DNA of 64,000 nt from an uncultured Actinomycetota bacterium (GTDB lineage: Bacteria; Actinomycetota; Actinomycetes; Mycobacteriales; Mycobacteriaceae): assembly GCA_963826365.1 (NCBI GenBank), contig CAWGXA010000014.1, forward strand, positions 285 through 64,284, given 5' to 3'. This document shows positions 1-64,000 of this stretch, one piece after another. Within the stretch, counting starts at the first letter, position 1. The number at the start of each line of letters is the position of its first letter. The notes beneath the pieces are model-generated. The model saw only the letters and a list, made by a program, of their open reading frames with translations. It searched no databases and was not told the origin of the DNA. The translations under genes and the position numbers were made by a program.

Positions 1-16
1 GTTTTGGCGAGGTGCG

Positions 17-640
17 TCAGGCCGCGGCGGAACGTAAGCCGAAGCGCTGGCGAAGAAACGCGGCAAGGCGCAGCGGGATTGCAATGAGGCTCAACAGGGC
101 GAACGGCACATATTCGGCGGCGTAGAGCCAATCCATTGTCTTCTGGTCGAGTGCGCCCGGCACAAAATCCGAGCCGAAGGCGATCAGAATGTAAGTCGTG
201 CCTAGGAAGAGCAGTGGCCGCCACAGACGTCCCAGGTTGCGCATTCCGATTCCGAAGGACAGCAGTACCAGCAGATAGGCGAAGAACAGTGCAACCAGGA
301 AGAACCACAACACGCCGCCCTGCAGCGGAATCTGGCCGATGACGACGCCCAGCCAGACGACCAATCCGATATGGACCTGAAGCGCGGTGGCGAAGGCTAG
401 GCCCAACGCTCGCGCCTGGCGCGCCAGCCCGGCAAAGGCTGGGCCGAACAGGATGGCCATCGCGCCGCCGACATAGGAAAGCCAGAAAAAAAGGAACGAC
501 CAGCGCGCCGTGACGCGCACCCCCAGCGTGAGGCCACCGGGACCGGTGCCGTAAGCGGCCAGAACGGCCACGGCAAGCGCGAGCCCGCCGCCGAACGCGC
601 CGATCATCCAAACCCATACCGGATCGTGTCTGCGCGTCAT
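17..640 (-). CDS. Multi-pass membrane protein, loosely ferric-reductase/MsrQ-like transmembrane domain
   Basis: About six hydrophobic segments; TARWSFLFF and LAFATALQVH segments; start taken at ATG 640 (ORF track extends to 682). Confidence 0.6.
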   Translation of the reverse strand: MTRRHDPVWVWMIGAFGGGLALAVAVLAAYGTGPGGLTLGVRVTARWSFLFFWLSYVGGAMAILFGPAFAGLARQARALGLAFATALQVHIGLVVWLGVVIGQIPLQGGVLWFFLVALFFAYLLVLLSFGIGMRNLGRLWRPLLFLGTTYILIAFGSDFVPGALDQKTMDWLYAAEYVPFALLSLIAIPLRLAAFLRQRFGLRSAAA

Positions 641-1025
641 CGTGAGCTCCGTCCCGCAAAACAAAGGCAGTAGCAGAGACATATGCTACCCAGCACCGAG
701 CTGGGTCATCAGAAAACGCAACATCGCACAGGAGGCTCGCAGGGCCGTACGAAAACCGAGCAGCTCTATGTCCGGGACAGCAGCACCGTAGCGGTGGTCG
801 GCGACGAGCCCTGTGCGAACCGGAACAAGGATGAGGTCTGGCGGTTCGACACGCTCGGGCGAAGTCCGTCGGCGTACGCTTCGAGTCCGACAAGCCGGTC
901 CTGTCGAAACTCCAACGTCTTCTCAGTTCCTAGGAAAACCGCGCGGCGGGGGACTGATGGACTGCACCTGCGAGCCGGGGTCAACGGGCGCAAGCCTAAG
1001 CCGCGGGCCGTCTTCCGTCGTGCAA

Positions 1026-1044
1026 TATACCCACAGAGGGTATA
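1026..1044. promoter_or_regulatory. CsoR/RicR-type copper operator-like palindrome
   Basis: TATACCC-ACAGA-GGGTATA, a perfect inverted repeat containing the RicR consensus TACCC-N5-(G/A)GGTA. Confidence 0.55.
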
Positions 1045-1237
1045 GGCGCAATGCAGAGTGCAGACGAGGGCCGGCTACTGAGACCACAAGGAAGATGTGC
1101 AGAAACGCCAGCGGTCAGCCGCCACCAAAGCTCCGCAATCCGTCGCTCTGGAGCTTCTGGAGAGCACCTATCGCACTGTGTCCAAGACGCCATTCAGGCC
1201 GGCGGACCAGGGGCGGACTCGAAGCGCATGAAGTTTC

Positions 1238-1648
1238 CTACTCGACCGGACTACAGACCACGAAAACGACGGCCATCGCGTGGCAATCGGCATGCGAAAG
1301 CGACAAAGACGAGCTGAGCCAGCCTTGGTGTTGTGCCCGCTCGGCGATCGCTCCGTTCAGGCGAAGCAGAGGCAGCGGACCGTCCTGTGTTACCTCGATC
1401 TCGCGCAGGGGAAACGGCATGTCGGGTTCTGCGAATGCCTTGATCACTGCTTCCTTGGCCGCGAACCGGGCTGCCAGTCTATGCACCCGGCTGCGGCCCC
1501 GGCAGTCGTTGATTTCGCTCGTCGTAAAAACCTTGCGCAGGTACCGGTCCCCGAACGCCGCCAGCGACTCCTGGACATCCGCAATGGCCACGACATCGCA
1601 TCCGACGCGGACACGGGGCCCGTCAACTTCGCCCGGCAAGGTGATCAT
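1238..1648 (-). CDS. acpS: AcpS-type 4'-phosphopantetheinyl transferase (cluster-dedicated paralog)
   Basis: GCDVV, RFAAKEAVIKA and SLSLSH motifs; 136 aa; ATGA-coupled to the upstream gene. Confidence 0.9.
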   Translation of the reverse strand: MITLPGEVDGPRVRVGCDVVAIADVQESLAAFGDRYLRKVFTTSEINDCRGRSRVHRLAARFAAKEAVIKAFAEPDMPFPLREIEVTQDGPLPLLRLNGAIAERAQHQGWLSSSLSLSHADCHAMAVVFVVCSPVE

Positions 1649-2124
1649 GCACTCGCCGTAATCGTTACGGTACCAAGGGAATCCGCCGATGCGACTTTAC
1701 CCAGCGGCGCAGCTTGATCGCGGCATCGTTGCAGCCGCACGCTGTACGGTGTCGCGGCCAGGAGATGAAAGAAGTTGTCCGAGGGTATCCAGCCCGGCGC
1801 GTCGATAGACACCGTTTCCAGTAGCGGCGACCAAACGATCTCCTCGGTGACCTCCAAGCCATAGAGCCGGCGGAGATCCTCCGGCTGTCGCTTAAGGAAT
1901 GTCCATTGGAGGCCGTCGTGGTCGGCGGAAAGGGTACAGGCGAATGCGGGCACCGGATCCAGCTCAAGAGCGTGGAGTGTTTCGATCCAAAGATCAAGGT
2001 AGCAATTGGTTTCCGGCCTGATCCGCTGGCCCGCATGACTGAAATGTGATTGGTATCCCCTGGGGCTGGCAGAGATCTGCAGGGCCGGCTCCGGCAGGCC
2101 GACTGCTACCGCGCGTGGCATCAC
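1645..2124 (-). pseudogene. DUF1839-family protein, shortened (probable internal deletion)
   Basis: PETNCYLDLWIETLHAL...DGLQWTFLK..EDLRRLYGLEV matches the DUF1839 N-terminus; similarity is lost after about residue 105; only 159 aa. Confidence 0.65.
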
Positions 2125-2366
2125 GCAGACGACTTTAGGCCTTCGACTACCTGCTCGATGTTGCGTATCGAAGCGAAGGTGGACTTCTTGAGCACTTCAT
2201 CGGGGAACTCGATGTCGAATGCATCCTCAATCCCAAGCATGACGTTGACCGACGCATGCGATGTCAGGCCGAGCTCGTAGAGGTCGGCCTCACTGTCCAC
2301 CTCGCGTGGATCGACTGCCAAACGGCCATGCGCAGCTAGGACGTCACGAATCCGGTCCTGTATCAC
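2121..2366 (-). CDS. Acyl/aminoacyl carrier protein
   Basis: 81 aa from GTG 2366 behind a GAGGAG SD; DLYELGLTSHASVNVMLGIEDAFDIEFPD carrier-protein helix with the Ser attachment site. Confidence 0.9.
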   Translation of the reverse strand: MIQDRIRDVLAAHGRLAVDPREVDSEADLYELGLTSHASVNVMLGIEDAFDIEFPDEVLKKSTFASIRNIEQVVEGLKSSA

Positions 2367-2957
2367 GCTTCTCCTCACATTTGTGCCGTGCCTGTTAGCC
2401 AGTGTTGGGTTCAGCAACATCGTAGAGGCGCGGCCCTGGTGTACAGATGCGGACATGACCGCATTCGGTTTGGGTGTCGATCATACTGGACTTGACCATC
2501 TAGGCTGCGACGATGGGGGTTGTCCGCGGCCGGACAGTTCGATCTCTGAGGCGAGACGGTGCAGAGGTCCTTGGCGTCCCCGATCTCGAGTCCTCAGAAC
2601 CGGTTTCGGCCCGGATCCAGCCCCTGGTCCCTGCCCGCGCCACCGATGCCACTGCGGTTGGGCCAGTAGGAACCGATGTCGCAGGCGATGCATCGACGCT
2701 CTGACGACCAGGAGGGCCTGACGCATCTCGACTGGGTCAACGAAGATCTCCCTCGGCTCGGGCATGAGAACCTGATTGAGCACTGCCGGCTGAGCACTCG
2801 GTGGGGCGTCGATGGTCAGCTTCACGAGGAGCGGCCTGCAAGGAGGCCGGCTTCATCTCATTTGGCTGGGAAGAGCCTGAAATATCTTGCCGCACAACGG
2901 TAGCCGAGCTTCCTCTCTTGCTGAATGTGCGCTGCAAACGGTAACCACAGCGGGCCG

Positions 2958-3299
2958 GTCAAGGAGTTCATCCGGTGAACGGCGACGCCTACGTCAACCA
3001 GGGAGCGGCCGCCGAGACTGTGGCGTCCGCCTTCAGTAAACCGAGCGGCGTCCTGTCGTGCCTTGACCTGGTGGCGCCGATCGCGTACGACGAGGGCCAG
3101 CCATGGCCGCCGGACACCTGTCGCTGAGCCACGGAGTTGGCGCTATCTACTGGGTGGGTTCAATGCAGGCGGCCCGGGTTCCCAGCCTCGGGCTGGCGAT
3201 CAGCCGGGCGCTGACCAACGCGGCGTTTCGCCGAGGAGCGGGCGCGCGCACGCTCCCGCCATGGCTGAACAGATGTACCGTCAGATCGGATACGAATAG
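2958..3299 (+). pseudogene. GNAT acetyltransferase C-terminal relic with several frameshifts
   Basis: Joining frames gives KEFIR/NGDAY...FSKPSGVL...IAYDEGQP/MAAGHLSLSHGVGAIYWVGSMQAAR..LGLAISRALTNAAFRRGA/MAEQMYRQIGYE. Confidence 0.7.
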
Positions 3300-3358
3300 C
3301 TCTTCTATTATTTAGACGTACGTTCGAGTGTGGGCCGGAGGCGGAGGCAGACGTCGAG

Positions 3359-4621
3359 ATGACAGATTCCATCGACGACCGGCCGCTGCTGGTGATCCCG
3401 TCGGACTGCGGCGTCGAACCGATGACGTTGACCGAGATAGTCGCCGGCCGCTTCCGCCTGTTGTGGCTGACCGATCCGGCCGTTGCGCTGCCCCAGAGCC
3501 TGCACCGCATACTCCGGAAATTCGGGCAGGTCCTCGACGTGACCGGAGAGCCACCGCAGAATGTCGCCAAGATGGTGGGCAAGTTTCGACCGAACGGTGT
3601 GGTCACTTTCTGGGACCGTCGCATTCTCGAGCTGTCCTATCTCGCCGCTGAGCTCGGTCTTCCGTTCCACCAGCCGGAGGTCGCTCTCCGTCTGGTCGAC
3701 AAGTATCTTCAGCGAGAGGCGCTGGCTGCGGCTGGCTTACCCGTACCCGGATATGGGATTCTGTCTGAGGGTCTTGACGATCTGTTCGCCGCTGAGACCC
3801 TGTCGAGCGTGACGTACCCTGCGGTACTGAAACCCCGTCGCGGGTGCGGCAGCGAGTACGTCTACGGCGTGCAAAGCTTCGACCAGCTGGTGCAGGTGAT
3901 GACGGCGCTTCGCGCCGAAGGCATGGTCGAACCGATGATTCTCGAAGAGTTTCTTCTCCCTCTCCCGAGACCAGATGCCGATGCGATAGCCCCCATGGTC
4001 TCTGTCGAGAGCTACCTTAGTGACGGCGAGCTGAGCCATGTTGCCATCACCGGCCGGTTCGCGCTGGTCGAACCGTTTCGAGAGACCGGCAATTTCGTGC
4101 CTGCTGATCTGGGCGCCTCGCAGCGTGAGGACGTGCTCGAGCTCGCCGCAGCTGCCGCGGGCGCGATGGGGGCTGAGAGTGGATGCTTCCACACCGAGAT
4201 CAAGCTGACGCCCGACGGTCCCCGAGTGATCGAGGTCAACGGACGTGTTGCCGGAGGCGGCACACCTCAATTGATACAGCGAGTCGGCGGGGTAGACCTT
4301 TTCGACATCGCGATCCGGCTCGCTACCGGCCAGCGAGTTCCTCCCACCCAGCCCGTGAGCCCCCGCGGCATCGCCTATTTCGCGCTGGTGCAGCCTCCCG
4401 TCACAGCTCGGCGGGTGGTCCGGATAGATGGACTGGACGCTCTCGCGTCACGGCCCGGTGTCGACCGCGTCATGGTAAACCGGCACCCTGGCGAGGAGGT
4501 TGACTGGAAGTTGGGCTATCCCGAGTTCGTGCTGCGTGCCGACGGGATGGCAGCGGACTTCAATGAGCTACGTGACGCGTACCGGTACCTGCATGGGGAG
4601 GTAGTGATCGGTTATGACTAG
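3359..4621 (+). CDS. ATP-grasp amino-acid ligase (L-amino-acid ligase-like), paralog 1
   Basis: DKYLQREAL, YPAVLKPRRGCGS, ILEEFL, SVES, FHTEIKLTPDGPRVIEVNGR motifs. Confidence 0.9.
   Translation: MTDSIDDRPLLVIPSDCGVEPMTLTEIVAGRFRLLWLTDPAVALPQSLHRILRKFGQVLDVTGEPPQNVAKMVGKFRPNGVVTFWDRRILELSYLAAELGLPFHQPEVALRLVDKYLQREALAAAGLPVPGYGILSEGLDDLFAAETLSSVTYPAVLKPRRGCGSEYVYGVQSFDQLVQVMTALRAEGMVEPMILEEFLLPLPRPDADAIAPMVSVESYLSDGELSHVAITGRFALVEPFRETGNFVPADLGASQREDVLELAAAAAGAMGAESGCFHTEIKLTPDGPRVIEVNGRVAGGGTPQLIQRVGGVDLFDIAIRLATGQRVPPTQPVSPRGIAYFALVQPPVTARRVVRIDGLDALASRPGVDRVMVNRHPGEEVDWKLGYPEFVLRADGMAADFNELRDAYRYLHGEVVIGYD
4513..4567 (+). repeat. Copy 1 of a 55-bp imperfect direct repeat (3' end of ATP-grasp 1)
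   Basis: 49/55 identical to 6806-6860 by manual alignment. Confidence 0.9.
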
Positions 4622-4725
4622 GTCGACGTGCGCTAGTGGGCACGCCGGTCGAGCCAAGGCGCGACCTACGGCAGAGAGCAACGCCGGGGGCAGATCTCTT
4701 GCCAGGCGGATGAGGCGCGTTATCG

Positions 4726-4867
4726 CATGGCTCACCAGCATCCCAATCTGATGACGCCGCCGCACTGGCAGCCGCCGCAGGCTTCCAGCAGGTCTCGGTG
4801 AGCCTCAGCCACGGCGCGGGAGTCGGGCATCGCCACAGCAGGCGGGGCATGTCGGTCGATGTCGTGA
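4726..4867 (+). pseudogene. Second AcpS C-terminal relic
   Basis: HGSP...DDAAALAAAAGFQQVSVSLSHGAGVG then a frameshift to IATA; matches the AcpS C-terminal SVSLSH region. Confidence 0.5.
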
Positions 4868-4879
4868 CGCCTGCGGAGG

Positions 4880-6583
4880 TCAGACTTCCGTGAGCGGACC
4901 GCTCGGCTTGGTCGTCGCCGACCAGGGCGCCAGGGACACCGGCGAGGTGGCGGCCGGGGCAGCGGGGCCGAGCAGCCAGGTGAGTTCTGCAGCGATGGCT
5001 TCGAAGACGACGGGGCGCTGCCAGCACCGGCCCATCGTTTGGTCGACGTAGTCGGCGCCAGGGACCTCGACGACGCGAATGACGCCCGACTCGGTCACGC
5101 TGCGCACCCGCCGAGCCAGGCGGTCCTGCAGGTACACCAGACCGTCGTCGCCCTCGGTGAAGATCAGTGCGGCGCGCCTGCCCTGACGGACCAGGTCGTC
5201 TAGCCACTCACCGGCCGGCGGGCGGATGCCCCGCTCGTCCTCGTCGTCCCAGCGCCCTTCGGCCGCCGCCCGCTTGATGTCGAGGATCTCTGGCATCCGG
5301 CGCGCTCGGGTGTCCCAGATGAGCGCCTCGACGGGGTCGCCCTGCTGCCAGTACAGCGGCGGGTTCAGGACGACCAGTCCCGCAACGTCGGTCGCCCGCG
5401 CCGCGGCCAGCGCCGACCAGGAACCGGAGCACAAGCCGCCGAGGACCACCCGTCGTCGCGGGTTCTCACTCAGCGCCTCGACCAGCCGGGTGATGTCATC
5501 TACGGCGTGGGCATCACCGGGCCGACCAGGCACGGAAGGGCCGTCCGGACTCTCTCCCCATCCGCGCAGGTCGACCCGCAGCGTCGCCCGGCCGACCGTC
5601 GTCAGGTAGCGCGCCAGCTCCACCCACGCCCGACCCGGGCCGGTGTGCGGGTCTGACCCGCTGTTGACCAGGACATACACATCGTCGGGCACGGTGGTCA
5701 CCGGCGCGGCCGTCGTCAGCACTCCCACCAGCCGGTCTGGACCGAGCGTCACGAACCGTTCGAAGAGCGGCCGGCCGCGATGGTGCACCGCGGTGGCCGC
5801 ACGCGCGTCGCCGGCGCCGGCTGGAGTCGCGATCTGGAGGCCGTCGATCCAGTCCGCGATGGCCAGGACCAGGCCCGATTCGAAGGTCGCATCCTCCGAA
5901 GGTCGTGACATGAACTCCGGGACCGCATCGTTATCGAGTCCGACGGCGAAGGAGGGCACGTCAGGAGGTTGCGGAGCCGGCAACGAGCTGATCTCGTCGA
6001 GCAAAGCGTCAGGGAAGTAGTAGCCACCGACCGCGATGCCGCCGAGGTCCTCCGGCGCTCGAAGGCCGATCATCTTCAACGCCCGCACCAGCTGGCGGCC
6101 GGATTGTGACTGCGCCACGGATACGATCCCGGCTGCCCCGAGTTCGGGACCGTCCAGCAGCGCGAAGAGGGCGCCCAGCTGAGCACCAACCACGACGACA
6201 TGCTGAACTTCCTCCTCCTGCGTCAGATGCGCGACGGCGGTGGGCAGGACCGAGCGCCAGGGCGCGAGGCGCTGCAACGACTCGGCTGCGCCGCCGCTGT
6301 CACCGGTACCCGGATAGTCGACCCGAAGCGTGGTGATGCCGCGGGTCGCAAGCGTCTCAGCCAGCATGCGCCAGAACCGATGACTGCTGGAGTAGGCGTA
6401 TCCGGCGGGCGGGAGGATGACGACCCCGACGTCCGACCGGAGCGCCGGCCGGGTGAGCCACCCGGCAATTGCAGAGAACTCGGGCTCCTGCTCCGGTGGT
6501 GAGAGCCACAGCCCCGACGTCTGCGTAGCCGCGCTGTATCCGACGTCCGCCCCCGATGGGCTCGGGCAAGATTTGGCACTCAT
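4880..6583 (-). CDS. Two-domain alpha/beta hydrolase-fold protein
   Basis: Two repeats of the fold: RVDYPGTGDS...VGAQLGA and RVDLRGWGES...GGLCSGSW. Confidence 0.8.
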   Translation of the reverse strand: MSAKSCPSPSGADVGYSAATQTSGLWLSPPEQEPEFSAIAGWLTRPALRSDVGVVILPPAGYAYSSSHRFWRMLAETLATRGITTLRVDYPGTGDSGGAAESLQRLAPWRSVLPTAVAHLTQEEEVQHVVVVGAQLGALFALLDGPELGAAGIVSVAQSQSGRQLVRALKMIGLRAPEDLGGIAVGGYYFPDALLDEISSLPAPQPPDVPSFAVGLDNDAVPEFMSRPSEDATFESGLVLAIADWIDGLQIATPAGAGDARAATAVHHRGRPLFERFVTLGPDRLVGVLTTAAPVTTVPDDVYVLVNSGSDPHTGPGRAWVELARYLTTVGRATLRVDLRGWGESPDGPSVPGRPGDAHAVDDITRLVEALSENPRRRVVLGGLCSGSWSALAAARATDVAGLVVLNPPLYWQQGDPVEALIWDTRARRMPEILDIKRAAAEGRWDDEDERGIRPPAGEWLDDLVRQGRRAALIFTEGDDGLVYLQDRLARRVRSVTESGVIRVVEVPGADYVDQTMGRCWQRPVVFEAIAAELTWLLGPAAPAATSPVSLAPWSATTKPSGPLTEV

Positions 6584-6805
6584 TCCGGTTCGCCCCCCGT
6601 CGTCACTGGCATGAACCGACCGAGCTGCTTCAGCCGTTGTTCTGACACGCTAGGCCGGTTGGCGTCGCGGGCGAAGAGGTCTGCCGCACTCATAGAGAAT
6701 TCACAATTGACGTTGTGGTTACTTTCTGCGTTGCGCTGGTCCAGCAGCGCTTCCGCCATGTCTAGCGACGGCAACGGCCCGCCCGGCTCCCGCGCCGCAA
6801 AACGA

Positions 6806-6860
6806 GGGCTATCCCGAGTTCGTGTTCCGTGTCGACGGTATGGCTGCGGACTTCGATGAG
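6806..6860 (+). repeat. Copy 2 of the 55-bp repeat: orphan ATP-grasp C-terminal fragment
   Basis: Encodes GYPEFVFRVDGMAADFDE versus GYPEFVLRADGMAADFNE in ATP-grasp 1. Confidence 0.85.
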
Positions 6861-6944
6861 TACGGGCGCTGGCCCAGGCGGCTGGGGCTGAAGTTCTGGT
6901 TCGACAGGCTCCCGAGGTCCGGGGCGAGGGCCAGGCCCTCCTGC

Positions 6945-7101
6945 GATGACCGTGCCGAACGGGGCAGCAGCGGGAACATGTCGGCGATGTCTCCGCGCGT
7001 CTGGTCGACCAACCACAGCAGCTCGCATCGGTCTGCGGCGGCCTCCACGATCTGCTGATCGGCACAGACCGTGGCCCATAGGCGACCGCGACGGCTGGAC
7101 G
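6945..7101 (-). pseudogene. N-terminal relic of a third ATP-grasp paralog
   Basis: RPAVAVAYGPRSVPI/QQIVEAAADRCELLWLVDQ...DMFPLL/FGTVI over two frameshifts, aligning to RPLVAVGYGPRCVPVMQLAEAAAGLCDLLWMID...LLNRFGAVV of 13267-14541. Confidence 0.8.
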
Positions 7102-7156
7102 CCGGATTTTTCGCGGCGTGTTTCGGTAACCTCACCGGTGAGCGAGAATAGCGAGC

Positions 7157-8698
7157 GTGCAGCACCTGCGAGAAGGCGTGACGGACCACGGCGTGCTCGG
7201 TGCGGTGCTGGAGCACGCCGATCGGGCCCCGGATCGGCCCGCGGTCAAGGATCTGGATCGCGCGCTGACCAGAGGCGAGCTGCGCGGCGCAGCAGGGAGA
7301 GTGGCCGCCGGCTTACTCCAGAAAGGCGTCGAGCCCGGGGATCGGGTTGCCCTGCTGATCGGCAACTCGGTCGACTTCGTGGTCGCGGCACTGGGCTGCC
7401 TGTGGGCGGGAGTCACGTTCGTTCCACTGGCGGTCACCGATCCAGATCTCCGCCGTGCGCAGATCGTGGCCGACTGCCGGCCCGCACAAGTGATCACCGC
7501 GGGCACGGACCAAACGGCGCCATCGGGACTTCCGGTCGGCACCGCGTGGACCTCCCTTTCGGCGTTGAGCGCCGCAGACGGGCCCCCGCCACCACCCGTG
7601 ACGGGCCCGGTCGCCTACATCATTTACACGTCGGGGACGACCGGCATCCCCAAAGGCGTGCAGATTTCACCGGCGGCCTTTGTCACCGCAGTCGAAGCAT
7701 GCGCCGACGCCGTGGGACTCACCGCGGACGACCGTTGCCTCTGCGTTTCGCCGGTGCACTTCGACGGGTCCTTCTCGGCGATGTTTCCGCCGCTCGTGCG
7801 CGGCGTCCCGCTCGTCATTCCGGACCGGGAAGCGCTCCTGTTCCCTCGCAGGTTCTTCTCGATTGTCGCCGGCGAGGGGATCACGGCGACCAGCTTCTCG
7901 CCGAGCTACCTCAGGTTGCTCCGGTCCAGCGGCCGTTTGGCGCAGTTGGCTGACACCCCGCTGAGAGTGATGGCCCTGGGCGGCGAAGCGCCGGCCACGG
8001 CCGATATCAGGGCGGTGTGGGCCGCCAATCCTGAACTGCGGGTGGTGAATCGGTACGGCCCGACCGAGACGACCATCGCCGTCGCCCATCTGGAGCTGAC
8101 GCCCGAGTTGCTCGACGCGGGACAGATACCGATCGGTCAACCTCATCACGGGAGCTCGTTCCACCTCATTGATGAGCACGGTGGGCTGGTGGATCGTCCT
8201 GGAGTGGTCGGCGAGCTGTACATCGGCGGACCGCAGCTGATGGCTGGATATCTGAACGACCCGACGCGGAGCGCAGCTGTGCTGCGGACCGACGTTGTCG
8301 ACGGAACCACCCTCTACCGCACTGGTGACCTCGTGTTCCGCGACGACCGCGGCAACTACGTCTACGCGGGCCGTTCGGACCGCGTCATCAAGCGACACGG
8401 GGTGCGGATGTCGCTGGTCGAGGTGACCGAGGCGCTCGGCGGCACCGACGGGGTCGCATCCGCGGCATGCACGACCTTCGACCTGGAGGGCGGATTGGGG
8501 GTCGTCGCATTCGTGGTGCCGGACGGTGAGCTCACCCCGCTCGCGGTCCGCCAGGCCGCCAGCGAGCGACTCCCCGAAACGATGCTGCCCGATCAATTCG
8601 TCTTAGTCGCCAACTTGCCCTTGACGTCTTCCAGCAAGGTCGATGAGCGACGGCTGCTGAACGAGGCTGGCTTGTCTCCGCCAAACGAAGGGGCCTGA
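7157..8698 (+). CDS. Stand-alone amino-acid adenylation enzyme (NRPS A-domain/DltA-like)
   Basis: YIIYTSGTTGIPKG (A3), FDGS (A4), NRYGPTETT (A5), YRTGD (A7), GRSDRVIKRHGVR (A8), LPLTSSSKVD (A10); no T or C domain. Confidence 0.9.
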   Translation: MQHLREGVTDHGVLGAVLEHADRAPDRPAVKDLDRALTRGELRGAAGRVAAGLLQKGVEPGDRVALLIGNSVDFVVAALGCLWAGVTFVPLAVTDPDLRRAQIVADCRPAQVITAGTDQTAPSGLPVGTAWTSLSALSAADGPPPPPVTGPVAYIIYTSGTTGIPKGVQISPAAFVTAVEACADAVGLTADDRCLCVSPVHFDGSFSAMFPPLVRGVPLVIPDREALLFPRRFFSIVAGEGITATSFSPSYLRLLRSSGRLAQLADTPLRVMALGGEAPATADIRAVWAANPELRVVNRYGPTETTIAVAHLELTPELLDAGQIPIGQPHHGSSFHLIDEHGGLVDRPGVVGELYIGGPQLMAGYLNDPTRSAAVLRTDVVDGTTLYRTGDLVFRDDRGNYVYAGRSDRVIKRHGVRMSLVEVTEALGGTDGVASAACTTFDLEGGLGVVAFVVPDGELTPLAVRQAASERLPETMLPDQFVLVANLPLTSSSKVDERRLLNEAGLSPPNEGA

Positions 8699-8803
8699 GC
8701 CGTCCGTGTCGTGGCAACACAGTTATATGGAGATCGACCCGCTGTGCCGAGTCCTTCCACGAGAACCTGCTTGACCTCAACCCGGCCGGACATACTGGAC
8801 AAT

Positions 8804-9418
8804 ATGTACATTCCCGCCCATTTCGCCGCCGACGAGCAGGCCGTCGACGACCTGTTGACTCACCACGGTGCCGCTGACCTGATCACTGCAACACCGCGGG
8901 GCGTGGTCGCTACCATGCTGCCGTTCGTCTATGACCCGGGCATGAGAACCCTTCGTGGTCATCTCGCCCGCAACAATGACCAGTGGCGGCGCCCGGTGGT
9001 TGGCGAGGCTCTGGTCATCGTGCGGGGACCAGATGCGTACATTTCCCCGGCCTGGTATCCGAGCAAGGGCGAGCACGGACGTGTGGTGCCCACTTGGAAC
9101 TACGTCACTGCGCATGTCTATGGGCGACTCGCAGTGCACGATGACCCGGCCTGGGTCGAACAGAATGTGCGTGATCTAACCGACCGCCATGAGGCTGGGC
9201 GACCGCAATCATGGTCCGTCGACGACGCGCCGCCACAGTTCATCGAGGGTCAACTACGCGCCATTGTGGGAGTGGAATTGCTGATCACCCGCATCGAGAC
9301 CAGTTTCAAGCTCAGTCAGAATCGACCAGCCGCTGACGTCGATGGCGTGATCTCAGGATTAATCGCCAACGGACACGAAGACGCTGCCCAAGCGGTGCAG
9401 CGAGCGCGACCGGCATGA
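8804..9418 (+). CDS. PaiB/KtzT family ('FMN-binding negative transcriptional regulator') protein
   Basis: MYIPAHF start, GHLARNN, YISPAWY, VPTWNY, FKLSQN. Confidence 0.9.
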   Translation: MYIPAHFAADEQAVDDLLTHHGAADLITATPRGVVATMLPFVYDPGMRTLRGHLARNNDQWRRPVVGEALVIVRGPDAYISPAWYPSKGEHGRVVPTWNYVTAHVYGRLAVHDDPAWVEQNVRDLTDRHEAGRPQSWSVDDAPPQFIEGQLRAIVGVELLITRIETSFKLSQNRPAADVDGVISGLIANGHEDAAQAVQRARPA

Positions 9419-9592
9419 GATCGACTTCGCTTCTTAATGATGGCCCGCACGCAGCGCCTAACCTCGCATTGCCGCGGTCACCTGAGGACGGGTGAGCTGG
9501 TTCCGGCGCGGCCTTTGACAAGCAGTTCACGGCGGGCACGCGTGCGGTAGGAATCGGCGGTGGGAGCGCGGTGCCTAGGCTACGATCGCTGG

Positions 9593-10987
9593 GTGCAAGC
9601 GAGGGCAACCGGCGCGACGTCGGGGGGACATTACGAGCAGCTAGTCCGGCGCCAGCGTGCCGAATTGCAAGACGCGTACTTGAAGGGCGTGCGCCGGCTG
9701 CGATGGGACGCAGGGCGTCTCGCCGCAGAACGCGAACGGCTTCTTCGGGAGCTGCTGATGTATGCCGCTGAGCACTCGCCGTTCTGGCGGGAACGACTGG
9801 CAGGCCACGACCTGGCGAACTTCACCGAGGCCGACCTCCCCTCGCTGCCAATCCTGACCAAGGACGAGATGATGACGGAGTTCGACCGGATTCTCACCGT
9901 CCCCGGGTTGACCCGCGCCCGCGTCAAAGAACACATCGATTCGCTGGACGGAGACCGGTACATCGACGACGAGTACCGGGCAATCGTCAGCTCTGGATAT
10001 GCCGGAACCGAGGCCTACCACGTCTACGGCTGGGACTCGTTCGTCACCTTCGTTATGCAGGGCTCCCGGTGGACCGGGCGCCGAGGCGAAGATCCGGCGG
10101 CGGTATTGGCCCAGTGCTTCAGTTGCAGCGCCAGGCATGAATCAGGGGCGTTCTACGCCTTCAGCAGCTTCGAGGGCGGCGGTCCGACGTCGCACTGCTT
10201 CGATGCCACACTCCCCCTGGACGTCATCGTCGACCGTCTCAACAACATCCGCCCTTCGGTGCAGGCCCTCCAAGGATGGCCGAGCCTCATCTGGGAGCTG
10301 GCTTCCGAGGCGAAGCAAGGACGACTCACCATCACACCGACCTGGGTCAGCGTGGCGGGAGAACTCTGCACTGCGCCCGTAAGAGAGGCAGTGCGGTCCG
10401 CGTGGGGCATCGAGGCTTCCGAGTTCTGGGGCTGCTCAGAGGGGACCTACGCGTTCCCCTGCGGCGTCGGAGAAGGCAAGCACGTCGCCGACGATCTGGT
10501 CATCCTCGAGCCGGCGGATGCTGACGGCAACGTCGTACCCTACGGGCAGCCTGCCGAACGGATGCTGTTGACCAACCTGTTCAACCCGGTACAGCCGCTG
10601 ATCCGCTACGACCTCATCGACGCGGTGACGATGACCGACGAGCCGTGCCCATGCGGTTGCGCTCATCGTCGCATCACATCGGTCAACGGTCGGATCAATG
10701 GAGTGTTCGAGTACGAAGGCGGTGCCGTGGTGCCCCGCGCGGACTTCGAGCAGACTGTCGTTGCCACCCCCGGCGTCGTCAACTTCTTCATCGGCCAGAC
10801 GCAGGGTGGTGTCGACGTGTCCGTCGTGACCGATGGTTCCTCCGACCTCCAGCGTCTTCGGGAGGACCTGATCGACGTACTCCGCCGGCACGGCGGGCCG
10901 GAGTCGGACGTCACTGTGCTCGAGGTCGATTCCATCAAACGACTGTCGAGAGGAAAGTCGAAGCAGTTCGACACCGAGGCGATCTAG
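9593..10987 (+). CDS. Phenylacetate-CoA ligase (PaaK/CapK-like) family AMP ligase
   Basis: SPFWRERL, LPILTKDEMM, GWPS, AGE, WGCSEG, LTNL..QPLIRYDL; start at GTG 9593 behind a TACGAT -10 (leaderless). Confidence 0.8.
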   Translation: MQARATGATSGGHYEQLVRRQRAELQDAYLKGVRRLRWDAGRLAAERERLLRELLMYAAEHSPFWRERLAGHDLANFTEADLPSLPILTKDEMMTEFDRILTVPGLTRARVKEHIDSLDGDRYIDDEYRAIVSSGYAGTEAYHVYGWDSFVTFVMQGSRWTGRRGEDPAAVLAQCFSCSARHESGAFYAFSSFEGGGPTSHCFDATLPLDVIVDRLNNIRPSVQALQGWPSLIWELASEAKQGRLTITPTWVSVAGELCTAPVREAVRSAWGIEASEFWGCSEGTYAFPCGVGEGKHVADDLVILEPADADGNVVPYGQPAERMLLTNLFNPVQPLIRYDLIDAVTMTDEPCPCGCAHRRITSVNGRINGVFEYEGGAVVPRADFEQTVVATPGVVNFFIGQTQGGVDVSVVTDGSSDLQRLREDLIDVLRRHGGPESDVTVLEVDSIKRLSRGKSKQFDTEAI

Positions 10988-12264
10988 CGGCCGGCCATGG
11001 CCTTGTCCAGCGCCTGGTCGATGTCATCGATGATGTCGTCGATGTGCTCGATCCCGATGGACAGCCGGATCGTCTCCGGCCGGATACCGGCCTTCATCAG
11101 CTCCTCGTCGGACAGCTGGCGGTGGGTGGTGGAAGCCGGATGGATGGCCAGGGTCTTGGCGTCTCCCAGATTGAGCAGCCGCTTGACGAGCTGGAGCGCA
11201 TCGAAGAAGGCCAGGCCCGCCTCGTAGCCCCCCTCGGCCCCGAAGGTGACGATGGACGGTACGCGCCCGTGGAGGTAGCGCTCGACCAGGTGGTGGTAGG
11301 GGTGGTCCGGGAAGCCGGCGAAGCTCACCCAGGCAACCCGGGGGTCGGCGGCCAAGTAGTCGGCCACCGCCCGGGCGTTAGCCTCGTGACGCTCAAGTCG
11401 CACGGCCATCGTCTCGAGGCCCTGGAGCAGCATGAAGGCGTTGAAGGGGGAGAGGGTGGCTCCGCTGTTGCGCAGCTGGGTTGAGCGGGCCCGCACGATG
11501 AAGGGCCGCTCGGGAAAGTCGCGGGCGAAGACGACGCCGTGGAAAGCGGGCTCGGGCTGGTTGAACATCGGGAAGCGGTCGGGATAGTCGGCCCACGGGA
11601 ACCGGCCGCCGTCCACGATGGCCCCACCGAGCGTGGTGCCGTGGCCGCCGACGAACTTGGTCAGCGAGTGGACGACCACATCGGCCCCGTGCTCTAAAGG
11701 CTTGAGCATGAGCGGGGTGGCCACCGTGTTGTCCACGATGAGGGGGACGCCGGCCGCGTGGGCCACGGCGGCCACCGCCTCGAGGTCCACGATATTGCCA
11801 GCCGGGTTACCGATGGTCTCGCAGAAGACGGCGCGGGTGTTCTCGTCGATGAGTGGGGCGATCGACTCGGCTCGGTCGTCGACGGCGAAGCGGGCCTCGA
11901 TGCCCAGGGTGGGCAGCACGTGGGCGAAGTAGGTGAAGGTGGCCCCGTAGAGCTGGGGCGCCACCACGAAGTTCGAGCCTGCGCTGGCTACCGTCAGGAT
12001 GGCGTAGCTGACGGCGGCCATACCTGAAGCCACCACCAGGGCCGCTGTACCTCCTTCGAGAGCGCAGATGCGTTGCTCGAGGACGTCCAAGGTCGGGTTG
12101 TTGAGCCGGTTGTAGTGGAAGCCGGGCGTCTCCAGGTCCAGCACGGCGCCGGCGTGTGCCGCGTCGATGAAGTCGTGGGCAACCGTCTGGTAGATGGGCA
12201 CGGCCACGGCCCGCGTCCCGTCGGGTGTGTAGCCACCGTGAATGGCAATGGTCTCGTCGCGCAT
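10984..12264 (-). CDS. metY: O-acylhomoserine sulfhydrylase/aminocarboxypropyltransferase (MetY-like PLP enzyme)
   Basis: VPIYQT, YNRLNNPT, ETIGNP, DNT, HSLTKFVGGHG (PLP Lys), NLGDAK, HPASTTHRQL, IRLSIGIE. Confidence 0.9.
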   Translation of the reverse strand: MRDETIAIHGGYTPDGTRAVAVPIYQTVAHDFIDAAHAGAVLDLETPGFHYNRLNNPTLDVLEQRICALEGGTAALVVASGMAAVSYAILTVASAGSNFVVAPQLYGATFTYFAHVLPTLGIEARFAVDDRAESIAPLIDENTRAVFCETIGNPAGNIVDLEAVAAVAHAAGVPLIVDNTVATPLMLKPLEHGADVVVHSLTKFVGGHGTTLGGAIVDGGRFPWADYPDRFPMFNQPEPAFHGVVFARDFPERPFIVRARSTQLRNSGATLSPFNAFMLLQGLETMAVRLERHEANARAVADYLAADPRVAWVSFAGFPDHPYHHLVERYLHGRVPSIVTFGAEGGYEAGLAFFDALQLVKRLLNLGDAKTLAIHPASTTHRQLSDEELMKAGIRPETIRLSIGIEHIDDIIDDIDQALDKAMAGR

Positions 12265-12267
12265 GGC

Positions 12268-13263
12268 TCAGGCGCTCCTCTTCTCGATGGTGCCTAACAG
12301 CCTATTCGGGATGGTGCCCAACAGATTGGCGTACAGACGCAAGGCCGCGCCCCGCCACGGCCAGGGGGCGCGGGCGCAGACCTCGTCGAAGGGGAAGGCG
12401 GCCACCAGGTCCGGATCCCGCTCACCGCCCACCACCCGCTCGTGCAGCCGGCGGAGCCCGTCCCAGTCCGAACCGGCCACGCAATCCCTTGGGAGGCAGG
12501 GCAACTCGTCGCGCTCGTGGCCGGCGTAGCGCCGCACGTCCCGGACGTACTCGCGCACGAGGCTCGAGGGATCGTACTCGGGATGACACTGGACCAACAC
12601 GACCTCGGACCGGCCAACCGTTCTCGTGGCCACGCTCCACCCCACCTCCTCCGACTGCAGGGCCACCGCGTAGCCGGCGGCGACCACCGCCTCTGCGGGC
12701 ACGGCGTTGAGCCGCGAGTGGGGCAGCACGACGGGACCGCCGAACCCGGCGGCCAGCGGGTGAGTCGGGTCGGCCTGCTGGGCGAAGACGCCGGTGCACT
12801 TGACCGGCAGGGTGGTCCGTTCAACGCCGTCGAAGACGGCAAGGGCGGCGTGGGCCGACAGGCAGGACAGCACCATGGCCGGCACGTTCTCGCTCCCCCA
12901 CTTCAGCAGGCCGTGCAGATCGGACCAGTAGGGCTCGTCCTCGATGCGGGACTCGATCGGGTTGGCGCCGGTCACCACCAGCAGGTCCGGGGGGTCCGAG
13001 GTGATGTCGTCGAGGGGACGGTACTCGGCGGCGATACGGGCCCGGATCCGCTCGCCCCGGGGCACCCCGGCCATGGTGTGGCGGGTCAGGGCGACCGTCT
13101 CACACCCGGACCCGGCGTCCAGCAGGCCAACGAACTGTCGCTCGGTGGCGCCGAAGGCGGCGTCGGGCATGTTGTTGACCAGGGCGCACGTCCATCGCAC
13201 GGGCCCCTCGGCCCCGTCCGCCGCCGCCCCCGCGTCGTGGGCCCCGGCCAGTCGGACGCCCAC
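12268..13263 (-). CDS. metA: Homoserine O-acyltransferase, MetA (HTS) fold
   Basis: LVNNMPDAA, TERQF, VTGANP, PYW, SCLSAHAAL (Cys nucleophile), PHSR, QCHPEYD (His-Glu). Confidence 0.85.
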   Translation of the reverse strand: MGVRLAGAHDAGAAADGAEGPVRWTCALVNNMPDAAFGATERQFVGLLDAGSGCETVALTRHTMAGVPRGERIRARIAAEYRPLDDITSDPPDLLVVTGANPIESRIEDEPYWSDLHGLLKWGSENVPAMVLSCLSAHAALAVFDGVERTTLPVKCTGVFAQQADPTHPLAAGFGGPVVLPHSRLNAVPAEAVVAAGYAVALQSEEVGWSVATRTVGRSEVVLVQCHPEYDPSSLVREYVRDVRRYAGHERDELPCLPRDCVAGSDWDGLRRLHERVVGGERDPDLVAAFPFDEVCARAPWPWRGAALRLYANLLGTIPNRLLGTIEKRSA

Positions 13264-13266
13264 CGC

Positions 13267-14541
13267 TCAATGCCTCACGTCGGTGTAGGTCACAGTGACC
13301 TCCTGGTGGAGCAGCCGGTAGGCCATCTGCAACTGCTCCTCGTTGTCGGTCGAGCCGACCACGGCCACGATGTGGTTGCCGGAGCCGTCCCGCCAGTCGA
13401 GGGCGGCCCCCGGAGCCTGGTGGACGCTCACCGTGTCCACCTCGGCGTGGTCGGTGAAGTCGTTGATGCCCTCGATGGCCGTCACCGTGGCCGAGACGGT
13501 CGGCGGCTGCAGGAAGAAGCGGTAGCCGATACGGTCGGTGGCCACGGGCCCGTCGACGGACACCGACTCGCCCAGGGCCACCCGCAGGGTTAGGTCGAGC
13601 AGGCTGACGCCGGCGGCCCGCTCCAGCATCTCGGGCACACCGCCGCCCAACCGCCCGTTGACCTCGATGATGCGGGGGCCGTCGGGTGTGAACTTGACCT
13701 CGGTGTGCAGGCACCCGGTACGAACCCCGAGGGCGTCGATGGCCCGGGTGGCTAGGTCCAGGACGGCCGAGCGGCTCGCAGCATCGAGGGCGGCGGGGAT
13801 GAAGAACCCGGTCTCACGGAAGTTTCCGGCCGGCGGAAAGCGGCCGGTCAGGGCCAGGTGGCTGATGGCGCCGTCGGCCACCACGCTCTCGACCGACACG
13901 TAGCCGGCGTAGGGGTCGCTGGCCCGGGCCGGATCGTCGGCCAGGTAACCCTCGAGGACCATATCGGGGCGGCCCGGGCCGAGGGCGTCGAGCAGCTTCT
14001 CGAGCTCGGCACCGTCGCGGGCCAGGAAGGTGTTGCGGCTGCCCTGGGCCGAGCGGGGCTTGAGGACGGCGGGCCACCCCACCTCTGCCTCGACGGCCAA
14101 GAGCTCGCGCGCGGACTGGTCGGGGCGGACGAGGTGGCAGGGGGGCATGTCGAGGCCGGCCGCGGCGAGGGCCCAGCGTTGGCGGGCCTTGTCGGTGAGG
14201 GTGGCGGCAGTCGCCCGGCTGTGGAAGGGTAGGACCAAATCCTCTGCCACACAAGCAAGTTCGACCATACCGGCGTCGAGGTAGGTGGTGATGCCGTCGG
14301 GCTCCCAGTCGGCCAGGGTCTTGACCGCCTGCTCGGTGCTCATGCCGCCGAGGTCGACAACGGCGCCGAACCGGTTGAGGAGACCGGCCATCTCGCCCAT
14401 CCCCGGCACGGACGTGTCGATCATCCACAGCAGGTCGCACAGGCCGGCGGCCGCTTCGGCCAGCTGCATCACTGGAACGCAACGCGGCCCGTAGCCCACC
14501 GCCACCAATGGCCGAACCCGTCCGGTCGTGTAATCCGTCAT
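13267..14541 (-). CDS. ATP-grasp amino-acid ligase, paralog 2
   Basis: DKARQR, WPAVLKPRSAQGS, VLEGYL, SVES, LHTEVKFTPDGPRIIEVNGRLGGG. Confidence 0.9.
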   Translation of the reverse strand: MTDYTTGRVRPLVAVGYGPRCVPVMQLAEAAAGLCDLLWMIDTSVPGMGEMAGLLNRFGAVVDLGGMSTEQAVKTLADWEPDGITTYLDAGMVELACVAEDLVLPFHSRATAATLTDKARQRWALAAAGLDMPPCHLVRPDQSARELLAVEAEVGWPAVLKPRSAQGSRNTFLARDGAELEKLLDALGPGRPDMVLEGYLADDPARASDPYAGYVSVESVVADGAISHLALTGRFPPAGNFRETGFFIPAALDAASRSAVLDLATRAIDALGVRTGCLHTEVKFTPDGPRIIEVNGRLGGGVPEMLERAAGVSLLDLTLRVALGESVSVDGPVATDRIGYRFFLQPPTVSATVTAIEGINDFTDHAEVDTVSVHQAPGAALDWRDGSGNHIVAVVGSTDNEEQLQMAYRLLHQEVTVTYTDVRH

Positions 14542-14545
14542 GTGC

Positions 14546-16382
14546 TCAGCCGATCACGGCCTCGACGCAGGCCTGGGCGTCGTAGACGGCCCGGAGGCGG
14601 CTGCGGGGCGAGGGCAGGTAGTGGGTGAAGTAGCGCACTCCCTCGGTGAGCACGCCCAGCACGGAGAGGTTGGGCTGGAGCCGGCCCTCGGTGTCGTAAG
14701 GGTGGAATTCTTCATTGATGGCCACGCTGCCCACGGGCGTGTCACCGTAGGTGAGCTGGGTCAGCCTTCCCTTGGCGTAAAGACGGTTGAGCAGGGGCGA
14801 GCCCGACCGGGCCAGCGAGGGCATGTCGAGATAGCCCCGCACCACCCCGTCGACCGTCACGGCCGTCGGCTCGTCGAGGGCCGTGGAACTCAGGCGGATG
14901 CCGTCGGGGCATGGGGGCCAACTCCGGGTCAGGTCCGAGCGGGATGCGCACCACTCCTGCGTCGAGCAGCCCCAGCAGCTGCTGGGAGCGCATGGGTGGC
15001 ACGCCCGCCTCCAGGCGGTTGATGCGGCCGCGGACGTTGGACTGAAACTCGACGTAGGAGTCAAGGGAGAGGCCACCGAACTCGATGACCGAACGCAGCT
15101 GGTCCCGGAGGATGCGCAGCACCTCCTGGGCCGCCTTGACCGGGCTCCCCCCGGGTCGCAGGGCCTCGGTGAGGTCGTCCTCGATCATGTCGTAGGCCTG
15201 GCCCTGGTAGTCGGCGGCCGATGTGTAGTGGCGGTCTGACCCGGCGAAGAGGTGGGTGGCCGGGTCGAAGCGCCCGTAGCGCGGCTCGAGACCGTCGACG
15301 ACCTTCTCGTAGTGCCCGTCGATCCAGCCTTGGCGGAGGAGGGTGCGGACCTCGGTCGACTGGACGTCGCCTCCGGCCAGCAAGGCGGCCTGGATGTAGT
15401 AGCGCGCTTGCATCTCGGCGAAGATGAGCGGGAGAAGCTCGGCGCGGAAGTCCACGTGGCGCCGCACCTGCGACCCGCCCGGATTGGTCAGCGCCGCGAA
15501 CTCCTCGGGGGTGCACACCACGGGCTGGTACTGGCCGTAGGGGTCGACGCCGGTGGCCGACTTGGCGCAGTACGGCGCGCCCGAGCGCGAGTAGAGGGTG
15601 ATGGTCGGCTCCCGGCCCGAGGGCAGGTAGCGCATGCGGTCGGCCCGGTCGCACCGGTCCTCGAAGGTCCCGCCTCGTCCGATGGTGAGGGCGGTGAGGA
15701 CGTCGAAGCCGACCAGGCCCATGCCGGCCACGGCCACCGAGGATCCGGCCGGAGCGCTCTGGTCGAGGCACTCGATGGGGTAGGGCTGCAGGTAGTGCAC
15801 GCCCCCGTCGGCCCCGCGCTCCTGGTTCCAGGTGTGCCCCGAGGTCAGCACCACGTGGTCGACGGTGAGGGTCGTGCCGTTGTCGAGCAGCACCGCCTCG
15901 CGCCCCTGGAGGGCCTGCGAAATGTCGACGGCTGCTGCATAGTGTCGGACGATCTCGAGGTTGGGCGGGGCGTAGGCGACCAGCGTGTCATAGAACCAGG
16001 CCAGGTACTCGCCCATCAACCGCCGTGGCAGGTAGTCGGTGGGCAGGATGGGGTCACCCCCGGCGCCGATACGGCACTCGTAACCCACCCAGCGATAGCC
16101 GCGGACCACCGCCCACGGGTGCAGGCCCACGGCGTAGGGGGGGAGGGCGTCCCCGTCGGGGGCGACGTAGAGGGAGAGCTGACCGCAGGCGTTGTTGAGC
16201 ACCAAGAAGTCGGGCTGCTCGGCGGAGTAAACCCCGCCTCCGAGCTGAGCGGGCTCGACCAGGTGCAGCCGCACCGGCGTCCCCACCTGCCGGGCCCGGC
16301 TCACCGTGCGCTCCATGACGCACAGACCCCACGGGCCGAGCCCGACGATGGCCATCTCGATCATCGGACGCGTCCCATCCAC
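14546..16382 (-). pseudogene. FAD/NAD(P)-binding flavoprotein (CreE/FzmM-like family) split by one frameshift near 14913-14917
   Basis: IVGLGPWG, LNN..QLSLY, VVLTSGH, VAGMGLVGFD, LYSRSG; ORF 14742-16382 continues in the frame of 14546-15076 (DGIRLSSTAL...LGVLTEG); total span 1837 nt = 3n+1. Confidence 0.8.
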
Positions 16383-16749
16383 GCCGAAGAATGCTCGCGC
16401 GAGGAGCGGCCGAACCCGTCACGTTGTTTGCGCGCACACGTGTTCAGGCACCTACGTGGCATTTCTGCCTGTGTGGCCACCAACGACATGTGCTCCTCCT
16501 AACGGAAGCAAGCCCAACCCGTGGGTTGTTGCGCCGACGCTTGGGTGCGAAGGTATGTGTATACCGATGGTGCACCTGAGAACGCAGCTTACATACCATT
16601 AGACGATAATAGAAGCGGATAGCCGATATTTAGTTTGTGCGAGTGCAGAAAGCATCAGCACCCAAGGAAGACTGAGTAGTGAACAGACCGCGCGGTTTTG
16701 TGAGGCAGTTCCCCGCGGAGATATCAGCCTGACCTGCGTGAGTGCGCGG

Positions 16750-17200
16750 TGCGGATGCTCGGGGTTGATCTTCACGAACGCGGTAGGTGGCGCACTTCGG
16801 TGGACATCGTTCCGGTCGCGTGTGTGGCGTCCGGCCTTAGTGCGGACTGGGTTGCGCTTGGGTAGGTGCTTGAGACCGACGGCAAATTCGCGGCAGTGTG
16901 GTCGAACTAGCTGGGTCGCACCACGGTCGAAAACTTCGTAGCGAGCCTGAGTCTGTTCACCACGTTGCCAGGGCTCAACACGGCGGTCTCAGATTCCACG
17001 ATCTCAGACACGTACGGGACGTGGCTGACCTACGACGGGATCGTTCCCAACAAGCTAGCGAAGGTCATGGGGCACGAAGATATCGCCACGACGATGCAGT
17101 CGTATGTTCGGCGAACCGAGGACCACGATGCGATGCGTAATCGTGACGCCGACCAATCGAATCGGAATGCTGCGGTTCTGCTGCCTGACTGGACAGGAGA
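16750..17200 (+). pseudogene. Tyrosine integrase C-terminal remnant
   Basis: GLIFTNAVGGALRWTSFRSRVWRPAL / HVARAQHGGLRFHDLRH / TYGTWLTYDG...VMGHEDIATTMQSY in three frames, with an internal stop; HxxR, H and Y catalytic residues visible. Confidence 0.85.
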
Positions 17201-17281
17201 ACGCAGTGTGGAGCAGACCAAACAAACCCGTCCCTGGCCTTCGATGCAGGTCAGGAGGCATCTGCCATCTCGTCCAACGCG

Positions 17282-17355
<74 letters not shown>

Positions 17356-17416
17356 CTTGAAGCCACGACAGCGTATCGCACCGGCCCATTGGCTTACTAA
17401 ACCGCTGGCTGCGGGG

Positions 17417-18523
17417 CTACGTCCACGCGCAATTTCGCTCGAATTCGACCAGCGCCTCGGCAGGACCGGTGAGATCGAGCCCCTGCTCGCTGACCCAGTC
17501 GTCATTGAAGTAGGTGTCGGCGTAGCGGTCGCCGCTGTCGGCGAGCAGGGTGACCACCGAACCGCTGCGCCCGGCCGAGACCATTTCGGCCAGCAGTCCG
17601 AAGGCGCCCCACAGGTTGGTGCCCGTCGACGGCCCCACCCGACGCCCCAGCACGGCGCTGACATGCCGTGCTGCCGCGATTGACGCCGCATCGGGGACCG
17701 CGATCATGCAGTCGACCACGCCGGGCAGAAACGACGGCTCAACACGCGGCCGGCCGATGCCCTCGATTCGCGATGACGTGGGCATGACGATGTCGTCGCG
17801 GCCTTGTGCGTAGGACGGGAAGAACGCCGAGTTCTCCGGGTCCACGACGCACAAGCGGGTGGCGTGGCGCCGGTAGCGGATGTAACGGCCGATCGTCGCG
17901 CTGGTCCCGCCCGTGCCGGCGCCAACCACGATCCACTCGGGGATCGGATGCTGCTCCTCGCGCATCTGCGCAAAGATCGACTCGGCGATGTTGTTGTTGC
18001 CACGCCAGTCGGTGGCACGTTCGGCGTTGGTGAACTGGTCCAGGTAGTGCCCGCCGGACTCTTGCGCCAAGCGTTCGGCCTCGGCGTACACCTCGCTCGA
18101 GTTCTGCACGAAATGGCAACGGCCGCCTTGTGATTCGATCAACGCCACCTTGGACGAGCTGGTGGTCGCCGGCACCACGGCGATGAACGGCAGGCCCAGC
18201 AGGGAAGCAAAGTACGCCTCGGATATCGCCGTCGACCCCGAGGACGCCTCGACGACCGTAGTGCCCTCGCCGATCCACCCGTTGCAGAGTGCATACAAGA
18301 ACAGTGATCGCGCCAGCCGGTGCTTGAGGCTGCCGGTGATATGCGTGCTCTCGTCTTTGAGGTAAAGCGCGATGCCAACATCCCCGCCCCACGCCGAGGG
18401 CAGCGGATAGCGCAGCAGGTGTGTGTCGGCGCTGCGACGCGTATCGGCCTCGATCAGCCGAATTGCGTTGTCGGCCCAGCTTCTTGGCAGGCTGCGGTCC
18501 GCGATCTGGCTTCGATCGCTCAC
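17417..18523 (-). CDS. cds1: PLP-dependent cysteine desulfhydrase/cysteine synthase family (Rv3684 ortholog)
   Basis: [33 protein letters not shown] overlap with the upstream gene gives 368 aa. Confidence 0.9.
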
Positions 18524-19479
18524 CGCATCGAAGCTGCTGGCTGCGAGCGGCCCAGATTGCTGCTCGAATCTCGCCCACCCATCGGCGCCGCGATCAACGT
18601 CAGCAGCGTCGCTTCGGGGCGACAGCAGAAGCGCACCGGCGCAAACGGTGAGGTGCCGATCCCCGCGGAGACATGCAACGCCATGTTGGCACCCCAGCGC
18701 GACGGCCCCTTGGCCCGCGACCGGTCCAGGCCGCAGTTGGTCACCAGAGCGCCGTAGAACGGCAGACACAGCTGTCCACCGTGGGTGTGGCCGGCCATCA
18801 CCAGCTGGTAGCCGTCGGCGGCGAAGCGGTCCAGAACTCGGGGTTCCGGCGAATGGACCAGCCCCAACCGCAGGTTCGCCGCCGCGCTGGCCGGTCCCGC
18901 GATGGCCTCGTAGCGGTCGCGCTTGATGTGCGGGTCGTCCACCCCCGCGGCGGCGATGTGCAAGCCAGCCACTTCGAGCTCACGACGGGTGTGGGTGAGG
19001 TCGAGCCAGCCGCGCTCGGTGAATGCCGCCCGCAGATCCTGCCAGGGCAGCGGCTCACCCCGGACCCGGTGCGACGGCTTGATCACGTAGTTCAACGGGT
19101 TCTTCAACCGCGGCCCGAAGTAATCGTTGCTGCCGAACACGAACACACCCGGCCGCGAGAGTAGATCGCCGAGCCCCTGGACGACCGCGGGCACTGCCTT
19201 GGGGTGCGCCAGGTTGTCCCCGGTGTTGACGACCAGATCGGGCTCCCAGCCGGCCAGCTCGCGCAGCCAGGCCTGTTTGCGGCGTTGGGCGGGCAGCATG
19301 TGGAGATCACTGAGATGCAGCACGCGCAGCGGCGTGGAGCCCGGCGTCAATACCGGCATGGTGATCTCGCGAAGGACGAACGCGTTGCGCTCGACAACCG
19401 CCGCGTAACCGACGCCAGCGACGGTCGAGCCGAGCGCAACAGCGCCGGTGCGTATCAGGGCGGGTAGAACATCGGCCAT
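18520..19479 (-). CDS. Metallophosphoesterase (Rv3683 ortholog)
   Basis: SDLH, TGDN, GSNDY, GHTHGGQ motifs. Confidence 0.9.
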
Positions 19480-19535
19480 GCGTGCAAGCCTACTGCTGGT
19501 GCAGGACTCAGGACGCATCTCCGGCGCCTGCGTGC

Positions 19536-21962
19536 CTAGGGAGGCCCTCCCGGCGGCGGCGGGGGCGGCGCCAGCAATGGAATGGTGATCGGCGGCAGGC
19601 CCGGAATTTCGACGACCTGTGAACCGATCGGCGCCGGTAGTCCGTCGGGCGGCGGCGGCGGAGGCGGCGGGATGCCGTTACTGGTTTGGATCGTGATGAT
19701 CGAACCGGGAATTGTTTGCCCAGTTGGCATGGTGCCGACCACTTCGCCGGCCTTTGCGGTGCTGTTGACGGCGTTGGGTTGGTCGGCGACCTGGAAGCCC
19801 GCATCCTTGAGGCGGGAGCGCGCCGCGTCCACATCGAGACCGGTCACGCTGGGCACTCGTCCCGCCGGTGAACCGTCGACGTAGCGAGGGTCGGTGGGCG
19901 GCAGTTGTATCGGCCCGAAACTCGTGGCGATCGGCTTCATCGCGGTGAACCAGGTGCGCGCCGGCTCGTTACCGCCGTACAAGTCGCCCTCGCCGCAATG
20001 CCGCAACGGGGATGAACACAAATCCGTTGGGTGGGTCGAGTCGTCGTAGATATAGTTCGCCGCGGCGTAATGGCTGGTGAAGCCGACGAAGCCGGAGGAT
20101 CGGTGGGCCTCGGTGGTCCCCGTCTTGCCCGACACCGGCAGATCCCAGCCTGCCGCGCCGGCCGAGCCCGCCGCCGTGCCACCGCCGGTCGCGTCCTTAC
20201 TCATCGCGTTGGCCAAGGTGTTCGCCAAACCCTCGGGCACCACCTGATCGCAGGTTTCGGTCGTCACGGCGACTTCATTGCCGTTGCGGTCGATCAGCTT
20301 GTCGATCGGGTTCGGCGGGCACCACACACCGCCGGAGGCCAAAGTGGCCGCGACATTGGACAGCTCCAGCGCATTCACCTCGATCGGGCCGAGCGTGAAC
20401 GAGCCGATGTTCTGGCGCTTGACGAAGTCGGCCAGGCTTTCGTTGCTGTCGGGGTTGTAGTCACGGGCGGTGCCTGGGTCGGCGTAAGAGCGCAGCCCGA
20501 GCTTGATCGCCATGTCCACCGTGCGGGTCACGCCGACCTGAGAAATCAGCTTGGCGAATGCGGTGTTGGGTGAGGTGGCCAGCGCGTCGGTCACGTTCAT
20601 CGAGCCTCGGTAGTTACCGGCGTTGATCACGCACCAGGTGTCCTTGGGGCATCCCTTGGCCCCACCACTACCCAGGCCCTTGGCCTGGAACCGTGAGGGC
20701 ACCTCGAGCGTGGCGTTGATGCCCATGCCCATGTCCAGCGCGGCGGCCGTGGTGAAGATCTTGAACACCGATCCCGCGCCGTCACCGACCAGCGAGAAGG
20801 GCTGCGGGCGCATGGTTTGACCGGCGTCGCTGTCCAGTCCGTAGGTGCGGTTGCTGGCCATCGCCATCACTTTGTGCGACGTCTTGCCGGGCTGGATCAC
20901 ACTCATCACGCTGGAGATACCCGGCAGGCTCGGGCTGGCGAACCTGTCGATGGACGTCTTGACCGGGATCTGCACGTCCGGGTCCAGCGTGGTGCGAATC
21001 AGGTAGCCGCCCCTGGATACCTGTTCCTTACTGATCCCGGCCCGGGACAAGTAGGACTGGACGTAATCGCAGAAGAAGGCGCGATCGCCGGCGGCGATGC
21101 AGCCGCGAGGCAGCTCGTTGGGCTGCGGCAAGATTCCCAGCGGTGTGGCCTTGGCGGCGCGTAGGGCGTCCGTTTCCTGGGGCAGATTGTCGATCATGGT
21201 GTCCAGCACCAGATTGCGTCGGGCCAGCGCTCCGTCGGGGTTGGTGTAGGGGTTGAGCGTGCTGGTCGACTGCACCATGCCGGCCAGTAGCGCCGCTTGC
21301 TGCCAATTCAGGTCGGACGCGTTGATGCCGAAGTAGGTCTGTGCGGCGTCCTGCACCCCGAACGAGCCATTGCCGAACGAGACAAGGTTCAGATAGCGGG
21401 TCAGGATCTCCGGCTTGGTGAAGGTTTTGTCCAGCGTGAGGGCCATGCGGATCTCGCGCAGCTTGCGTGCGGGAGTGGTCTCAATGGCTGCGCGCTTTTC
21501 GGCGTCGCTCTTGGCGGTGACCAACAACTGGTAGTTCTTCACGTATTGCTGCTCGATCGTCGAACCACCCCGGGTGTCGACGTCGCCGGACGCATAGCCC
21601 GCCAGGCCGGTCAGCGTGCCCTTCCAGTCCACCCCGTTGTGGTAGGCGAATCGTTTGTCTTCGATCGAGACGATCGCCAGCTTCATCGTGTTGGCGATCT
21701 TGTCGCCGGGCACCTCGAACCGGCGCTGCTCATACAGCCACGCGATGACGTTGCCCTTCGAGTCGACCATGGTCGACACGGCGGGCACCTGTGCCTCGAG
21801 AAGTTGGGCCGATCCGTTGGCGACCACTTCGGACGCCCGGTTGGACATCAGCCCAAGGCCGCCCGCGAAGGGGAACATCAGCGCCGTCGCGACAACACTG
21901 GCCAACAGACAGCACCCGGCCAGTTTGAGGACCGTGAGGATCGCCGGCGGCCGGTCTGACAT
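19536..21962 (-). CDS. ponA2: Bifunctional transglycosylase/transpeptidase PBP with PASTA domain
   Basis: EDKRF, GGSTIEQQYVKN, GSVFK, SPN, KTG, PASTA domain and Pro-rich tail. Confidence 0.95.
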   Translation of the reverse strand: MSDRPPAILTVLKLAGCCLLASVVATALMFPFAGGLGLMSNRASEVVANGSAQLLEAQVPAVSTMVDSKGNVIAWLYEQRRFEVPGDKIANTMKLAIVSIEDKRFAYHNGVDWKGTLTGLAGYASGDVDTRGGSTIEQQYVKNYQLLVTAKSDAEKRAAIETTPARKLREIRMALTLDKTFTKPEILTRYLNLVSFGNGSFGVQDAAQTYFGINASDLNWQQAALLAGMVQSTSTLNPYTNPDGALARRNLVLDTMIDNLPQETDALRAAKATPLGILPQPNELPRGCIAAGDRAFFCDYVQSYLSRAGISKEQVSRGGYLIRTTLDPDVQIPVKTSIDRFASPSLPGISSVMSVIQPGKTSHKVMAMASNRTYGLDSDAGQTMRPQPFSLVGDGAGSVFKIFTTAAALDMGMGINATLEVPSRFQAKGLGSGGAKGCPKDTWCVINAGNYRGSMNVTDALATSPNTAFAKLISQVGVTRTVDMAIKLGLRSYADPGTARDYNPDSNESLADFVKRQNIGSFTLGPIEVNALELSNVAATLASGGVWCPPNPIDKLIDRNGNEVAVTTETCDQVVPEGLANTLANAMSKDATGGGTAAGSAGAAGWDLPVSGKTGTTEAHRSSGFVGFTSHYAAANYIYDDSTHPTDLCSSPLRHCGEGDLYGGNEPARTWFTAMKPIATSFGPIQLPPTDPRYVDGSPAGRVPSVTGLDVDAARSRLKDAGFQVADQPNAVNSTAKAGEVVGTMPTGQTIPGSIITIQTSNGIPPPPPPPPDGLPAPIGSQVVEIPGLPPITIPLLAPPPPPPGGPP

Positions 21963-22347
21963 GCGTACTACAGTAGCGGCCCCCAGCGGCCCGGCCAGCG
22001 CCGTTTAGCTGCCCGCGCACGTGCTCTCACCGGCGCCCTGTCGGTCAGCACCTGGTGACCAGCCAACTTGCCGGTTCCGCCTGGATTGTTCGCCCGTGTT
22101 TCACTGCTCAGCCACCCAAATCGGGTAGTCCATAACATGCCCGGTTCTGCGCTAAGCTACGAGACGGCACGATCGTCCCACAAAAAGCGTTATGAGACTG
22201 TTGCGCAATTGCCACCTGACCACCTAACTTATACAGACGGTGAGATTCAGGTAACACCGATCTGCACAGTGTGGCGTGGATCGCAGGCGAAAGTCTGCAC
22301 CCGAGGAGGGCGGTCGCAAGCCGCGACCGGGAGGAAGGGAACAACTC

Positions 22348-22698
22348 GTGTCAGGAACACGATCGACAGCGCGTCGAACCAACATTTCGGCAGCACAGGG
22401 GGTACTGCACAGTGTTGACGCAGAAGAACGAATTGCCTGGGTATCTCAGGCGCTATGCCGGACCACCGACCCCGACGAACTATTCGTTCGGGGCGCTGCC
22501 CAGCGCAAGGCGGCAGTCATCTGCCGGCACTGCCCGGTAATGCAGGAATGCGGGGCAGACGCGCTGGACAACAAGGTTGAGTTCGGCGTTTGGGGAGGGA
22601 TGACCGAGCGGCAGCGCCGGGCCCTGCTCAAGCAGCACCCCGAGGTGTTGTCTTGGTCGGAGTTCTTCGACAAACGCAGGAACCGCGGCGTCAGCTAG
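22348..22698 (+). CDS. whiB4: WhiB-family Fe-S transcription factor WhiB4
   Basis: ALCRTTDPDELFV...CRHCPVMQEC...GVWGG; GTG start at 22348. Confidence 0.95.
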   Translation: MSGTRSTARRTNISAAQGVLHSVDAEERIAWVSQALCRTTDPDELFVRGAAQRKAAVICRHCPVMQECGADALDNKVEFGVWGGMTERQRRALLKQHPEVLSWSEFFDKRRNRGVS

Positions 22699-22994
22699 CT
22701 CCATTCACCACGGCATCTATCGCCACTGGCGGTAGTTCAGTCTGTCGTGAGCAATGCTCTCGCAAGCCCGACCTTCATCATTACGATACTGTTACAGCCC
22801 GGCCAGGGCAGCCCGGTACCTAACGGGTGTCCAATAGGACGGTCCGCGCCCGATTGGCTTGTACTGGATAGGAATTCGCAGCCCAGTCCCGGTTTGTTAC
22901 CGGAAGCGGGCATTCAGCCGCTTGGCGCGTAACGCGCAGCGACGTCTACAGCCACCGGTGTGGTGGCCGCTGCGCGCCCTGGTTGGCCGGCTGG

Positions 22995-24152
22995 TCAGCG
23001 ACCGGTTGCAGTGGCCGCATCGTCGCCCACCGCCGTGATCTGGTCGGCCAGCGCGCGCAGAGCTTCCAGGTCCGATACGTCGAACGGTAGCGACGGAACC
23101 CCGATGACCGGCACATTTGGGTTGGCGCCGGTGAATCGTGACAGCAGTCGGATCTCCCGCTTGGCGGTCTGGGCGCGGTCCGCGTGAATCTGTAGCACCG
23201 CGGCGGCCAGCGCCGCGGCCTCGGAGTCTTTCTCGGCCTCCAGCGTTTCGTTCCCGTCAATCGCGCGCTCGACCGGCAGCGAGCACAACATCGGGTGGGT
23301 GCGATTCAGGATGAGCCCCGCCAGCGGCATGCCCTCCTGCGACAGCCGATCAACGAAGAAGGATGCCTCACGCAAGGCGTCGGGTTCGGCCGCCGACACC
23401 ACAACGAACTGGGTACCGCGCCGTTTCAGCAGCGAATAGGTGCGGTCCGCCTTCTCGCGCCAACCGCCGAATGTGGCTTCCAATGATTGCACGAAAGATC
23501 CTATGTCACTGAGCAATTGCGAACCCATGATGGTCGACAGCGCCTTCATCGCCAACCCCATTGCGCCGGTGACCAACCGCCCGATGCCCCGGCCCGGCGC
23601 GAGTAACAGCCGCCACAGTCGGCTGTCCATGAAGCTGCCCAAGCGTTTTGGTGCGTCGAGGAAGTCCAGCGCGCTGCGCGACGGGGGAGTATCCACCACG
23701 ATCAGATCCCAGCGATCCTGCGCCAGCAGTTGGCCGAGCTTCTCCATCGCCATGTACTCCTGCGTGCCGGCGAGCGACGTGGCGACGGTCTGGTAGAACT
23801 GGTTGTTCAGCAGCGCCTGTGCCCGCTCTGGGCCGGAGTATTGCATCACCATTTCGTCGAAGGTGCGACGCATATCGAGCATCATGGCGTGCAGCTCGCC
23901 GGGCACCTCGGGTGCTAGGGGGACCCGTTGCGGGGTGTTGCCGAGGTCGCTGACGCCCAGCGCTTGAGCCAGTCGTTTAGCCGGGTCAATCGTCAAAACA
24001 CAGACAGTGCGGCCATATTCGGCCGCCCGCAGCGCGATCGCGGCCGCCGTGGTGGTCTTGCCGACACCGCCGGCTCCACAGCACACCACGACCCGGTTGG
24101 CTGTGTCGGCCAAGATTGCGGCCATATCAAGTGTTTTCGGCGTGACGCTCAT
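22995..24152 (-). CDS. ArsA/Get3-like ATPase (Rv3680 ortholog)
   Basis: [20 protein letters not shown]. Confidence 0.9.
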
Positions 24153-25171
24153 CGAACTCCCTGCTGTGCAAGAGATTCCGACAGTTCGTAGAGGCTGCCG
24201 AGGTCGACGCCGTCGGAGATGGCGGGCAGCTCCAGTCGCGGCACCTTGAGTGCGTCGAGCTGTTGCGCGCTCTCGGCCCGTGCGGCGATGCGGGTGGCGT
24301 GCTGGATCGTTTCGGTCAGCAAGCCGGCGAAGTCGGTGTCGTTGAGGTCGATTCCGGCCTGTTTCAATCCGGCCCGCACCGAGTCTGCGTCGATATCGCC
24401 CTCCGCGGCCTTGGCCAGGTCGCGCGGCTCCAAATACGTCGGGATATTGCGGTTCACGATCACACTCCCGATCGGCAGCTCCAGCCCGGAGAGCTCCTCG
24501 ATGGCTTCCATGGTCTCCTGCACCGGCAGCGTTTCCAGCAGAGTCACCAGGTGAATAGCGGTCTTGTCGGAGTGCAGCAGCTTCACCACGCCGTCGGCCT
24601 GCGAGTGCACCGGCCCACCCTTGGCCAAGTCGGACACCGCCTTCGTGGTGTCCAGGAAGCGCGAGATCCGGCCCGTCGGTGGGGAATCGACGACAATCGC
24701 GTCGTAAACCGGGAGCTTGTTCTTGTCGAGGCGCACCACCGCCTCCTTGATCTTGCCGGTGAGCAGCACATCGCGCAGGCCGGGTGCGATCGTCGTGGCG
24801 AACTCGACCGCGCCAATTCGGCGCATCGCGCGTCCGGCGAGACCGAGGTTGTAGAACATGTCGAGATATTCCAGAAACGCGGCCTCGATGTCGATCGCCA
24901 GGGCGTTGACCTGGCCGCCGCGCTCGGCGGTCGCGATCTTGACCTCTTGGTAGGGCAGCGGTGGAACGTCGAAGAGCTGCGCAATCCCTTGGCGCCCCTC
25001 GACTTCGACGAGCAGGACTTTGCGGCCTCCGGCTGCCAGCGTGAGCGCGAGCGCGGCCGCAACCGTCGATTTACCGGTACCGCCTTTGCCGGTCACGAAA
25101 TGCACGCGGGCCTTCGACAGGCGTGCCGGCCAGCCGACGGAGCTACCGCCGCTCGATGTGGTTGCCACCAT
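24149..25171 (-). CDS. ArsA/Get3-like ATPase (Rv3679 ortholog)
   Basis: [15 protein letters not shown]. Confidence 0.9.
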
Positions 25172-25300
25172 CGCATGCTAGCCCGAGCGCCGTGTCGCTC
25201 CGGCGGATCGGGTGGACTACCTCAATGCGGTCAATTGACTTGCTCCTGGGTTGGCCAGAGCCGTGCCTAGGCTCTCGAAGGCGACCGATAAGCTCGCGTC

Positions 25301-25462
25301 ATGAGCCAACCGACCGCGTGGGAGTACGCCACGGTGCCCTTGCTGACGCATGCCACCAAACAGATCCTCGACCAGTGGGGCGCCGACGGCTGGGAGCTGG
25401 TGTCGGTTTTGCAGGGACCCACCGGCGAGCAGCACGTTGCCTATCTGAAGCGCCCGAAGTAG
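25301..25462 (+). CDS. DUF4177 small protein (Rv3678A ortholog); not in the ORF track
   Basis: MSQPTAWEYATVPLLTHATKQILDQWGADGWELVSV...YLKRPK, 53 aa; leaderless behind TAAGCT. Confidence 0.85.
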   Translation: MSQPTAWEYATVPLLTHATKQILDQWGADGWELVSVLQGPTGEQHVAYLKRPK

Positions 25463-25470
25463 GTCGCCTC

Positions 25471-25926
25471 ATGACCGCGTCAGCCCGGCTCGCGCAGATC
25501 GGTATTTCGCTTCCCGAGGTGGTTGCGCCGCTGGCTTCATATCTTCCGGCGAAGCGCACCGGCAACCTGGTTTACACCGCCGGGCAGCTGCCGATGCAGG
25601 GCGGCAAGTTGGCAGGCACCGGCAAGGTCGGCGCCGAGGTCAGCCCCGAGGAGGCCAAGGCGCTGGCACGGCTGTGCGCGCTCAATGCGTTGGCGGCAGT
25701 GCATTCCGTGGTCGACATCGATTCGGTGACTCAGGTAGTCAAGGTCGTCGGCTTCGTCGCCTCCGCCCCCGGCTTCAATGGTCAGCCAGGCGTCATCAAC
25801 GGGGCCTCCGAGTTCCTCGGCGAGGTGTTCGGTGACAGCGGCACGCATGCGCGCTCGGCGGTCGGAGTTTCCGAGCTGCCACTGGACGCACCGGTGGAAG
25901 TCGAGCTGATCGTGGAGGTTGGCTGA
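25471..25926 (+). CDS. RidA/YjgF family protein (Rv3678c ortholog)
   Basis: [37 protein letters not shown]. Confidence 0.9.
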
Positions 25927-25931
25927 CGGTC

Positions 25932-26723
25932 GTGACCGACACCGCGGAGTCGTTGACCCATCCCGCATACGCCAGGCTGCGGGCGGTTACCGACACGGCC
26001 TCGGTGCTGTTGGCCGACAATCCCGGATTGATGACGCTTGAGGGCACCAATACTTGGGTGCTGCGTGGGCCGCGCAGCGATGAGCTGGTGATTATCGATC
26101 CCGGACCCGATGACGACGAACATATCGCCCGGGTTGCCGGGCTGGGCCGTATCGCGTTGGTGTTGATCAGCCATCGGCACGGCGACCACACCGATGGCAT
26201 CGACAAGCTCGTCGAGCTGACCGGGGCCACGGTGCGGTCGGCCGGCAGTGGCTTTTGCCGCGGCATGGGTGGCGAACTGGTCGATGGCGAGGTGATCGAC
26301 GCCGCGGGCCTGAAGATCAAAGTGATGGCGACGCCCGGCCATACCGCCGACTCGCTGTCGTTTCTCACCGAAGACGCCGTGCTGACCGCGGACACCGTGT
26401 TGGGGCGTGGCACCACCGTCATCGACAACGAAGACGGCAGCCTGACCGATTACCTGGAATCCCTGCACCGGCTCGGCGGCCTGGGCCGTCGCGTCGTGTT
26501 GCCCGGACATGGGCCCGATTTGCCCAGCCTGGAAGCCGTCATCGCCGAATACCTGGCGCACCGCGAGCAACGCCTGGATCAGGTGCGCGCCGCGTTAAAG
26601 GACCTTGGCGACGACGCCACTGCCCGCCAGATCGTCGAACACGTCTACACCGACGTTGACGAAAAGTTGTGGGACGCGGCCGAATGGTCGGTTCAGGCGC
26701 AATTGGACTACTTGCACCAGTAG
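25932..26723 (+). CDS. Metallo-beta-lactamase-fold hydrolase (Rv3677c ortholog)
   Basis: [22 protein letters not shown]. Confidence 0.9.
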
Positions 26724-26756
26724 TCCTTAACTCGCGCGCCCGCAGGACGTCCGCGC

Positions 26757-27431
26757 TTACCTCGCTCGGCGGGCCAGCCGTTCGGAGTCCGAAATCAGCA
26801 CACTCTTGCCCTCCAGCCGGATCCAGCCGCGGTGGGCGAAATCGGCCAGCGCCTTGTTCACCGTTTCCCGAGAAGCGCCCACCAACTGGGCAATCTCCTC
26901 TTGTGTCAGGTCGTGGGTGACCCGCATGGCGCCGCCCTCCTGGGTGCCGAAACGCTGCGCGAGTTGCAACAGCTGCTTAGCCACCCGGCCCGGCACGTCG
27001 GTGAAGATGAGGTCGGCCAGATTGTTGTTGGTCCGCCGCAGCCGCCGGGCCAGCACCCGCAACAGCTGCTCAGCAATCTCAGGACGGTCGGCGATCCATG
27101 CCCGAAGGGCGTCGCGGTCCATCGATACCGCTCGCACCTCAGTGATGGTGGTGGCGCTGGACGTCCGCGGCCCCGGGTCGAAGATGGACAACTCGCCGAA
27201 CATGTCCGACGGGCCCATAATCGTCAGTAGGTTCTCTCGGCCGTCGGGTGATCGCCGACCGATTTTCACCTTTCCCGTGACGATGATGTAGAGCCGGTCG
27301 CCCGGCTCCCCTTCCGCAAAAACGGTGTGCCCCCGGGGGAAGTCGACGGGTTGTAGTTGCTTGGTCAGTGCGGCGACTGCACCGGGTTCAACCCCCTGGA
27401 AGATTCCTGCCCTAGCCAGGATCTCGTCCAC
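26757..27431 (-). CDS. crp: cAMP receptor protein
   Basis: [37 protein letters not shown]. Confidence 0.97.
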
Positions 27432-27528
27432 GTTGCCTCTTCAGCTTTCCAACGATGTGATATGGCAGGCCAACCCCTTAGCCATTAGTGATCGTAGAGG
27501 GAGGCCAATGTCGTCCAACGTGCCAACG

Positions 27529-27933
27529 CTACACACGATTGACGTGTCTAGTCGCCTCAAATTGCGGATTTGCGCGCGAATGCGCGTGTATCCGCGTCGG
27601 TAATAATCTGCCAGTGCTGGGGTCGGTGACGCTAATGGCAAACATCGAGTCGGCGTGATGCCGTCCCGTCAGCGCCCGGGGCTGTGCCGATTCGGCGAGT
27701 TGCTGAGCCTCACGTTGATGCAGGTATTCCAGCGCCTCGGTGATGCCTTCCCGGGCCAGCGTGCGCATATCGACAGCCTGCGTTTGCTCGAGAAACTCGT
27801 CGACGTCGGCCGTCGCGACCGACGTACGGGCAAGCTCTCTTTCGAGCCGCCCCAGCCCGAGAGCCGCCAGCATCAGTAGCCCGGGAATCAGGGCCACCAG
27901 CAACCAAGACACAAGGAGAGTAAACATGCCCAA
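27529..27933 (-). CDS. Small membrane protein (Rv3675 ortholog)
   Basis: N-terminal TM helix, synteny; start may be 27927. Confidence 0.7.
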   Translation of the reverse strand: MGMFTLLVSWLLVALIPGLLMLAALGLGRLERELARTSVATADVDEFLEQTQAVDMRTLAREGITEALEYLHQREAQQLAESAQPRALTGRHHADSMFAISVTDPSTGRLLPTRIHAHSRANPQFEATRHVNRV

Positions 27934-27971
27934 GGTCTCAGCGAGATCACGAAATCAGTACTCTGTCGTAG

Positions 27972-28769
27972 GTGACCGTGGCCAAGTCGTCTGGGCGCGC
28001 TAAATCGGCGCCGGCCACCACTGATCCCGCACTTGCCCGGCGCTGGTCGCAGGAAAGTCGCGCCGGTTTGGTGCGTCGCGCGCGCCGGATGAATCGCACA
28101 CTGGCTCAGGCCTTTCCGGACGCTCACTGCGAGCTGGATTTCCGGACGCCGCTGGAGTTGACGGTGGCCACCATTCTTTCGGCGCAGAGCACCGATAAAC
28201 GGGTGAACTTGACGACGCCGGCATTGTTCGCCCGATATTCATCGGCGGTGGATTATGCGCAAGCGGACCGCGCCGAACTGGAAGAACTCATCCGCCCCAC
28301 CGGCTTCTTTCGGAACAAGGCGTCCTCGCTGATTGGTCTGGGCCAAGCCTTGGTCGAACGATTCGGCGGCGAGGTGCCGTCGACCATGGCCGACCTCGTG
28401 ACGCTGCCTGGAGTGGGGCGCAAGACCGCAAACGTCGTCTTGGGGAACGCCTTCGATGTCCCGGGGATCACCGTCGACACCCATTTCGGACGGCTGGTGC
28501 GCAGGTGGCGCTGGACCGCCGAGGAGGACCCGGTCAAGGTGGAGCACGCCGTCGGTGAATTGATCGAGCGCAAAGAGTGGACCCTGCTCAGCCATCGAGT
28601 GATCTTTCACGGCCGCCGGGTGTGTCACGCCCGCAAGCCCGCATGCGGCGTCTGTCTGCTGGCTAAAGATTGCCCGTCGTTTGGCCTTGGTCCCACCGAT
28701 CCGATGCTGGCCGCGCCACTTGTGCAGGGCCCGGAAACCGAGCACTTGCTGGCTTTGGCCGGGATGTGA
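27972..28769 (+). CDS. nth: Endonuclease III
   Basis: LSAQSTD, Hh[11 protein letters not shown]-x6-C-x2-C-x5-C Fe-S motif. Confidence 0.95.
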
Positions 28770-28785
28770 CGCGGGGCCGGCGCGG

Positions 28786-29421
28786 GTGACTACCCGAACC
28801 CGCTGGACAGTCGCGATCTTGGCGGTGGTGGCCGCGCTGACCGTGGCGCTGGTGACCCAGTTGCGGGACAACTCCTCGCAGACCGCCACCAGCGGCCCCA
28901 CCACCGCTCGCGAACACCGCGACGCCGACACGCCTGCCGCGCTTGCCGGACCGCGTCAGCGGGCGAACCTGCCGCCCTGTCCGGCCGCCGGCGATGGCCC
29001 CGGTCCGCCTGCGCTGCGCGGCGTGCTTGCGGAATGCGCCGCTGACGGATCAACCGTCGACGTCGCCCGGGCATTGGCCGGCCGCCGCGTGGTCCTTAAC
29101 TTGTGGGCCTATTGGTGTGTGCCGTGCGCGGCAGAACTGCCCGCGATGGCCGAGTATCAGCGACGGGTCGGGTCTGACGTGATCGTGGTGACGGTGCACC
29201 AGGACGAGAACGAAACGGCCGCATTGCTGCGGCTGGCCGAGCTCGGTGTTCGGCTGCCCACCCTGCAGGACGGTCGTCGGCTGATCGCGGCGGCATTGCG
29301 GGTGGCAAATGTGGTGCCCGCGACGGTGGTGCTGCGGTCGGACGGTAGCGTTGCGCAGACGCTGCTGCGCGATTTCGCGAGTGCCGACGAGATCGCTGCG
29401 GCGGTCGGGAACGACGTATGA
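28786..29421 (+). CDS. Membrane-anchored thioredoxin-like/TlpA protein (Rv3673c ortholog)
   Basis: N-terminal TM, NLWAYWCVPC CxxC. Confidence 0.85.
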   Translation: MTTRTRWTVAILAVVAALTVALVTQLRDNSSQTATSGPTTAREHRDADTPAALAGPRQRANLPPCPAAGDGPGPPALRGVLAECAADGSTVDVARALAGRRVVLNLWAYWCVPCAAELPAMAEYQRRVGSDVIVVTVHQDENETAALLRLAELGVRLPTLQDGRRLIAAALRVANVVPATVVLRSDGSVAQTLLRDFASADEIAAAVGNDV

Positions 29422-29476
29422 GCGAGCTCGGCGGCCCGAAATAGGCTGGGCAGGTGGGCCCGACAAGGAGGCGCCG

Positions 29477-30277
29477 GTGAGTGCTGGAGGTACGCCCCCG
29501 CAAGCGGGAGGGGCCCCCACCCGCCCGCGAGGGACGGTTCCTCTGACGCCGGACGTCTGCCCGTCCTGGCTGCGTCCATTGGTAGACAACGTCGGTCAGA
29601 TCCCTGAGGCATTACGGCGCCGGCTACCGCCGGATGTGTTGGAGATGCTGACGACGGCCAGGGGAGGGGCTTCCGAGCGGGAGGCCGCAGTGCTGGTGTT
29701 GTTTTCGGGCCCGGAGTTCGGGCCGGCCGACGGCGGCTTCCCGGACGAGGCCGATCTGTTGCTCACCGTGCGCGCGTCGTCGCTGCGCCACCATGCGGGC
29801 CAGGCGGCATTTCCCGGAGGCGCATCCGATCCGACTGACGACGGGCCGGTTGGGACCGCGCTACGGGAAGCGCACGAAGAGACCGGCATCGACGTCAGCC
29901 GGCTGCACCCGTTGGTCACCATGGAGCGCACCTTCATTGCGCCATCGCAGTTCGAGGTCATCCCGGTCTTGGCCTATTCGCCCGATCCGGGGCCGGTGGC
30001 CGTCGTGAACCACGCCGAGACTGCGATCGTGTCGCGGGTTCCGGTGCGCGCCTTCATCAATCCGGACAACCGGCTGATGGTGTATCGCGGCGATCTTGGA
30101 CAGCGTTGGGCCGGGCCGGCGTTCCTGTTGAACCAGATGCTGGTTTGGGGATTCACTGGCCAGGTGATTTCTGCGGTGCTCGACGTTGCCGGCTGGGCTA
30201 AGCCGTGGGATACCAACGACCTCCGCGAGCTGGACGAGGCGATGACATTGGTCGGCGACCACGGCGGCGCGCGATGA
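29477..30277 (+). CDS. Nudix CoA pyrophosphatase (Rv3672c ortholog)
   Basis: HAGQAAFPGG...ALREAHEETG Nudix box; AAGGAGG SD before GTG 29477. Confidence 0.9.
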   Translation: MSAGGTPPQAGGAPTRPRGTVPLTPDVCPSWLRPLVDNVGQIPEALRRRLPPDVLEMLTTARGGASEREAAVLVLFSGPEFGPADGGFPDEADLLLTVRASSLRHHAGQAAFPGGASDPTDDGPVGTALREAHEETGIDVSRLHPLVTMERTFIAPSQFEVIPVLAYSPDPGPVAVVNHAETAIVSRVPVRAFINPDNRLMVYRGDLGQRWAGPAFLLNQMLVWGFTGQVISAVLDVAGWAKPWDTNDLRELDEAMTLVGDHGGAR

Positions 30278-31476
30278 ACTCGATGACTCCTTCGCAGTGG
30301 CTTGACGTCGCGGTGCTGGCCGTCGCCTTCATCGCGGCGATCTCGGGTTGGCGCTCGGGGGCGTTGGGTTCGTTGTTCTCGTTCATCGGGGTGCTGCTCG
30401 GCGCCATCGCGGGCGTGCTGCTGGCGCCACACATCGTCAGCCACATCGCCGCGCCGCGCGCCAAGCTGTTCACTGCGTTGTTCCTGATTCTGGCGCTGGT
30501 CGTCGTCGGTGAGGTCGCCGGCGTGGTGCTGGGACGGGCCGTTCGTGGTGCGATCCACAGCCGCACCATCCGGACCGTCGACTCGGTAATCGGGGTGGGG
30601 GTTCAGCTCGTCGTGGTGTTGACCGCGGCATGGTTACTGGCGACGCCGCTGACGCAGTCGAAGGATCAGCCCGAATTGGCTGCGGCAGTTCGGGGTTCGC
30701 GGGTGTTGGCTCGGGTCAACGAGGTCGCGCCGCCCTGGCTGAAGACGGTCCCCAAGCGGCTCTCGGCGCTACTGAATACGTCCGGCCTGCCTGCCGTGCT
30801 GGAACCCTTCAGCCGTACCCCGGTGATTCCGGTCGCATCCCCGGATCCGGCCCTGGCCAACAATCCCGTCGTTGCGTCCGTCGCACCCAGCGTCGTCAAA
30901 GTGCGCAGCGTCGCGCCCAGCTGTCAGAAAGTGTTGGAGGGCAGTGGATTCGTGATCGCGCCCGATCGAGTGATGACCAATGCGCACGTGGTGGCGGGGT
31001 CCAGCAGCGTGCAGGTCTACGCCAGCGGCAATCCGTTGGACGCCACCGTGGTGGACTATGACCCGTCGGTCGACATCGCCATTCTGGCTGTCCCGAACCT
31101 GCCGCCGCAGCCGCTGGCCTTCGCCGAAGCCGAGGCGAAAACCGGCAGCAACGTTGTGGTGCTGGGGTATCCCGGCGGCGGCAACTTCACCGCGACCCCG
31201 GCCAGGATCCGTGAGGCCATCAAACTCAGCGGCCCCGATATCTACCGGGACCCGGCTCCGGTTACCCGCGACGTGTACACCATCAGAGCCAATGTGGAGC
31301 AAGGTAATTCGGGCGGACCGTTGATAGACATGAGCGGCCATGTGCTCGGCGTGGTGTTCGGCGCGGCTGTCGACGACCCCGACACCGGATTCGTGTTGAC
31401 TGCCGGCGAGGTGTCCGGCCAGCTTTCCAGGATCGGCGACACGCAACAGATGGCGACCGGGGCCTGCGTCAGCTGA
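30274..31476 (+). CDS. marP: Acid-resistance membrane serine protease MarP
   Basis: CvpA-like TM region, TNAHVV, GNSGGP. Confidence 0.93.
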   Translation: MNSMTPSQWLDVAVLAVAFIAAISGWRSGALGSLFSFIGVLLGAIAGVLLAPHIVSHIAAPRAKLFTALFLILALVVVGEVAGVVLGRAVRGAIHSRTIRTVDSVIGVGVQLVVVLTAAWLLATPLTQSKDQPELAAAVRGSRVLARVNEVAPPWLKTVPKRLSALLNTSGLPAVLEPFSRTPVIPVASPDPALANNPVVASVAPSVVKVRSVAPSCQKVLEGSGFVIAPDRVMTNAHVVAGSSSVQVYASGNPLDATVVDYDPSVDIAILAVPNLPPQPLAFAEAEAKTGSNVVVLGYPGGGNFTATPARIREAIKLSGPDIYRDPAPVTRDVYTIRANVEQGNSGGPLIDMSGHVLGVVFGAAVDDPDTGFVLTAGEVSGQLSRIGDTQQMATGACVS

Positions 31477-32434
31477 CGCGGGGGCCGTGCACCTGCTCGA
31501 GAAACCGCATCAGGTGTCTGTTGACTTCCTCGGGCGCCTCTTCATGGCTGAAATGTCCTGCGCCAGAGATGGATAGATAGCGTCCCTGCGGCGCATAACG
31601 CTGGCTGTGATCGACCGGGTCGGCCAGAACGTAAGGGTCGGCGTCGCCGCGCAGGTGCAGCAACGGCACACCGAGTTGCTGCGAGATCGACTTGATGAAT
31701 CGGTGGCCCTCGCCGCGCAGCTGGCTGCGCACCGCCCAGCGCTGATACTCCAGCGCGCAGTGCGCGGCCCCGGGAATCTGAATCGCCGTCCGAAGATGGC
31801 CGATCGTTTGTGAAAAGTCCTCGGAGGCAACCCATTTGGCGCAGCTTCGGCTACTCACCAGACGTTCGATCTCTGCCCCGTCGTCGCGGGTCAGCTGGCG
31901 TTCCGGCCACAGCGGCATCTGATAGCGCAGCAAGGTTGGCAACAACGCGTAGCCCTGATCACGACGCGTCAGCGCGGAGCGTCGCAACGCGGCCGGGTGT
32001 GGCGAGCTGATCAGCGCGATAGCGCGGACCAGCCGTGCGTGCAGCAGTGCGGCGGTCCAGCAAGCCAGGCCGCCGTCGGCGTGGCCGATCAGTGTGGCCG
32101 ACGAATGCCCAAGTGCGCGAATGAGTCCGGCCGTGTCGCCGGCCAGCGTCCAGGCGTCGTAGCCGCGGGGCGGCTTGTCGCTACCGCCATAGCCGCGCAG
32201 GTCGAAAGCGACCACTCGCGCACCGGTCAGCCCGCGCAACTGATGACGCCAGGACCACCAGAACGAGCCGAAGCCGTGCAGCAGGACGACCAGCGGCCGC
32301 GAGGTGGCTGGTGTGGTCGAATCCTCGGGGGTTGGCTGTGCCTCGACGACATGGAATCGGATGCCGTTGGCGTGCACATCCAAATGTCGCCACGGCCCGT
32401 CGATGCGGGTCACCGACGGATCCGGCACTGACAT
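31469..32434 (-). CDS. ephE: Epoxide hydrolase-like alpha/beta hydrolase (Rv3670 ortholog)
   Basis: LLHGF, DLRGYGGS, GHADGG, GHFSHEE. Confidence 0.85.
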   Translation of the reverse strand: MSVPDPSVTRIDGPWRHLDVHANGIRFHVVEAQPTPEDSTTPATSRPLVVLLHGFGSFWWSWRHQLRGLTGARVVAFDLRGYGGSDKPPRGYDAWTLAGDTAGLIRALGHSSATLIGHADGGLACWTAALLHARLVRAIALISSPHPAALRRSALTRRDQGYALLPTLLRYQMPLWPERQLTRDDGAEIERLVSSRSCAKWVASEDFSQTIGHLRTAIQIPGAAHCALEYQRWAVRSQLRGEGHRFIKSISQQLGVPLLHLRGDADPYVLADPVDHSQRYAPQGRYLSISGAGHFSHEEAPEEVNRHLMRFLEQVHGPRVS

Positions 32435-32995
32435 TTACCAGCCTGAGGGATCTATGGCGGGAGTGTCCGGGCCGCTTTCGGGTGTGGTGAGCTTGCGCAG
32501 TGCGGCCTTGTCGTGGCCGGGGGTGAGTGCGGTGCGGGCCTCCTTGACCGATTCGATGGTCTGCCGCGGTCCCCGTATCCGGCGGACTTTCAAGAACCCC
32601 AACAGTCCCAGCACCGCCCCCACCACAACCTGGATCGCGAACACGATCAGGAACGCGACCCAGCGCCACAGCCAGTTGTCGAGCAGCTCGGCGAGGAAGA
32701 AGAAGAAAAAGAAGGTGGAGTAGAACAGCACCACCAGCGCGGCGATGAAGTAGACGCTGCCGGTCAGGCCCTTTTTGACGTCGCTGGTGATTTCGGCGCG
32801 GGCCAGTTCGACTTCGGCGCGCACCAACGTGGACATCTGGGTTGTCGCGTCTTTGATCAGGTCACCGATTGACGGTTCGGCGGACCCGGCGTGCGGGTCG
32901 GCCAACGGAATCGTGGTCAGCGTGCTGGGCACACCGTTGTTGCGATCGTCTTTGCTCACAGACGGTCCTCTCCGTTCGCTGTCGTCGCGGTTCAT
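32435..32995 (-). CDS. Holin-like two-TM membrane protein (Rv3669 ortholog)
   Basis: SIGDLIKDAT..MSTLVRAEVELARAE, synteny. Confidence 0.8.
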   Translation of the reverse strand: MNRDDSERRGPSVSKDDRNNGVPSTLTTIPLADPHAGSAEPSIGDLIKDATTQMSTLVRAEVELARAEITSDVKKGLTGSVYFIAALVVLFYSTFFFFFFLAELLDNWLWRWVAFLIVFAIQVVVGAVLGLLGFLKVRRIRGPRQTIESVKEARTALTPGHDKAALRKLTTPESGPDTPAIDPSGW

Positions 32996-33172
32996 GTTGC
33001 CATGCGCTGCGATGGCAGACGAGGCCAGCCGAAGACGGGCGCTTCCCCCGACCGAACGGGCCGGAAATTTTTGACGGCCAACGCAATTTGCACAACACGG
33101 GAAGGGCCCTGGTGATCATTTAGACTGGCGCAGCTGTTCTCCGACATTCGGCCAGCTGAAGGGATTTTCGCT

Positions 33173-33868
33173 TTGCGAAAGGCGCATCGCTGGTTGGTGG
33201 TGGCGCTGGTGGCAGTGCTGTTGGCGCTGCAAGGTTTGCCCGGCCGGGCTGTTGCCGACGACCGGGTCCCGATGGGCGGCGGCGCCGGCATCGTCATCAA
33301 TGGCGACACGATGTGCACCCTGACCACCATTGGAGGCGATGCGGCCGGTGAGCTGATCGGCTTCACTTCCGCGCACTGTGGGGGGCCCGGTGCGCAGATC
33401 GCCGCCGAGGCCGCCCAGGGCCGAGGCGCGCTGGGCGTGATGGTCGCCGGCAACGACGCCCTCGACTACGCGGTGATCAAGTTCGATCCGGCCAAGGTTG
33501 CGCCGGTGGCCAATTACAACGGCTTCGTGATCAACGGCATCGGCCCGAACCCGGTCTTCGGTCAGGTCGCCTGCAAGCAGGGCCGCACCACGGGCAACTC
33601 GTGCGGTGTCACCTGGGGGATGGGCCAGGATCCGGGCACCCTCGTCATGCAGGTCTGCGGCCGACCGGGTGACTCCGGAGCACCGGTGACCGTCGACAAC
33701 CTGCTGGTCGGCATGATCCACGGCGCGTTCAGCGACGCCTTGCCGGACTGCGTGATCAAGTACATCCCGCTACACACTCCGGCGGTGGTGATGTCGTTTC
33801 CCGCCATCCTGGCCGACATCAACGCCAAGAAGCGGCCCGGCGCCGGTTTCGTCCCGGTGCCGGCCTGA
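33173..33868 (+). CDS. Secreted S1-family serine protease (Rv3668c ortholog)
   Basis: Signal peptide, TSAHC, LDYA, GDSGAP. Confidence 0.85.
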   Translation: MRKAHRWLVVALVAVLLALQGLPGRAVADDRVPMGGGAGIVINGDTMCTLTTIGGDAAGELIGFTSAHCGGPGAQIAAEAAQGRGALGVMVAGNDALDYAVIKFDPAKVAPVANYNGFVINGIGPNPVFGQVACKQGRTTGNSCGVTWGMGQDPGTLVMQVCGRPGDSGAPVTVDNLLVGMIHGAFSDALPDCVIKYIPLHTPAVVMSFPAILADINAKKRPGAGFVPVPA

Positions 33869-33869
33869 G

Positions 33870-35843
33870 CTACTTGGCCGCCCGGATCGCGTCGAACACG
33901 CCCGGATCAAGCAGTGTCGACGTGTCGCCGAGCTCACGCTTTTCGGCGATGTCACGCAGCAGCCTGCGCATGATCTTGCCGCTACGGGTCTTCGGCAGCT
34001 CCGGCACGACGTGGATCTCTCGTGGCTTGGCGATCGGGGAGATCTCCTGGGCCACCTGCGTGCGTAGCTCGCCGACGGTCTCGTCGTGCACCTCGTAGCT
34101 GGCGCATAACACGACGAACGCGCAGATGGCCTGGCCGGTGGTGTCGTCGGTGACACCGACCACCGCCGCCTCGGCGACACCGGAGTGGCCGACCAGCGCC
34201 GACTCCACCTCGGCGGTGGAGATGCGGTGCCCGGACACGTTCATCACGTCGTCGATGCGGCCCAGCACCCAGATCGCGCCGTCGGGATCGAAGCGCGCGC
34301 CATCGCCGGCGAAGTAATAGCCCTTGTCGGCGAATTTGGACCAGTACGTGTCTATGAAACGCTCCGGGTCACCCCAGATGCCGCGCAGCATCGAAGGCCA
34401 GGGTTGGTCCAAGACCAGGTATCCGGTGACGTTTTTGGCGGCGTCCGGGTCGGGCTGCAGCGGATCGCCGTGGTCGTCGACGATCTTGGCCGAGATCCCG
34501 GGCAGCGGTGTCATCGCCGAACCCGGTTTGGCTGCAGCGATTCCCGGCAGCGGCGAGATCATTGCCGAACCGGTCTCGGTTTGCCACCAGGTGTCGACGA
34601 TCGGCAGGGTGGCCGCGCCGAAGACCTCGTGATACCAGCGCCAGGCCTCGGGGTTGATCGGTTCACCGACCGAACCCAGTAGCCGCAGGCTGGACAGATC
34701 GTGGGCATCGGGGATCTCGCGGCCCCACTTCATGAAGGTGCGAATGAGGGTGGGCGCCGTGTAATAGATTGTGACGCCGTACTTTTCGATGATCTGGAAA
34801 TGCCGGTTGCGGTCCGGGCTGTCGGGTGTGCCTTCGTAGAGAACCTCGGTGATGCCGTTGGACAGCGGCCCGTAGACGCCGTAGGTGTGGCCGGTGACCC
34901 AGCCGATGTCGGCGGTGCACCAGAACACGTCGGCTTCTGGCTTGACGTCGAAAATGGTGTGCACCGTGTAGCAGCATTGGGTCAGGTAGCCGCCGCTGGT
35001 GTGCACGATGCCCTTGGGCTTGCCGGTGGTGCCCGATGTGTACAGCAAAAACAACGGATGCTCGGCATCGAAGGGCTGCGCGGTGTGTTCGGGCGACGCC
35101 GAGCCGACGGCTTCATGCCACCACACGTCGCGATCGTCGTTCCAGGACACGTCAATTCCGGTGCGCCGCACCACCAGAACGTGTTCGACAGGGCTGTCGC
35201 CGTCCGGGCCCGGCGCCACGGCTTCGTCGGCCGCGTCCTTCAACGGCGCGGGCTTGCCGCGCCGGAACTGCCCGTCGCTAGTGATCAGCAACTTCGCCTG
35301 GGCGTCGGCGATCCGGGCGCGCAGTGCCTTCGCGGTGAAACCGCCGAACACGACGCTGTGCATCAGGCCCAGCCGCGCGCAAGCCAGCATCGCGATCACT
35401 GCTTCGGGAATCAACGGCATATAGATGGCGACCCGATCGCCGCCCACCAGACCGAGGTCGGTCAGCGCGTTGGCCGCCTTGCACACCTCGGCCTGCAGAT
35501 CGGAGTAGGTCAGGCTGCGGCTATCGCCGACGGGTTCGCCTTCCCAGTGAATAGCGACCCGGTCCCCGAGACCGGCCTCGACATGGCGGTCCACGCAGTT
35601 GTAGGCGACGTTGAGTTTACCGTCCGCGAACCACTTGGCGAAGGGCGCGTTCGACCAGTCCAGTACCTCGGTGAACGGCTTTGCCCAGGACAGTCGTTTG
35701 GCCTGCTTGGCCCAGAATTCCAGCCGGTCCTGTTCGGCTTCGCTGTACAGCTCCTCGCGTGCGTTGGCCCGCTCGGCGAACTTGGCCGATGGCGGATAGG
35801 AAGCTGGATGCGACGACGGACCTTCGGTGTGGGTGGCGGTCAC
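33870..35843 (-). CDS. acs: Acetyl-CoA synthetase
   Basis: YTSGTTGKPKG, DTWWQTETG, LPKTRSGKIMRR. Confidence 0.95.
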   Translation of the reverse strand: MTATHTEGPSSHPASYPPSAKFAERANAREELYSEAEQDRLEFWAKQAKRLSWAKPFTEVLDWSNAPFAKWFADGKLNVAYNCVDRHVEAGLGDRVAIHWEGEPVGDSRSLTYSDLQAEVCKAANALTDLGLVGGDRVAIYMPLIPEAVIAMLACARLGLMHSVVFGGFTAKALRARIADAQAKLLITSDGQFRRGKPAPLKDAADEAVAPGPDGDSPVEHVLVVRRTGIDVSWNDDRDVWWHEAVGSASPEHTAQPFDAEHPLFLLYTSGTTGKPKGIVHTSGGYLTQCCYTVHTIFDVKPEADVFWCTADIGWVTGHTYGVYGPLSNGITEVLYEGTPDSPDRNRHFQIIEKYGVTIYYTAPTLIRTFMKWGREIPDAHDLSSLRLLGSVGEPINPEAWRWYHEVFGAATLPIVDTWWQTETGSAMISPLPGIAAAKPGSAMTPLPGISAKIVDDHGDPLQPDPDAAKNVTGYLVLDQPWPSMLRGIWGDPERFIDTYWSKFADKGYYFAGDGARFDPDGAIWVLGRIDDVMNVSGHRISTAEVESALVGHSGVAEAAVVGVTDDTTGQAICAFVVLCASYEVHDETVGELRTQVAQEISPIAKPREIHVVPELPKTRSGKIMRRLLRDIAEKRELGDTSTLLDPGVFDAIRAAK

Positions 35844-35907
35844 TGAGGCTTCTCCTATGTCGAGGCTCTGCCGGTTCGTTAGCCGTCTGTGAGCCTAGAC
35901 CGGCGAG

Positions 35908-36516
35908 ATGAAGATGCGTGCCGCAATCCGGGGTCAAAGCACGCCGCTATACCTCATAATCACGGTTGTGCCGGGACCTCACAGGCGGGACAGCCGCCGG
36001 CTGGTTTCCAGCTTTGCCGTCGCCGCAACGTGTTACGCGGCCACCACGCTGCTGGGACCGCCAGCCTGGGCCGTACCGATTGAGACCAGCGACGAGGCGA
36101 CGCCGTGCTGGGCGGAGCAGGTCGCCGTGAGTGCGTCCCCGACCGAAGGTGCCGTGGGCCATCGGGCGCTGACGCTGACGTTCAGCCTCGCCGGCGGCGC
36201 CGAGCCGTGCACGCTCACCGGCTACCCCTCCGTCGAGTCCGGTGCGGGTGGACCGGACATCCACGCCAAGCCCACGTTGCGTGGATACATGGGTGGTTTG
36301 CCGAGCGGTATCGACGTGCCGCCCAGTGTCACCCTGTCGATCTCGACGCAGGGCCAGGCGATCGTCGAGAGCATGGCGATCGATGGCAAGGGCAATCCGT
36401 GTCCCAGCTACACCGATCTGCGCGTCAATCCGCCCGACACCGGCGTCGTGTACACGGTGCCCGCCGCCATCGATGCCTGCGAACTGCAGGTGCATCCGCT
36501 GACCGCTGGCCAATAG
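35908..36516 (+). CDS. Secreted DUF4232-like protein
   Basis: Hydrophobic leader, CTLTGYPSV, paired Cys; start uncertain. Confidence 0.65.
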   Translation: MKMRAAIRGQSTPLYLIITVVPGPHRRDSRRLVSSFAVAATCYAATTLLGPPAWAVPIETSDEATPCWAEQVAVSASPTEGAVGHRALTLTFSLAGGAEPCTLTGYPSVESGAGGPDIHAKPTLRGYMGGLPSGIDVPPSVTLSISTQGQAIVESMAIDGKGNPCPSYTDLRVNPPDTGVVYTVPAAIDACELQVHPLTAGQ

Positions 36517-36519
36517 GGA

Positions 36520-37320
36520 TTATTCGGAGGCCTTGTCCAGGCAGTAAACGACGGGGGGACTGGGATAGCTGGCGCTGCCCTTGGTTCCGGGCGGGCACTC
36601 CGACTTATCCGTGCCGCCGTCGATGCGCTGGACGACTCTCACCAGCCCGGGTCCAGGGTCATTGCAGTCGCCCAAGCTCAGACGCGGATGATGGACGTCG
36701 CCTGTGAGCTGGTAGCACTGGCCCTCTTTGAGGTTCAGGGCGAAACACAGAATGGTCGACTCGTCGCTGAAATGGTCGTACTTGGAGCCGTCGCGTTTCC
36801 CATCCGGGCAGGTCGCCAGGGGACCACCTTTGGTTGCGAGCTGGTCGACATTCGCTGGATTGGCGCAGTCGTTTTCCGGTCGCGAACCGAATGACTGTGC
36901 GACATAAGCTGATTGGGTAATGCATTCGCCAACCGACATTGAGGTGTCCGTCGCACCGGGGCGGGATCTGCCCGCCATGTCTGCGGCAACGCGCGCGAAA
37001 TTCCCGAGGATTCCAAACGCCAGCAGGACCGCACCGATGATGATGAGCGCGGTTGCCGATTTCGCGGTGCGTTGCTGCGGATAGCCGTAAGGCGGGTAAG
37101 CCGGGTAGGGCGGCCCGGGATACGGGCCCGGATATCCCATCGGCGGCGCGGGCGGTCCTGGCGGGTATGGGTAGCCGGGATGGGCCTGTCGGCGACGACG
37201 TGACCGATCCCACAAGCCGATGACCAGGCAGATCAATCCGATCAGCGGAATGCCAAGCGACACCATCAACGCGCCCGCGTGATACGCGACTCCATCTGAG
37301 GCGGCGTATAGGGAGGTCAC
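36520..37320 (-). CDS. Two-TM membrane protein with Pro/Tyr-rich loop and Cys-rich extracellular domain
   Basis: Two hydrophobic helices flanking PGYPYPPGPP repeats; eight Cys in the C-terminal half. Confidence 0.65.
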   Translation of the reverse strand: MTSLYAASDGVAYHAGALMVSLGIPLIGLICLVIGLWDRSRRRRQAHPGYPYPPGPPAPPMGYPGPYPGPPYPAYPPYGYPQQRTAKSATALIIIGAVLLAFGILGNFARVAADMAGRSRPGATDTSMSVGECITQSAYVAQSFGSRPENDCANPANVDQLATKGGPLATCPDGKRDGSKYDHFSDESTILCFALNLKEGQCYQLTGDVHHPRLSLGDCNDPGPGLVRVVQRIDGGTDKSECPPGTKGSASYPSPPVVYCLDKASE

Positions 37321-37406
37321 GGCGCGATACTAGGTCGAGAACAGCAACTGGTGCACTTCACCGGTGCCGGCCCGCCCGTCTTTGCTCGGTCGCTATGGTC
37401 GCAATC

Positions 37407-39050
37407 ATGCGACGGATGCGGACTACGGCGGCGGCCCTGGCCGTCGGCATGCTGGTCGCCGCGTCGCTGGCCGGCTGCGGCGGCGGTGGCGTGTTGAGCC
37501 CCGATCTGGTGCTGGTCAACGGCGGGGAACCGCCCTACCCACTGGTGCCGACCAGTACTAACGACAGCAACGGCGGGCGGATCATCGATCGGCTTTTCGC
37601 TGGGCTGATGTCCTACGACGCCGCCGGACACCCCGCGGAGGAGGTCGCCCAGTCGATCCAGACCACCGACAACGTCAACTACCGCATCGTCCTCAAGCCC
37701 GGGTGGAAGTTCACCGATGGTTCGCCGGTGACGGCCCACTCGTTCGTCGACGCGTGGAACTACGGAGCGCTGAGCAGCAATACCCAACTGCAGCAGAGCT
37801 TTTTCGACCCCATCGACGGGTTCGACGAGGTCGCCGGCGTGACCGGTGACGGGAAGCCGGCCCCAAAAACGGGGCGGACCACCATGTCTGGGCTACAAGT
37901 GGTCAACGATCGCGAGTTCACCGTGCGACTCAAGGCGCCGACCGTCGACTTTTTGCTGCGGCTGGGTCATAGCGCGTTCTATCCGCTGCCCGACGTCGCC
38001 TTTCGCGATATGGCGGCGTTCGGCCGCAACCCGATCGGCAACGGCCCGTATCAGCTTGCCGACAGCCCGGACGGCCCGGCCTGGGAGCACAACGTCAAGA
38101 TCGACGTGCGGCCCAATCCCGGCTATCACGGCAATCGCATGCCCCACAACAAGGGTCTGAGGTTCGAGTTCTACGCCAATCTGGACACCGCCTACGCAGA
38201 TCTGCTTTCCGGCAATCTCGATGTGCTGGACACGATTCCGCCTAGTGCGCTGCCGATTTACCGGCGCGACTTGGGCGACAATGCCGTCAGCAGTCCGGTG
38301 GCGGTCAAACACAGTCTCGATACCCCATTGCGGCTGGCGCATTTCGGCGGCGAGGAAGGTCGGCTGCGCCGGCTTGCGCTGTCGGCTGCCGTCGACCGCG
38401 TGCAGATCTGCAAGCATGTCTTTCTCGGCACCCGCACCCCGTCAGAGGATTTCACCGCCAGATCGTTGCCAGGTTTCGATCCGAACCTGCCGGGTAACTC
38501 CGTGTTGAACTTCAACCCGGATCGCGCGCGCCAACTTTGGTCGCAAGCCAACGCGATCTCGGCGTTCAGCGGCCAGTACGTAATCGCCTATAACGCCGAT
38601 GCCGGAAATCAGGAGTGGGTAGACGCGGTGGCCAACAGCATCAAGAACGTGCTGGGCATCGACGCGCTCGGCGCGCCGCAGCCGACCTTCGCCGGGTTCC
38701 GCACCGAGATCACCAACCACACGATCTCGACCGGGTTCCGCGCCGCGTGGCAGGGCGACTACCCGTCACTGATCGAGTTCCTTGCGCCACTGTTCGCCTC
38801 CGGGGCGGGATCCAACGACGTCGGCTATTCCAATCCCGAGTTCGACGCGGCACTCGCGGCCGCCGAGGCCGCGCCCAATCTGCAGGAGTCCGACACCCTG
38901 GCCAACGCGGCGCAGCAATTCCTGTTGCACGACATGCCCGTTGTCCCGCTGTGGGACAACATCAGCGTGGTCGGGTGGTCGCCGGAGGTCACAAACGTCC
39001 ACGTCACCTGGAATGGTCTGCCCGACTACGAGAACGTCGTGAAGGGCTGA
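37407..39050 (+). CDS. dppA: Peptide ABC transporter substrate-binding lipoprotein
   Basis: LAGC lipobox, family 5 SBP; ATG 37407 lies 7 nt after TATGGT. Confidence 0.92.
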   Translation: MRRMRTTAAALAVGMLVAASLAGCGGGGVLSPDLVLVNGGEPPYPLVPTSTNDSNGGRIIDRLFAGLMSYDAAGHPAEEVAQSIQTTDNVNYRIVLKPGWKFTDGSPVTAHSFVDAWNYGALSSNTQLQQSFFDPIDGFDEVAGVTGDGKPAPKTGRTTMSGLQVVNDREFTVRLKAPTVDFLLRLGHSAFYPLPDVAFRDMAAFGRNPIGNGPYQLADSPDGPAWEHNVKIDVRPNPGYHGNRMPHNKGLRFEFYANLDTAYADLLSGNLDVLDTIPPSALPIYRRDLGDNAVSSPVAVKHSLDTPLRLAHFGGEEGRLRRLALSAAVDRVQICKHVFLGTRTPSEDFTARSLPGFDPNLPGNSVLNFNPDRARQLWSQANAISAFSGQYVIAYNADAGNQEWVDAVANSIKNVLGIDALGAPQPTFAGFRTEITNHTISTGFRAAWQGDYPSLIEFLAPLFASGAGSNDVGYSNPEFDAALAAAEAAPNLQESDTLANAAQQFLLHDMPVVPLWDNISVVGWSPEVTNVHVTWNGLPDYENVVKG

Positions 39051-39051
39051 G

Positions 39052-39978
39052 ATGGGTTGGTACATCGCACGCCGAATCGCCATCATGGTGCCGGTTTTTC
39101 TCGGTGCCACGCTGTTGATCTACGGCATGGTGTTCCTGCTGCCTGGTGATCCGGTGGCAGCGATGGCAGGAGACCGTCCGCTGACTTCCTCGGCGGCCGC
39201 GGCGCTGCGCGCCCGTTACCACCTCGATGACCCGTTCATCGTGCAATACCTGCGCTACCTGGGTGGGATCTTGCACGGCGATTTGGGCCGGTCTTACTCC
39301 GGGCTTCCGGTCAGTTCCGTTCTGGCGCATGCATTTCCGGTTACCATCCGACTGGCGCTGATCGCGGTGGCGGTGGAGGCGGTGTTGGGGATCGGCTTCG
39401 GCGTGCTCGCCGGACTGCGGCAGGGCAGTTTCTTCGATTCCACGGTATTGCTCACCGGCCTCGTCATCATCGCGATCCCGGTATTCGTCCTGGGCTTTCT
39501 CGCGCAATTCGTGTTCGGTGTCCGGCTCGGAATCGCGCCGGTCACGGTGGGTCCGAGTTCGACATTCGCGCGGTTGCTGCTGCCCGGAATCGTCTTGGGT
39601 TCGGTATCTTTCGCATACGTGGTGCGGTTGACCCGATCCGCGGTCGCCGCCAACGCGCACGCTGACTATGTCCGCACCGCTACCGCAAAAGGATTGTCCC
39701 GGCCGCGGGTGGTCATGGTGCACATCCTGCGCAACTCACTGATCCCGGTGGTCACGTTCCTCGGTGCCGACCTGGGATCGCTGATGGGAGGAGCCATTGT
39801 CACCGAAGGTATCTTCAACATCCACGGTGTCGGTGGCGTGTTGTTTCAGGCTGTCACCCGGCAGGAGGCGCCCACGGTGGTGTCCATCGTCACGGTTCTG
39901 GTGTTGATCTATCTGGTGGCCAACTTGATGGTGGATTTACTGTATGCCGCTCTTGACCCTCGGATCCGTTATGGCTGA
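39052..39978 (+). CDS. dppB: Peptide ABC transporter permease
   Basis: PGDP, YVRTATAKGL EAA-like loop. Confidence 0.92.
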   Translation: MGWYIARRIAIMVPVFLGATLLIYGMVFLLPGDPVAAMAGDRPLTSSAAAALRARYHLDDPFIVQYLRYLGGILHGDLGRSYSGLPVSSVLAHAFPVTIRLALIAVAVEAVLGIGFGVLAGLRQGSFFDSTVLLTGLVIIAIPVFVLGFLAQFVFGVRLGIAPVTVGPSSTFARLLLPGIVLGSVSFAYVVRLTRSAVAANAHADYVRTATAKGLSRPRVVMVHILRNSLIPVVTFLGADLGSLMGGAIVTEGIFNIHGVGGVLFQAVTRQEAPTVVSIVTVLVLIYLVANLMVDLLYAALDPRIRYG

Positions 39979-40846
39979 ACGCAATCCGGATCGACACGGC
40001 TTTTGGCGCGACACGTGGCGGGAGTTACGCGGACGTCCCAAGTTCGTCGTCGCTGCCGCCCTGATTCTGTTCGTCGTTGTCGTGGCGATGTTTCCGTCGT
40101 GGTTCACCGGAATCGATCCCAGCTATGGCGATCCGGGCCAGAGCCTGCTTCCGCCGTCGGCCGCGCATTGGTTCGGCACCGATTTGCAGGGCCACGACAT
40201 CTACGCGCGCACCGTGTACGGCGCCCGGGCCTCGCTCATGGTGGGGCTGGGGTCCACGCTGCTCGTCTTCGTCGTCGGTGGGGTCCTGGGCGCGCTGGCC
40301 GGTTTCTACGGGGGCTGGATCGACGCCGTGGTCTCGCGCATCACCGACGTGTTCTTCGGATTGCCCTTGCTGCTGGCCGCGATCGTGATCATGGGCGTCA
40401 TGCACCACCGGCGGGTGTGGACGGTGATCGCGATCCTGGCCTTGTTCGGCTGGCCCGGGATAGCCAGGGTCGCTCGTAGCGCCGTGCTCGAAGTGCGCGG
40501 CAGCGATTACGTGTTGGCAGCGAAAGCATTGGGGCTGCGCAACTTCCAGATACTGGTTCGACATGCGCTGCCCAATGCCCTGGGTCCGGTTTTTGCGGTG
40601 GCCACCCTGGCCTTCGGCGTGTTCATCGTCACCGAAGCCTCGTTGTCCTACCTCGGTGTCGGACTGCCGACCTCGGTAGTATCCTGGGGCGGTGACATCA
40701 GCCTGGCGCAGAGCCGGCTGCGTTCGGGCTCGCCGATTCTGTTCTATCCTGCTGGCGCACTGGCGATCACGGTGCTGGCCTTCATGATGATGGGCGACGC
40801 ACTGCGCGATGCGCTGGATCCGACCTCGCGAGCGCGGCGCGCATGA
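39971..40846 (+). CDS. dppC: Peptide ABC transporter permease
   Basis: HWFGTDLQGHD, YVLAAKALG, RHALPN. Confidence 0.92.
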   Translation: MAERNPDRHGFWRDTWRELRGRPKFVVAAALILFVVVVAMFPSWFTGIDPSYGDPGQSLLPPSAAHWFGTDLQGHDIYARTVYGARASLMVGLGSTLLVFVVGGVLGALAGFYGGWIDAVVSRITDVFFGLPLLLAAIVIMGVMHHRRVWTVIAILALFGWPGIARVARSAVLEVRGSDYVLAAKALGLRNFQILVRHALPNALGPVFAVATLAFGVFIVTEASLSYLGVGLPTSVVSWGGDISLAQSRLRSGSPILFYPAGALAITVLAFMMMGDALRDALDPTSRARRA

Positions 40847-42459
40847 GCAATATAGAGTCGCCGCTGTTGTCGGTCGAGGGCCTTGAGGTCACCTTCGGTG
40901 ACCGCGCCCCGGCCCTACGCGGTGTGAACCTCTCTGTCCAGCGCGGACACACCGTCGCCGTCGTCGGCGAATCGGGTTCGGGGAAATCCACCACGGCCGC
41001 CGCGGTCCTCGGGCTGCTTCCGCCCGGCGGACGAATTACCGCCGGCCACATCGTTTTCGACGGCGTCGACATCACCGCGGCCGACCGCCGGCAGCTCCGG
41101 AAGATCAGGGGTCGTCGCATCGGTTATGTACCCCAGGACCCGATGACCAACCTCAACCCGGTTTGGAAGGTCGGCTTCCAGATCCGGGAAGCGTTGCGGG
41201 CCAACACCGATACCCGCCAGACCCGGCGACGGGCGGTGGAGCTGCTCGCCGAGGCCGGGATGCCGGACCCGGGCAAGCAAGCCGGCAAGTACCCGCACCA
41301 GCTTTCGGGAGGCATGTGTCAGCGTGCGCTCATCGCCATCGGGTTGGCCGGCCGGCCGCAGCTGCTGATCGCCGACGAGCCGACGTCCGCCCTGGACGTC
41401 ACCGTGCAGCGGCAGGTGCTCGACCATTTGCAGGGCCTCACCGACGAACTCGGCACCGCGCTGCTGCTGATCACGCATGATTTGGCGTTGGCCGCCGAAC
41501 GCGCCGAGTCCGTGGTGGTTGTCCATCATGGCGTGGTGGTGGAATCTGGCGCAGCACAACCGATCCTGCAAGATCCGCAACACGAGTACACCCGCAAGTT
41601 GGTGGCGGCGGCGCCGTCGCTGACCTTGACCTCGGCACGGACCCGGAGACCGGTGGACGACCGCGACGAGATCCTCGTCGCCTCGGAGCTGACCAAGGTT
41701 TACTCAGAGTCTCGCGGGGCGCCGTGGCGGCGCACGGACTTTCATGCCGCCGATGCCGTGTCGTTTCGGCTGCGCCGGGCCAGCACCCTGGCGATCGTCG
41801 GAGAGTCGGGTTCGGGGAAATCAACCGTGGCGCGCATGGCGCTGGGCCTCGTGCAACCCACCTCGGGCACAGTGGTTTTCGATGGAAACGACATCGGCGC
41901 AATGAACCGCAACCAGACGATGGCCTTTCGCCGTCGCGTACAGCCGGTTTTCCAGAATCCTTACAGCAGCCTGGATCCGATGTACTCGGTGTTTCGCGCC
42001 ATCGAGGAACCGTTGCGCATCCATCGAGTTGGAGACCGCAAGCAGCGTGAGCGGACGGTACGTGAGCTCGTCGACCAAGTGGCACTGCCGTCGTCGGTGT
42101 TGCGCCGGTTGCCCCGCGAGCTGTCCGGCGGCCAACGGCAACGGGTCGCAATCGCTCGCGCGCTGGCGTTGCGACCCGAGGTGCTGGTGTGCGACGAGGC
42201 GGTTTCGGCGCTCGACGTCTTGGTGCAGGCGCAGATATTGGATCTGCTGGGAGAGCTGCAGGCCGAACTGGGGCTGGCTTACTTGTTCATCAGCCATGAT
42301 CTGGCGGTGATCCGTCAGATCGCCGACGAGGTGCTGGTGATGCGCGCGGGCCGGGTGGTCGAGCAGGCTCCCGCCGAGGAGCTGTTCACCCGACCCGGTG
42401 ACGAGTACACCCGTGCGTTGCTAGAGGCCATTCCCGGCGCGCCGACCTCGCCCCGATAG
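40843..42459 (+). CDS. dppD: Double-domain peptide ABC ATPase
   Basis: Two GESGSGKS Walker A motifs, LSGG signatures. Confidence 0.92.
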   Translation: MSNIESPLLSVEGLEVTFGDRAPALRGVNLSVQRGHTVAVVGESGSGKSTTAAAVLGLLPPGGRITAGHIVFDGVDITAADRRQLRKIRGRRIGYVPQDPMTNLNPVWKVGFQIREALRANTDTRQTRRRAVELLAEAGMPDPGKQAGKYPHQLSGGMCQRALIAIGLAGRPQLLIADEPTSALDVTVQRQVLDHLQGLTDELGTALLLITHDLALAAERAESVVVVHHGVVVESGAAQPILQDPQHEYTRKLVAAAPSLTLTSARTRRPVDDRDEILVASELTKVYSESRGAPWRRTDFHAADAVSFRLRRASTLAIVGESGSGKSTVARMALGLVQPTSGTVVFDGNDIGAMNRNQTMAFRRRVQPVFQNPYSSLDPMYSVFRAIEEPLRIHRVGDRKQRERTVRELVDQVALPSSVLRRLPRELSGGQRQRVAIARALALRPEVLVCDEAVSALDVLVQAQILDLLGELQAELGLAYLFISHDLAVIRQIADEVLVMRAGRVVEQAPAEELFTRPGDEYTRALLEAIPGAPTSPR

Positions 42460-42470
42460 GTTGGCACCCT

Positions 42471-43229
42471 GTGACGGTTGACCCACTGGCTCCGCTGATG
42501 GACCTCCCCGGCGTCGCCGAGGCGAGCGACGAGGCCCGCGATGCCCTGGGCCGGGCGCATCGGCACCGGGCAAATTTGCGTGGTTGGCCGGCGTCGGCTG
42601 CTGAAGCCGCGTGGCGGGCGGCGCGCGCTTCCTCGGTGCTCGATGGCGGACCCGCGCGACTCGAAGACGTTGCGCAGACCTCACCGGTCCACGACCCGGT
42701 GTTCGGCGGAGCGTTACGAGTCGCCCAGGAGTTAGACGGCGGCGGGGGCGCCCTGGTCGGTATCTGGCAGCGGGCGCCGTTGCAGGCACTGGCCCGTCTG
42801 CACATGCTGGCCGCGGCCGACCAGGTCGACGACGATCAACTGGGCCGCCCGCGGCCCGATCCGCAAGTGGGGCCGCGTCTGGAGCTGCTCGCTGAACTGG
42901 TAGGCGGCCGCACGCAGGCGCCGGCGCCGGTGGTCGCCGCGGTGGTACACGGAGAACTGTTGACGTTAAAGCCATTTGGCAGCGCCGACGGCGTAGTGGC
43001 GCGCGGGGTGTCGCGGCTGGTGACTATCGCCAGCGGACTGGATCCACACGGGCTGGGCGTGCCCGAGGTGAGTTGGATGCGCAAACCTGCGGAATATCGA
43101 GACGCCGCACTCGGGTTCGCCGACGGCACGCCGGCCGGTCTGGGAGCCTGGCTGGTGCTGTGCTGCCGAGCGCTGCGGGAAGGGGCGCAGGAAGCTGTGT
43201 CGATCGCCGAGTCGTTGACGAATATGTAG
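42471..43229 (+). CDS. Degenerate Fic-like protein (Rv3662c ortholog)
   Basis: HGELLTLKPFGSADGVVAR, synteny. Confidence 0.8.
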   Translation: MTVDPLAPLMDLPGVAEASDEARDALGRAHRHRANLRGWPASAAEAAWRAARASSVLDGGPARLEDVAQTSPVHDPVFGGALRVAQELDGGGGALVGIWQRAPLQALARLHMLAAADQVDDDQLGRPRPDPQVGPRLELLAELVGGRTQAPAPVVAAVVHGELLTLKPFGSADGVVARGVSRLVTIASGLDPHGLGVPEVSWMRKPAEYRDAALGFADGTPAGLGAWLVLCCRALREGAQEAVSIAESLTNM

Positions 43230-43268
43230 AGCGGGCGGCGTCCCGAATTATTCGGTCCGCCGCCCGCT
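43230..43268. terminator. Hairpin between the convergent Rv3662c ortholog and Ms1
   Basis: AGCGGGCGGCG...CGCCGCCCGCT inverted repeat. Confidence 0.7.
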
Positions 43269-43522
43269 AGCACGGAACTCGGTTACCAAGCGTGCACCTT
43301 TGGGTTACGTGGGTGGCCTCGGCGATCTTGCGATATCTGCGGCTGCAACCCCACCCAAAGGGCCGTCGATGCCTTTCGATTTTCGCAATTACGCAGGCCC
43401 GCAACACTTCTGCCATTTTCGCGGCTATGACTCCGCGTGGGTGCCGGGTACCGTGCTGGGTGCCCGGATCGGGAGATCGACCCTTCTCTTCCGGATTGAC
43501 CTAGGCCTTACCGGGCTGCCGT
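43230..43522 (-). ncRNA. ms1: Ms1 / MTS2823 RNA-polymerase-binding RNA (ends approximate)
   Basis: Minus strand GAAGAGAAGGGTCGATCTCCCGATCCGGGCACCCAGCACGGTACCCGGCACCCACGCGGAGTC...GCACGCTTGGTAACCGAG; known position between the Rv3661 and Rv3662c orthologs. Confidence 0.88.
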
Positions 43523-43633
43523 GTCTCCATTTGTACTCCTGGAGCGTTAGCACAGCAAGGCCCAATTCTGCGAATGTTGCGAAGCTGTGTCATGCCACGC
43601 CGTTAAGATGTTTGCTACCAGTCGAATTGGTCT

Positions 43634-44479
43634 TTACAGGGCAAAGCGTCGCAACAGCGAGTAGGTCACCGCTCCGGCAGCCAGCGCGCTGATGCTCACC
43701 GCGGCGGTGGTCGCGATCGCGGCACCCGACGGCGCCGGAATCCGATCGCGCAGGGATACCGGCCGCGAGAAACTCAACACCGGCCAACCGCGGTCGGTGG
43801 CTTCCCGGCGCAGGCCCCGGTCCGGGTTGACCACGCTTGGGTGGCCGACGGCTTCGAGCATCGGCAGGTCGGTGATCGAGTCGGAGTAGGCATAGCAGTG
43901 TTCCAGCGGGTAGCCCTCGCGGGCAGCCAATTCGCGGATCGCTTGCACCTTGCCTTCGCCGTAGCAGTAGAACGCGACCTCGCCGGTGTACTTACCGTCC
44001 TCGACGACCATTCGGGTCGCCATCGCATGAGTCGCCCCGAGTGCCCGGGCGATCGGCGCGACGATCTCCTCCCCGGATGCGGACACCACCACCACGTCAC
44101 GGCCGCACAGCTTGTGGGCCGCGATCAGGTCCGCGGCTTCGGCGAATACCAGCGGAGTCATGATGTCGTGCAGGGTTTCGTTGACGATCGACTTCACCTG
44201 GGCGACGTCCCAACCGGTGCACATGTTGGTCATGTGGGTGCGCATCCGGTCCATCTGGTCATGATCGGCACCGGATAGCAGAAAGATGAATTGGGCGTAG
44301 CTCGACTTGAGCACCGCGCGTCGGTTGAGCAGTCCCTGGTTGAAGAACGGTTTGCTGAACGCCAGGGTGCTGGACTTGGCGATGATCGTCTTGTCCAGGT
44401 CGAAGAAGGCTGCAGTGCGCGCGTTGGAACCAGCGGGCGCCGCTGTTTGCTGCTGCGCGGCCGAGTCGAAGACGGTCAC
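43634..44479 (-). CDS. HAD-IB family hydrolase (Rv3661 ortholog)
   Basis: FFDLDKT, VSASG, YSDSITDLPML. Confidence 0.9.
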   Translation of the reverse strand: MTVFDSAAQQQTAAPAGSNARTAAFFDLDKTIIAKSSTLAFSKPFFNQGLLNRRAVLKSSYAQFIFLLSGADHDQMDRMRTHMTNMCTGWDVAQVKSIVNETLHDIMTPLVFAEAADLIAAHKLCGRDVVVVSASGEEIVAPIARALGATHAMATRMVVEDGKYTGEVAFYCYGEGKVQAIRELAAREGYPLEHCYAYSDSITDLPMLEAVGHPSVVNPDRGLRREATDRGWPVLSFSRPVSLRDRIPAPSGAAIATTAAVSISALAAGAVTYSLLRRFAL

Positions 44480-44633
44480 GGACACAGCATAGGTCGGCGA
44501 TCCGATGGGGCTGCGATATCGTGCGCAAAACGACCGCTCAGGCCGCTGTGGCGGGCGGGACCGACGGTGTTTTTGCGGCTCAAAGTGATTTTTAGTTGAA
44601 ACAGAAACTTGCGACACCGCCCACTGTCGTGTG

Positions 44634-44639
44634 TATAGT
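44634..44639 (+). promoter_or_regulatory. -10 element of the 6C RNA
   Basis: TATAGT about 7 nt upstream of the inferred RNA start. Confidence 0.6.
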
Positions 44640-44646
44640 AAGCATT

Positions 44647-44740
44647 ACTCGGCCTGAGCCGAGGGTGTATCAGCCCGACCCCCCGGGGCTGATGCACGAC
44701 GACCTCCGCCTCCTCCCCCCTGGCGGGGGTCGTCCCTTTT
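44647..44740 (+). ncRNA. 6C RNA (B11)
   Basis: Two hairpins with C-rich loops (CAGCCCGACCCCCCGGGGCTG; GACGACCTCCGCCTCCTCCCCCCTGGCGGGGGTCGTC) then a T tract; known position between ssd and the Rv3661 ortholog. Confidence 0.88.
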
Positions 44741-44970
44741 GTGGGGTGTTTTTCCTCAGCGGTTTGCGGGCTCAGCCCCACCGTTCGCGCGTTGCCCAGA
44801 GCCTGCCAATCCAATGTTGAGTGTTCGCCAGCCGACGTCTTTGTGCACACTTACGTCTCTCTCCACAAATCCGGATTTGGGACTGGTGTCCCAAGGTCAC
44901 GGCCCCGCACGGTGGATGGGTGACCAGCAGCATCCACCGCATAGCGACGAGTTCTTCTGGCGTGTTAGCG

Positions 44971-46020
44971 GTGCTGACCGATGCGCAGTTGCGCGACGAA
45001 CTGGACCGGGTCGCGGCGGCCGTCGGGGTTCGGGTGGTGCATGCGGGCGGTTCGTCGGTGAGCAGAAAGACGTGGTCGGCGGCCGCGGCGGTGGTGCTCG
45101 ACGAGGTGGCAGCTGACCGATGTGGCCGGGCCGCGCTGCCGCGGCGCGCACACGTCACCGTGCTCAGCTCGGCCGCCCCTTCGACGTCGACTTGGACGGC
45201 GGCGGTCGCGGCGGGCGCGCAGCATGTGTTGAGGTTGCCTGGGCAGGAAGACGACTTGATCCGCGGGCTTGCCGACGCCGCGGAATCGGCGCGCGACGAC
45301 GGACAGCGCGGCGAGGTTGTCGCCGTGATCGGCGGCTGCGGTGGCGGCGGCGCCTCGTTGTTCGCCGTCGCCCTGTCCCTTGCCGCCACCGACGCGCTGT
45401 TGGTCGATCTCGACCCCTGGGGCGGTGGCATCGATTTGCTGCTGGGCAGCGAGACGACGGCCGGCCTGCGTTGGCCGGACTTGGCTTTGCAGGGCGGCCG
45501 CCTGGTCTGGTCGGCCGTGCGCGAGGCGTTGCCGCGGCACCGCGGCGTCAGTTTTCTCTCGGGCACCCGGCGCGGCTACGAATTGGACGCCGGGCCGATC
45601 GATGCCGTAGTCGATGCCGGCCGGCGCGGGGGAGTCACTGTGGTGTGCGACCTTCCCCGTCGTCTCACCGATGCCACCCAGGCCGCGCTGGACGCAGCCG
45701 ATCTCGTCGTCGTCGTCACGCCGTGCGACGTCCGCGGATGTGCGGCGAGTGCGGCGATGGCGTCGGTACTGGCAGCGATCAACCCGAACCTCGGGCTGGT
45801 CGTACGGGGGCCGTCCCCGGGGGGATTGCGGGCCGCCGAGGTTGCTGACATCGCCGGACTGCCGCTGCTGGCGTCGATGAGAGCGCAGCCGCACCTTGCC
45901 GAGCAATTGGAACGCGGTGGTCTGCGACTGGGCCGGCGATCTCCGCTGGCGGCGGCCGCGGACCGGGTGCTCGGTGTGCTGCCACGGGCGGGATCAGGGC
46001 AGAAAGGCAACGTGGCGTGA
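44971..46020 (+). CDS. ssd: Septum site-determining protein Ssd (CpaE/TadZ-like)
   Basis: GGCGGGGAS deviant P-loop, LVDLDPWGGG; Rv3660c synteny. Confidence 0.9.
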   Translation: MLTDAQLRDELDRVAAAVGVRVVHAGGSSVSRKTWSAAAAVVLDEVAADRCGRAALPRRAHVTVLSSAAPSTSTWTAAVAAGAQHVLRLPGQEDDLIRGLADAAESARDDGQRGEVVAVIGGCGGGGASLFAVALSLAATDALLVDLDPWGGGIDLLLGSETTAGLRWPDLALQGGRLVWSAVREALPRHRGVSFLSGTRRGYELDAGPIDAVVDAGRRGGVTVVCDLPRRLTDATQAALDAADLVVVVTPCDVRGCAASAAMASVLAAINPNLGLVVRGPSPGGLRAAEVADIAGLPLLASMRAQPHLAEQLERGGLRLGRRSPLAAAADRVLGVLPRAGSGQKGNVA

Positions 46021-47192
46021 GTGACTCGTTGATTGAACGAGTGCGCGAGCGGCTGGCCGCCGAATCCGCCCCGCTGGGTTCTTCTTTGCGGCCCAACGTG
46101 GTGGCCGCCGCCATTCGGGCCGAGTCGGGCGGGATGCTGGGCGACACTGAGGTCCTTGCCAACCTCCGGGTGCTACAGACCGAGCTGACCGGCGCCGGCA
46201 TCCTCGAACCGCTGTTGTGCGCCGACGGCACCACCGACGTCTTGGTCACCGCACCCGACGCGGTCTGGGTCGACGATGGAGACGGTCTGCGACGCAGCCA
46301 GGTTCGGTTTGCCGACGAAGCGGCGGTGCGCCGGTTGGCGCAGCGGCTGGCACTGGCCGCCGGCCGGCGTCTCGACGATGCGCAGCCGTGGGTCGACGGC
46401 CAGCTGGCCGGCATCGGTGCCGGTGGGTTCGCGGTGCGGTTGCACGCGGTGCTGCCGCCGGTAGCGGCCGAAGGCACCTGCTTGTCCCTGCGGGTGTTGC
46501 GCCCGGCCACTCAGGACCTAGCGGGGCTGACCGCGGCCGGCGCCATCGAGCCCCGGGCCGCCGCGCTGGTCGACGACATCATCGCGGCCCGGCTGGCTTT
46601 CCTGGTGTGCGGTGGAACCGGCGCCGGGAAAACAACGTTGTTGGCGGCGATGCTGGGCGCCGTGTCTCCGACCGAGCGGATCGTGTGCGTCGAGGATGCG
46701 GCCGAACTTGCGCCGCGCCATCCCCATCTGGTCAAGCTGGTCGCGCGGTGCGCCAATGTCGAAGGCGTTGGCGAGGTTCCCGTGCGCCAACTCGTCCGGC
46801 AGGCGCTGCGGATGCGGCCGGACCGAATCGTGGTCGGCGAGGTCAGGGGCGCCGAAGTGGTCGACCTGCTGGCGGCGCTGAACACCGGCCACGACGGCGG
46901 CGCGGGCACCGTGCATGCCAACAATCCGGGCGAGGTTCCGGCCAGGTTGGAGGCATTGGGCGCGCTCGGCGGTCTCGACCGGGCCGCGCTGCACAGTCAA
47001 CTCGCCGCCGCAGTCCAGGTGCTGCTGTATGTCGCCCGGGACCGGCAGGGGCGACGCAGGCTGGCCGAGATTGCCGTGCTGCGCCAAACCGACGAGCGCG
47101 TTCGGGCCGTCACCGTTTGGCACGCCGACCACGGGATGACGGACGATGCGGGCTATCTGTACCGCCTACTGCGAAGCCGGTTGGCGGCATGA
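46017..47192 (+). CDS. TadA/CpaF secretion ATPase (Rv3659c ortholog)
   Basis: GGTGAGKTT, EDAAEL, RMRPDRIVVGEVRG, TGH. Confidence 0.92.
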   Translation: MSDSLIERVRERLAAESAPLGSSLRPNVVAAAIRAESGGMLGDTEVLANLRVLQTELTGAGILEPLLCADGTTDVLVTAPDAVWVDDGDGLRRSQVRFADEAAVRRLAQRLALAAGRRLDDAQPWVDGQLAGIGAGGFAVRLHAVLPPVAAEGTCLSLRVLRPATQDLAGLTAAGAIEPRAAALVDDIIAARLAFLVCGGTGAGKTTLLAAMLGAVSPTERIVCVEDAAELAPRHPHLVKLVARCANVEGVGEVPVRQLVRQALRMRPDRIVVGEVRGAEVVDLLAALNTGHDGGAGTVHANNPGEVPARLEALGALGGLDRAALHSQLAAAVQVLLYVARDRQGRRRLAEIAVLRQTDERVRAVTVWHADHGMTDDAGYLYRLLRSRLAA

Positions 47193-47995
47193 TCGGGGCG
47201 ACGGCAGCTGCGCTGGCTTTGTCGTCGGCGCTACTTGTCTTTCCGTCGTCGCCGCGACGACGGTTCGGCGCGACCGGCCCAACCCGTCGCCGGGTCGAAG
47301 CTGGTGGGCCGGCGTTCATCTGGATGACGGCGGGTGCCGCACTTCTCGCCGCGGTAGTGCTGCCGCTGGCGACGGTGCTCGCGGTCGTGGTCGTTGCGGC
47401 AACCGCCGTTTCGCGTCATCGGCGCCGTCGCCGAATGCGGCGCGCGACCGACGAGGGCCGGAACCTGGAGGCCGCGCTTGATGTGTTAGTCGGTGAACTG
47501 CGGGTGGGCTCACACCCGGTTCGTGCGTTCGGAATCGCTGCCGACGAAACCATTGGCGGGGTTGCCATGTCGTTACGCGCGGTCGCCGCCCGCGCCGAAT
47601 TGGGCGCCGACGTGACAGCCGGCCTACGGGCCGCAGCGCGAACGTCGGCCCTGCCCGCGCAGTGGGACCGAATCGCGGTGTGCTGGGAGCTGGCCAGCGA
47701 ACACGGGCTGGCGATCGCCATGTTGATGCGTGCCGCGCAGCGCGATATCGCAGAACGGCAACGATTTTCGGCACGGGTCACTTCGGGAATGGCCGGAGCA
47801 CGGGCTACGGCAGTGATACTCGCCGGGCTACCGGCGCTGGGCGTGTTGCTCGGCCAACTGATCGGGGCCCGGCCGCTGAGTTTCTTGCTCAACGGGCACG
47901 CGGGCGGCTGGCTGTTGGTCATCGGCACAACGCTGGCATGCGGCGGGATGTGGTGGTCGGACCGGATCACCGAGCGGGCGGGAGCCGCGATATGA
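47189..47995 (+). CDS. TadB-like type II secretion F-family protein (Rv3658c ortholog)
   Basis: ELRVGSHP, GARATAVILAGLP; ATGA coupling. Confidence 0.85.
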   Translation: MIGATAAALALSSALLVFPSSPRRRFGATGPTRRRVEAGGPAFIWMTAGAALLAAVVLPLATVLAVVVVAATAVSRHRRRRRMRRATDEGRNLEAALDVLVGELRVGSHPVRAFGIAADETIGGVAMSLRAVAARAELGADVTAGLRAAARTSALPAQWDRIAVCWELASEHGLAIAMLMRAAQRDIAERQRFSARVTSGMAGARATAVILAGLPALGVLLGQLIGARPLSFLLNGHAGGWLLVIGTTLACGGMWWSDRITERAGAAI

Positions 47996-48573
47996 GCGCG
48001 GCGTCGGTGTTGCTGGCGGTTGCATTGTGGCTCAGCCCCGGACCGTCGGCGGCGCGTGCTCGCGCGGGGATCCAAACCGGCGGCCAGCGGCCGCAGACTA
48101 GATCCTCATCCGGTCCGGATCCGCTGGCAGTCGCATCCAGCCTCGACGTGCTGGCCGTGTGCCTGGCCGCGGGTATGGCGGTGTCGACCGCCGCGGCAGC
48201 AACGGCCGCATCCGCGCCGCCGAAGCTGGCCGGGGTGCTGCGACGGGCCGCCGACCTGCTCGCTCTGGGCGCTGATCCCGTTGTTGCATGGTCGATTCCG
48301 CCGGAGAACTCAGTCGATATCCATACCGATGCGCTGCTGCGGCTGGCACGGCGTTCGGCGTCCTCGGGCTCGGCGCTGGCCGCTGGCGTCGCTGAGCTGG
48401 CCGACCAGTCTCGTCACGATGCGGCACACGTGGCCGCAGCGGCCGCCGAGCGGGCCGGGGTGTTGATCGCCGGCCCGCTCGGGCTGTGTTTTCTGCCGGC
48501 GTTCGTGTGCCTGGGCATTGTTCCGGTGGTGGCCGGGCTGGCCGGCGAGGTCCTGCAATCGGGACTGCTGTGA
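47992..48573 (+). CDS. TadC-like protein (Rv3657c ortholog)
   Basis: LDVLAVCLAAG, PLGLCFLPAFV; ATGA coupling. Confidence 0.85.
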   Translation: MSAASVLLAVALWLSPGPSAARARAGIQTGGQRPQTRSSSGPDPLAVASSLDVLAVCLAAGMAVSTAAAATAASAPPKLAGVLRRAADLLALGADPVVAWSIPPENSVDIHTDALLRLARRSASSGSALAAGVAELADQSRHDAAHVAAAAAERAGVLIAGPLGLCFLPAFVCLGIVPVVAGLAGEVLQSGLL

Positions 48574-48606
48574 CGGGCCCGCAGCCACTACGAAAGAGAG
48601 GATCCA

Positions 48607-48810
48607 TTGGTGATCAACATCATTCGCGCATTCGCGGCGCGTATGACCGTCCTGGCGATCGACGAGTCGGGCATGTCCACGGTCGAATATGCCATCGGGA
48701 CGATCGCGGCGGCGGCGTTCGGCGCGATTCTGTACACCGTCGTCACCGGCGACTCGATCGTGTCGGCGTTGACGAACATCATCGGCCGCGCGCTCAACAC
48801 CAAGGCCTAG
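48607..48810 (+). CDS. Flp-type pilin (Rv3656c ortholog)
   Basis: DESG|MSTVEYAIG prepilin motif. Confidence 0.9.
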   Translation: MVINIIRAFAARMTVLAIDESGMSTVEYAIGTIAAAAFGAILYTVVTGDSIVSALTNIIGRALNTKA

Positions 48811-48833
48811 TCGGCTGTGCCGGTGCGAGCACC

Positions 48834-49136
48834 GTGGAAGCGGCGCTGGGCATCGCCGCGCTGGTCGTGGTGTTGGTGCTCTGCCTGGCCGGCGTCACGG
48901 CGGTGTCGATGCAGGTCCGTTGTGTGGACGCGGCCCGGGAAGCCGCCCGGCTGGCCGCGCGCGGCGACGAACGCTCGGCGGTCGACGTGGCGCGTCGCCT
49001 CGCGCCAGACGGGGCGCGGGTACAACTGCACCGCGACGGCGACTTCCTGGTCGCGACCGTTGTGGCGCACTCAAACCTATTGCCCACCTTGGATATTGCG
49101 GCCCGTGCGGTTTCGGCGGCGGAGCCCCAGCGATGA
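48834..49136 (+). CDS. TadE-like minor pilin (Rv3655c ortholog); start uncertain
   Basis: VEAALGIAALVVV...AAREAARLAARG. Confidence 0.8.
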   Translation: MEAALGIAALVVVLVLCLAGVTAVSMQVRCVDAAREAARLAARGDERSAVDVARRLAPDGARVQLHRDGDFLVATVVAHSNLLPTLDIAARAVSAAEPQR

Positions 49137-49464
49137 TCGCGGCTCGGCGACCGTGGTGGCGGCCGCCATGGTCGCGGTGCTGCTGTTCGTCACCGGCGCC
49201 GGGGCATATGTCGGATCGGCGGTGGTGGCGCGTCATCGAGCGCAGGCGGCCGCCGATCTCGCTGCGCTGGCCGCCGCGGCGTGGCTGCCCGCAGGTGTCA
49301 GCGCGGCCTGCACCCGGGCTACCGCGGTGGCCCGCGAGATGAGGGTCGACGACGTGCAATGCCGGATAGCGGATCTGGACGTCGTCGTCACGGTTGCGGT
49401 CTCCGTCGCGTTTGCCGGGGTGGCGCTGGCCGCCGCGCGGGCCGGGCCGGGCGACACGCGGTGA
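49105..49464 (+). CDS. TadE/TadG-like minor pilin (Rv3654c ortholog)
   Basis: GTG 49105 gives MRFRRRSPSDDRG|SATVV leader; RAQAAADLAALAAA. Confidence 0.75.
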   Translation: MRFRRRSPSDDRGSATVVAAAMVAVLLFVTGAGAYVGSAVVARHRAQAAADLAALAAAAWLPAGVSAACTRATAVAREMRVDDVQCRIADLDVVVTVAVSVAFAGVALAAARAGPGDTR

Positions 49465-50502
49465 TCAGCCCGCGTCGCCCGACGATTTCGGTAGTCCCGC
49501 GGCGGCGATCTCTTCGTCGGTGGGCAATCGCAGCGACAACAGCCCGGCGTAGGTATCGGGTTCCAGTTCCACCTGGTTGACCGTGACGTGCACCGGCACC
49601 CAATCCGCGTCGTGACCGCGCATCCGCAGGACGCGGCTGGTTGGGCCCTTGCGGAATTCCTTGGACATCGACGACAGCATGTGCTGATCGTCGGGATGGA
49701 CCTTCGGCTTGTCGGCGCTGGCGCCGCGCCAGTCGTAGAAGGTGCACGGTTCGTCGAGCCACTTCAGCAGCGCCCAATTCTTGAGGTCGACAAGCGCCCG
49801 ATGGACTCCGGCCTGCTGCAGGCCGTTGAGAATTCGCTGCGCCAGATCGTCGGCGGATACCACCGGGCCCTTGAGTTCAGCTCGCCAGTTCATCGCCCGC
49901 GCGACCAGGTGTTCCCGGCCGTCGGCCCCGGGCTCCAGCGCACTGCGACCCACAAAACCTATCCGGATGGGGGTGCCCTGCCAATCGGTGAGATCCCAAG
50001 TGCTGCAGAGTGTTAGGCCGGGCTCGGCGCGGACCACCATGGCCAGCACCTTGGTTTCGTTCGGATTGAGCTCACGGGTTGGAAGGTCTTCGGCAAAGGC
50101 CCTGCCGAAAGTGACTTCGACATCGGGGTTCTTACCGCTGATGGCCAGCGACTCTCGGGTATCGGTGGCCACGCCGAGGGTCAGATCCCACTTCAGCGGA
50201 CCCGGAATCGGCCGCTCGGGCGGCTCCTCGTCGGCAGGGCCGGTCCACACATGCACCCCGTGCAGGCGCCCATCCGACATCACCACCGGTTCGGTGCGGA
50301 TAACGCGGTCGTGCTTGGGAGTGATGCTGGTCAGGCTTTGCCCGGTCTGCATCGACTCGGCAATCGCTGTTCGGACCGCGGAGAGATAGGGGCTGCGGCG
50401 CATGAATGTGGTGATCGGTACCAGATTCTTGAGTTGCCGCCCCTGCGCCACCACAGCGGGATCGCCCCCCAGCGTCTCCACGAGCAACCAGTCGTGGGTC
50501 AT
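49465..50502 (-). CDS. GAF/PAS-like domain protein (Rv3651 ortholog)
   Basis: MTHDWLLVETLG start, 345 aa, synteny. Confidence 0.85.
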   Translation of the reverse strand: MTHDWLLVETLGGDPAVVAQGRQLKNLVPITTFMRRSPYLSAVRTAIAESMQTGQSLTSITPKHDRVIRTEPVVMSDGRLHGVHVWTGPADEEPPERPIPGPLKWDLTLGVATDTRESLAISGKNPDVEVTFGRAFAEDLPTRELNPNETKVLAMVVRAEPGLTLCSTWDLTDWQGTPIRIGFVGRSALEPGADGREHLVARAMNWRAELKGPVVSADDLAQRILNGLQQAGVHRALVDLKNWALLKWLDEPCTFYDWRGASADKPKVHPDDQHMLSSMSKEFRKGPTSRVLRMRGHDADWVPVHVTVNQVELEPDTYAGLLSLRLPTDEEIAAAGLPKSSGDAG

Positions 50503-50784
50503 AGCGTCGAGTTTAGGCGGCCAGGGAAGTGATTTGGGGCTGCGCGGGCAGCGGTTTGGGTTTGCAAAGGCGATCGCGGCCTTGATAGCTTTCTGCTGCG
50601 CCCGCTTAGTCGGGACTTGCGAACGGCCCGTGTTGTCCGACCGTTCGCCGCGCTGTGCGACGGCACGCTGGCATTTCTTAGCGAAGAAGAATTGCATTTC
50701 CGCAGACGGCCGACGCGACGCAGATCCGTGGAGGTCGACCGTCGAGGGGTCGGTCGCCATCCGCCGGATTGCTCGGCGCGACAG

Positions 50785-53118
50785 CTATGGCAGCTGCGCA
50801 AGGACCAGTCGAAGCACCTGCACGGCACCGGCCTTGTCCAGCGGGTCGTTGCCATTGCCACATTTAGGGGACTGCACGCACGACGGGCAACCTCGGGGGC
50901 ATTCGCATGCCTCGATGGCCGCGGCCGTCGCGCCCAGCCAGGTGCGGGCGCGCCGGAAGCCGCGTTCAGCAAATCCTGCCCCACCCGGATAGCCGTCGTA
51001 GACAAAGACACTGGGCAGCCCCAACGCATCGGGACCGACTGCGGTGGACAAGCCGCCGATATCACCGCGGTCGCAGCTGGCCACCAACGGCAGCAGGCCA
51101 ATGGCGGCGTGCTCGGCGGCGTGTAGTGAGCCCGGAATCCGTGTCATATCGATCCCGTTGTCGCACAACGTATCCGGTGTAATCGTGTACATCACCGCGG
51201 TGGTGGACAGGGTGTGTTCGGGCATCTGTAGCTCGATGAAGTCGATGACCTCTCCGGAAAGCAGCCGGCGCAGATACCCCACCACCTGGTGGGTTACCGT
51301 GACCGGCACCAAACCCAGCGTGACGGGGCCGTACGTCAGGCGCTCGCCGGCGCCGGTGAGCGCGATGTCGGTGATTTCGCGAGCGAACGTCGCATAACCG
51401 GGATCTTCGGCGTGCACGAACACGATCCCGTCCTCGAAATCCAGCGAGTCGACGACATAACTGTCGCCCTGGTGCAGATACACCGCCCCCGGATGCACCG
51501 AGGCCGGCGCCTGGCCGACGCCGGTGCTGCCCAATAGCCGCCCGGTGTCGGCCTCCACGATGACGATCTGGCCGCCCGCTGAGCCCCGGATATCCACCGC
51601 GCCATGCGGTTCTAGGCCGGGCACGGGGAAATACTTGTCGTTGCGCCGGCGCAGCAACCCGTCGTCGACCAGGCCCTCGACCACGTCCACCGCGTTGAAG
51701 TTCCGCACCTCGGTCTCGCTAAGAGGAAATTCGGTTGCGGCACAGAGAAGTTGGGGTCCCAGAATGTACGGGTTAGCGGGGTCGATGACCACGCGCTCTA
51801 CCGGCTTGTCCAGCAACGCGGCCGGGTTGTGCACCAGATAAGTGTCCAGCGGGTCGTCACGGGCGATCAGCACCACCAATGCCCCCTGGCCGCGGCGGCC
51901 CGACCGGCCGGCCTGCTGCCAGAACGAGGCCACCGTTCCGGGGAACCCGGCGAGCACCACCGCGTCCAGCCCGGCGATGTCGACACCCAACTCCAGCGCA
52001 TTGGTGGTGGCCAGCCCGCGTAGCCGGCCCTCGGCCAGATCTCGCTCCAACGCATTGCGGTCCTCGGCGAGGTAACCCGCCCGATACGACGCCACGGTGT
52101 GCGACAGCTCCGGGGCGATATCGCCCAGCCGCGCCTGGGCACCCAGCGCGGTCAGTTCGGCGGCGCGCCGGGACCGGACGAAGGTCAAGGTCTGAGCGCC
52201 CTCGGCGACCAGGTCAGCCATCACCCGGGCGGCCTCGGCACCCGCGGAGCGCCGCACCGGGGCCCCGTTCTCGCCGGTGAGGTCGGCCCGCAGGGCGGGC
52301 TCCCACAGCGCCACGGTGCGGGCACCCTGGGGTGAGCCGTCGTCGACGACTTCTTCGACCGGCGCTCCGATCAGTTCGGCCGCCGTCGTGCCCGGCGAAT
52401 CCGTCGTCGCGCTGGCGAAGATGAAGGTCGGCTGGGACTCAGGTCGAGCCGCGTAACGTGCGCACAGCCGCAACAGGCGGCGCAGCACCATTGCCACGTT
52501 CGAGCCGAAAACGCCGCGGTAGTAATGACATTCGTCGACGACCACGAATCGCAGCCCCCGCAGCAGCACAGCCCAGCGGGCATGATTGCGCAATATCGAC
52601 AGATGGATCATGTCGGGATTGGAAAACAGCCATCGGGAGTGTTCCCGGGCGAAGCGGCGAATCTCGGCGGGGCTGTCACCGTCGTAGGCCGTGGGTGCCA
52701 CTGCGAGACCGGGAGCGGCCAGCCGCGGCACGGCCGAGGTCAGGGCGTGCGCGGCGCGCAGCTGGTCGTGCCCGAGCGCTTTCGTCGGCGACAGATACAG
52801 CACCCGGGCCCGCGGGTCGGTCGCGAGCGCGTTGAGGACCGGAAGTTGATAAGCCAGGGACTTGCCCGACGCGGTGCCGGTGCTGACCACGACGTGCTGG
52901 CCGGCGTGGGCCAGCTCCGCGGCCTGCGCCTGGTGTGACCACGGGGCGCTGATGCCGCGGTCGGTGAACGCCTGGACCACGTCGGGCTCGGCCCAGTCCG
53001 GCCAACTGTGTGGCCGTCCGCTGCGGGCGGCCAGCTCGGCGACGTGGCGTAGCGGATGCTCGCCCGCCGTGGTGCCGGCGAGCGCGACAGCAAGCAGGTC
53101 GCTGCCGAAACTCGCCAC
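50785..53118 (-). CDS. DEAD/DEAH helicase with C-terminal DUF1998 Zn domain (Rv3649/SftH ortholog)
   Basis: TGTASGKS, DECH, QAGRSGR, CECPRGCPSC. Confidence 0.9.
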   Translation of the reverse strand: MASFGSDLLAVALAGTTAGEHPLRHVAELAARSGRPHSWPDWAEPDVVQAFTDRGISAPWSHQAQAAELAHAGQHVVVSTGTASGKSLAYQLPVLNALATDPRARVLYLSPTKALGHDQLRAAHALTSAVPRLAAPGLAVAPTAYDGDSPAEIRRFAREHSRWLFSNPDMIHLSILRNHARWAVLLRGLRFVVVDECHYYRGVFGSNVAMVLRRLLRLCARYAARPESQPTFIFASATTDSPGTTAAELIGAPVEEVVDDGSPQGARTVALWEPALRADLTGENGAPVRRSAGAEAARVMADLVAEGAQTLTFVRSRRAAELTALGAQARLGDIAPELSHTVASYRAGYLAEDRNALERDLAEGRLRGLATTNALELGVDIAGLDAVVLAGFPGTVASFWQQAGRSGRRGQGALVVLIARDDPLDTYLVHNPAALLDKPVERVVIDPANPYILGPQLLCAATEFPLSETEVRNFNAVDVVEGLVDDGLLRRRNDKYFPVPGLEPHGAVDIRGSAGGQIVIVEADTGRLLGSTGVGQAPASVHPGAVYLHQGDSYVVDSLDFEDGIVFVHAEDPGYATFAREITDIALTGAGERLTYGPVTLGLVPVTVTHQVVGYLRRLLSGEVIDFIELQMPEHTLSTTAVMYTITPDTLCDNGIDMTRIPGSLHAAEHAAIGLLPLVASCDRGDIGGLSTAVGPDALGLPSVFVYDGYPGGAGFAERGFRRARTWLGATAAAIEACECPRGCPSCVQSPKCGNGNDPLDKAGAVQVLRLVLAQLP

Positions 53119-53365
53119 CTCACGCCCTCCAAGAATCCGTCGAGGATTGAAGTCTGTCGCCGACGCCACGAACGTGGTTGGATGATTGCGGTCGCAGCTT
53201 CTGTGTTCGTGTCAAACTTTCGCAGGATCGACGTTGCGGCCGCGGTTCCTGCGAGGTTATCGGTCGGGTGTAGTTCCGGCGAATCCGCGAGGTATGGCGG
53301 TCGTAGCTGGCCCGGGGCATCGAAAGGCGATGCACCGCACACCGAAGTAAAGGAAAGATCGAGAA

Positions 53366-53569
53366 ATGCCACAGGGAACTGTGAAGTGGTTCAACGCGGA
53401 AAAGGGGTTCGGCTTCATCGCCCCAGAAGATGGTTCCGCAGATGTCTTTGTCCACTACACGGAGATCCAGGGTTCGGGCTTCCGCACCCTTGAAGAGAAC
53501 CAGAAGGTCGAGTTCGAGATCGGCCACAGCCCTAAGGGCCCCCAGGCCACCGGAGTCCGCTCCGTCTAA
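53366..53569 (+). CDS. cspA: Cold-shock protein
   Basis: [17 protein letters not shown]. Confidence 0.97.
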
Positions 53570-53589
53570 ACCGAGCAGATTCCGACGTC

Positions 53590-53634
53590 AACCCCCCGTA
53601 CTGGCCCGCTCAGCGGTTCAGGCGGGGGGTTTTC
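53590..53634 (+). terminator. Intrinsic terminator of cspA
   Basis: AACCCCCCG...CGGGGGGTT stem followed by a T run. Confidence 0.8.
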
Positions 53635-53712
53635 ATTCCATATTCACTGCTTCGCAACCTTCGCCCGCACGCCTGAAGGCAAGGATCGGCGACCTGGCTT
53701 ACTGTCGGTGAG

Positions 53713-54303
53713 GTGAGCCAGCTCTCCTTCTTCACTGCGGAGTCGGTACCGCCTGCGGTCGCCGATCTTTGTGGGGTGCTGGCGGCTTCCGGGCAGATCG
53801 TGAAGGTCGGCACGTCGGACGATGCGGGCGCCCGGCTTTCGGTGGTGGTGGACCAGCTTTGGCGTGCCTCGGCGCTGGCCGAAATGATCCGGGAGGCGGG
53901 GATGGCGCCCGAGATCGGCCGCACCGAGGAGGGCACTCCGTTGGTGCGGACGGCGGTCGATCGCTCCTTGACCTCGATCGCCGCGGAATGGACGCGCGGC
54001 GCGGTCAAGACGGTGCCGCCCCGGTGGCTGCCCGGGCCGCGTGAGCTGCGGGCATGGACCCTTGCGGCTGGCAGTCCCGAGAGCGACCACTATCTGCTGG
54101 GTCTGGATCCACACGCCCCGGACACCCATTCGCCGTTGGCGTCCGCCCTGATGAGGGTGGGGATTGCGCCTACCCTCATCGGTACCCGAGGCGCTCGGCC
54201 TGCGCTGCGCATTACCGGCCGTCGCCGGCTATCGCGCCTGGTAGAGAACGTGGGGGAACCCCCAGCCGAGGCGGAGGCGTTGCCGCTGTGGCCTCGGGTT
54301 TAG
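53713..54303 (+). CDS. Conserved hypothetical protein (Rv3647c ortholog)
   Basis: MSQLSFFTAES start, LRAWTLAAG, synteny. Confidence 0.8.
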   Translation: MSQLSFFTAESVPPAVADLCGVLAASGQIVKVGTSDDAGARLSVVVDQLWRASALAEMIREAGMAPEIGRTEEGTPLVRTAVDRSLTSIAAEWTRGAVKTVPPRWLPGPRELRAWTLAAGSPESDHYLLGLDPHAPDTHSPLASALMRVGIAPTLIGTRGARPALRITGRRRLSRLVENVGEPPAEAEALPLWPRV

Positions 54304-54544
54304 GCTGGCGTCCCTGAATGCCCGACCGAGTCGTTGCATTGGGGTCAAACGGGGGGCGGGGACCTGCTTTTTCAGTGAGTCGGTTTGCGTGAGCCCGCCC
54401 ATGGGTGCGAAATTGTCAGGTGCCCGAAACGGAAGGAACGTCGGCGTATCTGAATTTCACCGGAATTTCGGGTGTCCGCCTGTCATTCTTCCTGCAGGGC
54501 GGTCTCGTGCCGAGGCCGGGACAAGGGATGGAGCGTAAGCGCAG

Positions 54545-57346
<2,802 letters not shown>

Positions 57347-57353
57347 TTCGCCT

Positions 57354-58997
57354 CTAGTAGCCCGGGCCGATCGACTCAGAGGACGCTCGTTGTGCGGCCG
57401 CCCGGTTCGCGGTTGCCCTGGCGGCCCGTCCCTCGGCGCTGGCCGCCAGATTCAACGGCCGGGCCAGCTGAGTGGGTGCCGAGCGTCCGCGCAGTTCGAC
57501 GATTTCGCCGACGTCCCAGCACAGGGCCTCGGCATCCAGCGCGCCGCTGACCGCGATCGCCGAGGCGAGTACGTGTCCGGCCTCGAGTTTGGCCAGCTCG
57601 GTAAGCCGTGCCGCTTCGTTGACCGGGTCGCCGATCACGGTGTACTCGAAGCGGGCCTGCGCGCCGATGTGGCCGGCAATGGCCCGGCCGGACGACACCC
57701 CGATCCCGAACTCCGCGGTACCGATCACCGGAAGGAGTTCGTCGTGCAGCTCGCGGGCTGCGGCCAGGGCGCCACCGGGCGCGTCCGGGTGTTCGATGGG
57801 CGCGCCGAAGATCGCCAGCGCCGCGTCACCCTGGAACTTGTTGACGAAGCCGCCGTGCTTGGCGACGGTGTCCACGACCACCCGGAAGAACTCGTTGAGT
57901 AGGTGAACCACCTCGGCCGGTGGTCGGGTCGCCGCCAGCTGGGTGGAGCCGACTAGATCCACGAACAGCACCGCGACATCGCGCTCCTGCCCACCCAACT
58001 CGGTGCCGCGCTCCAGCGCTCGACGGGCCACGTCCTCGCCGACGTAGCGACCGAACAGGTCACGCAATCGCTGCCGCTCGGACAGATCGCGCACCATGTC
58101 GTTGAAGCCCGCCTGCAGCAGGCCGAGCTCGCTGGCGTCGTAGATCTGCATGTGGGCGTTGTAGTTACCGCGCTGCACCTCGCTCAGCGCCCAGCGCAGC
58201 TGACGCAGTGGGTCGGCGATCGACATGGCCACCAGCAGGGTGCTGACGAAACCGATGGCCAGCGCCGCCAAGGCCAGCAACAGGATGGGGGTGAACAACC
58301 TCTCCGGGGTGGCGTGCAGCAGCGAAGCCTTGTCGGCCACCACCGCCAGCACGATCGCCAGCACCGGCACGGCGGTGGACAGCGTCCAGGTCAGCAGCTG
58401 TCGCAAGATGACGCCGGGGGCCTTGACGTTCTCTGGCACACCGCTGCGCAGCGCGGCGACCGCCACCGGGCGCAGTACCCGCTCGGATTGCAGGTAGCCG
58501 ATGATCGAGGTCGCGGCGGCGCCCAGCGCGGTGGCGACCGCCACCACGGGCGCCGCGTAGCGGGCTACCGACCAGCTGGCCAGGACGAAGATCGCACCGC
58601 CGATGCACCAGGACACCACGCTGGTCAGCGTGCGATAGAAGGGCATCCGCAACGCCCGGCTACGCGCCAGTTCGGTGGCGGCCGGGTCAGTCTCGGTGAG
58701 CAGATTGTCGCGGCGCTGCCAGCGGAAAACCGGCATCAGCAGCCGAAGGTTCACCACCCATCCGGCCCCGACCAGGACGACGAGCGAGCCAGCAAAGACC
58801 GTCAAGTTGAGGGTTGGTAGGTCTTGGAGTTGAATGCGGTCCTGGGGAGGCAGGCCGTAGCGCAGGAAGCCAAGCACGAACAAGGCGCCGATGATGTCGG
58901 CCTGCAGCATGCTCAGCTGGAACAGCGGCCACGGGGTACGCACCACCCACCGAGCGAATCCATTGATTCGCCCGGGCAGTGCTGCCCTGTTCGCCAC
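57354..58997 (-). CDS. Membrane HAMP-domain class III adenylate cyclase (Rv3645 ortholog)
   Basis: LFVDLVGST, KFQGDA, TVIGDPVNEAARL. Confidence 0.92.
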   Translation of the reverse strand: MANRAALPGRINGFARWVVRTPWPLFQLSMLQADIIGALFVLGFLRYGLPPQDRIQLQDLPTLNLTVFAGSLVVLVGAGWVVNLRLLMPVFRWQRRDNLLTETDPAATELARSRALRMPFYRTLTSVVSWCIGGAIFVLASWSVARYAAPVVAVATALGAAATSIIGYLQSERVLRPVAVAALRSGVPENVKAPGVILRQLLTWTLSTAVPVLAIVLAVVADKASLLHATPERLFTPILLLALAALAIGFVSTLLVAMSIADPLRQLRWALSEVQRGNYNAHMQIYDASELGLLQAGFNDMVRDLSERQRLRDLFGRYVGEDVARRALERGTELGGQERDVAVLFVDLVGSTQLAATRPPAEVVHLLNEFFRVVVDTVAKHGGFVNKFQGDAALAIFGAPIEHPDAPGGALAAARELHDELLPVIGTAEFGIGVSSGRAIAGHIGAQARFEYTVIGDPVNEAARLTELAKLEAGHVLASAIAVSGALDAEALCWDVGEIVELRGRSAPTQLARPLNLAASAEGRAARATANRAAAQRASSESIGPGY

Positions 58998-59151
58998 CTG
59001 CCCACCGTATCGGTCGGGGGGGACTTGTTGGAAACCTCTAATTGGCCGGGCAAGTCGCTGGAACCTGGCAAAACACCGGAAAGATCACGGAATTGTCGCG
59101 ATACGGTTGCCATCCGGTACACGTCGGCCGGTGTCACTACTGTTGCCGTTG

Positions 59152-60369
59152 ATGTCCGGAGTGTTTACGCGGCTGGTAGGCCAGCAAGCGGTAGAGGCCG
59201 AGCTGCTCAGCGCCGCGAAGGCGGCCCGTCGTGATCCTGTTCACAGCGAAGTGGACCACGGGACTATGACACATGCCTGGCTGATCACCGGCCCGCCCGG
59301 GTCGGGGCGCTCGGTGGCGGCATTGTGCTTTGCGGCCGCGCTGCAATGCACGTCTGCCGCTGAAGACGGCGGCCCTGGCTGCGGACAGTGCCGGGCGTGC
59401 GCGACGACGATGGCCGGCACTCATGCCGACGTCCGGCGGGTGATTCCCGAAGGTCTGTCCATCGGCGTGGACGAGATGCGCGCCATTGTGCAGATCGCCT
59501 CGCGCCGCCCGTCGACCGGGCACTGGCAGATCGTGGTGATCGAAGACGCCGATCGGCTGACCGAAGGCGCCGGCAACGCGCTGTTGAAAGTGGTCGAGGA
59601 GCCGCCGCCGTCGACGGTGTTCTTACTGTGCGCGCCGTCGGTGGATCCCGAGGACATCGCCGTCACGCTGCGGTCCCGGTGTCGGCATGTCGCGCTGGTG
59701 ACACCGTCGACCGAGGCGATCGCGCGCGTGCTGGTCGACAGCGACGGCCTGGCCACCGACACCGCGGCCTGGGCGGCGTCGGTCAGCGGAGGTCATGTCG
59801 GGCGGGCACGCCGGCTGGCCACCGACCCGGAGGCCCGGCAGCGCCGGGAGCGGGCGCTGGGATTGGTGCGCGACGCCGCGACCCCGGCGCGGGCCTACGA
59901 AGCTGCCGAGGAATTGGTGGCCGCGGCCGAGACCGAGGCGGTGGTGTTGACCGCTGATCGTGCCGAGGCCGAGACCGAAGAGCTGCGCACGGCGCTGGGG
60001 GCCGGAGGAACCGGGAAGGGCACCGCCGGGTCCATGCGCGGCGCCTCGGGCGCGATCAAGGACCTGGAGCGGCGGCAGAAGTCCCGGCAGACGCGGGCGG
60101 GGCGCGATGCGCTGGACCGGGCGCTGATCGACCTGGCGACGTATTTCCGGGATGCCCTGCTGGTTTCGTCCAACGCGGGGACGGTGCAGGCCAACCACCC
60201 CGACATGGCCGAGCGGGTGGCGGCATTGGCCGCCCACGCCACCCCGGATCGACTGTTGCGCTGTATCGAAGCGGTGCTGGCATGCCGTGAAGCGCTGGCC
60301 GTCAACGTCAAGCCCAAGTTCGCCGTCGATGCCATGGTCGCCACCATCGGCCAAGAGCTGCGTGATTGA
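59152..60369 (+). CDS. holB: DNA polymerase III subunit delta' (Rv3644c ortholog)
   Basis: GPPGSGRS, CGQCRAC zinc motif, NALLKVVEEPP, SRC. Confidence 0.88.
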   Translation: MSGVFTRLVGQQAVEAELLSAAKAARRDPVHSEVDHGTMTHAWLITGPPGSGRSVAALCFAAALQCTSAAEDGGPGCGQCRACATTMAGTHADVRRVIPEGLSIGVDEMRAIVQIASRRPSTGHWQIVVIEDADRLTEGAGNALLKVVEEPPPSTVFLLCAPSVDPEDIAVTLRSRCRHVALVTPSTEAIARVLVDSDGLATDTAAWAASVSGGHVGRARRLATDPEARQRRERALGLVRDAATPARAYEAAEELVAAAETEAVVLTADRAEAETEELRTALGAGGTGKGTAGSMRGASGAIKDLERRQKSRQTRAGRDALDRALIDLATYFRDALLVSSNAGTVQANHPDMAERVAALAAHATPDRLLRCIEAVLACREALAVNVKPKFAVDAMVATIGQELRD

Positions 60370-60398
60370 TACACTCGTGCCGCCCGGCGTGCCGGTGT

Positions 60399-60474
60399 GC
60401 CGCCTTAGCTCAGTTGGTAGAGCGATTCACTCGTAATGAATAGGTCGGGGGTTCGATTCCCCCAGGCGGCTCCA
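60399..60474 (+). tRNA. tRNA-Thr (CGT)
   Basis: GCCGCCTTAGCTCAGTTGGTAGAGCGATTCACTCGTAATGAATAGGTCGGGGGTTCGATTCCCCCAGGCGGCTCCA. Confidence 0.97.
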
Positions 60475-60550
60475 TTAATTTCACCGTGAGTTGGATCACC
60501 ATTACCCCCGTTCCGGGCAGCGTTTTTACTGCTCGCTTGTTGGCAATCAC

Positions 60551-60835
60551 ATGAGCGAGATCAATGGCAGCGAGTACAAAGAGTCGCGTTTCCCGGCCGG
60601 CGAGGTGGTCTGGAGCGCGTTGGGAATCATCGTGGTGCTGGCCTTCGGCGACCTTTTCGTGCTGTTGGGTCTCGCGGCGGCGATCGTGATCATGGCCACC
60701 GCCTGGTGGACGTACCGGAGCACCGCGCACCGCGGACAGCACACCAGCGACGCCGAGTGGGCTTCGGTGACCCAACTGCGCCCAGCGGCGGCGGTCCAAT
60801 ATGACCTGCCCTGGACTGGGCCCAGCGCCGCTTAA
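60551..60835 (+). CDS. Small membrane hypothetical protein
   Basis: 94 aa with a long hydrophobic stretch. Confidence 0.55.
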   Translation: MSEINGSEYKESRFPAGEVVWSALGIIVVLAFGDLFVLLGLAAAIVIMATAWWTYRSTAHRGQHTSDAEWASVTQLRPAAAVQYDLPWTGPSAA

Positions 60836-60882
60836 AAACCAGGCAGCAATAAATTCCTGGTCAGCACCGTCCAAGCGGTGGC

Positions 60883-61281
60883 ATGGTCAAGGGTGTGACG
60901 GCGTCCATACTTCGTGTGCTGGTAGGGATGTTTGTCGTCTTGGTTGGAAGTGCTTCTATGCCAAGCGATATCGCGTGGGCTGACGCGGCGCCTGCCAAGA
61001 TCGACGCCAGCTTCAAGTTCGTCACCTATGACTGCGGCGGTCAATCGCCGATCAGAATTGTGGGCGAGGACTCCACCATCACCTTGAACGGCTCGTGTGG
61101 CGAGGTCGACATCAGCGGGACCGCGAACACGGTCAATCTGCAGACCGTGGCCGCCATCTTGGCCACCGGCACGGGCAACCACATCACCTGGGAGAAAGCG
61201 GCGGGCGGCGCCGTCCCGCAAATCAGCAACCCCAGCGGGAGCAACGACATCCACGGACCGGGCGGCCTGCAGACCACCTGA
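60883..61281 (+). CDS. Secreted DUF3060-like protein
   Basis: Signal peptide; YDC...ITLNGSCGEVDISGTANTV beta repeats. Confidence 0.7.
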   Translation: MVKGVTASILRVLVGMFVVLVGSASMPSDIAWADAAPAKIDASFKFVTYDCGGQSPIRIVGEDSTITLNGSCGEVDISGTANTVNLQTVAAILATGTGNHITWEKAAGGAVPQISNPSGSNDIHGPGGLQTT

Positions 61282-61293
61282 TTGAGGCGGCGC

Positions 61294-64000
<2,707 letters not shown>

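Follow-up and report, generated by a model that had tools for sequence, protein, structure and literature searches.

A stand-alone adenylation domain as the candidate loader of an aminoacyl-type carrier protein in a soil Mycobacterium

The stretch of 64,000 nucleotides analysed here (the window) covers the edge of a ~16-kb biosynthetic island of an environmental (soil) Mycobacterium. The island encodes a carrier protein (ACP) and a phosphopantetheinyl transferase (AcpS) that descend from an aa:CP (amino acid:carrier protein) ligase cassette. The ligase and the acyl-CoA dehydrogenase of this cassette were lost from the window lineage, and the ACP and AcpS were retained under purifying selection beside a stand-alone adenylation (A) domain. 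The best explanation, which we hold with somewhat better than even confidence, is that the A domain took over the loading of the ACP from the SerRS-like ligase. DUF1839 persists as a deletion remnant between ACP and AcpS. The genes on which this proposal turns are the following:

17-682, minus strand: multi-pass membrane protein, 221 aa, family unassigned (no Pfam or NCBIfam match)
1238-1648, minus strand: dedicated AcpS-type 4'-phosphopantetheinyl transferase, 136 aa (PF01648, E 9e-14; TIGR00556, 65.7 bits, cut-off 45)
1645-2124, minus strand: in-frame deletion chimera, 159 aa (DUF1839 residues ~1-113 plus a GH2-like stretch as the last ~50 residues)
2121-2363, minus strand: ACP of the Atu2571 family, aminoacyl-carrier-protein type, 81 aa (PDB, NF005480 and PF00550 matches)
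7157-8698, plus strand: stand-alone NRPS-type A domain, 513 aa (PF00501, E 6e-74, and PF13193; no T or C domain)

An earlier note on this DNA had described a carrier protein with the motif LGLTSHASV and an AcpS of its own, and profile searches support both. The ACP matched PF00550 (E 1.7e-7) and NF005480 (101.6 bits, cut-off 72), with the phosphopantetheine serine located in GLTS. Translation probably begins at GTG 2363, which follows a GAGGAG, resulting in a protein of 81 aa versus an ORF of 111 aa. The best solved relatives of the ACP were the aminoacyl carrier protein 4h2w_C and Atu2571 (2jq4), both with E 2e-18 and 69 bits, versus ~24 bits for FAS ACPs. The GTGA overlap between ACP and chimera (2124-2121) and the ATGA overlap between chimera and AcpS (1648-1645) were confirmed in the sequence. 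In most relatives, the membrane protein is the final gene of the ACP-AcpS operon, and its orthologues (72-92% identity) are found directly 3' of AcpS in most Mycobacterium loci.

The A domain was likewise confirmed as lacking T and C domains, and scanning ~40 of the longer ORFs in the 64 kb (the majority 200 aa or longer) with Pfam detected no condensation domain, as the earlier note had claimed, and no thioesterase or further PP-binding (T) domain, so that the ACP is the sole carrier domain among the scanned ORFs. The A domain scored 309.7 bits against TIGR01733, below the cut-off of 317.4, and its top PDB matches were NRPS A domains; DltA and stand-alone A proteins were also among the matches. 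Its core motifs are intact, including the motifs A8-A10 that are typical of carrier-loading NRPS domains. Alignment to GrsA yielded the specificity code DGSSAGRIAK, and the pattern D-G-x-x-A-G-R-(I/V)-(A/T)-K is kept across homologues of 50-100% identity. The pocket retains Asp235 and has a lining of Gly, Ser and Ala with an invariant Arg at 322, a combination that suggests a large acidic substrate.

Downstream of the A domain lies a series of conserved neighbours:

8711-9418, plus strand: FMN_bind_2 (PaiB-like) protein, immediately 3' of the A domain (PF04299, E 1e-57; start at 8804 according to the gene caller)
9560-10987, plus strand: PaaK/F390-synthetase-like adenylate-forming ligase, 475 aa (NF045666 and TIGR02304, below cut-off)
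10984-12264, minus strand: MetY-like PLP enzyme of the O-acetylhomoserine sulfhydrylase family (TIGR01326, 578 bits, cut-off 495)
12268-13263, minus strand: divergent MetA-like homoserine O-acyltransferase, HTS family (NF003776, 272 bits, cut-off 358)
13267-14541, minus strand: ATP-grasp 2, L-amino-acid-ligase-like, 424 aa (Pfam and NCBIfam matches)
14546-16382, minus strand: class B flavin monooxygenase, L-aspartate N-hydroxylase-related, NAD_binding_9 (PF13454, E 2e-29)

These genes recur among the 51 Mycobacterium genomes in which the A domain is flanked by 8 kb or more: the MetY-like gene in 49, ATP-grasp 2 in 46, the PaaK-like ligase (PDB PaaK 4r1l, E 6.5e-13) in 45 and the FMN_bind_2 protein in 23. 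The orthologue of the MetA-like protein carries PF04204. The reading frame of the flavoprotein is broken near 14912 in the window, and it is restored where run X1 is one base shorter at this position. Its orthologue matched PDB 8cp2 over the full length (E 1e-54). Like the L-aspartate N-hydroxylases FzmM/CreE, the flavoprotein keeps Asn62, Arg409, Arg412 and Arg416; unlike them, it is accompanied by no CreD-type lyase, and four of the five L-aspartate-holding residues of the chamber are changed (R13W, R276Q, N413D, R577S; PMC10404684), hence its substrate is probably not aspartate. The earlier note covered 1238-8698 and did not pick up these partners (8711-16382), which lie outside that range.

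The association of the A domain with the carrier is recurrent. AcpS was found in 47 of the 51 genomes, and ACP and AcpS together accompany the A domain in 45. At three loci (L012-L014), the ACP is divergent from the A domain at a distance of ~150 bp, and at ten loci the genes NADb9 (the N-hydroxylase-like flavoprotein), ATP-grasp, MetA, MetY, A and PaaK are on one strand, divergent from PhyH, ACP, AcpS and the membrane protein. In a second lineage, in which the A domain is 54-58% identical, ACP, AcpS and a tandem hydrolase occur nearby in at least six loci. Most loci come from closely related mycobacteria, and part of this conservation is therefore shared ancestry.

The ACP and AcpS could also be relics in the process of being lost, with the A domain acting as a carrier-free amide- or ester-forming ligase or as a CoA ligase. 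All other genes of the ancestral cassette have decayed, the ACP is missing near the A domain in 4 of the 51 genomes, and about five second-lineage loci with full flanks carry the A domain with no ACP within 10 kb, all of which is in line with such a loss. We regard it as very unlikely, and several observations count against it. The dN/dS values of ACP (0.34) and AcpS (0.28) contrast with 0.87 for the chimera between them (A domain, 0.19). The ORFs and the G(L/M)TS serine motif are intact in every ACP orthologue match except one truncated fragment, and in-frame deletions would have preserved translational coupling to AcpS. Soil metatranscriptome contigs from related strains span AcpS-ACP and cover the A domain, which in addition has the carrier-loading motifs A8-A10.

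The canonical aa:CP ligase cassette comprises ACP, acyl-CoA dehydrogenase, aa:CP ligase, DUF1839, a GH2-like protein and a tandem hydrolase, and full-length DUF1839 genes adjoin true aa:CP ligases and acyl-CoA dehydrogenases. At a Rhodococcus DUF1839 locus, a 314-aa protein matched the aa:CP ligase 4h2w_A (E 8.5e-69). Gene order indicates the same cassette in a deltaproteobacterium, where position identifies a ligase candidate of 304 aa, and at metagenome locus L010, where the candidate gave a weak Pfam match to class II aaRS. The statement in the earlier note that this type of ACP and DUF1839 accompany SerRS-like aa:CP ligases is thus matched by the Rhodococcus cassette and by the similarity to 4h2w_C and Atu2571. 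Two Acidimicrobiales species have an overlapping operon of MetA, MetY, AcpS, aa:CP ligase (4h2w_A, E 1.8e-74) and tandem hydrolase, together with ACP, ATP-grasp and NADb9 and without an A domain. Their MetY is 70% identical to that of the window, and their ATP-grasps are 45-46% identical to ATP-grasp 2. The linkage of A, ACP and AcpS in Mycobacterium and in the second lineage, together with these accessory genes accompanied by a ligase and no A domain and with a Mycobacterium locus (L068) that still encodes the ligase, gives the replacement of the aaRS-like loader, as the earlier note had proposed, good circumstantial support in the window lineage.

The ligase and the acyl-CoA dehydrogenase were not detected in the window, remnants included (tblastn, E<0.5), nor within the 10 kb that precede base 1, so the caveat of a ligase just outside the window does not apply over that distance. 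A SerRS-like ligase elsewhere in the genome might still load the ACP, in which case the A domain would serve another step, for example the activation of a second building block to be joined to the tethered aminoacyl group. At the Mycobacterium locus L068, an intact aa:CP ligase is retained beside one ACP, directly upstream of NADb9...A, meaning that the A domain need not be the loader. Also in keeping with a distant ligase, the ACP face of the ligase complex (SHASVNVMLALED.FD.EFPD) is conserved here to the same degree as in ligase-containing loci, and the second lineage combines one ACP with a pair of paralogous A domains. We consider this arrangement unlikely, given that no ligase occurs near the A domain in the 51 genomes and that the ligase gene has been lost repeatedly with the ACP retained.

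The operon of ACP, DUF1839 and acpS seen by the earlier note holds for its overlaps, ACP and AcpS, and DUF1839 as a part of the system was not borne out. The Pfam match of the 159-aa ORF is restricted to profile positions 2-87 of 313, intact members being 320-340 aa long, and the VEVD..LPDT..KTT..YFHNAG region conserved in full-length DUF1839 is missing. In intact loci DUF1839 is followed by a 733-aa GH2-like protein, the C-terminal tail of which makes up residues ~114-159 of the chimera, the match being to the end of the GH2-like proteins of L008 and L009. Three independent deletion junctions were found, all in frame (that of L013 with a premature stop), the ACP-AcpS spacer varies from 3 to 3339 nt among loci, and the chimera is shorter or absent at most orthologous loci. 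Its dN/dS, 0.87 overall, was 0.98-1.43 in deeper pairs. We thus rejected the ORF as a working DUF1839 protein, since it holds one third of the domain, evolves near-neutrally and is dispensable in most relatives. Its remaining function is probably no more than the delivery of ribosomes to the start of AcpS, and it may persist because its stop overlaps this start.

The ACP and the A domain are separated by a segment of 4.75 kb that occurs in the window strain only; it begins at 2364, and in a contig from the RNA of a related strain, 2378 is connected with 7133. Its contents are:

2364-3358, no strand: no convincing gene over ~1 kb, short ORFs of poor composition only (an extra G after 2956 in three independent runs)
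3359-4621, plus strand: ATP-grasp 1, L-amino-acid-ligase-like, 420 aa (PF13535, PF02655, LAL_C2)
4880-6583, minus strand: tandem alpha/beta-hydrolase, 567 aa (weak TIGR03101 and TIGR03100 matches)
6895-7060, minus strand: weak N-terminal remnant of a third ATP-grasp gene, oriented divergently to the A domain (blastp)

The last remnant rests on ORF 6809-7216, which matched ATP-grasps with E ~1e-5 in a 25-sequence database, and clearer counterparts occupy the equivalent position in L021 and L032. The tandem hydrolase, found at one other genome locus only (L087), is distantly paralogous (27-29%) to the hydrolase at the end of aa:CP ligase cassettes. In this family the GxCxG cysteine does not vary; of the six further aligned copies, four have the histidine, which is absent from the window copy and from a 593-aa copy left of the window. 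The ATP-grasp ligases reported earlier are indeed two genes, ~40% identical to each other, of which the one inside 1238-8698 is a strain-specific insertion and the conserved one of the cluster lies outside. Both resemble L-amino-acid ligases, enzymes that act on free amino acids. The full scheme first put forward, in which a working DUF1839 protein is joined by ATP-grasp 1 building amide bonds on the ACP-tethered substrate, has precedent in ATP-grasp enzymes with carrier-protein substrates, such as BtrJ/BtrI. DUF1839 adopts a papain-like fold, and its C-(T/S)-H triad might act on thioesters (PMC10318531); the stub retains the NCY cysteine. We nevertheless judge the scheme extremely unlikely: the stub is near-neutral and lacks the conserved C-terminal motifs, ATP-grasp 1 was found in none of 79 related genome loci, and its relatives (47-75% identity) sit in polysaccharide clusters without an ACP.

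The aa:CP ligase system was reportedly described by Mocibob et al. (2010, 2013) for Bll0957 and Bsr0959 of B. japonicum and Atu2573 and Atu2571 of A. tumefaciens. The window shares with it a carrier of the same family, a dedicated transferase, DUF1839 and GH2-like remnants and the hydrolase paralogue, and differs by having an ANL-superfamily A domain instead of the SerRS-like ligase and acyl-CoA dehydrogenase. SyrB1/SyrB2, CmaA/CmaD, CytC1-C4 and the L-alanosine pathway likewise combine a stand-alone A domain of ~510 aa with a separate 80-aa carrier and no C domain, and an N-oxygenase-type flavoprotein in the cluster parallels alanosine-type pathways. As in systems for on-carrier tailoring, most relatives have a PhyH-family Fe/2OG enzyme directly upstream of the ACP, its HxD motif indicating an oxygenase and not a halogenase. 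Unlike in SyrB1/SyrB2-type systems, the carrier is an Atu2571-type ACP and not an NRPS PCP, and the window has neither the PhyH enzyme nor a type II thioesterase. The role of the aa:CP ligase system itself is still not established (PMC9437257).

Instead of feeding a small-molecule pathway, the same loading could also yield an aminoacyl-S-ACP that donates its aminoacyl group to an exopolysaccharide or a glycan of the cell envelope, in which case the membrane protein and the Cys-type tandem hydrolase would act as transferases. As proposed here for the window, DltA, a stand-alone A domain of ~510 aa, loads the 80-aa DltC without a C domain, and DltA models were among the best full-length NCBIfam matches of the window A domain (204-214 bits). 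Intact cassettes lie amid GT4, Wzz, Wzy, flippase and Bac_transf genes, the ancestral operon includes the GH2-like protein, and AcpS is followed by a conserved membrane protein. The exosortase-A-associated cassette, likewise uncharacterised, also combines an AMP-forming ligase (TIGR03098, which the A domain resembles), an ACP and two alpha/beta-hydrolase units (TIGR03100 and TIGR03101, hydrolases 1 and 2), the N-terminal half of the tandem hydrolases matching hydrolase 2 and the C-terminal half hydrolase 1. These scores are, however, well below curated cut-offs, and there are no exosortase/PEP-CTERM genes. The best DltA score of 214 bits compares with a cut-off of 476, the specificity code differs, neither DltB nor DltD is present, and the organism, a mycobacterium, has no teichoic acids. 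Furthermore, no glycosyltransferase, MBOAT or DltD-like gene turned up when the larger window ORFs were scanned with Pfam, the GH2-like gene was deleted in the window lineage, and the N-hydroxylase-like, MetA/MetY-like, ATP-grasp and PaaK-like partners look like small-molecule chemistry. An envelope role is therefore improbable.

Returning to the A domain as the loader, we propose that AcpS would prime the serine in GLTS, its translation coupled to that of the ACP by the chimera ORF, and that the A domain would adenylate an amino acid and load it onto the holo-ACP, the job of the SerRS-like ligase in Acidimicrobiales. More speculatively, the conserved neighbours would make or modify the loaded amino acid: the MetA-like and MetY-like enzymes might perform a gamma-replacement on O-acyl-homoserine (the pair could alternatively serve ordinary methionine synthesis), the aspartate-N-hydroxylase-like flavoprotein, the L-amino-acid-ligase-type ATP-grasp and the PaaK-like ligase might take part, as might the Fe/2OG dioxygenase in most relatives, and a Cys-nucleophile tandem hydrolase might release or transfer the product. 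Such a scheme needs no condensation domain. The pathway of the window strain may be partly decayed, as its own tandem hydrolase lacks the family histidine, the dioxygenase is absent and the flavoprotein frame is broken. Judged by gene neighbourhood alone, the ACP is probably loaded by the neighbouring A domain.

The island of interest occupies about 1-16.4 kb of the window, which is high-GC actinobacterial sequence. Its genes relevant to the analysis are the following.

1238-1648, minus strand: phosphopantetheinyl transferase AcpS
1645-2124, minus strand: chimeric ORF with a partial DUF1839 domain
2121-2363, minus strand: carrier protein (ACP)
3359-4621: ATP-grasp 1
4880-6583: tandem hydrolase
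7157-8698, plus strand: stand-alone A domain
8711-9418: FMN_bind_2 protein
9560-10987: PaaK-like ligase
10984-12264: MetY-like enzyme
12268-13263: MetA-like enzyme
13267-14541: ATP-grasp 2
14546-16382: NAD_binding_9 flavoprotein

Mycobacterial core genes follow at 17-64 kb (PBP1, Crp, Nth, acetyl-CoA synthetase, Dpp transporter, TopA, and a Rv3651-like protein), where Pfam scans of the larger ORFs revealed no condensation, carrier or thioesterase domain. Judged by gene content, 17417-64000 appears syntenic with the Rv3644c-Rv3684 region of M. tuberculosis. The cluster is presumably an island inserted between the counterparts of Rv3684 and cyp137, with P450 and STAS genes on its left. The 10 kb left of base 1 on the 707-kb source contig encode a membrane protein, a 593-aa tandem hydrolase, a P450, and STAS/anti-sigma genes; none of the genes called there is a SerRS-like amino acid:[carrier protein] ligase (aa:CP ligase). 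The window itself holds neither this ligase nor an acyl-CoA dehydrogenase, as the earlier note had stated, and tblastn found no remnant of either (ligase at E<0.5).

The A domain proved free-standing, as claimed, with all core motifs in place (A3-A10: YTSGTTGIPKG, FDGS, NRYGPTE, YRTGD, GRSDRVIKRHG, and SSKVD, including Asp235 and Lys517 in GrsA numbering). It scored 309.7 bits against TIGR01733 (cut-off 317.4). Alignment to GrsA gave the specificity code DGSSAGRIAK, and the pattern D-G-x-x-A-G-R-(I/V)-(A/T)-K is conserved over 50-100% identity. Asp235 points to an amino acid substrate, and the small pocket residues together with Arg322 suggest one with a long acidic side chain. The cluster does not fit the Dlt system: DltA models gave the A domain 204-214 bits against cut-offs of 476-560, and Pfam scans of the larger ORFs in the window detected no MBOAT (DltB) or DltD family. 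The start of the A-domain gene is overlapped by an ORF (6809-7216, minus strand, mainly ~6895-7060) that weakly matches the N-terminus of the ATP-grasp enzymes of the cluster (E ~1e-5, tiny database), and clearer ATP-grasp remnants lie at the same spot in two other loci (L021 and L032); a third ATP-grasp gene, it appears, was formerly divergent from the A domain.

Orthologues of the A domain with 74-93% identity occur in 79 genome loci, nearly all from Mycobacterium MAGs or isolates; named hosts are Ca. M. methanotrophicum, Mycobacterium sp. E787, E796, UM_CSW, and M. paraense. The neighbour counts rest on 51 Mycobacterium genomes in which the A domain has 8 kb or more of flank on either side.

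Genes near the A domain in 51 Mycobacterium genomes
MetY-like: 49/51
ACP: 47/51
AcpS: 47/51
ATP-grasp 2: 46/51
ACP and AcpS jointly: 45/51
PaaK-like ligase: 45/51
NAD_binding_9 flavoprotein: 44/51
PhyH-family Fe/2OG oxygenase: 37/51
FMN_bind_2: 23/51
aa:CP ligase: 0/51

Gene order is shuffled among lineages, and the gene set is kept together. In ten loci, the flavoprotein, ATP-grasp, MetA, MetY, A domain, and PaaK genes follow one another on the same strand, divergent from PhyH, ACP, AcpS, and membrane protein genes, and in the closest relatives of the window (L012-L014) the ACP lies ~150 bp from the A domain. A second, more distant lineage (A domain 54-58% and flavoprotein 66-75% identical) again has the ACP, AcpS, tandem hydrolase, MetA, MetY, and ATP-grasp, with an amidohydrolase, an aldo-keto reductase, an SsuD-like (FMNH2) monooxygenase, and a second paralogous A domain as extras; in about five of its fully flanked loci, no ACP was seen within 10 kb. 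The shared gene neighbourhood suggests that the A domain may hand its substrate to the carrier protein. Within the second lineage, L167 encodes two paralogous stand-alone A domains (1522-3180 and 5548-7107), 50% and 55% identical to that of the window and with different pocket residues, and in L154 a Bac_transf sugar transferase adjoins the cluster.

The carrier protein matched PF00550 and NF005480 (101.6 bits, cut-off 72) and displays the motif LGLTSHASV, as had been reported. Its start is most likely the GTG at 2363, downstream of GAGGAG, giving 81 aa. Among solved structures it is closest to the aminoacyl carrier protein in 4h2w-4h2y (4h2w_C) and to Atu2571 of A. tumefaciens (2jq4), both at E 2e-18. 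AcpS matched PF01648 (E 9e-14) and TIGR00556 (65.7 bits, cut-off 45.35), with an ACPS domain of ~130 aa, and is a divergent, dedicated copy, since it scores under every AcpS equivalog cut-off. The dN/dS values were 0.34 for the ACP, 0.28 for AcpS, 0.19 for the A domain, and 0.05 for MetY. Soil metatranscriptome contigs of related strains (runs X22-X24, 90-99% identity, window 1-9500) covered the membrane gene, AcpS, ACP, A domain, and FMN_bind_2. Several of the RNA contigs link AcpS to the ACP over shorter spacers (joints 1657>2066, 1795>2110, and 1673>1939); these bridging contigs indicate co-transcription of the two genes, with DNA carry-over possible.

The earlier note's statement that this type of ACP and DUF1839 keep company with aa:CP ligases was borne out by the structural relatives of the ACP and by neighbourhood comparison. 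In the known system, the ligase places Gly or Ala on the Ppant arm. These enzymes were described in 2010 as a bridge between ribosomal and non-ribosomal peptide synthesis, and according to a 2022 review their biological role is still unknown (PMC9437257). Cassettes with full-length DUF1839 were seen in Rhodococcus, one deltaproteobacterium, and metagenome contigs. They comprise an ACP, an acyl-CoA dehydrogenase, a class II aaRS-like protein of ~300 aa (in Rhodococcus, E 8.5e-69 to the aa:CP ligase 4h2w_A), DUF1839, a GH2-like protein, and a tandem alpha/beta-hydrolase. The ligase gene is present in L010, L068, L091, L095, and L180, and the dehydrogenase is reduced to fragments in L008, L021, and L068. 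The carrier protein and phosphopantetheinyl transferase of the window system are taken from such a cassette. The window holds the Atu2571/Bsr0959-type aminoacyl carrier protein, but both the SerRS-like ligase and the acyl-CoA dehydrogenase-like gene that stand beside it in the aa:CP ligase system are missing. Because the defining ligase is absent, the window system is not a member of that system. It would best be filed with systems of a free-standing A domain plus a carrier in which a tethered amino acid is tailored or transferred.

The earlier note had described an ACP-DUF1839-acpS operon. The three minus-strand ORFs are indeed coupled by a GTGA overlap (2124-2121) and an ATGA overlap (1648-1645), and the ACP and AcpS stand; a working DUF1839 does not, the middle ORF being a partial domain with a foreign tail. 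It matches only positions 2-87 of the 313 of the PF08893 (DUF1839) profile, and in an exhaustive search it aligned only with the first ~110 residues of genuine members, which are 320-340 aa long. The final ~50 residues come from the C-terminus of the 733-aa GH2-like protein encoded 3' of DUF1839 in the intact locus L008, and L009 is an intermediate in which 274 residues of this protein remain. ORF 1645-2124 is therefore an in-frame deletion chimera, the N-terminal part of DUF1839 being joined to the GH2-like C-terminus (junction LLETV to SIDAPGW). The NCY cysteine is retained, with the GH2-like tail instead of the conserved VEVD..LPDT..KTT..YFHNAG part. DUF1839 is papain-like, and the rest of its C-(T/S)-H triad falls in the part missing here (fold classification, PMC10318531); the window ORF lacks the complete ~313-position domain with that triad.

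Homologues of ~158 aa with 44-92% identity exist, and the 159-aa ORF might thus have been a conserved short form of DUF1839. This was ruled out by the GH2-like tail, the spacer series, the independent junctions, and the dN/dS values. The spacer between ACP and AcpS ranges across loci through 3, 6, 8, 15 ... 248, 428, 476 (window), 497, 524, 922, 1523, and 3339 nt. There are at least three independent deletion junctions (the window class, 1645-2124; L012, 9180-9608; L013, 3999-4496), all three in frame and each ending at the ATGA overlap with AcpS, and L013 has a premature stop too. The chimera dN/dS was 0.87 summed over pairs and 0.98-1.43 in deeper pairs. The chimera is apparently free of selection as a protein, and the retained frame and ATGA overlap suggest selection for an open frame bringing ribosomes to the AcpS start (translational coupling) rather than for a protein. 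This is a clean case of gene decay: after successive in-frame deletions the ORF is still open but without meaning, and a sequence-only reading or a lone Pfam hit would pass it as a working enzyme.

A 4.75-kb segment with ATP-grasp 1 and the tandem hydrolase separates the ACP from the A domain in the window. No other genome was found to have it, though L087 has the hydrolase, and in a metatranscriptome contig of a related strain position 2378 is joined straight to 7133. Both genes were therefore rejected as core parts, and the earlier inclusion of ATP-grasp 1 in the system is not supported. The ~1-kb stretch that separates the ACP from ATP-grasp 1 has an extra G after 2956 in three independent runs (X1, X3, and X5); adding it gave no clear ORF, and the stretch holds no convincing gene. 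Tblastn of the window, with 2364-3358 as the main target, detected no remnants of the PhyH dioxygenase or of a luciferase-like fragment. The nearest relatives of ATP-grasp 1 (L094, 75%; L096, 47%) belong to polysaccharide-type clusters (Bac_transf, GNAT, GT4, Wzy, and Wzz), and in L096 the relative is immediately followed by a tandem hydrolase. The ATP-grasp and hydrolase may form a mobile two-gene module.

Tandem alpha/beta-hydrolases of ~570-640 aa accompany the cassettes (window 4880-6583; source contig L001, 11848-13629; L093, L095, L159, and L009). They are similar to the exosortase-A-associated hydrolases 2 and 1, themselves uncharacterised. Their N-terminal half is without a nucleophile, and a GxCxG cysteine is invariant in the C-terminal half. 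A conserved His, present in four of the six other copies aligned, is missing from the window hydrolase and from the copy immediately to the left of the window.

Over its full length, the flavoprotein is homologous to L-aspartate N-hydroxylase (8cp2, E 1e-54). The roles of the residues of the aspartate chamber in FzmM/CreE have been described (PMC10404684). In the 8cp2 alignment, Arg13, Arg276, Asn413, Arg416, and Arg577 correspond to W, Q, D, R, and S in the cluster protein; with four of the five aspartate-holding residues changed, a true aspartate N-hydroxylase was rejected. A literature search on NAD_binding_9 found nothing of use. The gene lies in two frames in the window, with a break near 14912, and the independent soil run X1 has one base fewer at 14912, giving a single frame of ~610 aa as in L006 and L068; the break is probably a long-read assembly error, not a real pseudogene. 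Both ATP-grasps appear to resemble L-amino-acid ligases (ATP-grasp_4 above cut-off; LAL_C2, BacD, and DdaF weak and below cut-offs). In most relatives, the gene immediately upstream of the ACP encodes a PhyH-family oxygenase (L006, 8658-9656), which the window and the loci most closely related to it (L012-L014 and L048) lack. The closest solved relatives of this oxygenase include DhiD, swainsonine SwnH1/2, and fungal PrhA/AusE. A SyrB2-like halogenase was rejected by the HxD motif, which makes the enzyme an oxygenase.

The proposal that the A domain took over loading from an aaRS-like loader received circumstantial support, the strongest being that the accessory set is found with either loader. 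In two Acidimicrobiales species (L095 and L178-L187), genes for MetA-like, MetY-like, AcpS, a 298-aa aa:CP ligase (E 1.8e-74 to 4h2w_A), and a tandem hydrolase form an operon, with called genes overlapping end to end in L178-L187. An Atu2571-type ACP, an ATP-grasp (45-46% to ATP-grasp 2), and a NAD_binding_9 flavoprotein (52%) are encoded next to the operon, and the A domain is absent from the clusters of both species. In the Mycobacterium locus L068, an intact aa:CP ligase adjoins the ACP directly upstream of the genes from the flavoprotein to the A domain, together with remnants of the dehydrogenase (100 nt) and of DUF1839.

We consider it possible, if somewhat doubtful, that this cluster and its Acidimicrobiales counterpart record a natural non-orthologous replacement, in which an ANL-type A domain and an aaRS-derived aa:CP ligase act on one type of aminoacyl carrier protein within a pathway that is conserved in all else. 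That pathway would consist of the N-hydroxylase-like flavoprotein, MetA/MetY-like enzymes, ATP-grasp, and a Cys-type tandem hydrolase. The comparison places the carrier of aa:CP ligases in a recurrent gene set to which two unrelated loaders are attached. If the replacement is true, aa:CP ligases, which have had no known role since 2010, would for the first time be set in a defined pathway, and its product would be a new amino acid or conjugate that derives from homoserine and is N-oxygenated.

What the first reader, a model, noticed from the sequence alone, without database searches (positions are those of the whole stretch)
10984..16382. Flavoprotein / ATP-grasp / MetA / MetY operon: candidate pathway to a gamma-substituted (aminooxy- or hydrazino-type) homoserine metabolite
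Seen: four co-oriented genes separated by only 3-4 nt, embedded among carrier-protein and ligase genes rather than sulfur-uptake genes. Established: the D-cycloserine pathway pairs an O-acyltransferase (DcsE), a PLP sulfhydrylase homolog using an N-hydroxy nucleophile (DcsD), an N-hydroxylase and an ATP-grasp (DcsG). Rhizobitoxine RtxA uses an O-acetylhomoserine-sulfhydrylase domain to make a homoserine ether. CreE/FzmM flavoproteins N-oxidise aspartate. Inference: this operon follows the same logic one carbon longer. MetA acylates homoserine, the flavoprotein makes an N-oxidised nucleophile, MetY couples them, and the ATP-grasp ligates or cyclises the product. I do not recognise this combination as a characterised mycobacterial pathway.
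Basis: partly seen in the sequence, partly recalled or inferred. Interest (0 to 1): 0.82.

Follow-up and report, generated by a model that had tools for sequence, protein, structure and literature searches.

The report
N-oxygenase plus MetA/MetY biosynthetic cassette
Four tightly packed genes in an environmental Mycobacterium are the core of an uncharacterised, horizontally mobile gene cluster found in many soil and peat Mycobacterium and Acidimicrobiia; it probably makes an N-oxygenated amino acid derived from homoserine, but its product is unknown.

Summary
Four minus-strand genes separated by 3-4 nt encode a flavin N-monooxygenase, an ATP-grasp ligase, a MetA-type homoserine O-acyltransferase and a MetY-type O-acylhomoserine PLP enzyme. 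They sit among an A-domain, an ACP, a PPTase, ligase and hydrolase genes, in a decayed tRNA-Pro island.

MetA- and MetY-like sequence lies beside the flavoprotein gene in nearly all of about 75 sufficiently long related loci. These come from Mycobacterium and, with the block inverted, from Acidimicrobiia. All four genes are under purifying selection, and the low dS between the two classes indicates recent transfer.

The flavoprotein is a full-length homologue of the CreE/FzmM-type L-aspartate N-hydroxylase (PDB 8CP2). It lacks most aspartate-binding residues (R13W, R276Q, N413D, R577S) and has no CreD lyase partner. Its nearest subfamily sits beside diaminopropionate synthases and a Cys/Met-family PLP enzyme.

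MetY looks like an ordinary O-acylhomoserine sulfhydrylase by sequence, so a sulfur nucleophile is not excluded. The ATP-grasp is lost in several loci. The "frameshift" is one extra C in a C5 run and is private to this assembly.

Verdict: an uncharacterised accessory biosynthetic cassette. The aminooxy product is unproven, and nothing supports a hydrazino product.

The parts
14546..16382 (-). Class B flavin N-monooxygenase (PF13454; CreE/FzmM family, non-aspartate clade). The likely start is 16364. The reading frame is broken by one extra C in the C5 run at 14912-14917.
   Evidence: It has FAD (GLGPWG) and NADPH (GMGLVG) motifs. The gene is an intact 605 aa in L001 and in the sampled homologues.
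13267..14541 (-). ATP-grasp ligase of the L-amino-acid-ligase type (grasp1)
   Evidence: best PDB matches are 3VOT (L-amino acid ligase BL00235, E 7.5e-18) and BacD; NF002563 N-terminal part, 115 bits. It is deleted or absent in L035, L045, L048, L060, L098 and L099.
12268..13263 (-). MetA-family homoserine O-acyltransferase, divergent
   Evidence: PF04204 156 bits; NF003776 272 bits, below its cutoff of 358. The Cys134/His227/Glu229 triad is kept in 68 of 69 loci.
10984..12264 (-). MetY-type O-acylhomoserine aminocarboxypropyltransferase (PLP, fold type I)
   Evidence: TIGR01326 578 bits, above its cutoff of 495; no equivalog cutoff is reached. Best PDB match 7KB0 scores 439 bits, against 413 bits for 4KAM MetC. 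It is 58 % identical to the nearest 50 %-cluster representative, with only 3 clade-specific deviations from the family consensus. dN/dS is 0.06-0.13.
9560..10987 (+). PaaK/F390-synthetase-like adenylate-forming ligase, convergent with MetY
   Evidence: NCBIfam NF045666, TIGR02304 and FlxY hits, all below cutoff. Present in 44 mycobacterial loci.
8711..9418 (+). FMN_bind_2 (PaiB-like) protein
   Evidence: PF04299, 195 bits. Present in 22 loci.
7157..8698 (+). Stand-alone amino-acid adenylation domain. Specificity code is D-G-S-S-A-G-R-I-A(-K).
   Evidence: The code is conserved in 45 mycobacterial loci and is DGGGAGRIA in Acidimicrobiia. The gene is present in 61 loci from both lineages.
6893..7101 (-). 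Remnant of an ATP-grasp N-terminus
   Evidence: tblastn.
4880..6583 (-). Double alpha/beta hydrolase, possibly analogous to the two-hydrolase fusion of M. paraterrae
   Evidence: Hydrolase_4, two stretches. It shows only weak similarity (29 % over 140 aa) to the 599-aa M. paraterrae protein (L084), and it is that protein, not this one, that matches TIGR03101 and TIGR03100.
3359..4621 (+). Second ATP-grasp paralogue (40 % identical to grasp1), specific to this strain's version of the cluster
2121..2456 (-). Acyl/peptidyl carrier protein
   Evidence: PF00550.
1645..2124 (-). Truncated DUF1839 (profile positions 2-87 of 313 only)
1238..1648 (-). AcpS-type phosphopantetheinyl transferase
   Evidence: PF01648 on the identical gene in L001.
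16738..17140 (+). Frame-shifted remnant of a tyrosine recombinase C-terminus (HDLRH and GH..I.TT..Y motifs)
   Evidence: Read from the translations and the sequence. No Pfam scan was run on it.
17281..17355 (-). tRNA-Pro(CGG), the likely integration site of the island

Best explanation
The four genes are the core of an accessory, horizontally mobile biosynthetic gene cluster. They are not methionine housekeeping genes.

Proposed mechanism:
1. The MetA-type enzyme activates L-homoserine as an O-acyl ester. (Shown: family membership and an intact catalytic triad. Inferred: the substrate and the acyl donor.)
2. The MetY-type PLP enzyme replaces the acyl group at the gamma carbon with a nucleophile. 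(Shown: family membership and the PLP lysine. Inferred: the nucleophile.)
3. The CreE-family flavin monooxygenase N-oxygenates an amine that is not aspartate. That amine is either the nucleophile before coupling, which would give an N-O-C (aminooxy) or N(OH)-C link, or the amine-containing coupling product afterwards. (Shown: homology and the changed substrate pocket. Inferred: the substrate and the order of steps.)
4. The result would be a long, cystathionine/diaminopimelate-like, N-oxygenated diamino acid. The dedicated A domain, whose pocket is lined by very small residues plus one arginine, would activate it and load it onto the ACP. Further processing would involve the PaaK-like ligase, hydrolases, and in other strains a PhyH dioxygenase and an LLM oxidoreductase.
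5. The ATP-grasp ligase is an optional tailoring step.
For: - Conservation: MetA- and MetY-like sequence lies beside the flavoprotein gene in nearly all of about 75 sufficiently long loci; 60 carry ATP-grasp, MetA and MetY as full-length matches. The genes are collinear in Mycobacterium and form an inverted block in Acidimicrobiia.
- The A domain co-occurs in 61 loci from both lineages, with a conserved code of DG(S/G/A)(S/G)AGR(I/V)(A/T).
- Purifying selection acts on all four genes (dN/dS 0.06-0.39). dS is about 0.7-1.3 between the two classes, so the whole unit was transferred and then retained.
- The genomic location varies and the neighbours are BGC-type genes. In the window there is an integrase remnant next to tRNA-Pro.
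- No SAM or other riboswitch lies upstream of the operon.
- The flavoprotein matches PDB 8CP2 (L-aspartate N-hydroxylase) over its full length, E 9e-59. The catalytic residues N62, R409, R412 and R416 are kept, but the Asp-binding residues are changed (W12, Q278, D421, S585), and no lyase gene is adjacent. Canonical homologues keep these residues and are followed by a lyase gene (residues defined in PMC10404684).
- The clade with D at the 413 position lies in SbnA-SbnB-NMO-(cystathionine-gamma-synthase-like PLP)-BenE cassettes in Streptomyces and Frankia. SbnA/SbnB-like genes also precede the NMO in Deefgea, and probably in Rhizobium, where only tblastn and ORF positions were checked.
- Cys/Met-family PLP enzymes are known to handle a gamma C-O-N bond (canavanine gamma-lyase, PMC9533460).
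- MetY scores higher against non-mycobacterial enzymes than against 4KAM MetC.
Against: - MetY is sequence-canonical: 58 % identical to the nearest general representative, with only F42L, G108A and D223P deviating from the family consensus. It is also the most constrained gene. This is what a plain sulfide-using homocysteine synthase would look like.
- MetA plus MetY on their own are a complete, well-known route to homocysteine.
- In Acidimicrobiia an SsuD-like LLM lies beside the MetA-MetY operon, which hints at sulfur chemistry.
- No substrate, nucleophile or product has been observed. The order of steps is unresolved.
- The A-domain substrate prediction rests on my own motif-based reading of the specificity code.
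- The link to the SbnAB cassettes holds only at the superfamily level for the PLP enzyme (29 % identity, a different subfamily).
Confidence: 0.45

Rival explanations
1. Sulfur route. MetA and MetY do their textbook job inside the cluster. They supply homocysteine, methionine (with methanethiol), or an S-substituted homocysteine or cystathionine-like thioether. This is then N-oxygenated by the flavoprotein, optionally ligated by the ATP-grasp, and activated by the A domain. The product would be a sulfur-containing N-oxygenated amino acid or peptide, with no N-O-C or N-C gamma link.
For: - The MetY sequence is canonical and under the strongest constraint.
- TIGR01326 is passed.
- An SsuD-like LLM sits beside MetA-MetY in Acidimicrobiia, and the mycobacterial LLM has a weak SfnG hit.
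- The nearest solved ATP-grasp is BL00235 (3VOT). From memory it prefers Met or Leu as the N-terminal residue.
- The hydrophobic replacements W12 and F579 in the flavoprotein pocket could suit a thioether side chain.
- A cystathionine-like thioether would also fit the Arg-bearing A-domain pocket.
Against: - No sulfate, sulfonate or sulfide assimilation genes, sulfur-carrier genes or sulfur transporter genes were seen in any annotated locus.
- The recurring pairing of this flavoprotein clade with Cys/Met-family PLP enzymes, in cassettes that otherwise only make diaminopropionate, is not explained by a need for sulfur.
- Mycobacteria already possess MetX/MetC (established knowledge, not checked in these genomes), yet the transferred MetA/MetY are kept under strong selection.
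Confidence: 0.3
2. Nitrite or nitro route. As in the aspartate-nitrosuccinate pathway, the flavoprotein oxidises a primary amine stepwise to a nitro compound. Either nitrite is released for use elsewhere, or MetY installs or removes a nitro or hydroxylamino group at the gamma carbon.
For: - The flavoprotein is homologous to an enzyme that carries out three successive N-oxidations (PMC10404684).
- The catalytic arginines and Asn are conserved.
Against: - No CreD/FzmL-type lyase is adjacent in any locus, whereas canonical homologues are immediately followed by one.
- The aspartate-binding residues are lost.
- No diazo-, hydrazine- or nitrosation-type enzymes are in the cluster.
Confidence: 0.08
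3. Housekeeping methionine biosynthesis. MetA and MetY are simply the cell's homoserine-to-homocysteine enzymes and lie next to unrelated genes by chance.
For: - Both proteins fall in the standard families with intact catalytic residues.
- In Acidimicrobiia this MetY type is very common in metagenomes, and I could not check whether those genomes have another copy.
Against: - The flavoprotein and the A domain stay linked to MetA/MetY across two classes and through rearrangement.
- Among mycobacteria the distribution is patchy and the genomic location varies; in the window the genes sit in a tRNA-Pro island.
- No equivalog cutoff is met by either protein.
- MetY scores lower against 4KAM MetC than against foreign enzymes.
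- There is no riboswitch.
Confidence: 0.05

Closest known systems
Aspartate-nitrosuccinate (ANS) pathway N-hydroxylases CreE/FzmM (structure 8CP2/8CP5, Streptomyces sp. V2)
   Same: Full-length homology (about 30 % identity, E 1.6e-52 single sequence and 9e-59 profile). Both dinucleotide motifs are present. Asn62 and the Arg409/412/416 cluster are conserved, as is the aromatic residue stacking on the flavin.
   Different: Asp-binding residues are replaced: R13W, R276Q, N413D, R577S and R266K. There is no CreD/FzmL lyase partner. The neighbours are MetA/MetY rather than diazo or hydrazine genes.
D-cycloserine pathway (DcsE O-acetyltransferase, DcsD PLP O-ureidoserine synthase, DcsA/B hydroxyurea supply, DcsG ATP-grasp); from established knowledge
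   Same: The logic is the same: activate a hydroxy amino acid as an O-acyl ester, displace the ester with an N-oxygenated nucleophile on a PLP enzyme, with an ATP-grasp in the operon.
   Different: One carbon longer. The acyltransferase is of the MetA family, not the MetX-like family. The PLP enzyme is fold type I (gamma-replacement), not fold type II. The N-oxygenase is a flavoprotein rather than haem DcsA plus arginase DcsB. The ATP-grasp is dispensable in several loci. None of the parts was shown to be orthologous.
Direct-sulfhydrylation methionine module MetA + MetY
   Same: Both families are present with their catalytic residues. MetY passes TIGR01326 and is close to the family consensus.
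   Different: The genes are embedded in, and co-inherited with, an N-oxygenase/A-domain/ACP cluster on mobile DNA. No equivalog threshold is reached. It is not the mycobacterial MetX/MetC pair.
SbnA-SbnB-flavoprotein-(CGS-like PLP)-BenE cassette of Streptomyces and Frankia (uncharacterised as far as my searches show); SbnA/SbnB-like genes also precede the flavoprotein in Deefgea and probably Rhizobium
   Same: The flavoprotein belongs to the same non-aspartate clade (Asp at the 413 position, Ser at 577). In Streptomyces and Frankia it is paired with a Cys/Met-family PLP enzyme and with an enzyme pair that builds an amino acid by substitution on an activated hydroxy amino acid.
   Different: That cassette uses serine-derived diaminopropionate and a CGS/CGL-type PLP enzyme (29 % identical to this MetY). 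It has no MetA, ATP-grasp, A domain or ACP. Its flavoprotein keeps R13 and R276.
Homoserine gamma-ether and gamma-amine forming PLP enzymes (RtxA of rhizobitoxine, LolC, CndF, Fub7) and canavanine gamma-lyase
   Same: These are MetY/CGS-superfamily enzymes that make or break gamma C-O, C-N or C-C bonds. Fub7 (8ERB) scores almost as high against this MetY as genuine sulfhydrylases do (421 against 428-439 bits). Canavanine gamma-lyase handles a C-O-N bond (PMC9533460).
   Different: No specific relationship to any of them was shown here. The chemistry of RtxA, LolC and CndF is cited from memory.
Exosortase-A-associated ligase/ACP/hydrolase-1/hydrolase-2 cassette (TIGR03098, TIGR03100, TIGR03101)
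   Same: The A domain hits TIGR03098 (177-204 bits). The double hydrolase of M. paraterrae hits TIGR03101 and TIGR03100.
   Different: All scores are below the curated cutoffs. No exosortase system is nearby. The function of that cassette is itself unknown.

Membership tests
CreE/FzmM L-aspartate N-hydroxylase (ANS pathway) | Homologous three-domain class B flavoprotein with FAD and NADPH motifs | tested here: met
   8CP2 aligned over residues 3-603, E 1.6e-52 (single sequence) and 9e-59 (profile). GLGPWG and GMGLVG motifs read from the sequence. PF13454, 103 bits.
CreE/FzmM L-aspartate N-hydroxylase (ANS pathway) | Aspartate-binding entry chamber (R13, R276, N413, R416, R577 in 8CP2; PMC10404684) | tested here: not met
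   W12, Q278 (Q or E across the clade), D421 and S585 replace four of the five residues; only R424 is kept. W12, K268, D421 and S585 are invariant in 13 clade members.
CreE/FzmM L-aspartate N-hydroxylase (ANS pathway) | Adjacent CreD/FzmL-type lyase that releases nitrite | tested here: not met
   No lyase-family gene is in the window cluster or in the annotated loci L001, L082, L084 and L097-L099. Control homologues in Streptomyces are followed by a lyase gene.
O-acetylhomoserine/O-acetylserine sulfhydrylase (MetY, TIGR01326) | Score above the curated subfamily threshold, and the PLP-lysine motif | tested here: met
   578 bits against a cutoff of 495. The S-L-T-K-F motif aligns with 7KB0.
O-acetylhomoserine/O-acetylserine sulfhydrylase (MetY, TIGR01326) | Equivalog-level match to a characterised housekeeping enzyme | tested here: not met
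   Best equivalog NF004757 scores 607 against a cutoff of 790. NF005872 scores 508 against 703.
O-acetylhomoserine/O-acetylserine sulfhydrylase (MetY, TIGR01326) | Uses sulfide as the nucleophile | not testable with these tools
   Sequence alone cannot tell. Only 3 clade-specific deviations from the family consensus were found.
Homoserine O-acyltransferase MetA (PF04204) | Family membership and the Cys-His-Glu catalytic triad | tested here: met
   PF04204, 156 bits. Cys134/His227/Glu229 are kept in 68 of 69 loci.
Homoserine O-acyltransferase MetA (PF04204) | Equivalog match (succinyl- or acetyl-specific MetA), homoserine as the acceptor | tested here: inconclusive
   NF003776 scores 272 against a cutoff of 358. 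TIGR01001 scores 103 and NF047918 scores 98, both far below cutoff. The position that determines the acyl donor aligns ambiguously (G-A-N-P-I-E).
L-amino acid ligase (ATP-grasp) | Homology to solved L-amino acid ligases | tested here: met
   3VOT E 7.5e-18, BacD E 1.5e-12. The substrates are unknown.
D-cycloserine-type pathway | Orthologues of DcsA/DcsB (hydroxyurea supply), DcsD (fold type II PLP) and DcsE (MetX-like), plus an obligatory DcsG cyclase | tested here: not met
   No haem N-hydroxylase, arginase or PALP-type synthase lies within the operon. The PLP enzyme is fold type I and the acyltransferase is MetA-type. The ATP-grasp is lost in at least 6 loci. Only the logic is analogous.
NRPS-type carrier-protein pathway | Adenylation domain, carrier protein and PPTase encoded together | tested here: met
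   TIGR01733 scores 310 bits, just under its cutoff of 317. PF00501/PF13193, PF00550 and PF01648 are present. The genes co-occur in most mycobacterial loci. No condensation domain was found.

The most novel reading that the evidence does not exclude
The cassette makes a heteroatom-linked, N-oxygenated mimic of cystathionine or diaminopimelate. A new, non-aspartate clade of CreE-family N-oxygenases supplies an N-hydroxy nucleophile. An otherwise ordinary-looking MetY enzyme couples it to O-acylhomoserine, forming an aminooxy (C-O-N) or N-hydroxy (C-N(OH)) bond. This would be an unprecedented route to an antimetabolite or metallophore that soil and peat Mycobacterium and Acidimicrobiia exchange by horizontal transfer.
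Probability: 0.22. Interest if true: 0.85.

Novelty: new variant of a known kind. Interest (0 to 1): 0.62.

Why it matters
If the proposed coupling is right, three things follow:
- The reach of MetY-type PLP enzymes would extend to N-O or N-N(OH) chemistry.
- A second functional clade of the CreE/FzmM N-oxygenase family would be defined, one that does not act on aspartate and does not feed nitrite formation.
- A widespread, mobile small-molecule pathway would be revealed in two abundant but poorly cultured groups of acid-soil and peat actinobacteria. Aminooxy and cystathionine/diaminopimelate-like amino acids are typically potent inhibitors of PLP enzymes or of cell-wall and methionine metabolism, so the product could be an ecological weapon or a metal chelator.

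Even if MetY simply uses sulfide, the cluster remains an uncharacterised, strongly conserved pathway, and intact versions exist that could be expressed.

Tried and rejected
- Literature: six full-text searches found no paper describing this gene set or the SbnAB-NMO-CGS cassette. They combined MetA/MetY/ATP-grasp, nitrosuccinate/homoserine, CreE/SbnA/diaminopropionate, canaline/aminooxy/nitroalanine, and gamma-replacement/N-oxygenase terms. One further search failed on term syntax.
- Real pseudogene: rejected as a conserved feature. The extra C lies in a homopolymer and is absent from L001 and from four independent metagenome contig sets.
- Aspartate as the flavoprotein substrate: rejected on pocket residues and on the missing lyase.
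- Hydrazino product: no N-N-forming enzyme family is present in any locus.
- ATP-grasp as an essential cyclase: rejected because it has been deleted repeatedly.
- PhyH as a halogenase: rejected, because it has an H-R-D motif. The gene is absent from the window anyway.
- Riboswitch control: none found, at either the gathering or the E-value threshold.
- ATP-grasp homologues on Kitasatospora and S. clavuligerus plasmids: they lie in NRPS-like surroundings without MetA, MetY or the NMO, and gave no functional lead.
- MetA homologues on plasmids: all are ordinary metA genes at no more than 34 % identity.
- Methylomagnum and Vibrio flavoprotein homologues: their contexts were uninformative.
- Search for a duplicated tRNA-Pro fragment marking the other island border: nothing above chance.
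- Not attempted: structure prediction and fold search, because the sequence match to 8CP2 already covers the full length and the tools do not return coordinates for pocket analysis.

Full report
**1. What is in the window.**

The window is a Mycobacterium chromosome segment. The evidence for this:
- It carries Ms1 sRNA and 6C RNA.
- It has a Cds1 equivalog (NF052478, 691 bits) and a class A PBP with a PASTA domain.
- It has Crp-, Nth-, MarP- and Acs-type genes further on.

On the minus strand between 10984 and 16382 lie four genes with gaps of 4, 3 and 3 nt:
- a PF13454 FAD/NAD(P)-binding protein;
- an ATP-grasp enzyme;
- a MetA-family (PF04204) acyltransferase;
- a MetY-family (PF01053, TIGR01326) PLP enzyme.

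Around them are these genes:
- a PaaK/F390-synthetase-like ligase, convergent and overlapping MetY by 4 nt;
- an FMN_bind_2 protein;
- a stand-alone adenylation domain;
- a double alpha/beta hydrolase;
- a second ATP-grasp paralogue;
- a carrier protein;
- a truncated DUF1839;
- an AcpS-type phosphopantetheinyl transferase;
- a short remnant of an ATP-grasp N-terminus.

Between the flavoprotein gene and tRNA-Pro(CGG) at 17281-17355 lies a three-frame remnant of a tyrosine recombinase (HDLRH and GH..I.TT..Y motifs). The cluster therefore sits in a decayed tRNA-Pro island. The observation as written is confirmed.

**2. The frameshift.**

The flavoprotein reading frame is broken by one extra C in a C5 run (14912-14917). 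Three lines of evidence show the break is private to this assembly:
- A metagenome contig that is 99.77 % identical over 21.3 kb (L001) has C4 and an intact 605-aa gene.
- Contigs from four independent soil and peat runs all lack that base.
- The sampled homologues are full length.

The break is either a homopolymer error or a very recent private mutation. It is not a feature of the system. Conversely, L001 has a one-base deletion in the A-domain gene, which is intact in the window.

**3. Conservation.**

I scanned one genome per species with a profile of the flavoprotein. This gave 80 loci. Further loci were fetched through exact-protein look-ups.

tblastn with the window's proteins gave the following:
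- About 75 loci have at least 4 kb of sequence beyond the flavoprotein gene. Nearly all of them carry MetA- and MetY-like sequence beside it.
- 60 of those loci have ATP-grasp, MetA and MetY as full-length single matches.
- Most of the others have split matches, which are probably frameshifts in long-read MAGs.
- A few lack the ATP-grasp, and one locus lacks MetY (L078).

In Mycobacterium the order is flavoprotein, ATP-grasp, MetA, MetY. Hosts include sp. E787, UM_CSW, 94-17, M. paraense, M. paraterrae, Candidatus M. methanotrophicum and many MAGs. In 19 Acidimicrobiia MAGs the ATP-grasp-MetA-MetY block is inverted and convergent with the flavoprotein gene.

Other genes that travel with the core:
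- The A domain is present in 61 loci from both lineages.
- ACP plus PPTase are present in most mycobacterial loci.
- In Mycobacterium the accessory genes are a PaaK-like ligase, a PhyH dioxygenase (H-R-D type), an F420-type LLM oxidoreductase, FMN_bind_2 and a fused hydrolase-2/hydrolase-1.
- In Acidimicrobiia they are an amidohydrolase, an aldo-keto reductase, an SsuD-like LLM and a GNAT.

The genomic position differs between species. Only the window and L001 have the cluster next to Cds1 and PonA2.

Pairwise dN/dS values are 0.06-0.13 for MetY, 0.16-0.26 for the flavoprotein, 0.15-0.34 for the ATP-grasp and 0.21-0.39 for MetA. dS between the Mycobacterium and Acidimicrobiia copies is about 0.7-1.3. 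For the closer Acidimicrobiia locus this is no larger than between two Mycobacterium species, which indicates recent transfer between the classes.

The ATP-grasp is reduced to a remnant of fewer than 100 aa, or gone, in L035, L045, L048 and L060. It is absent in L098 and L099. The other three genes persist in these loci, except that L098 carries a 367-aa gene with no Pfam hit where the flavoprotein gene lies in the other loci.

**4. The flavoprotein.**

Its only solved relative is 8CP2/8CP5, matched over the full length (E 1.6e-52 single sequence, 9e-59 profile). That structure is the Streptomyces sp. V2 L-aspartate N-hydroxylase, a CreE/FzmM-type enzyme that makes nitrosuccinate (PMC10404684). 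The paper defines:
- the catalytic core: Asn62, Arg266, Arg409, Arg412, Arg416;
- the aspartate entry chamber: Arg13, Arg276, Asn413, Arg416, Arg577;
- that N413E abolishes hydroxylation.

In the present clade Asn62 and Arg409/412/416 are kept. The other positions are replaced as follows: Arg13 by Trp, Arg266 by Lys, Arg276 by Gln or Glu, Asn413 by Asp, Arg577 by Ser and Val571 by Phe. W12, K268, D421 and S585 are invariant in 13 members.

Streptomyces plasmid homologues at about 30 % identity keep the aspartate residues and are immediately followed by a lyase gene. The present clade never has one.

The homologues closest to it (33-38 % identity) share Asp at the 413 position and Ser at 577. 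Their contexts are:
- In Streptomyces and Frankia they lie in a conserved cassette of five genes. SbnA (TIGR03945, 407 bits, cutoff 350) and SbnB (TIGR03944, 379 bits, cutoff 327) come first. The flavoprotein, a cystathionine-gamma-synthase-like PLP enzyme and a BenE-family transporter follow.
- SbnA/SbnB-like genes also precede the flavoprotein gene in Deefgea.
- The same is probably true in Rhizobium, where only a tblastn hit and ORF positions were checked.

My inference is that this clade acts on a substrate that is less anionic than aspartate and possibly carries a cationic group, such as a diamino acid. I also infer that its action is functionally tied to Cys/Met-family PLP chemistry.

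**5. MetA and MetY.**

MetA is divergent. Its best match is NF003776 at 272 bits (cutoff 358), and it is about 30 % identical to solved MetA enzymes. It keeps the Cys134/His227/Glu229 triad in 68 of 69 loci. The position that determines the acyl donor aligns ambiguously.

MetY findings:
- It passes the TIGR01326 subfamily threshold but no equivalog threshold.
- Its best solved relative is 7KB0 (439 bits).
- 4KAM "MetC" scores lower, at 413 bits. From memory, 4KAM is the M. marinum housekeeping enzyme.
- The C-C-forming Fub7 scores 421 bits.
- An exhaustive search of 50 %-identity representatives gives a nearest representative at 58 % identity.
- Against 75 full-length representatives, the clade deviates from a consensus held by at least 75 % of them at only three positions: F42L, G108A (in the YGGT motif) and D223P.

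So nothing in the sequence argues for a new nucleophile, and nothing argues against one. Family members with non-sulfur nucleophiles are equally similar.

No sulfur-assimilation genes or transporters were seen in any annotated locus. No riboswitch precedes the operon.

A search of the large protein collection shows that the 424-aa Acidimicrobiia form (83-88 % identity) is very common in soil metagenomes. In all three genomes inspected it lies inside the same cluster.

**6. The A domain.**

I read the specificity positions against the GrsA-PheA numbering. That reference sequence is from memory and the positions were anchored on the core motifs. The code is D235, G236, S239, S278, A299, G301, R322, I330, A331. 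It is conserved in 45 mycobacterial loci and becomes DGGGAGRIA in Acidimicrobiia.

The retained Asp235 indicates an alpha-amino acid. The run of very small residues plus an arginine at the pocket floor suggests a long substrate with a distal anionic group. This would fit a cystathionine- or diaminopimelate-like product of gamma-substitution with a carboxylate-bearing nucleophile. It is an inference, not a test.

**7. Mechanism proposed.**

1. MetA O-acylates homoserine.
2. MetY displaces the ester at the gamma carbon.
3. The flavoprotein N-oxygenates a non-aspartate amine. One possibility is that it acts on the incoming nucleophile, giving an aminooxy or N-hydroxy link. The other possibility is that it acts on the amine-bearing product, by analogy with SbnAB followed by the flavoprotein.
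4. The A domain loads the product onto the ACP for further tailoring and release.
5. The ATP-grasp is optional.

I give this family of readings 0.45, and about 0.22 to the specific N-O/N(OH)-linked version. The main rival (0.30) is that MetA and MetY simply supply homocysteine or a thioether amino acid to the cluster. Supporting it are:
- the canonical and most constrained MetY;
- the SsuD-like LLM in Acidimicrobiia;
- weakly, the nearest solved ATP-grasp, BL00235.

A nitrite/nitro route (0.08) and plain housekeeping (0.05) are less likely, for the reasons given in the rival entries.

**8. Comparison with known systems and novelty.**

- The flavoprotein belongs to the CreE/FzmM structural family. 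It fails two defining features of aspartate N-hydroxylases: the substrate chamber and the lyase partner.
- The cluster shares the logic of the D-cycloserine pathway, but none of the parts was shown to be orthologous.
- MetA and MetY are family members whose specific function is unresolved.
- The searches I ran found no description of this gene set.

I rate it a new variant of a known kind: amino-acid antimetabolite- or metallophore-type clusters built from N-oxygenation plus PLP substitution.

Interest is 0.62. The conservation, the inter-class transfer and the new N-oxygenase clade are solid and testable. The chemistry that would make it exciting is not yet shown.

Noticed in passing
window 16738-17140 (+), next to tRNA-Pro 17281-17355 (-): A three-frame remnant of a tyrosine recombinase C-terminus (FRSRVWRPAL, RFHDLRHV and VMGHEDIATTMQSYV motifs). 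This marks the cluster as part of a decayed tRNA-Pro genomic island. No repeat of the tRNA 3' end was found within the window.
   Followed up: partly
L082, L097-L099 and 19 loci among L055-L081, compared with the mycobacterial loci: The same cluster occurs in Acidimicrobiia MAGs with amino-acid identities of 57-89 %. dS against the Mycobacterium copy is about 0.7-1.3, and for the closer locus it is no larger than between Mycobacterium species. This indicates recent horizontal transfer between two actinobacterial classes.
   Followed up: partly
L086 7909-13047; L091 8006-14369; L092 8028-14131; L094 7924-11788; L087 3457-7296: A conserved, apparently uncharacterised cassette of SbnA, SbnB, a CreE-family flavoprotein (Asp at position 413), a cystathionine-gamma-synthase-like PLP enzyme and a BenE transporter occurs in many Streptomyces and in Frankia. 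SbnA/SbnB-like genes also precede the flavoprotein gene in Deefgea and probably in Rhizobium. It may represent a diaminopropionate-based N-oxygenation pathway.
   Followed up: partly
window 14907-16081, compared with L001: 15 of the 45 substitutions between the window and the 99.77 % identical contig L001 fall within 1.2 kb of the flavoprotein gene. This could be a recombination tract or locally relaxed constraint. It is unexplained.
   Followed up: no
window 6893-7101 (-), 1645-2124 (-), about 2500-3300: There are signs of local decay in this strain's copy of the cluster: a remnant of an ATP-grasp N-terminus, a DUF1839 truncated to the first 87 of 313 profile positions, and a stretch without a convincing gene. 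PhyH and LLM genes, present in many other mycobacterial loci, are absent here.
   Followed up: partly
L001 13772 (equivalent to window 8493): The sister contig L001 has a one-base deletion that truncates the A-domain gene, which is intact in the window. This is the mirror image of the flavoprotein frameshift and suggests homopolymer errors in these assemblies.
   Followed up: partly
L035, L045, L048, L060 (about 11830-12200); L098, L099: The ATP-grasp gene is deleted down to a remnant of fewer than 100 aa, or is absent, while MetA and MetY stay intact. The flavoprotein gene also stays, except in L098, where a 367-aa gene with no Pfam hit lies in its place.
   Followed up: yes
window 17417-18769 (-): The Cds1 ORF is 450 aa, but the NF052478 model matches only residues 97-450, and the gene call in L001 is 368 aa. 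The long N-terminal extension of the ORF is probably not translated.
   Followed up: no
window 43223-43522 (-) and 44664-44738 (+): Ms1 sRNA (239 bits) and a 6C RNA element (89 bits) confirm the mycobacterial origin of the window.
   Followed up: no
L087 13024-17242 (Deefgea piscis plasmid): Beside the SbnAB-flavoprotein genes lies a second small cluster: an iron-containing redox enzyme family protein, DUF3419, SpeD, an antibiotic biosynthesis monooxygenase and a serine hydrolase. Its function is unknown.
   Followed up: no
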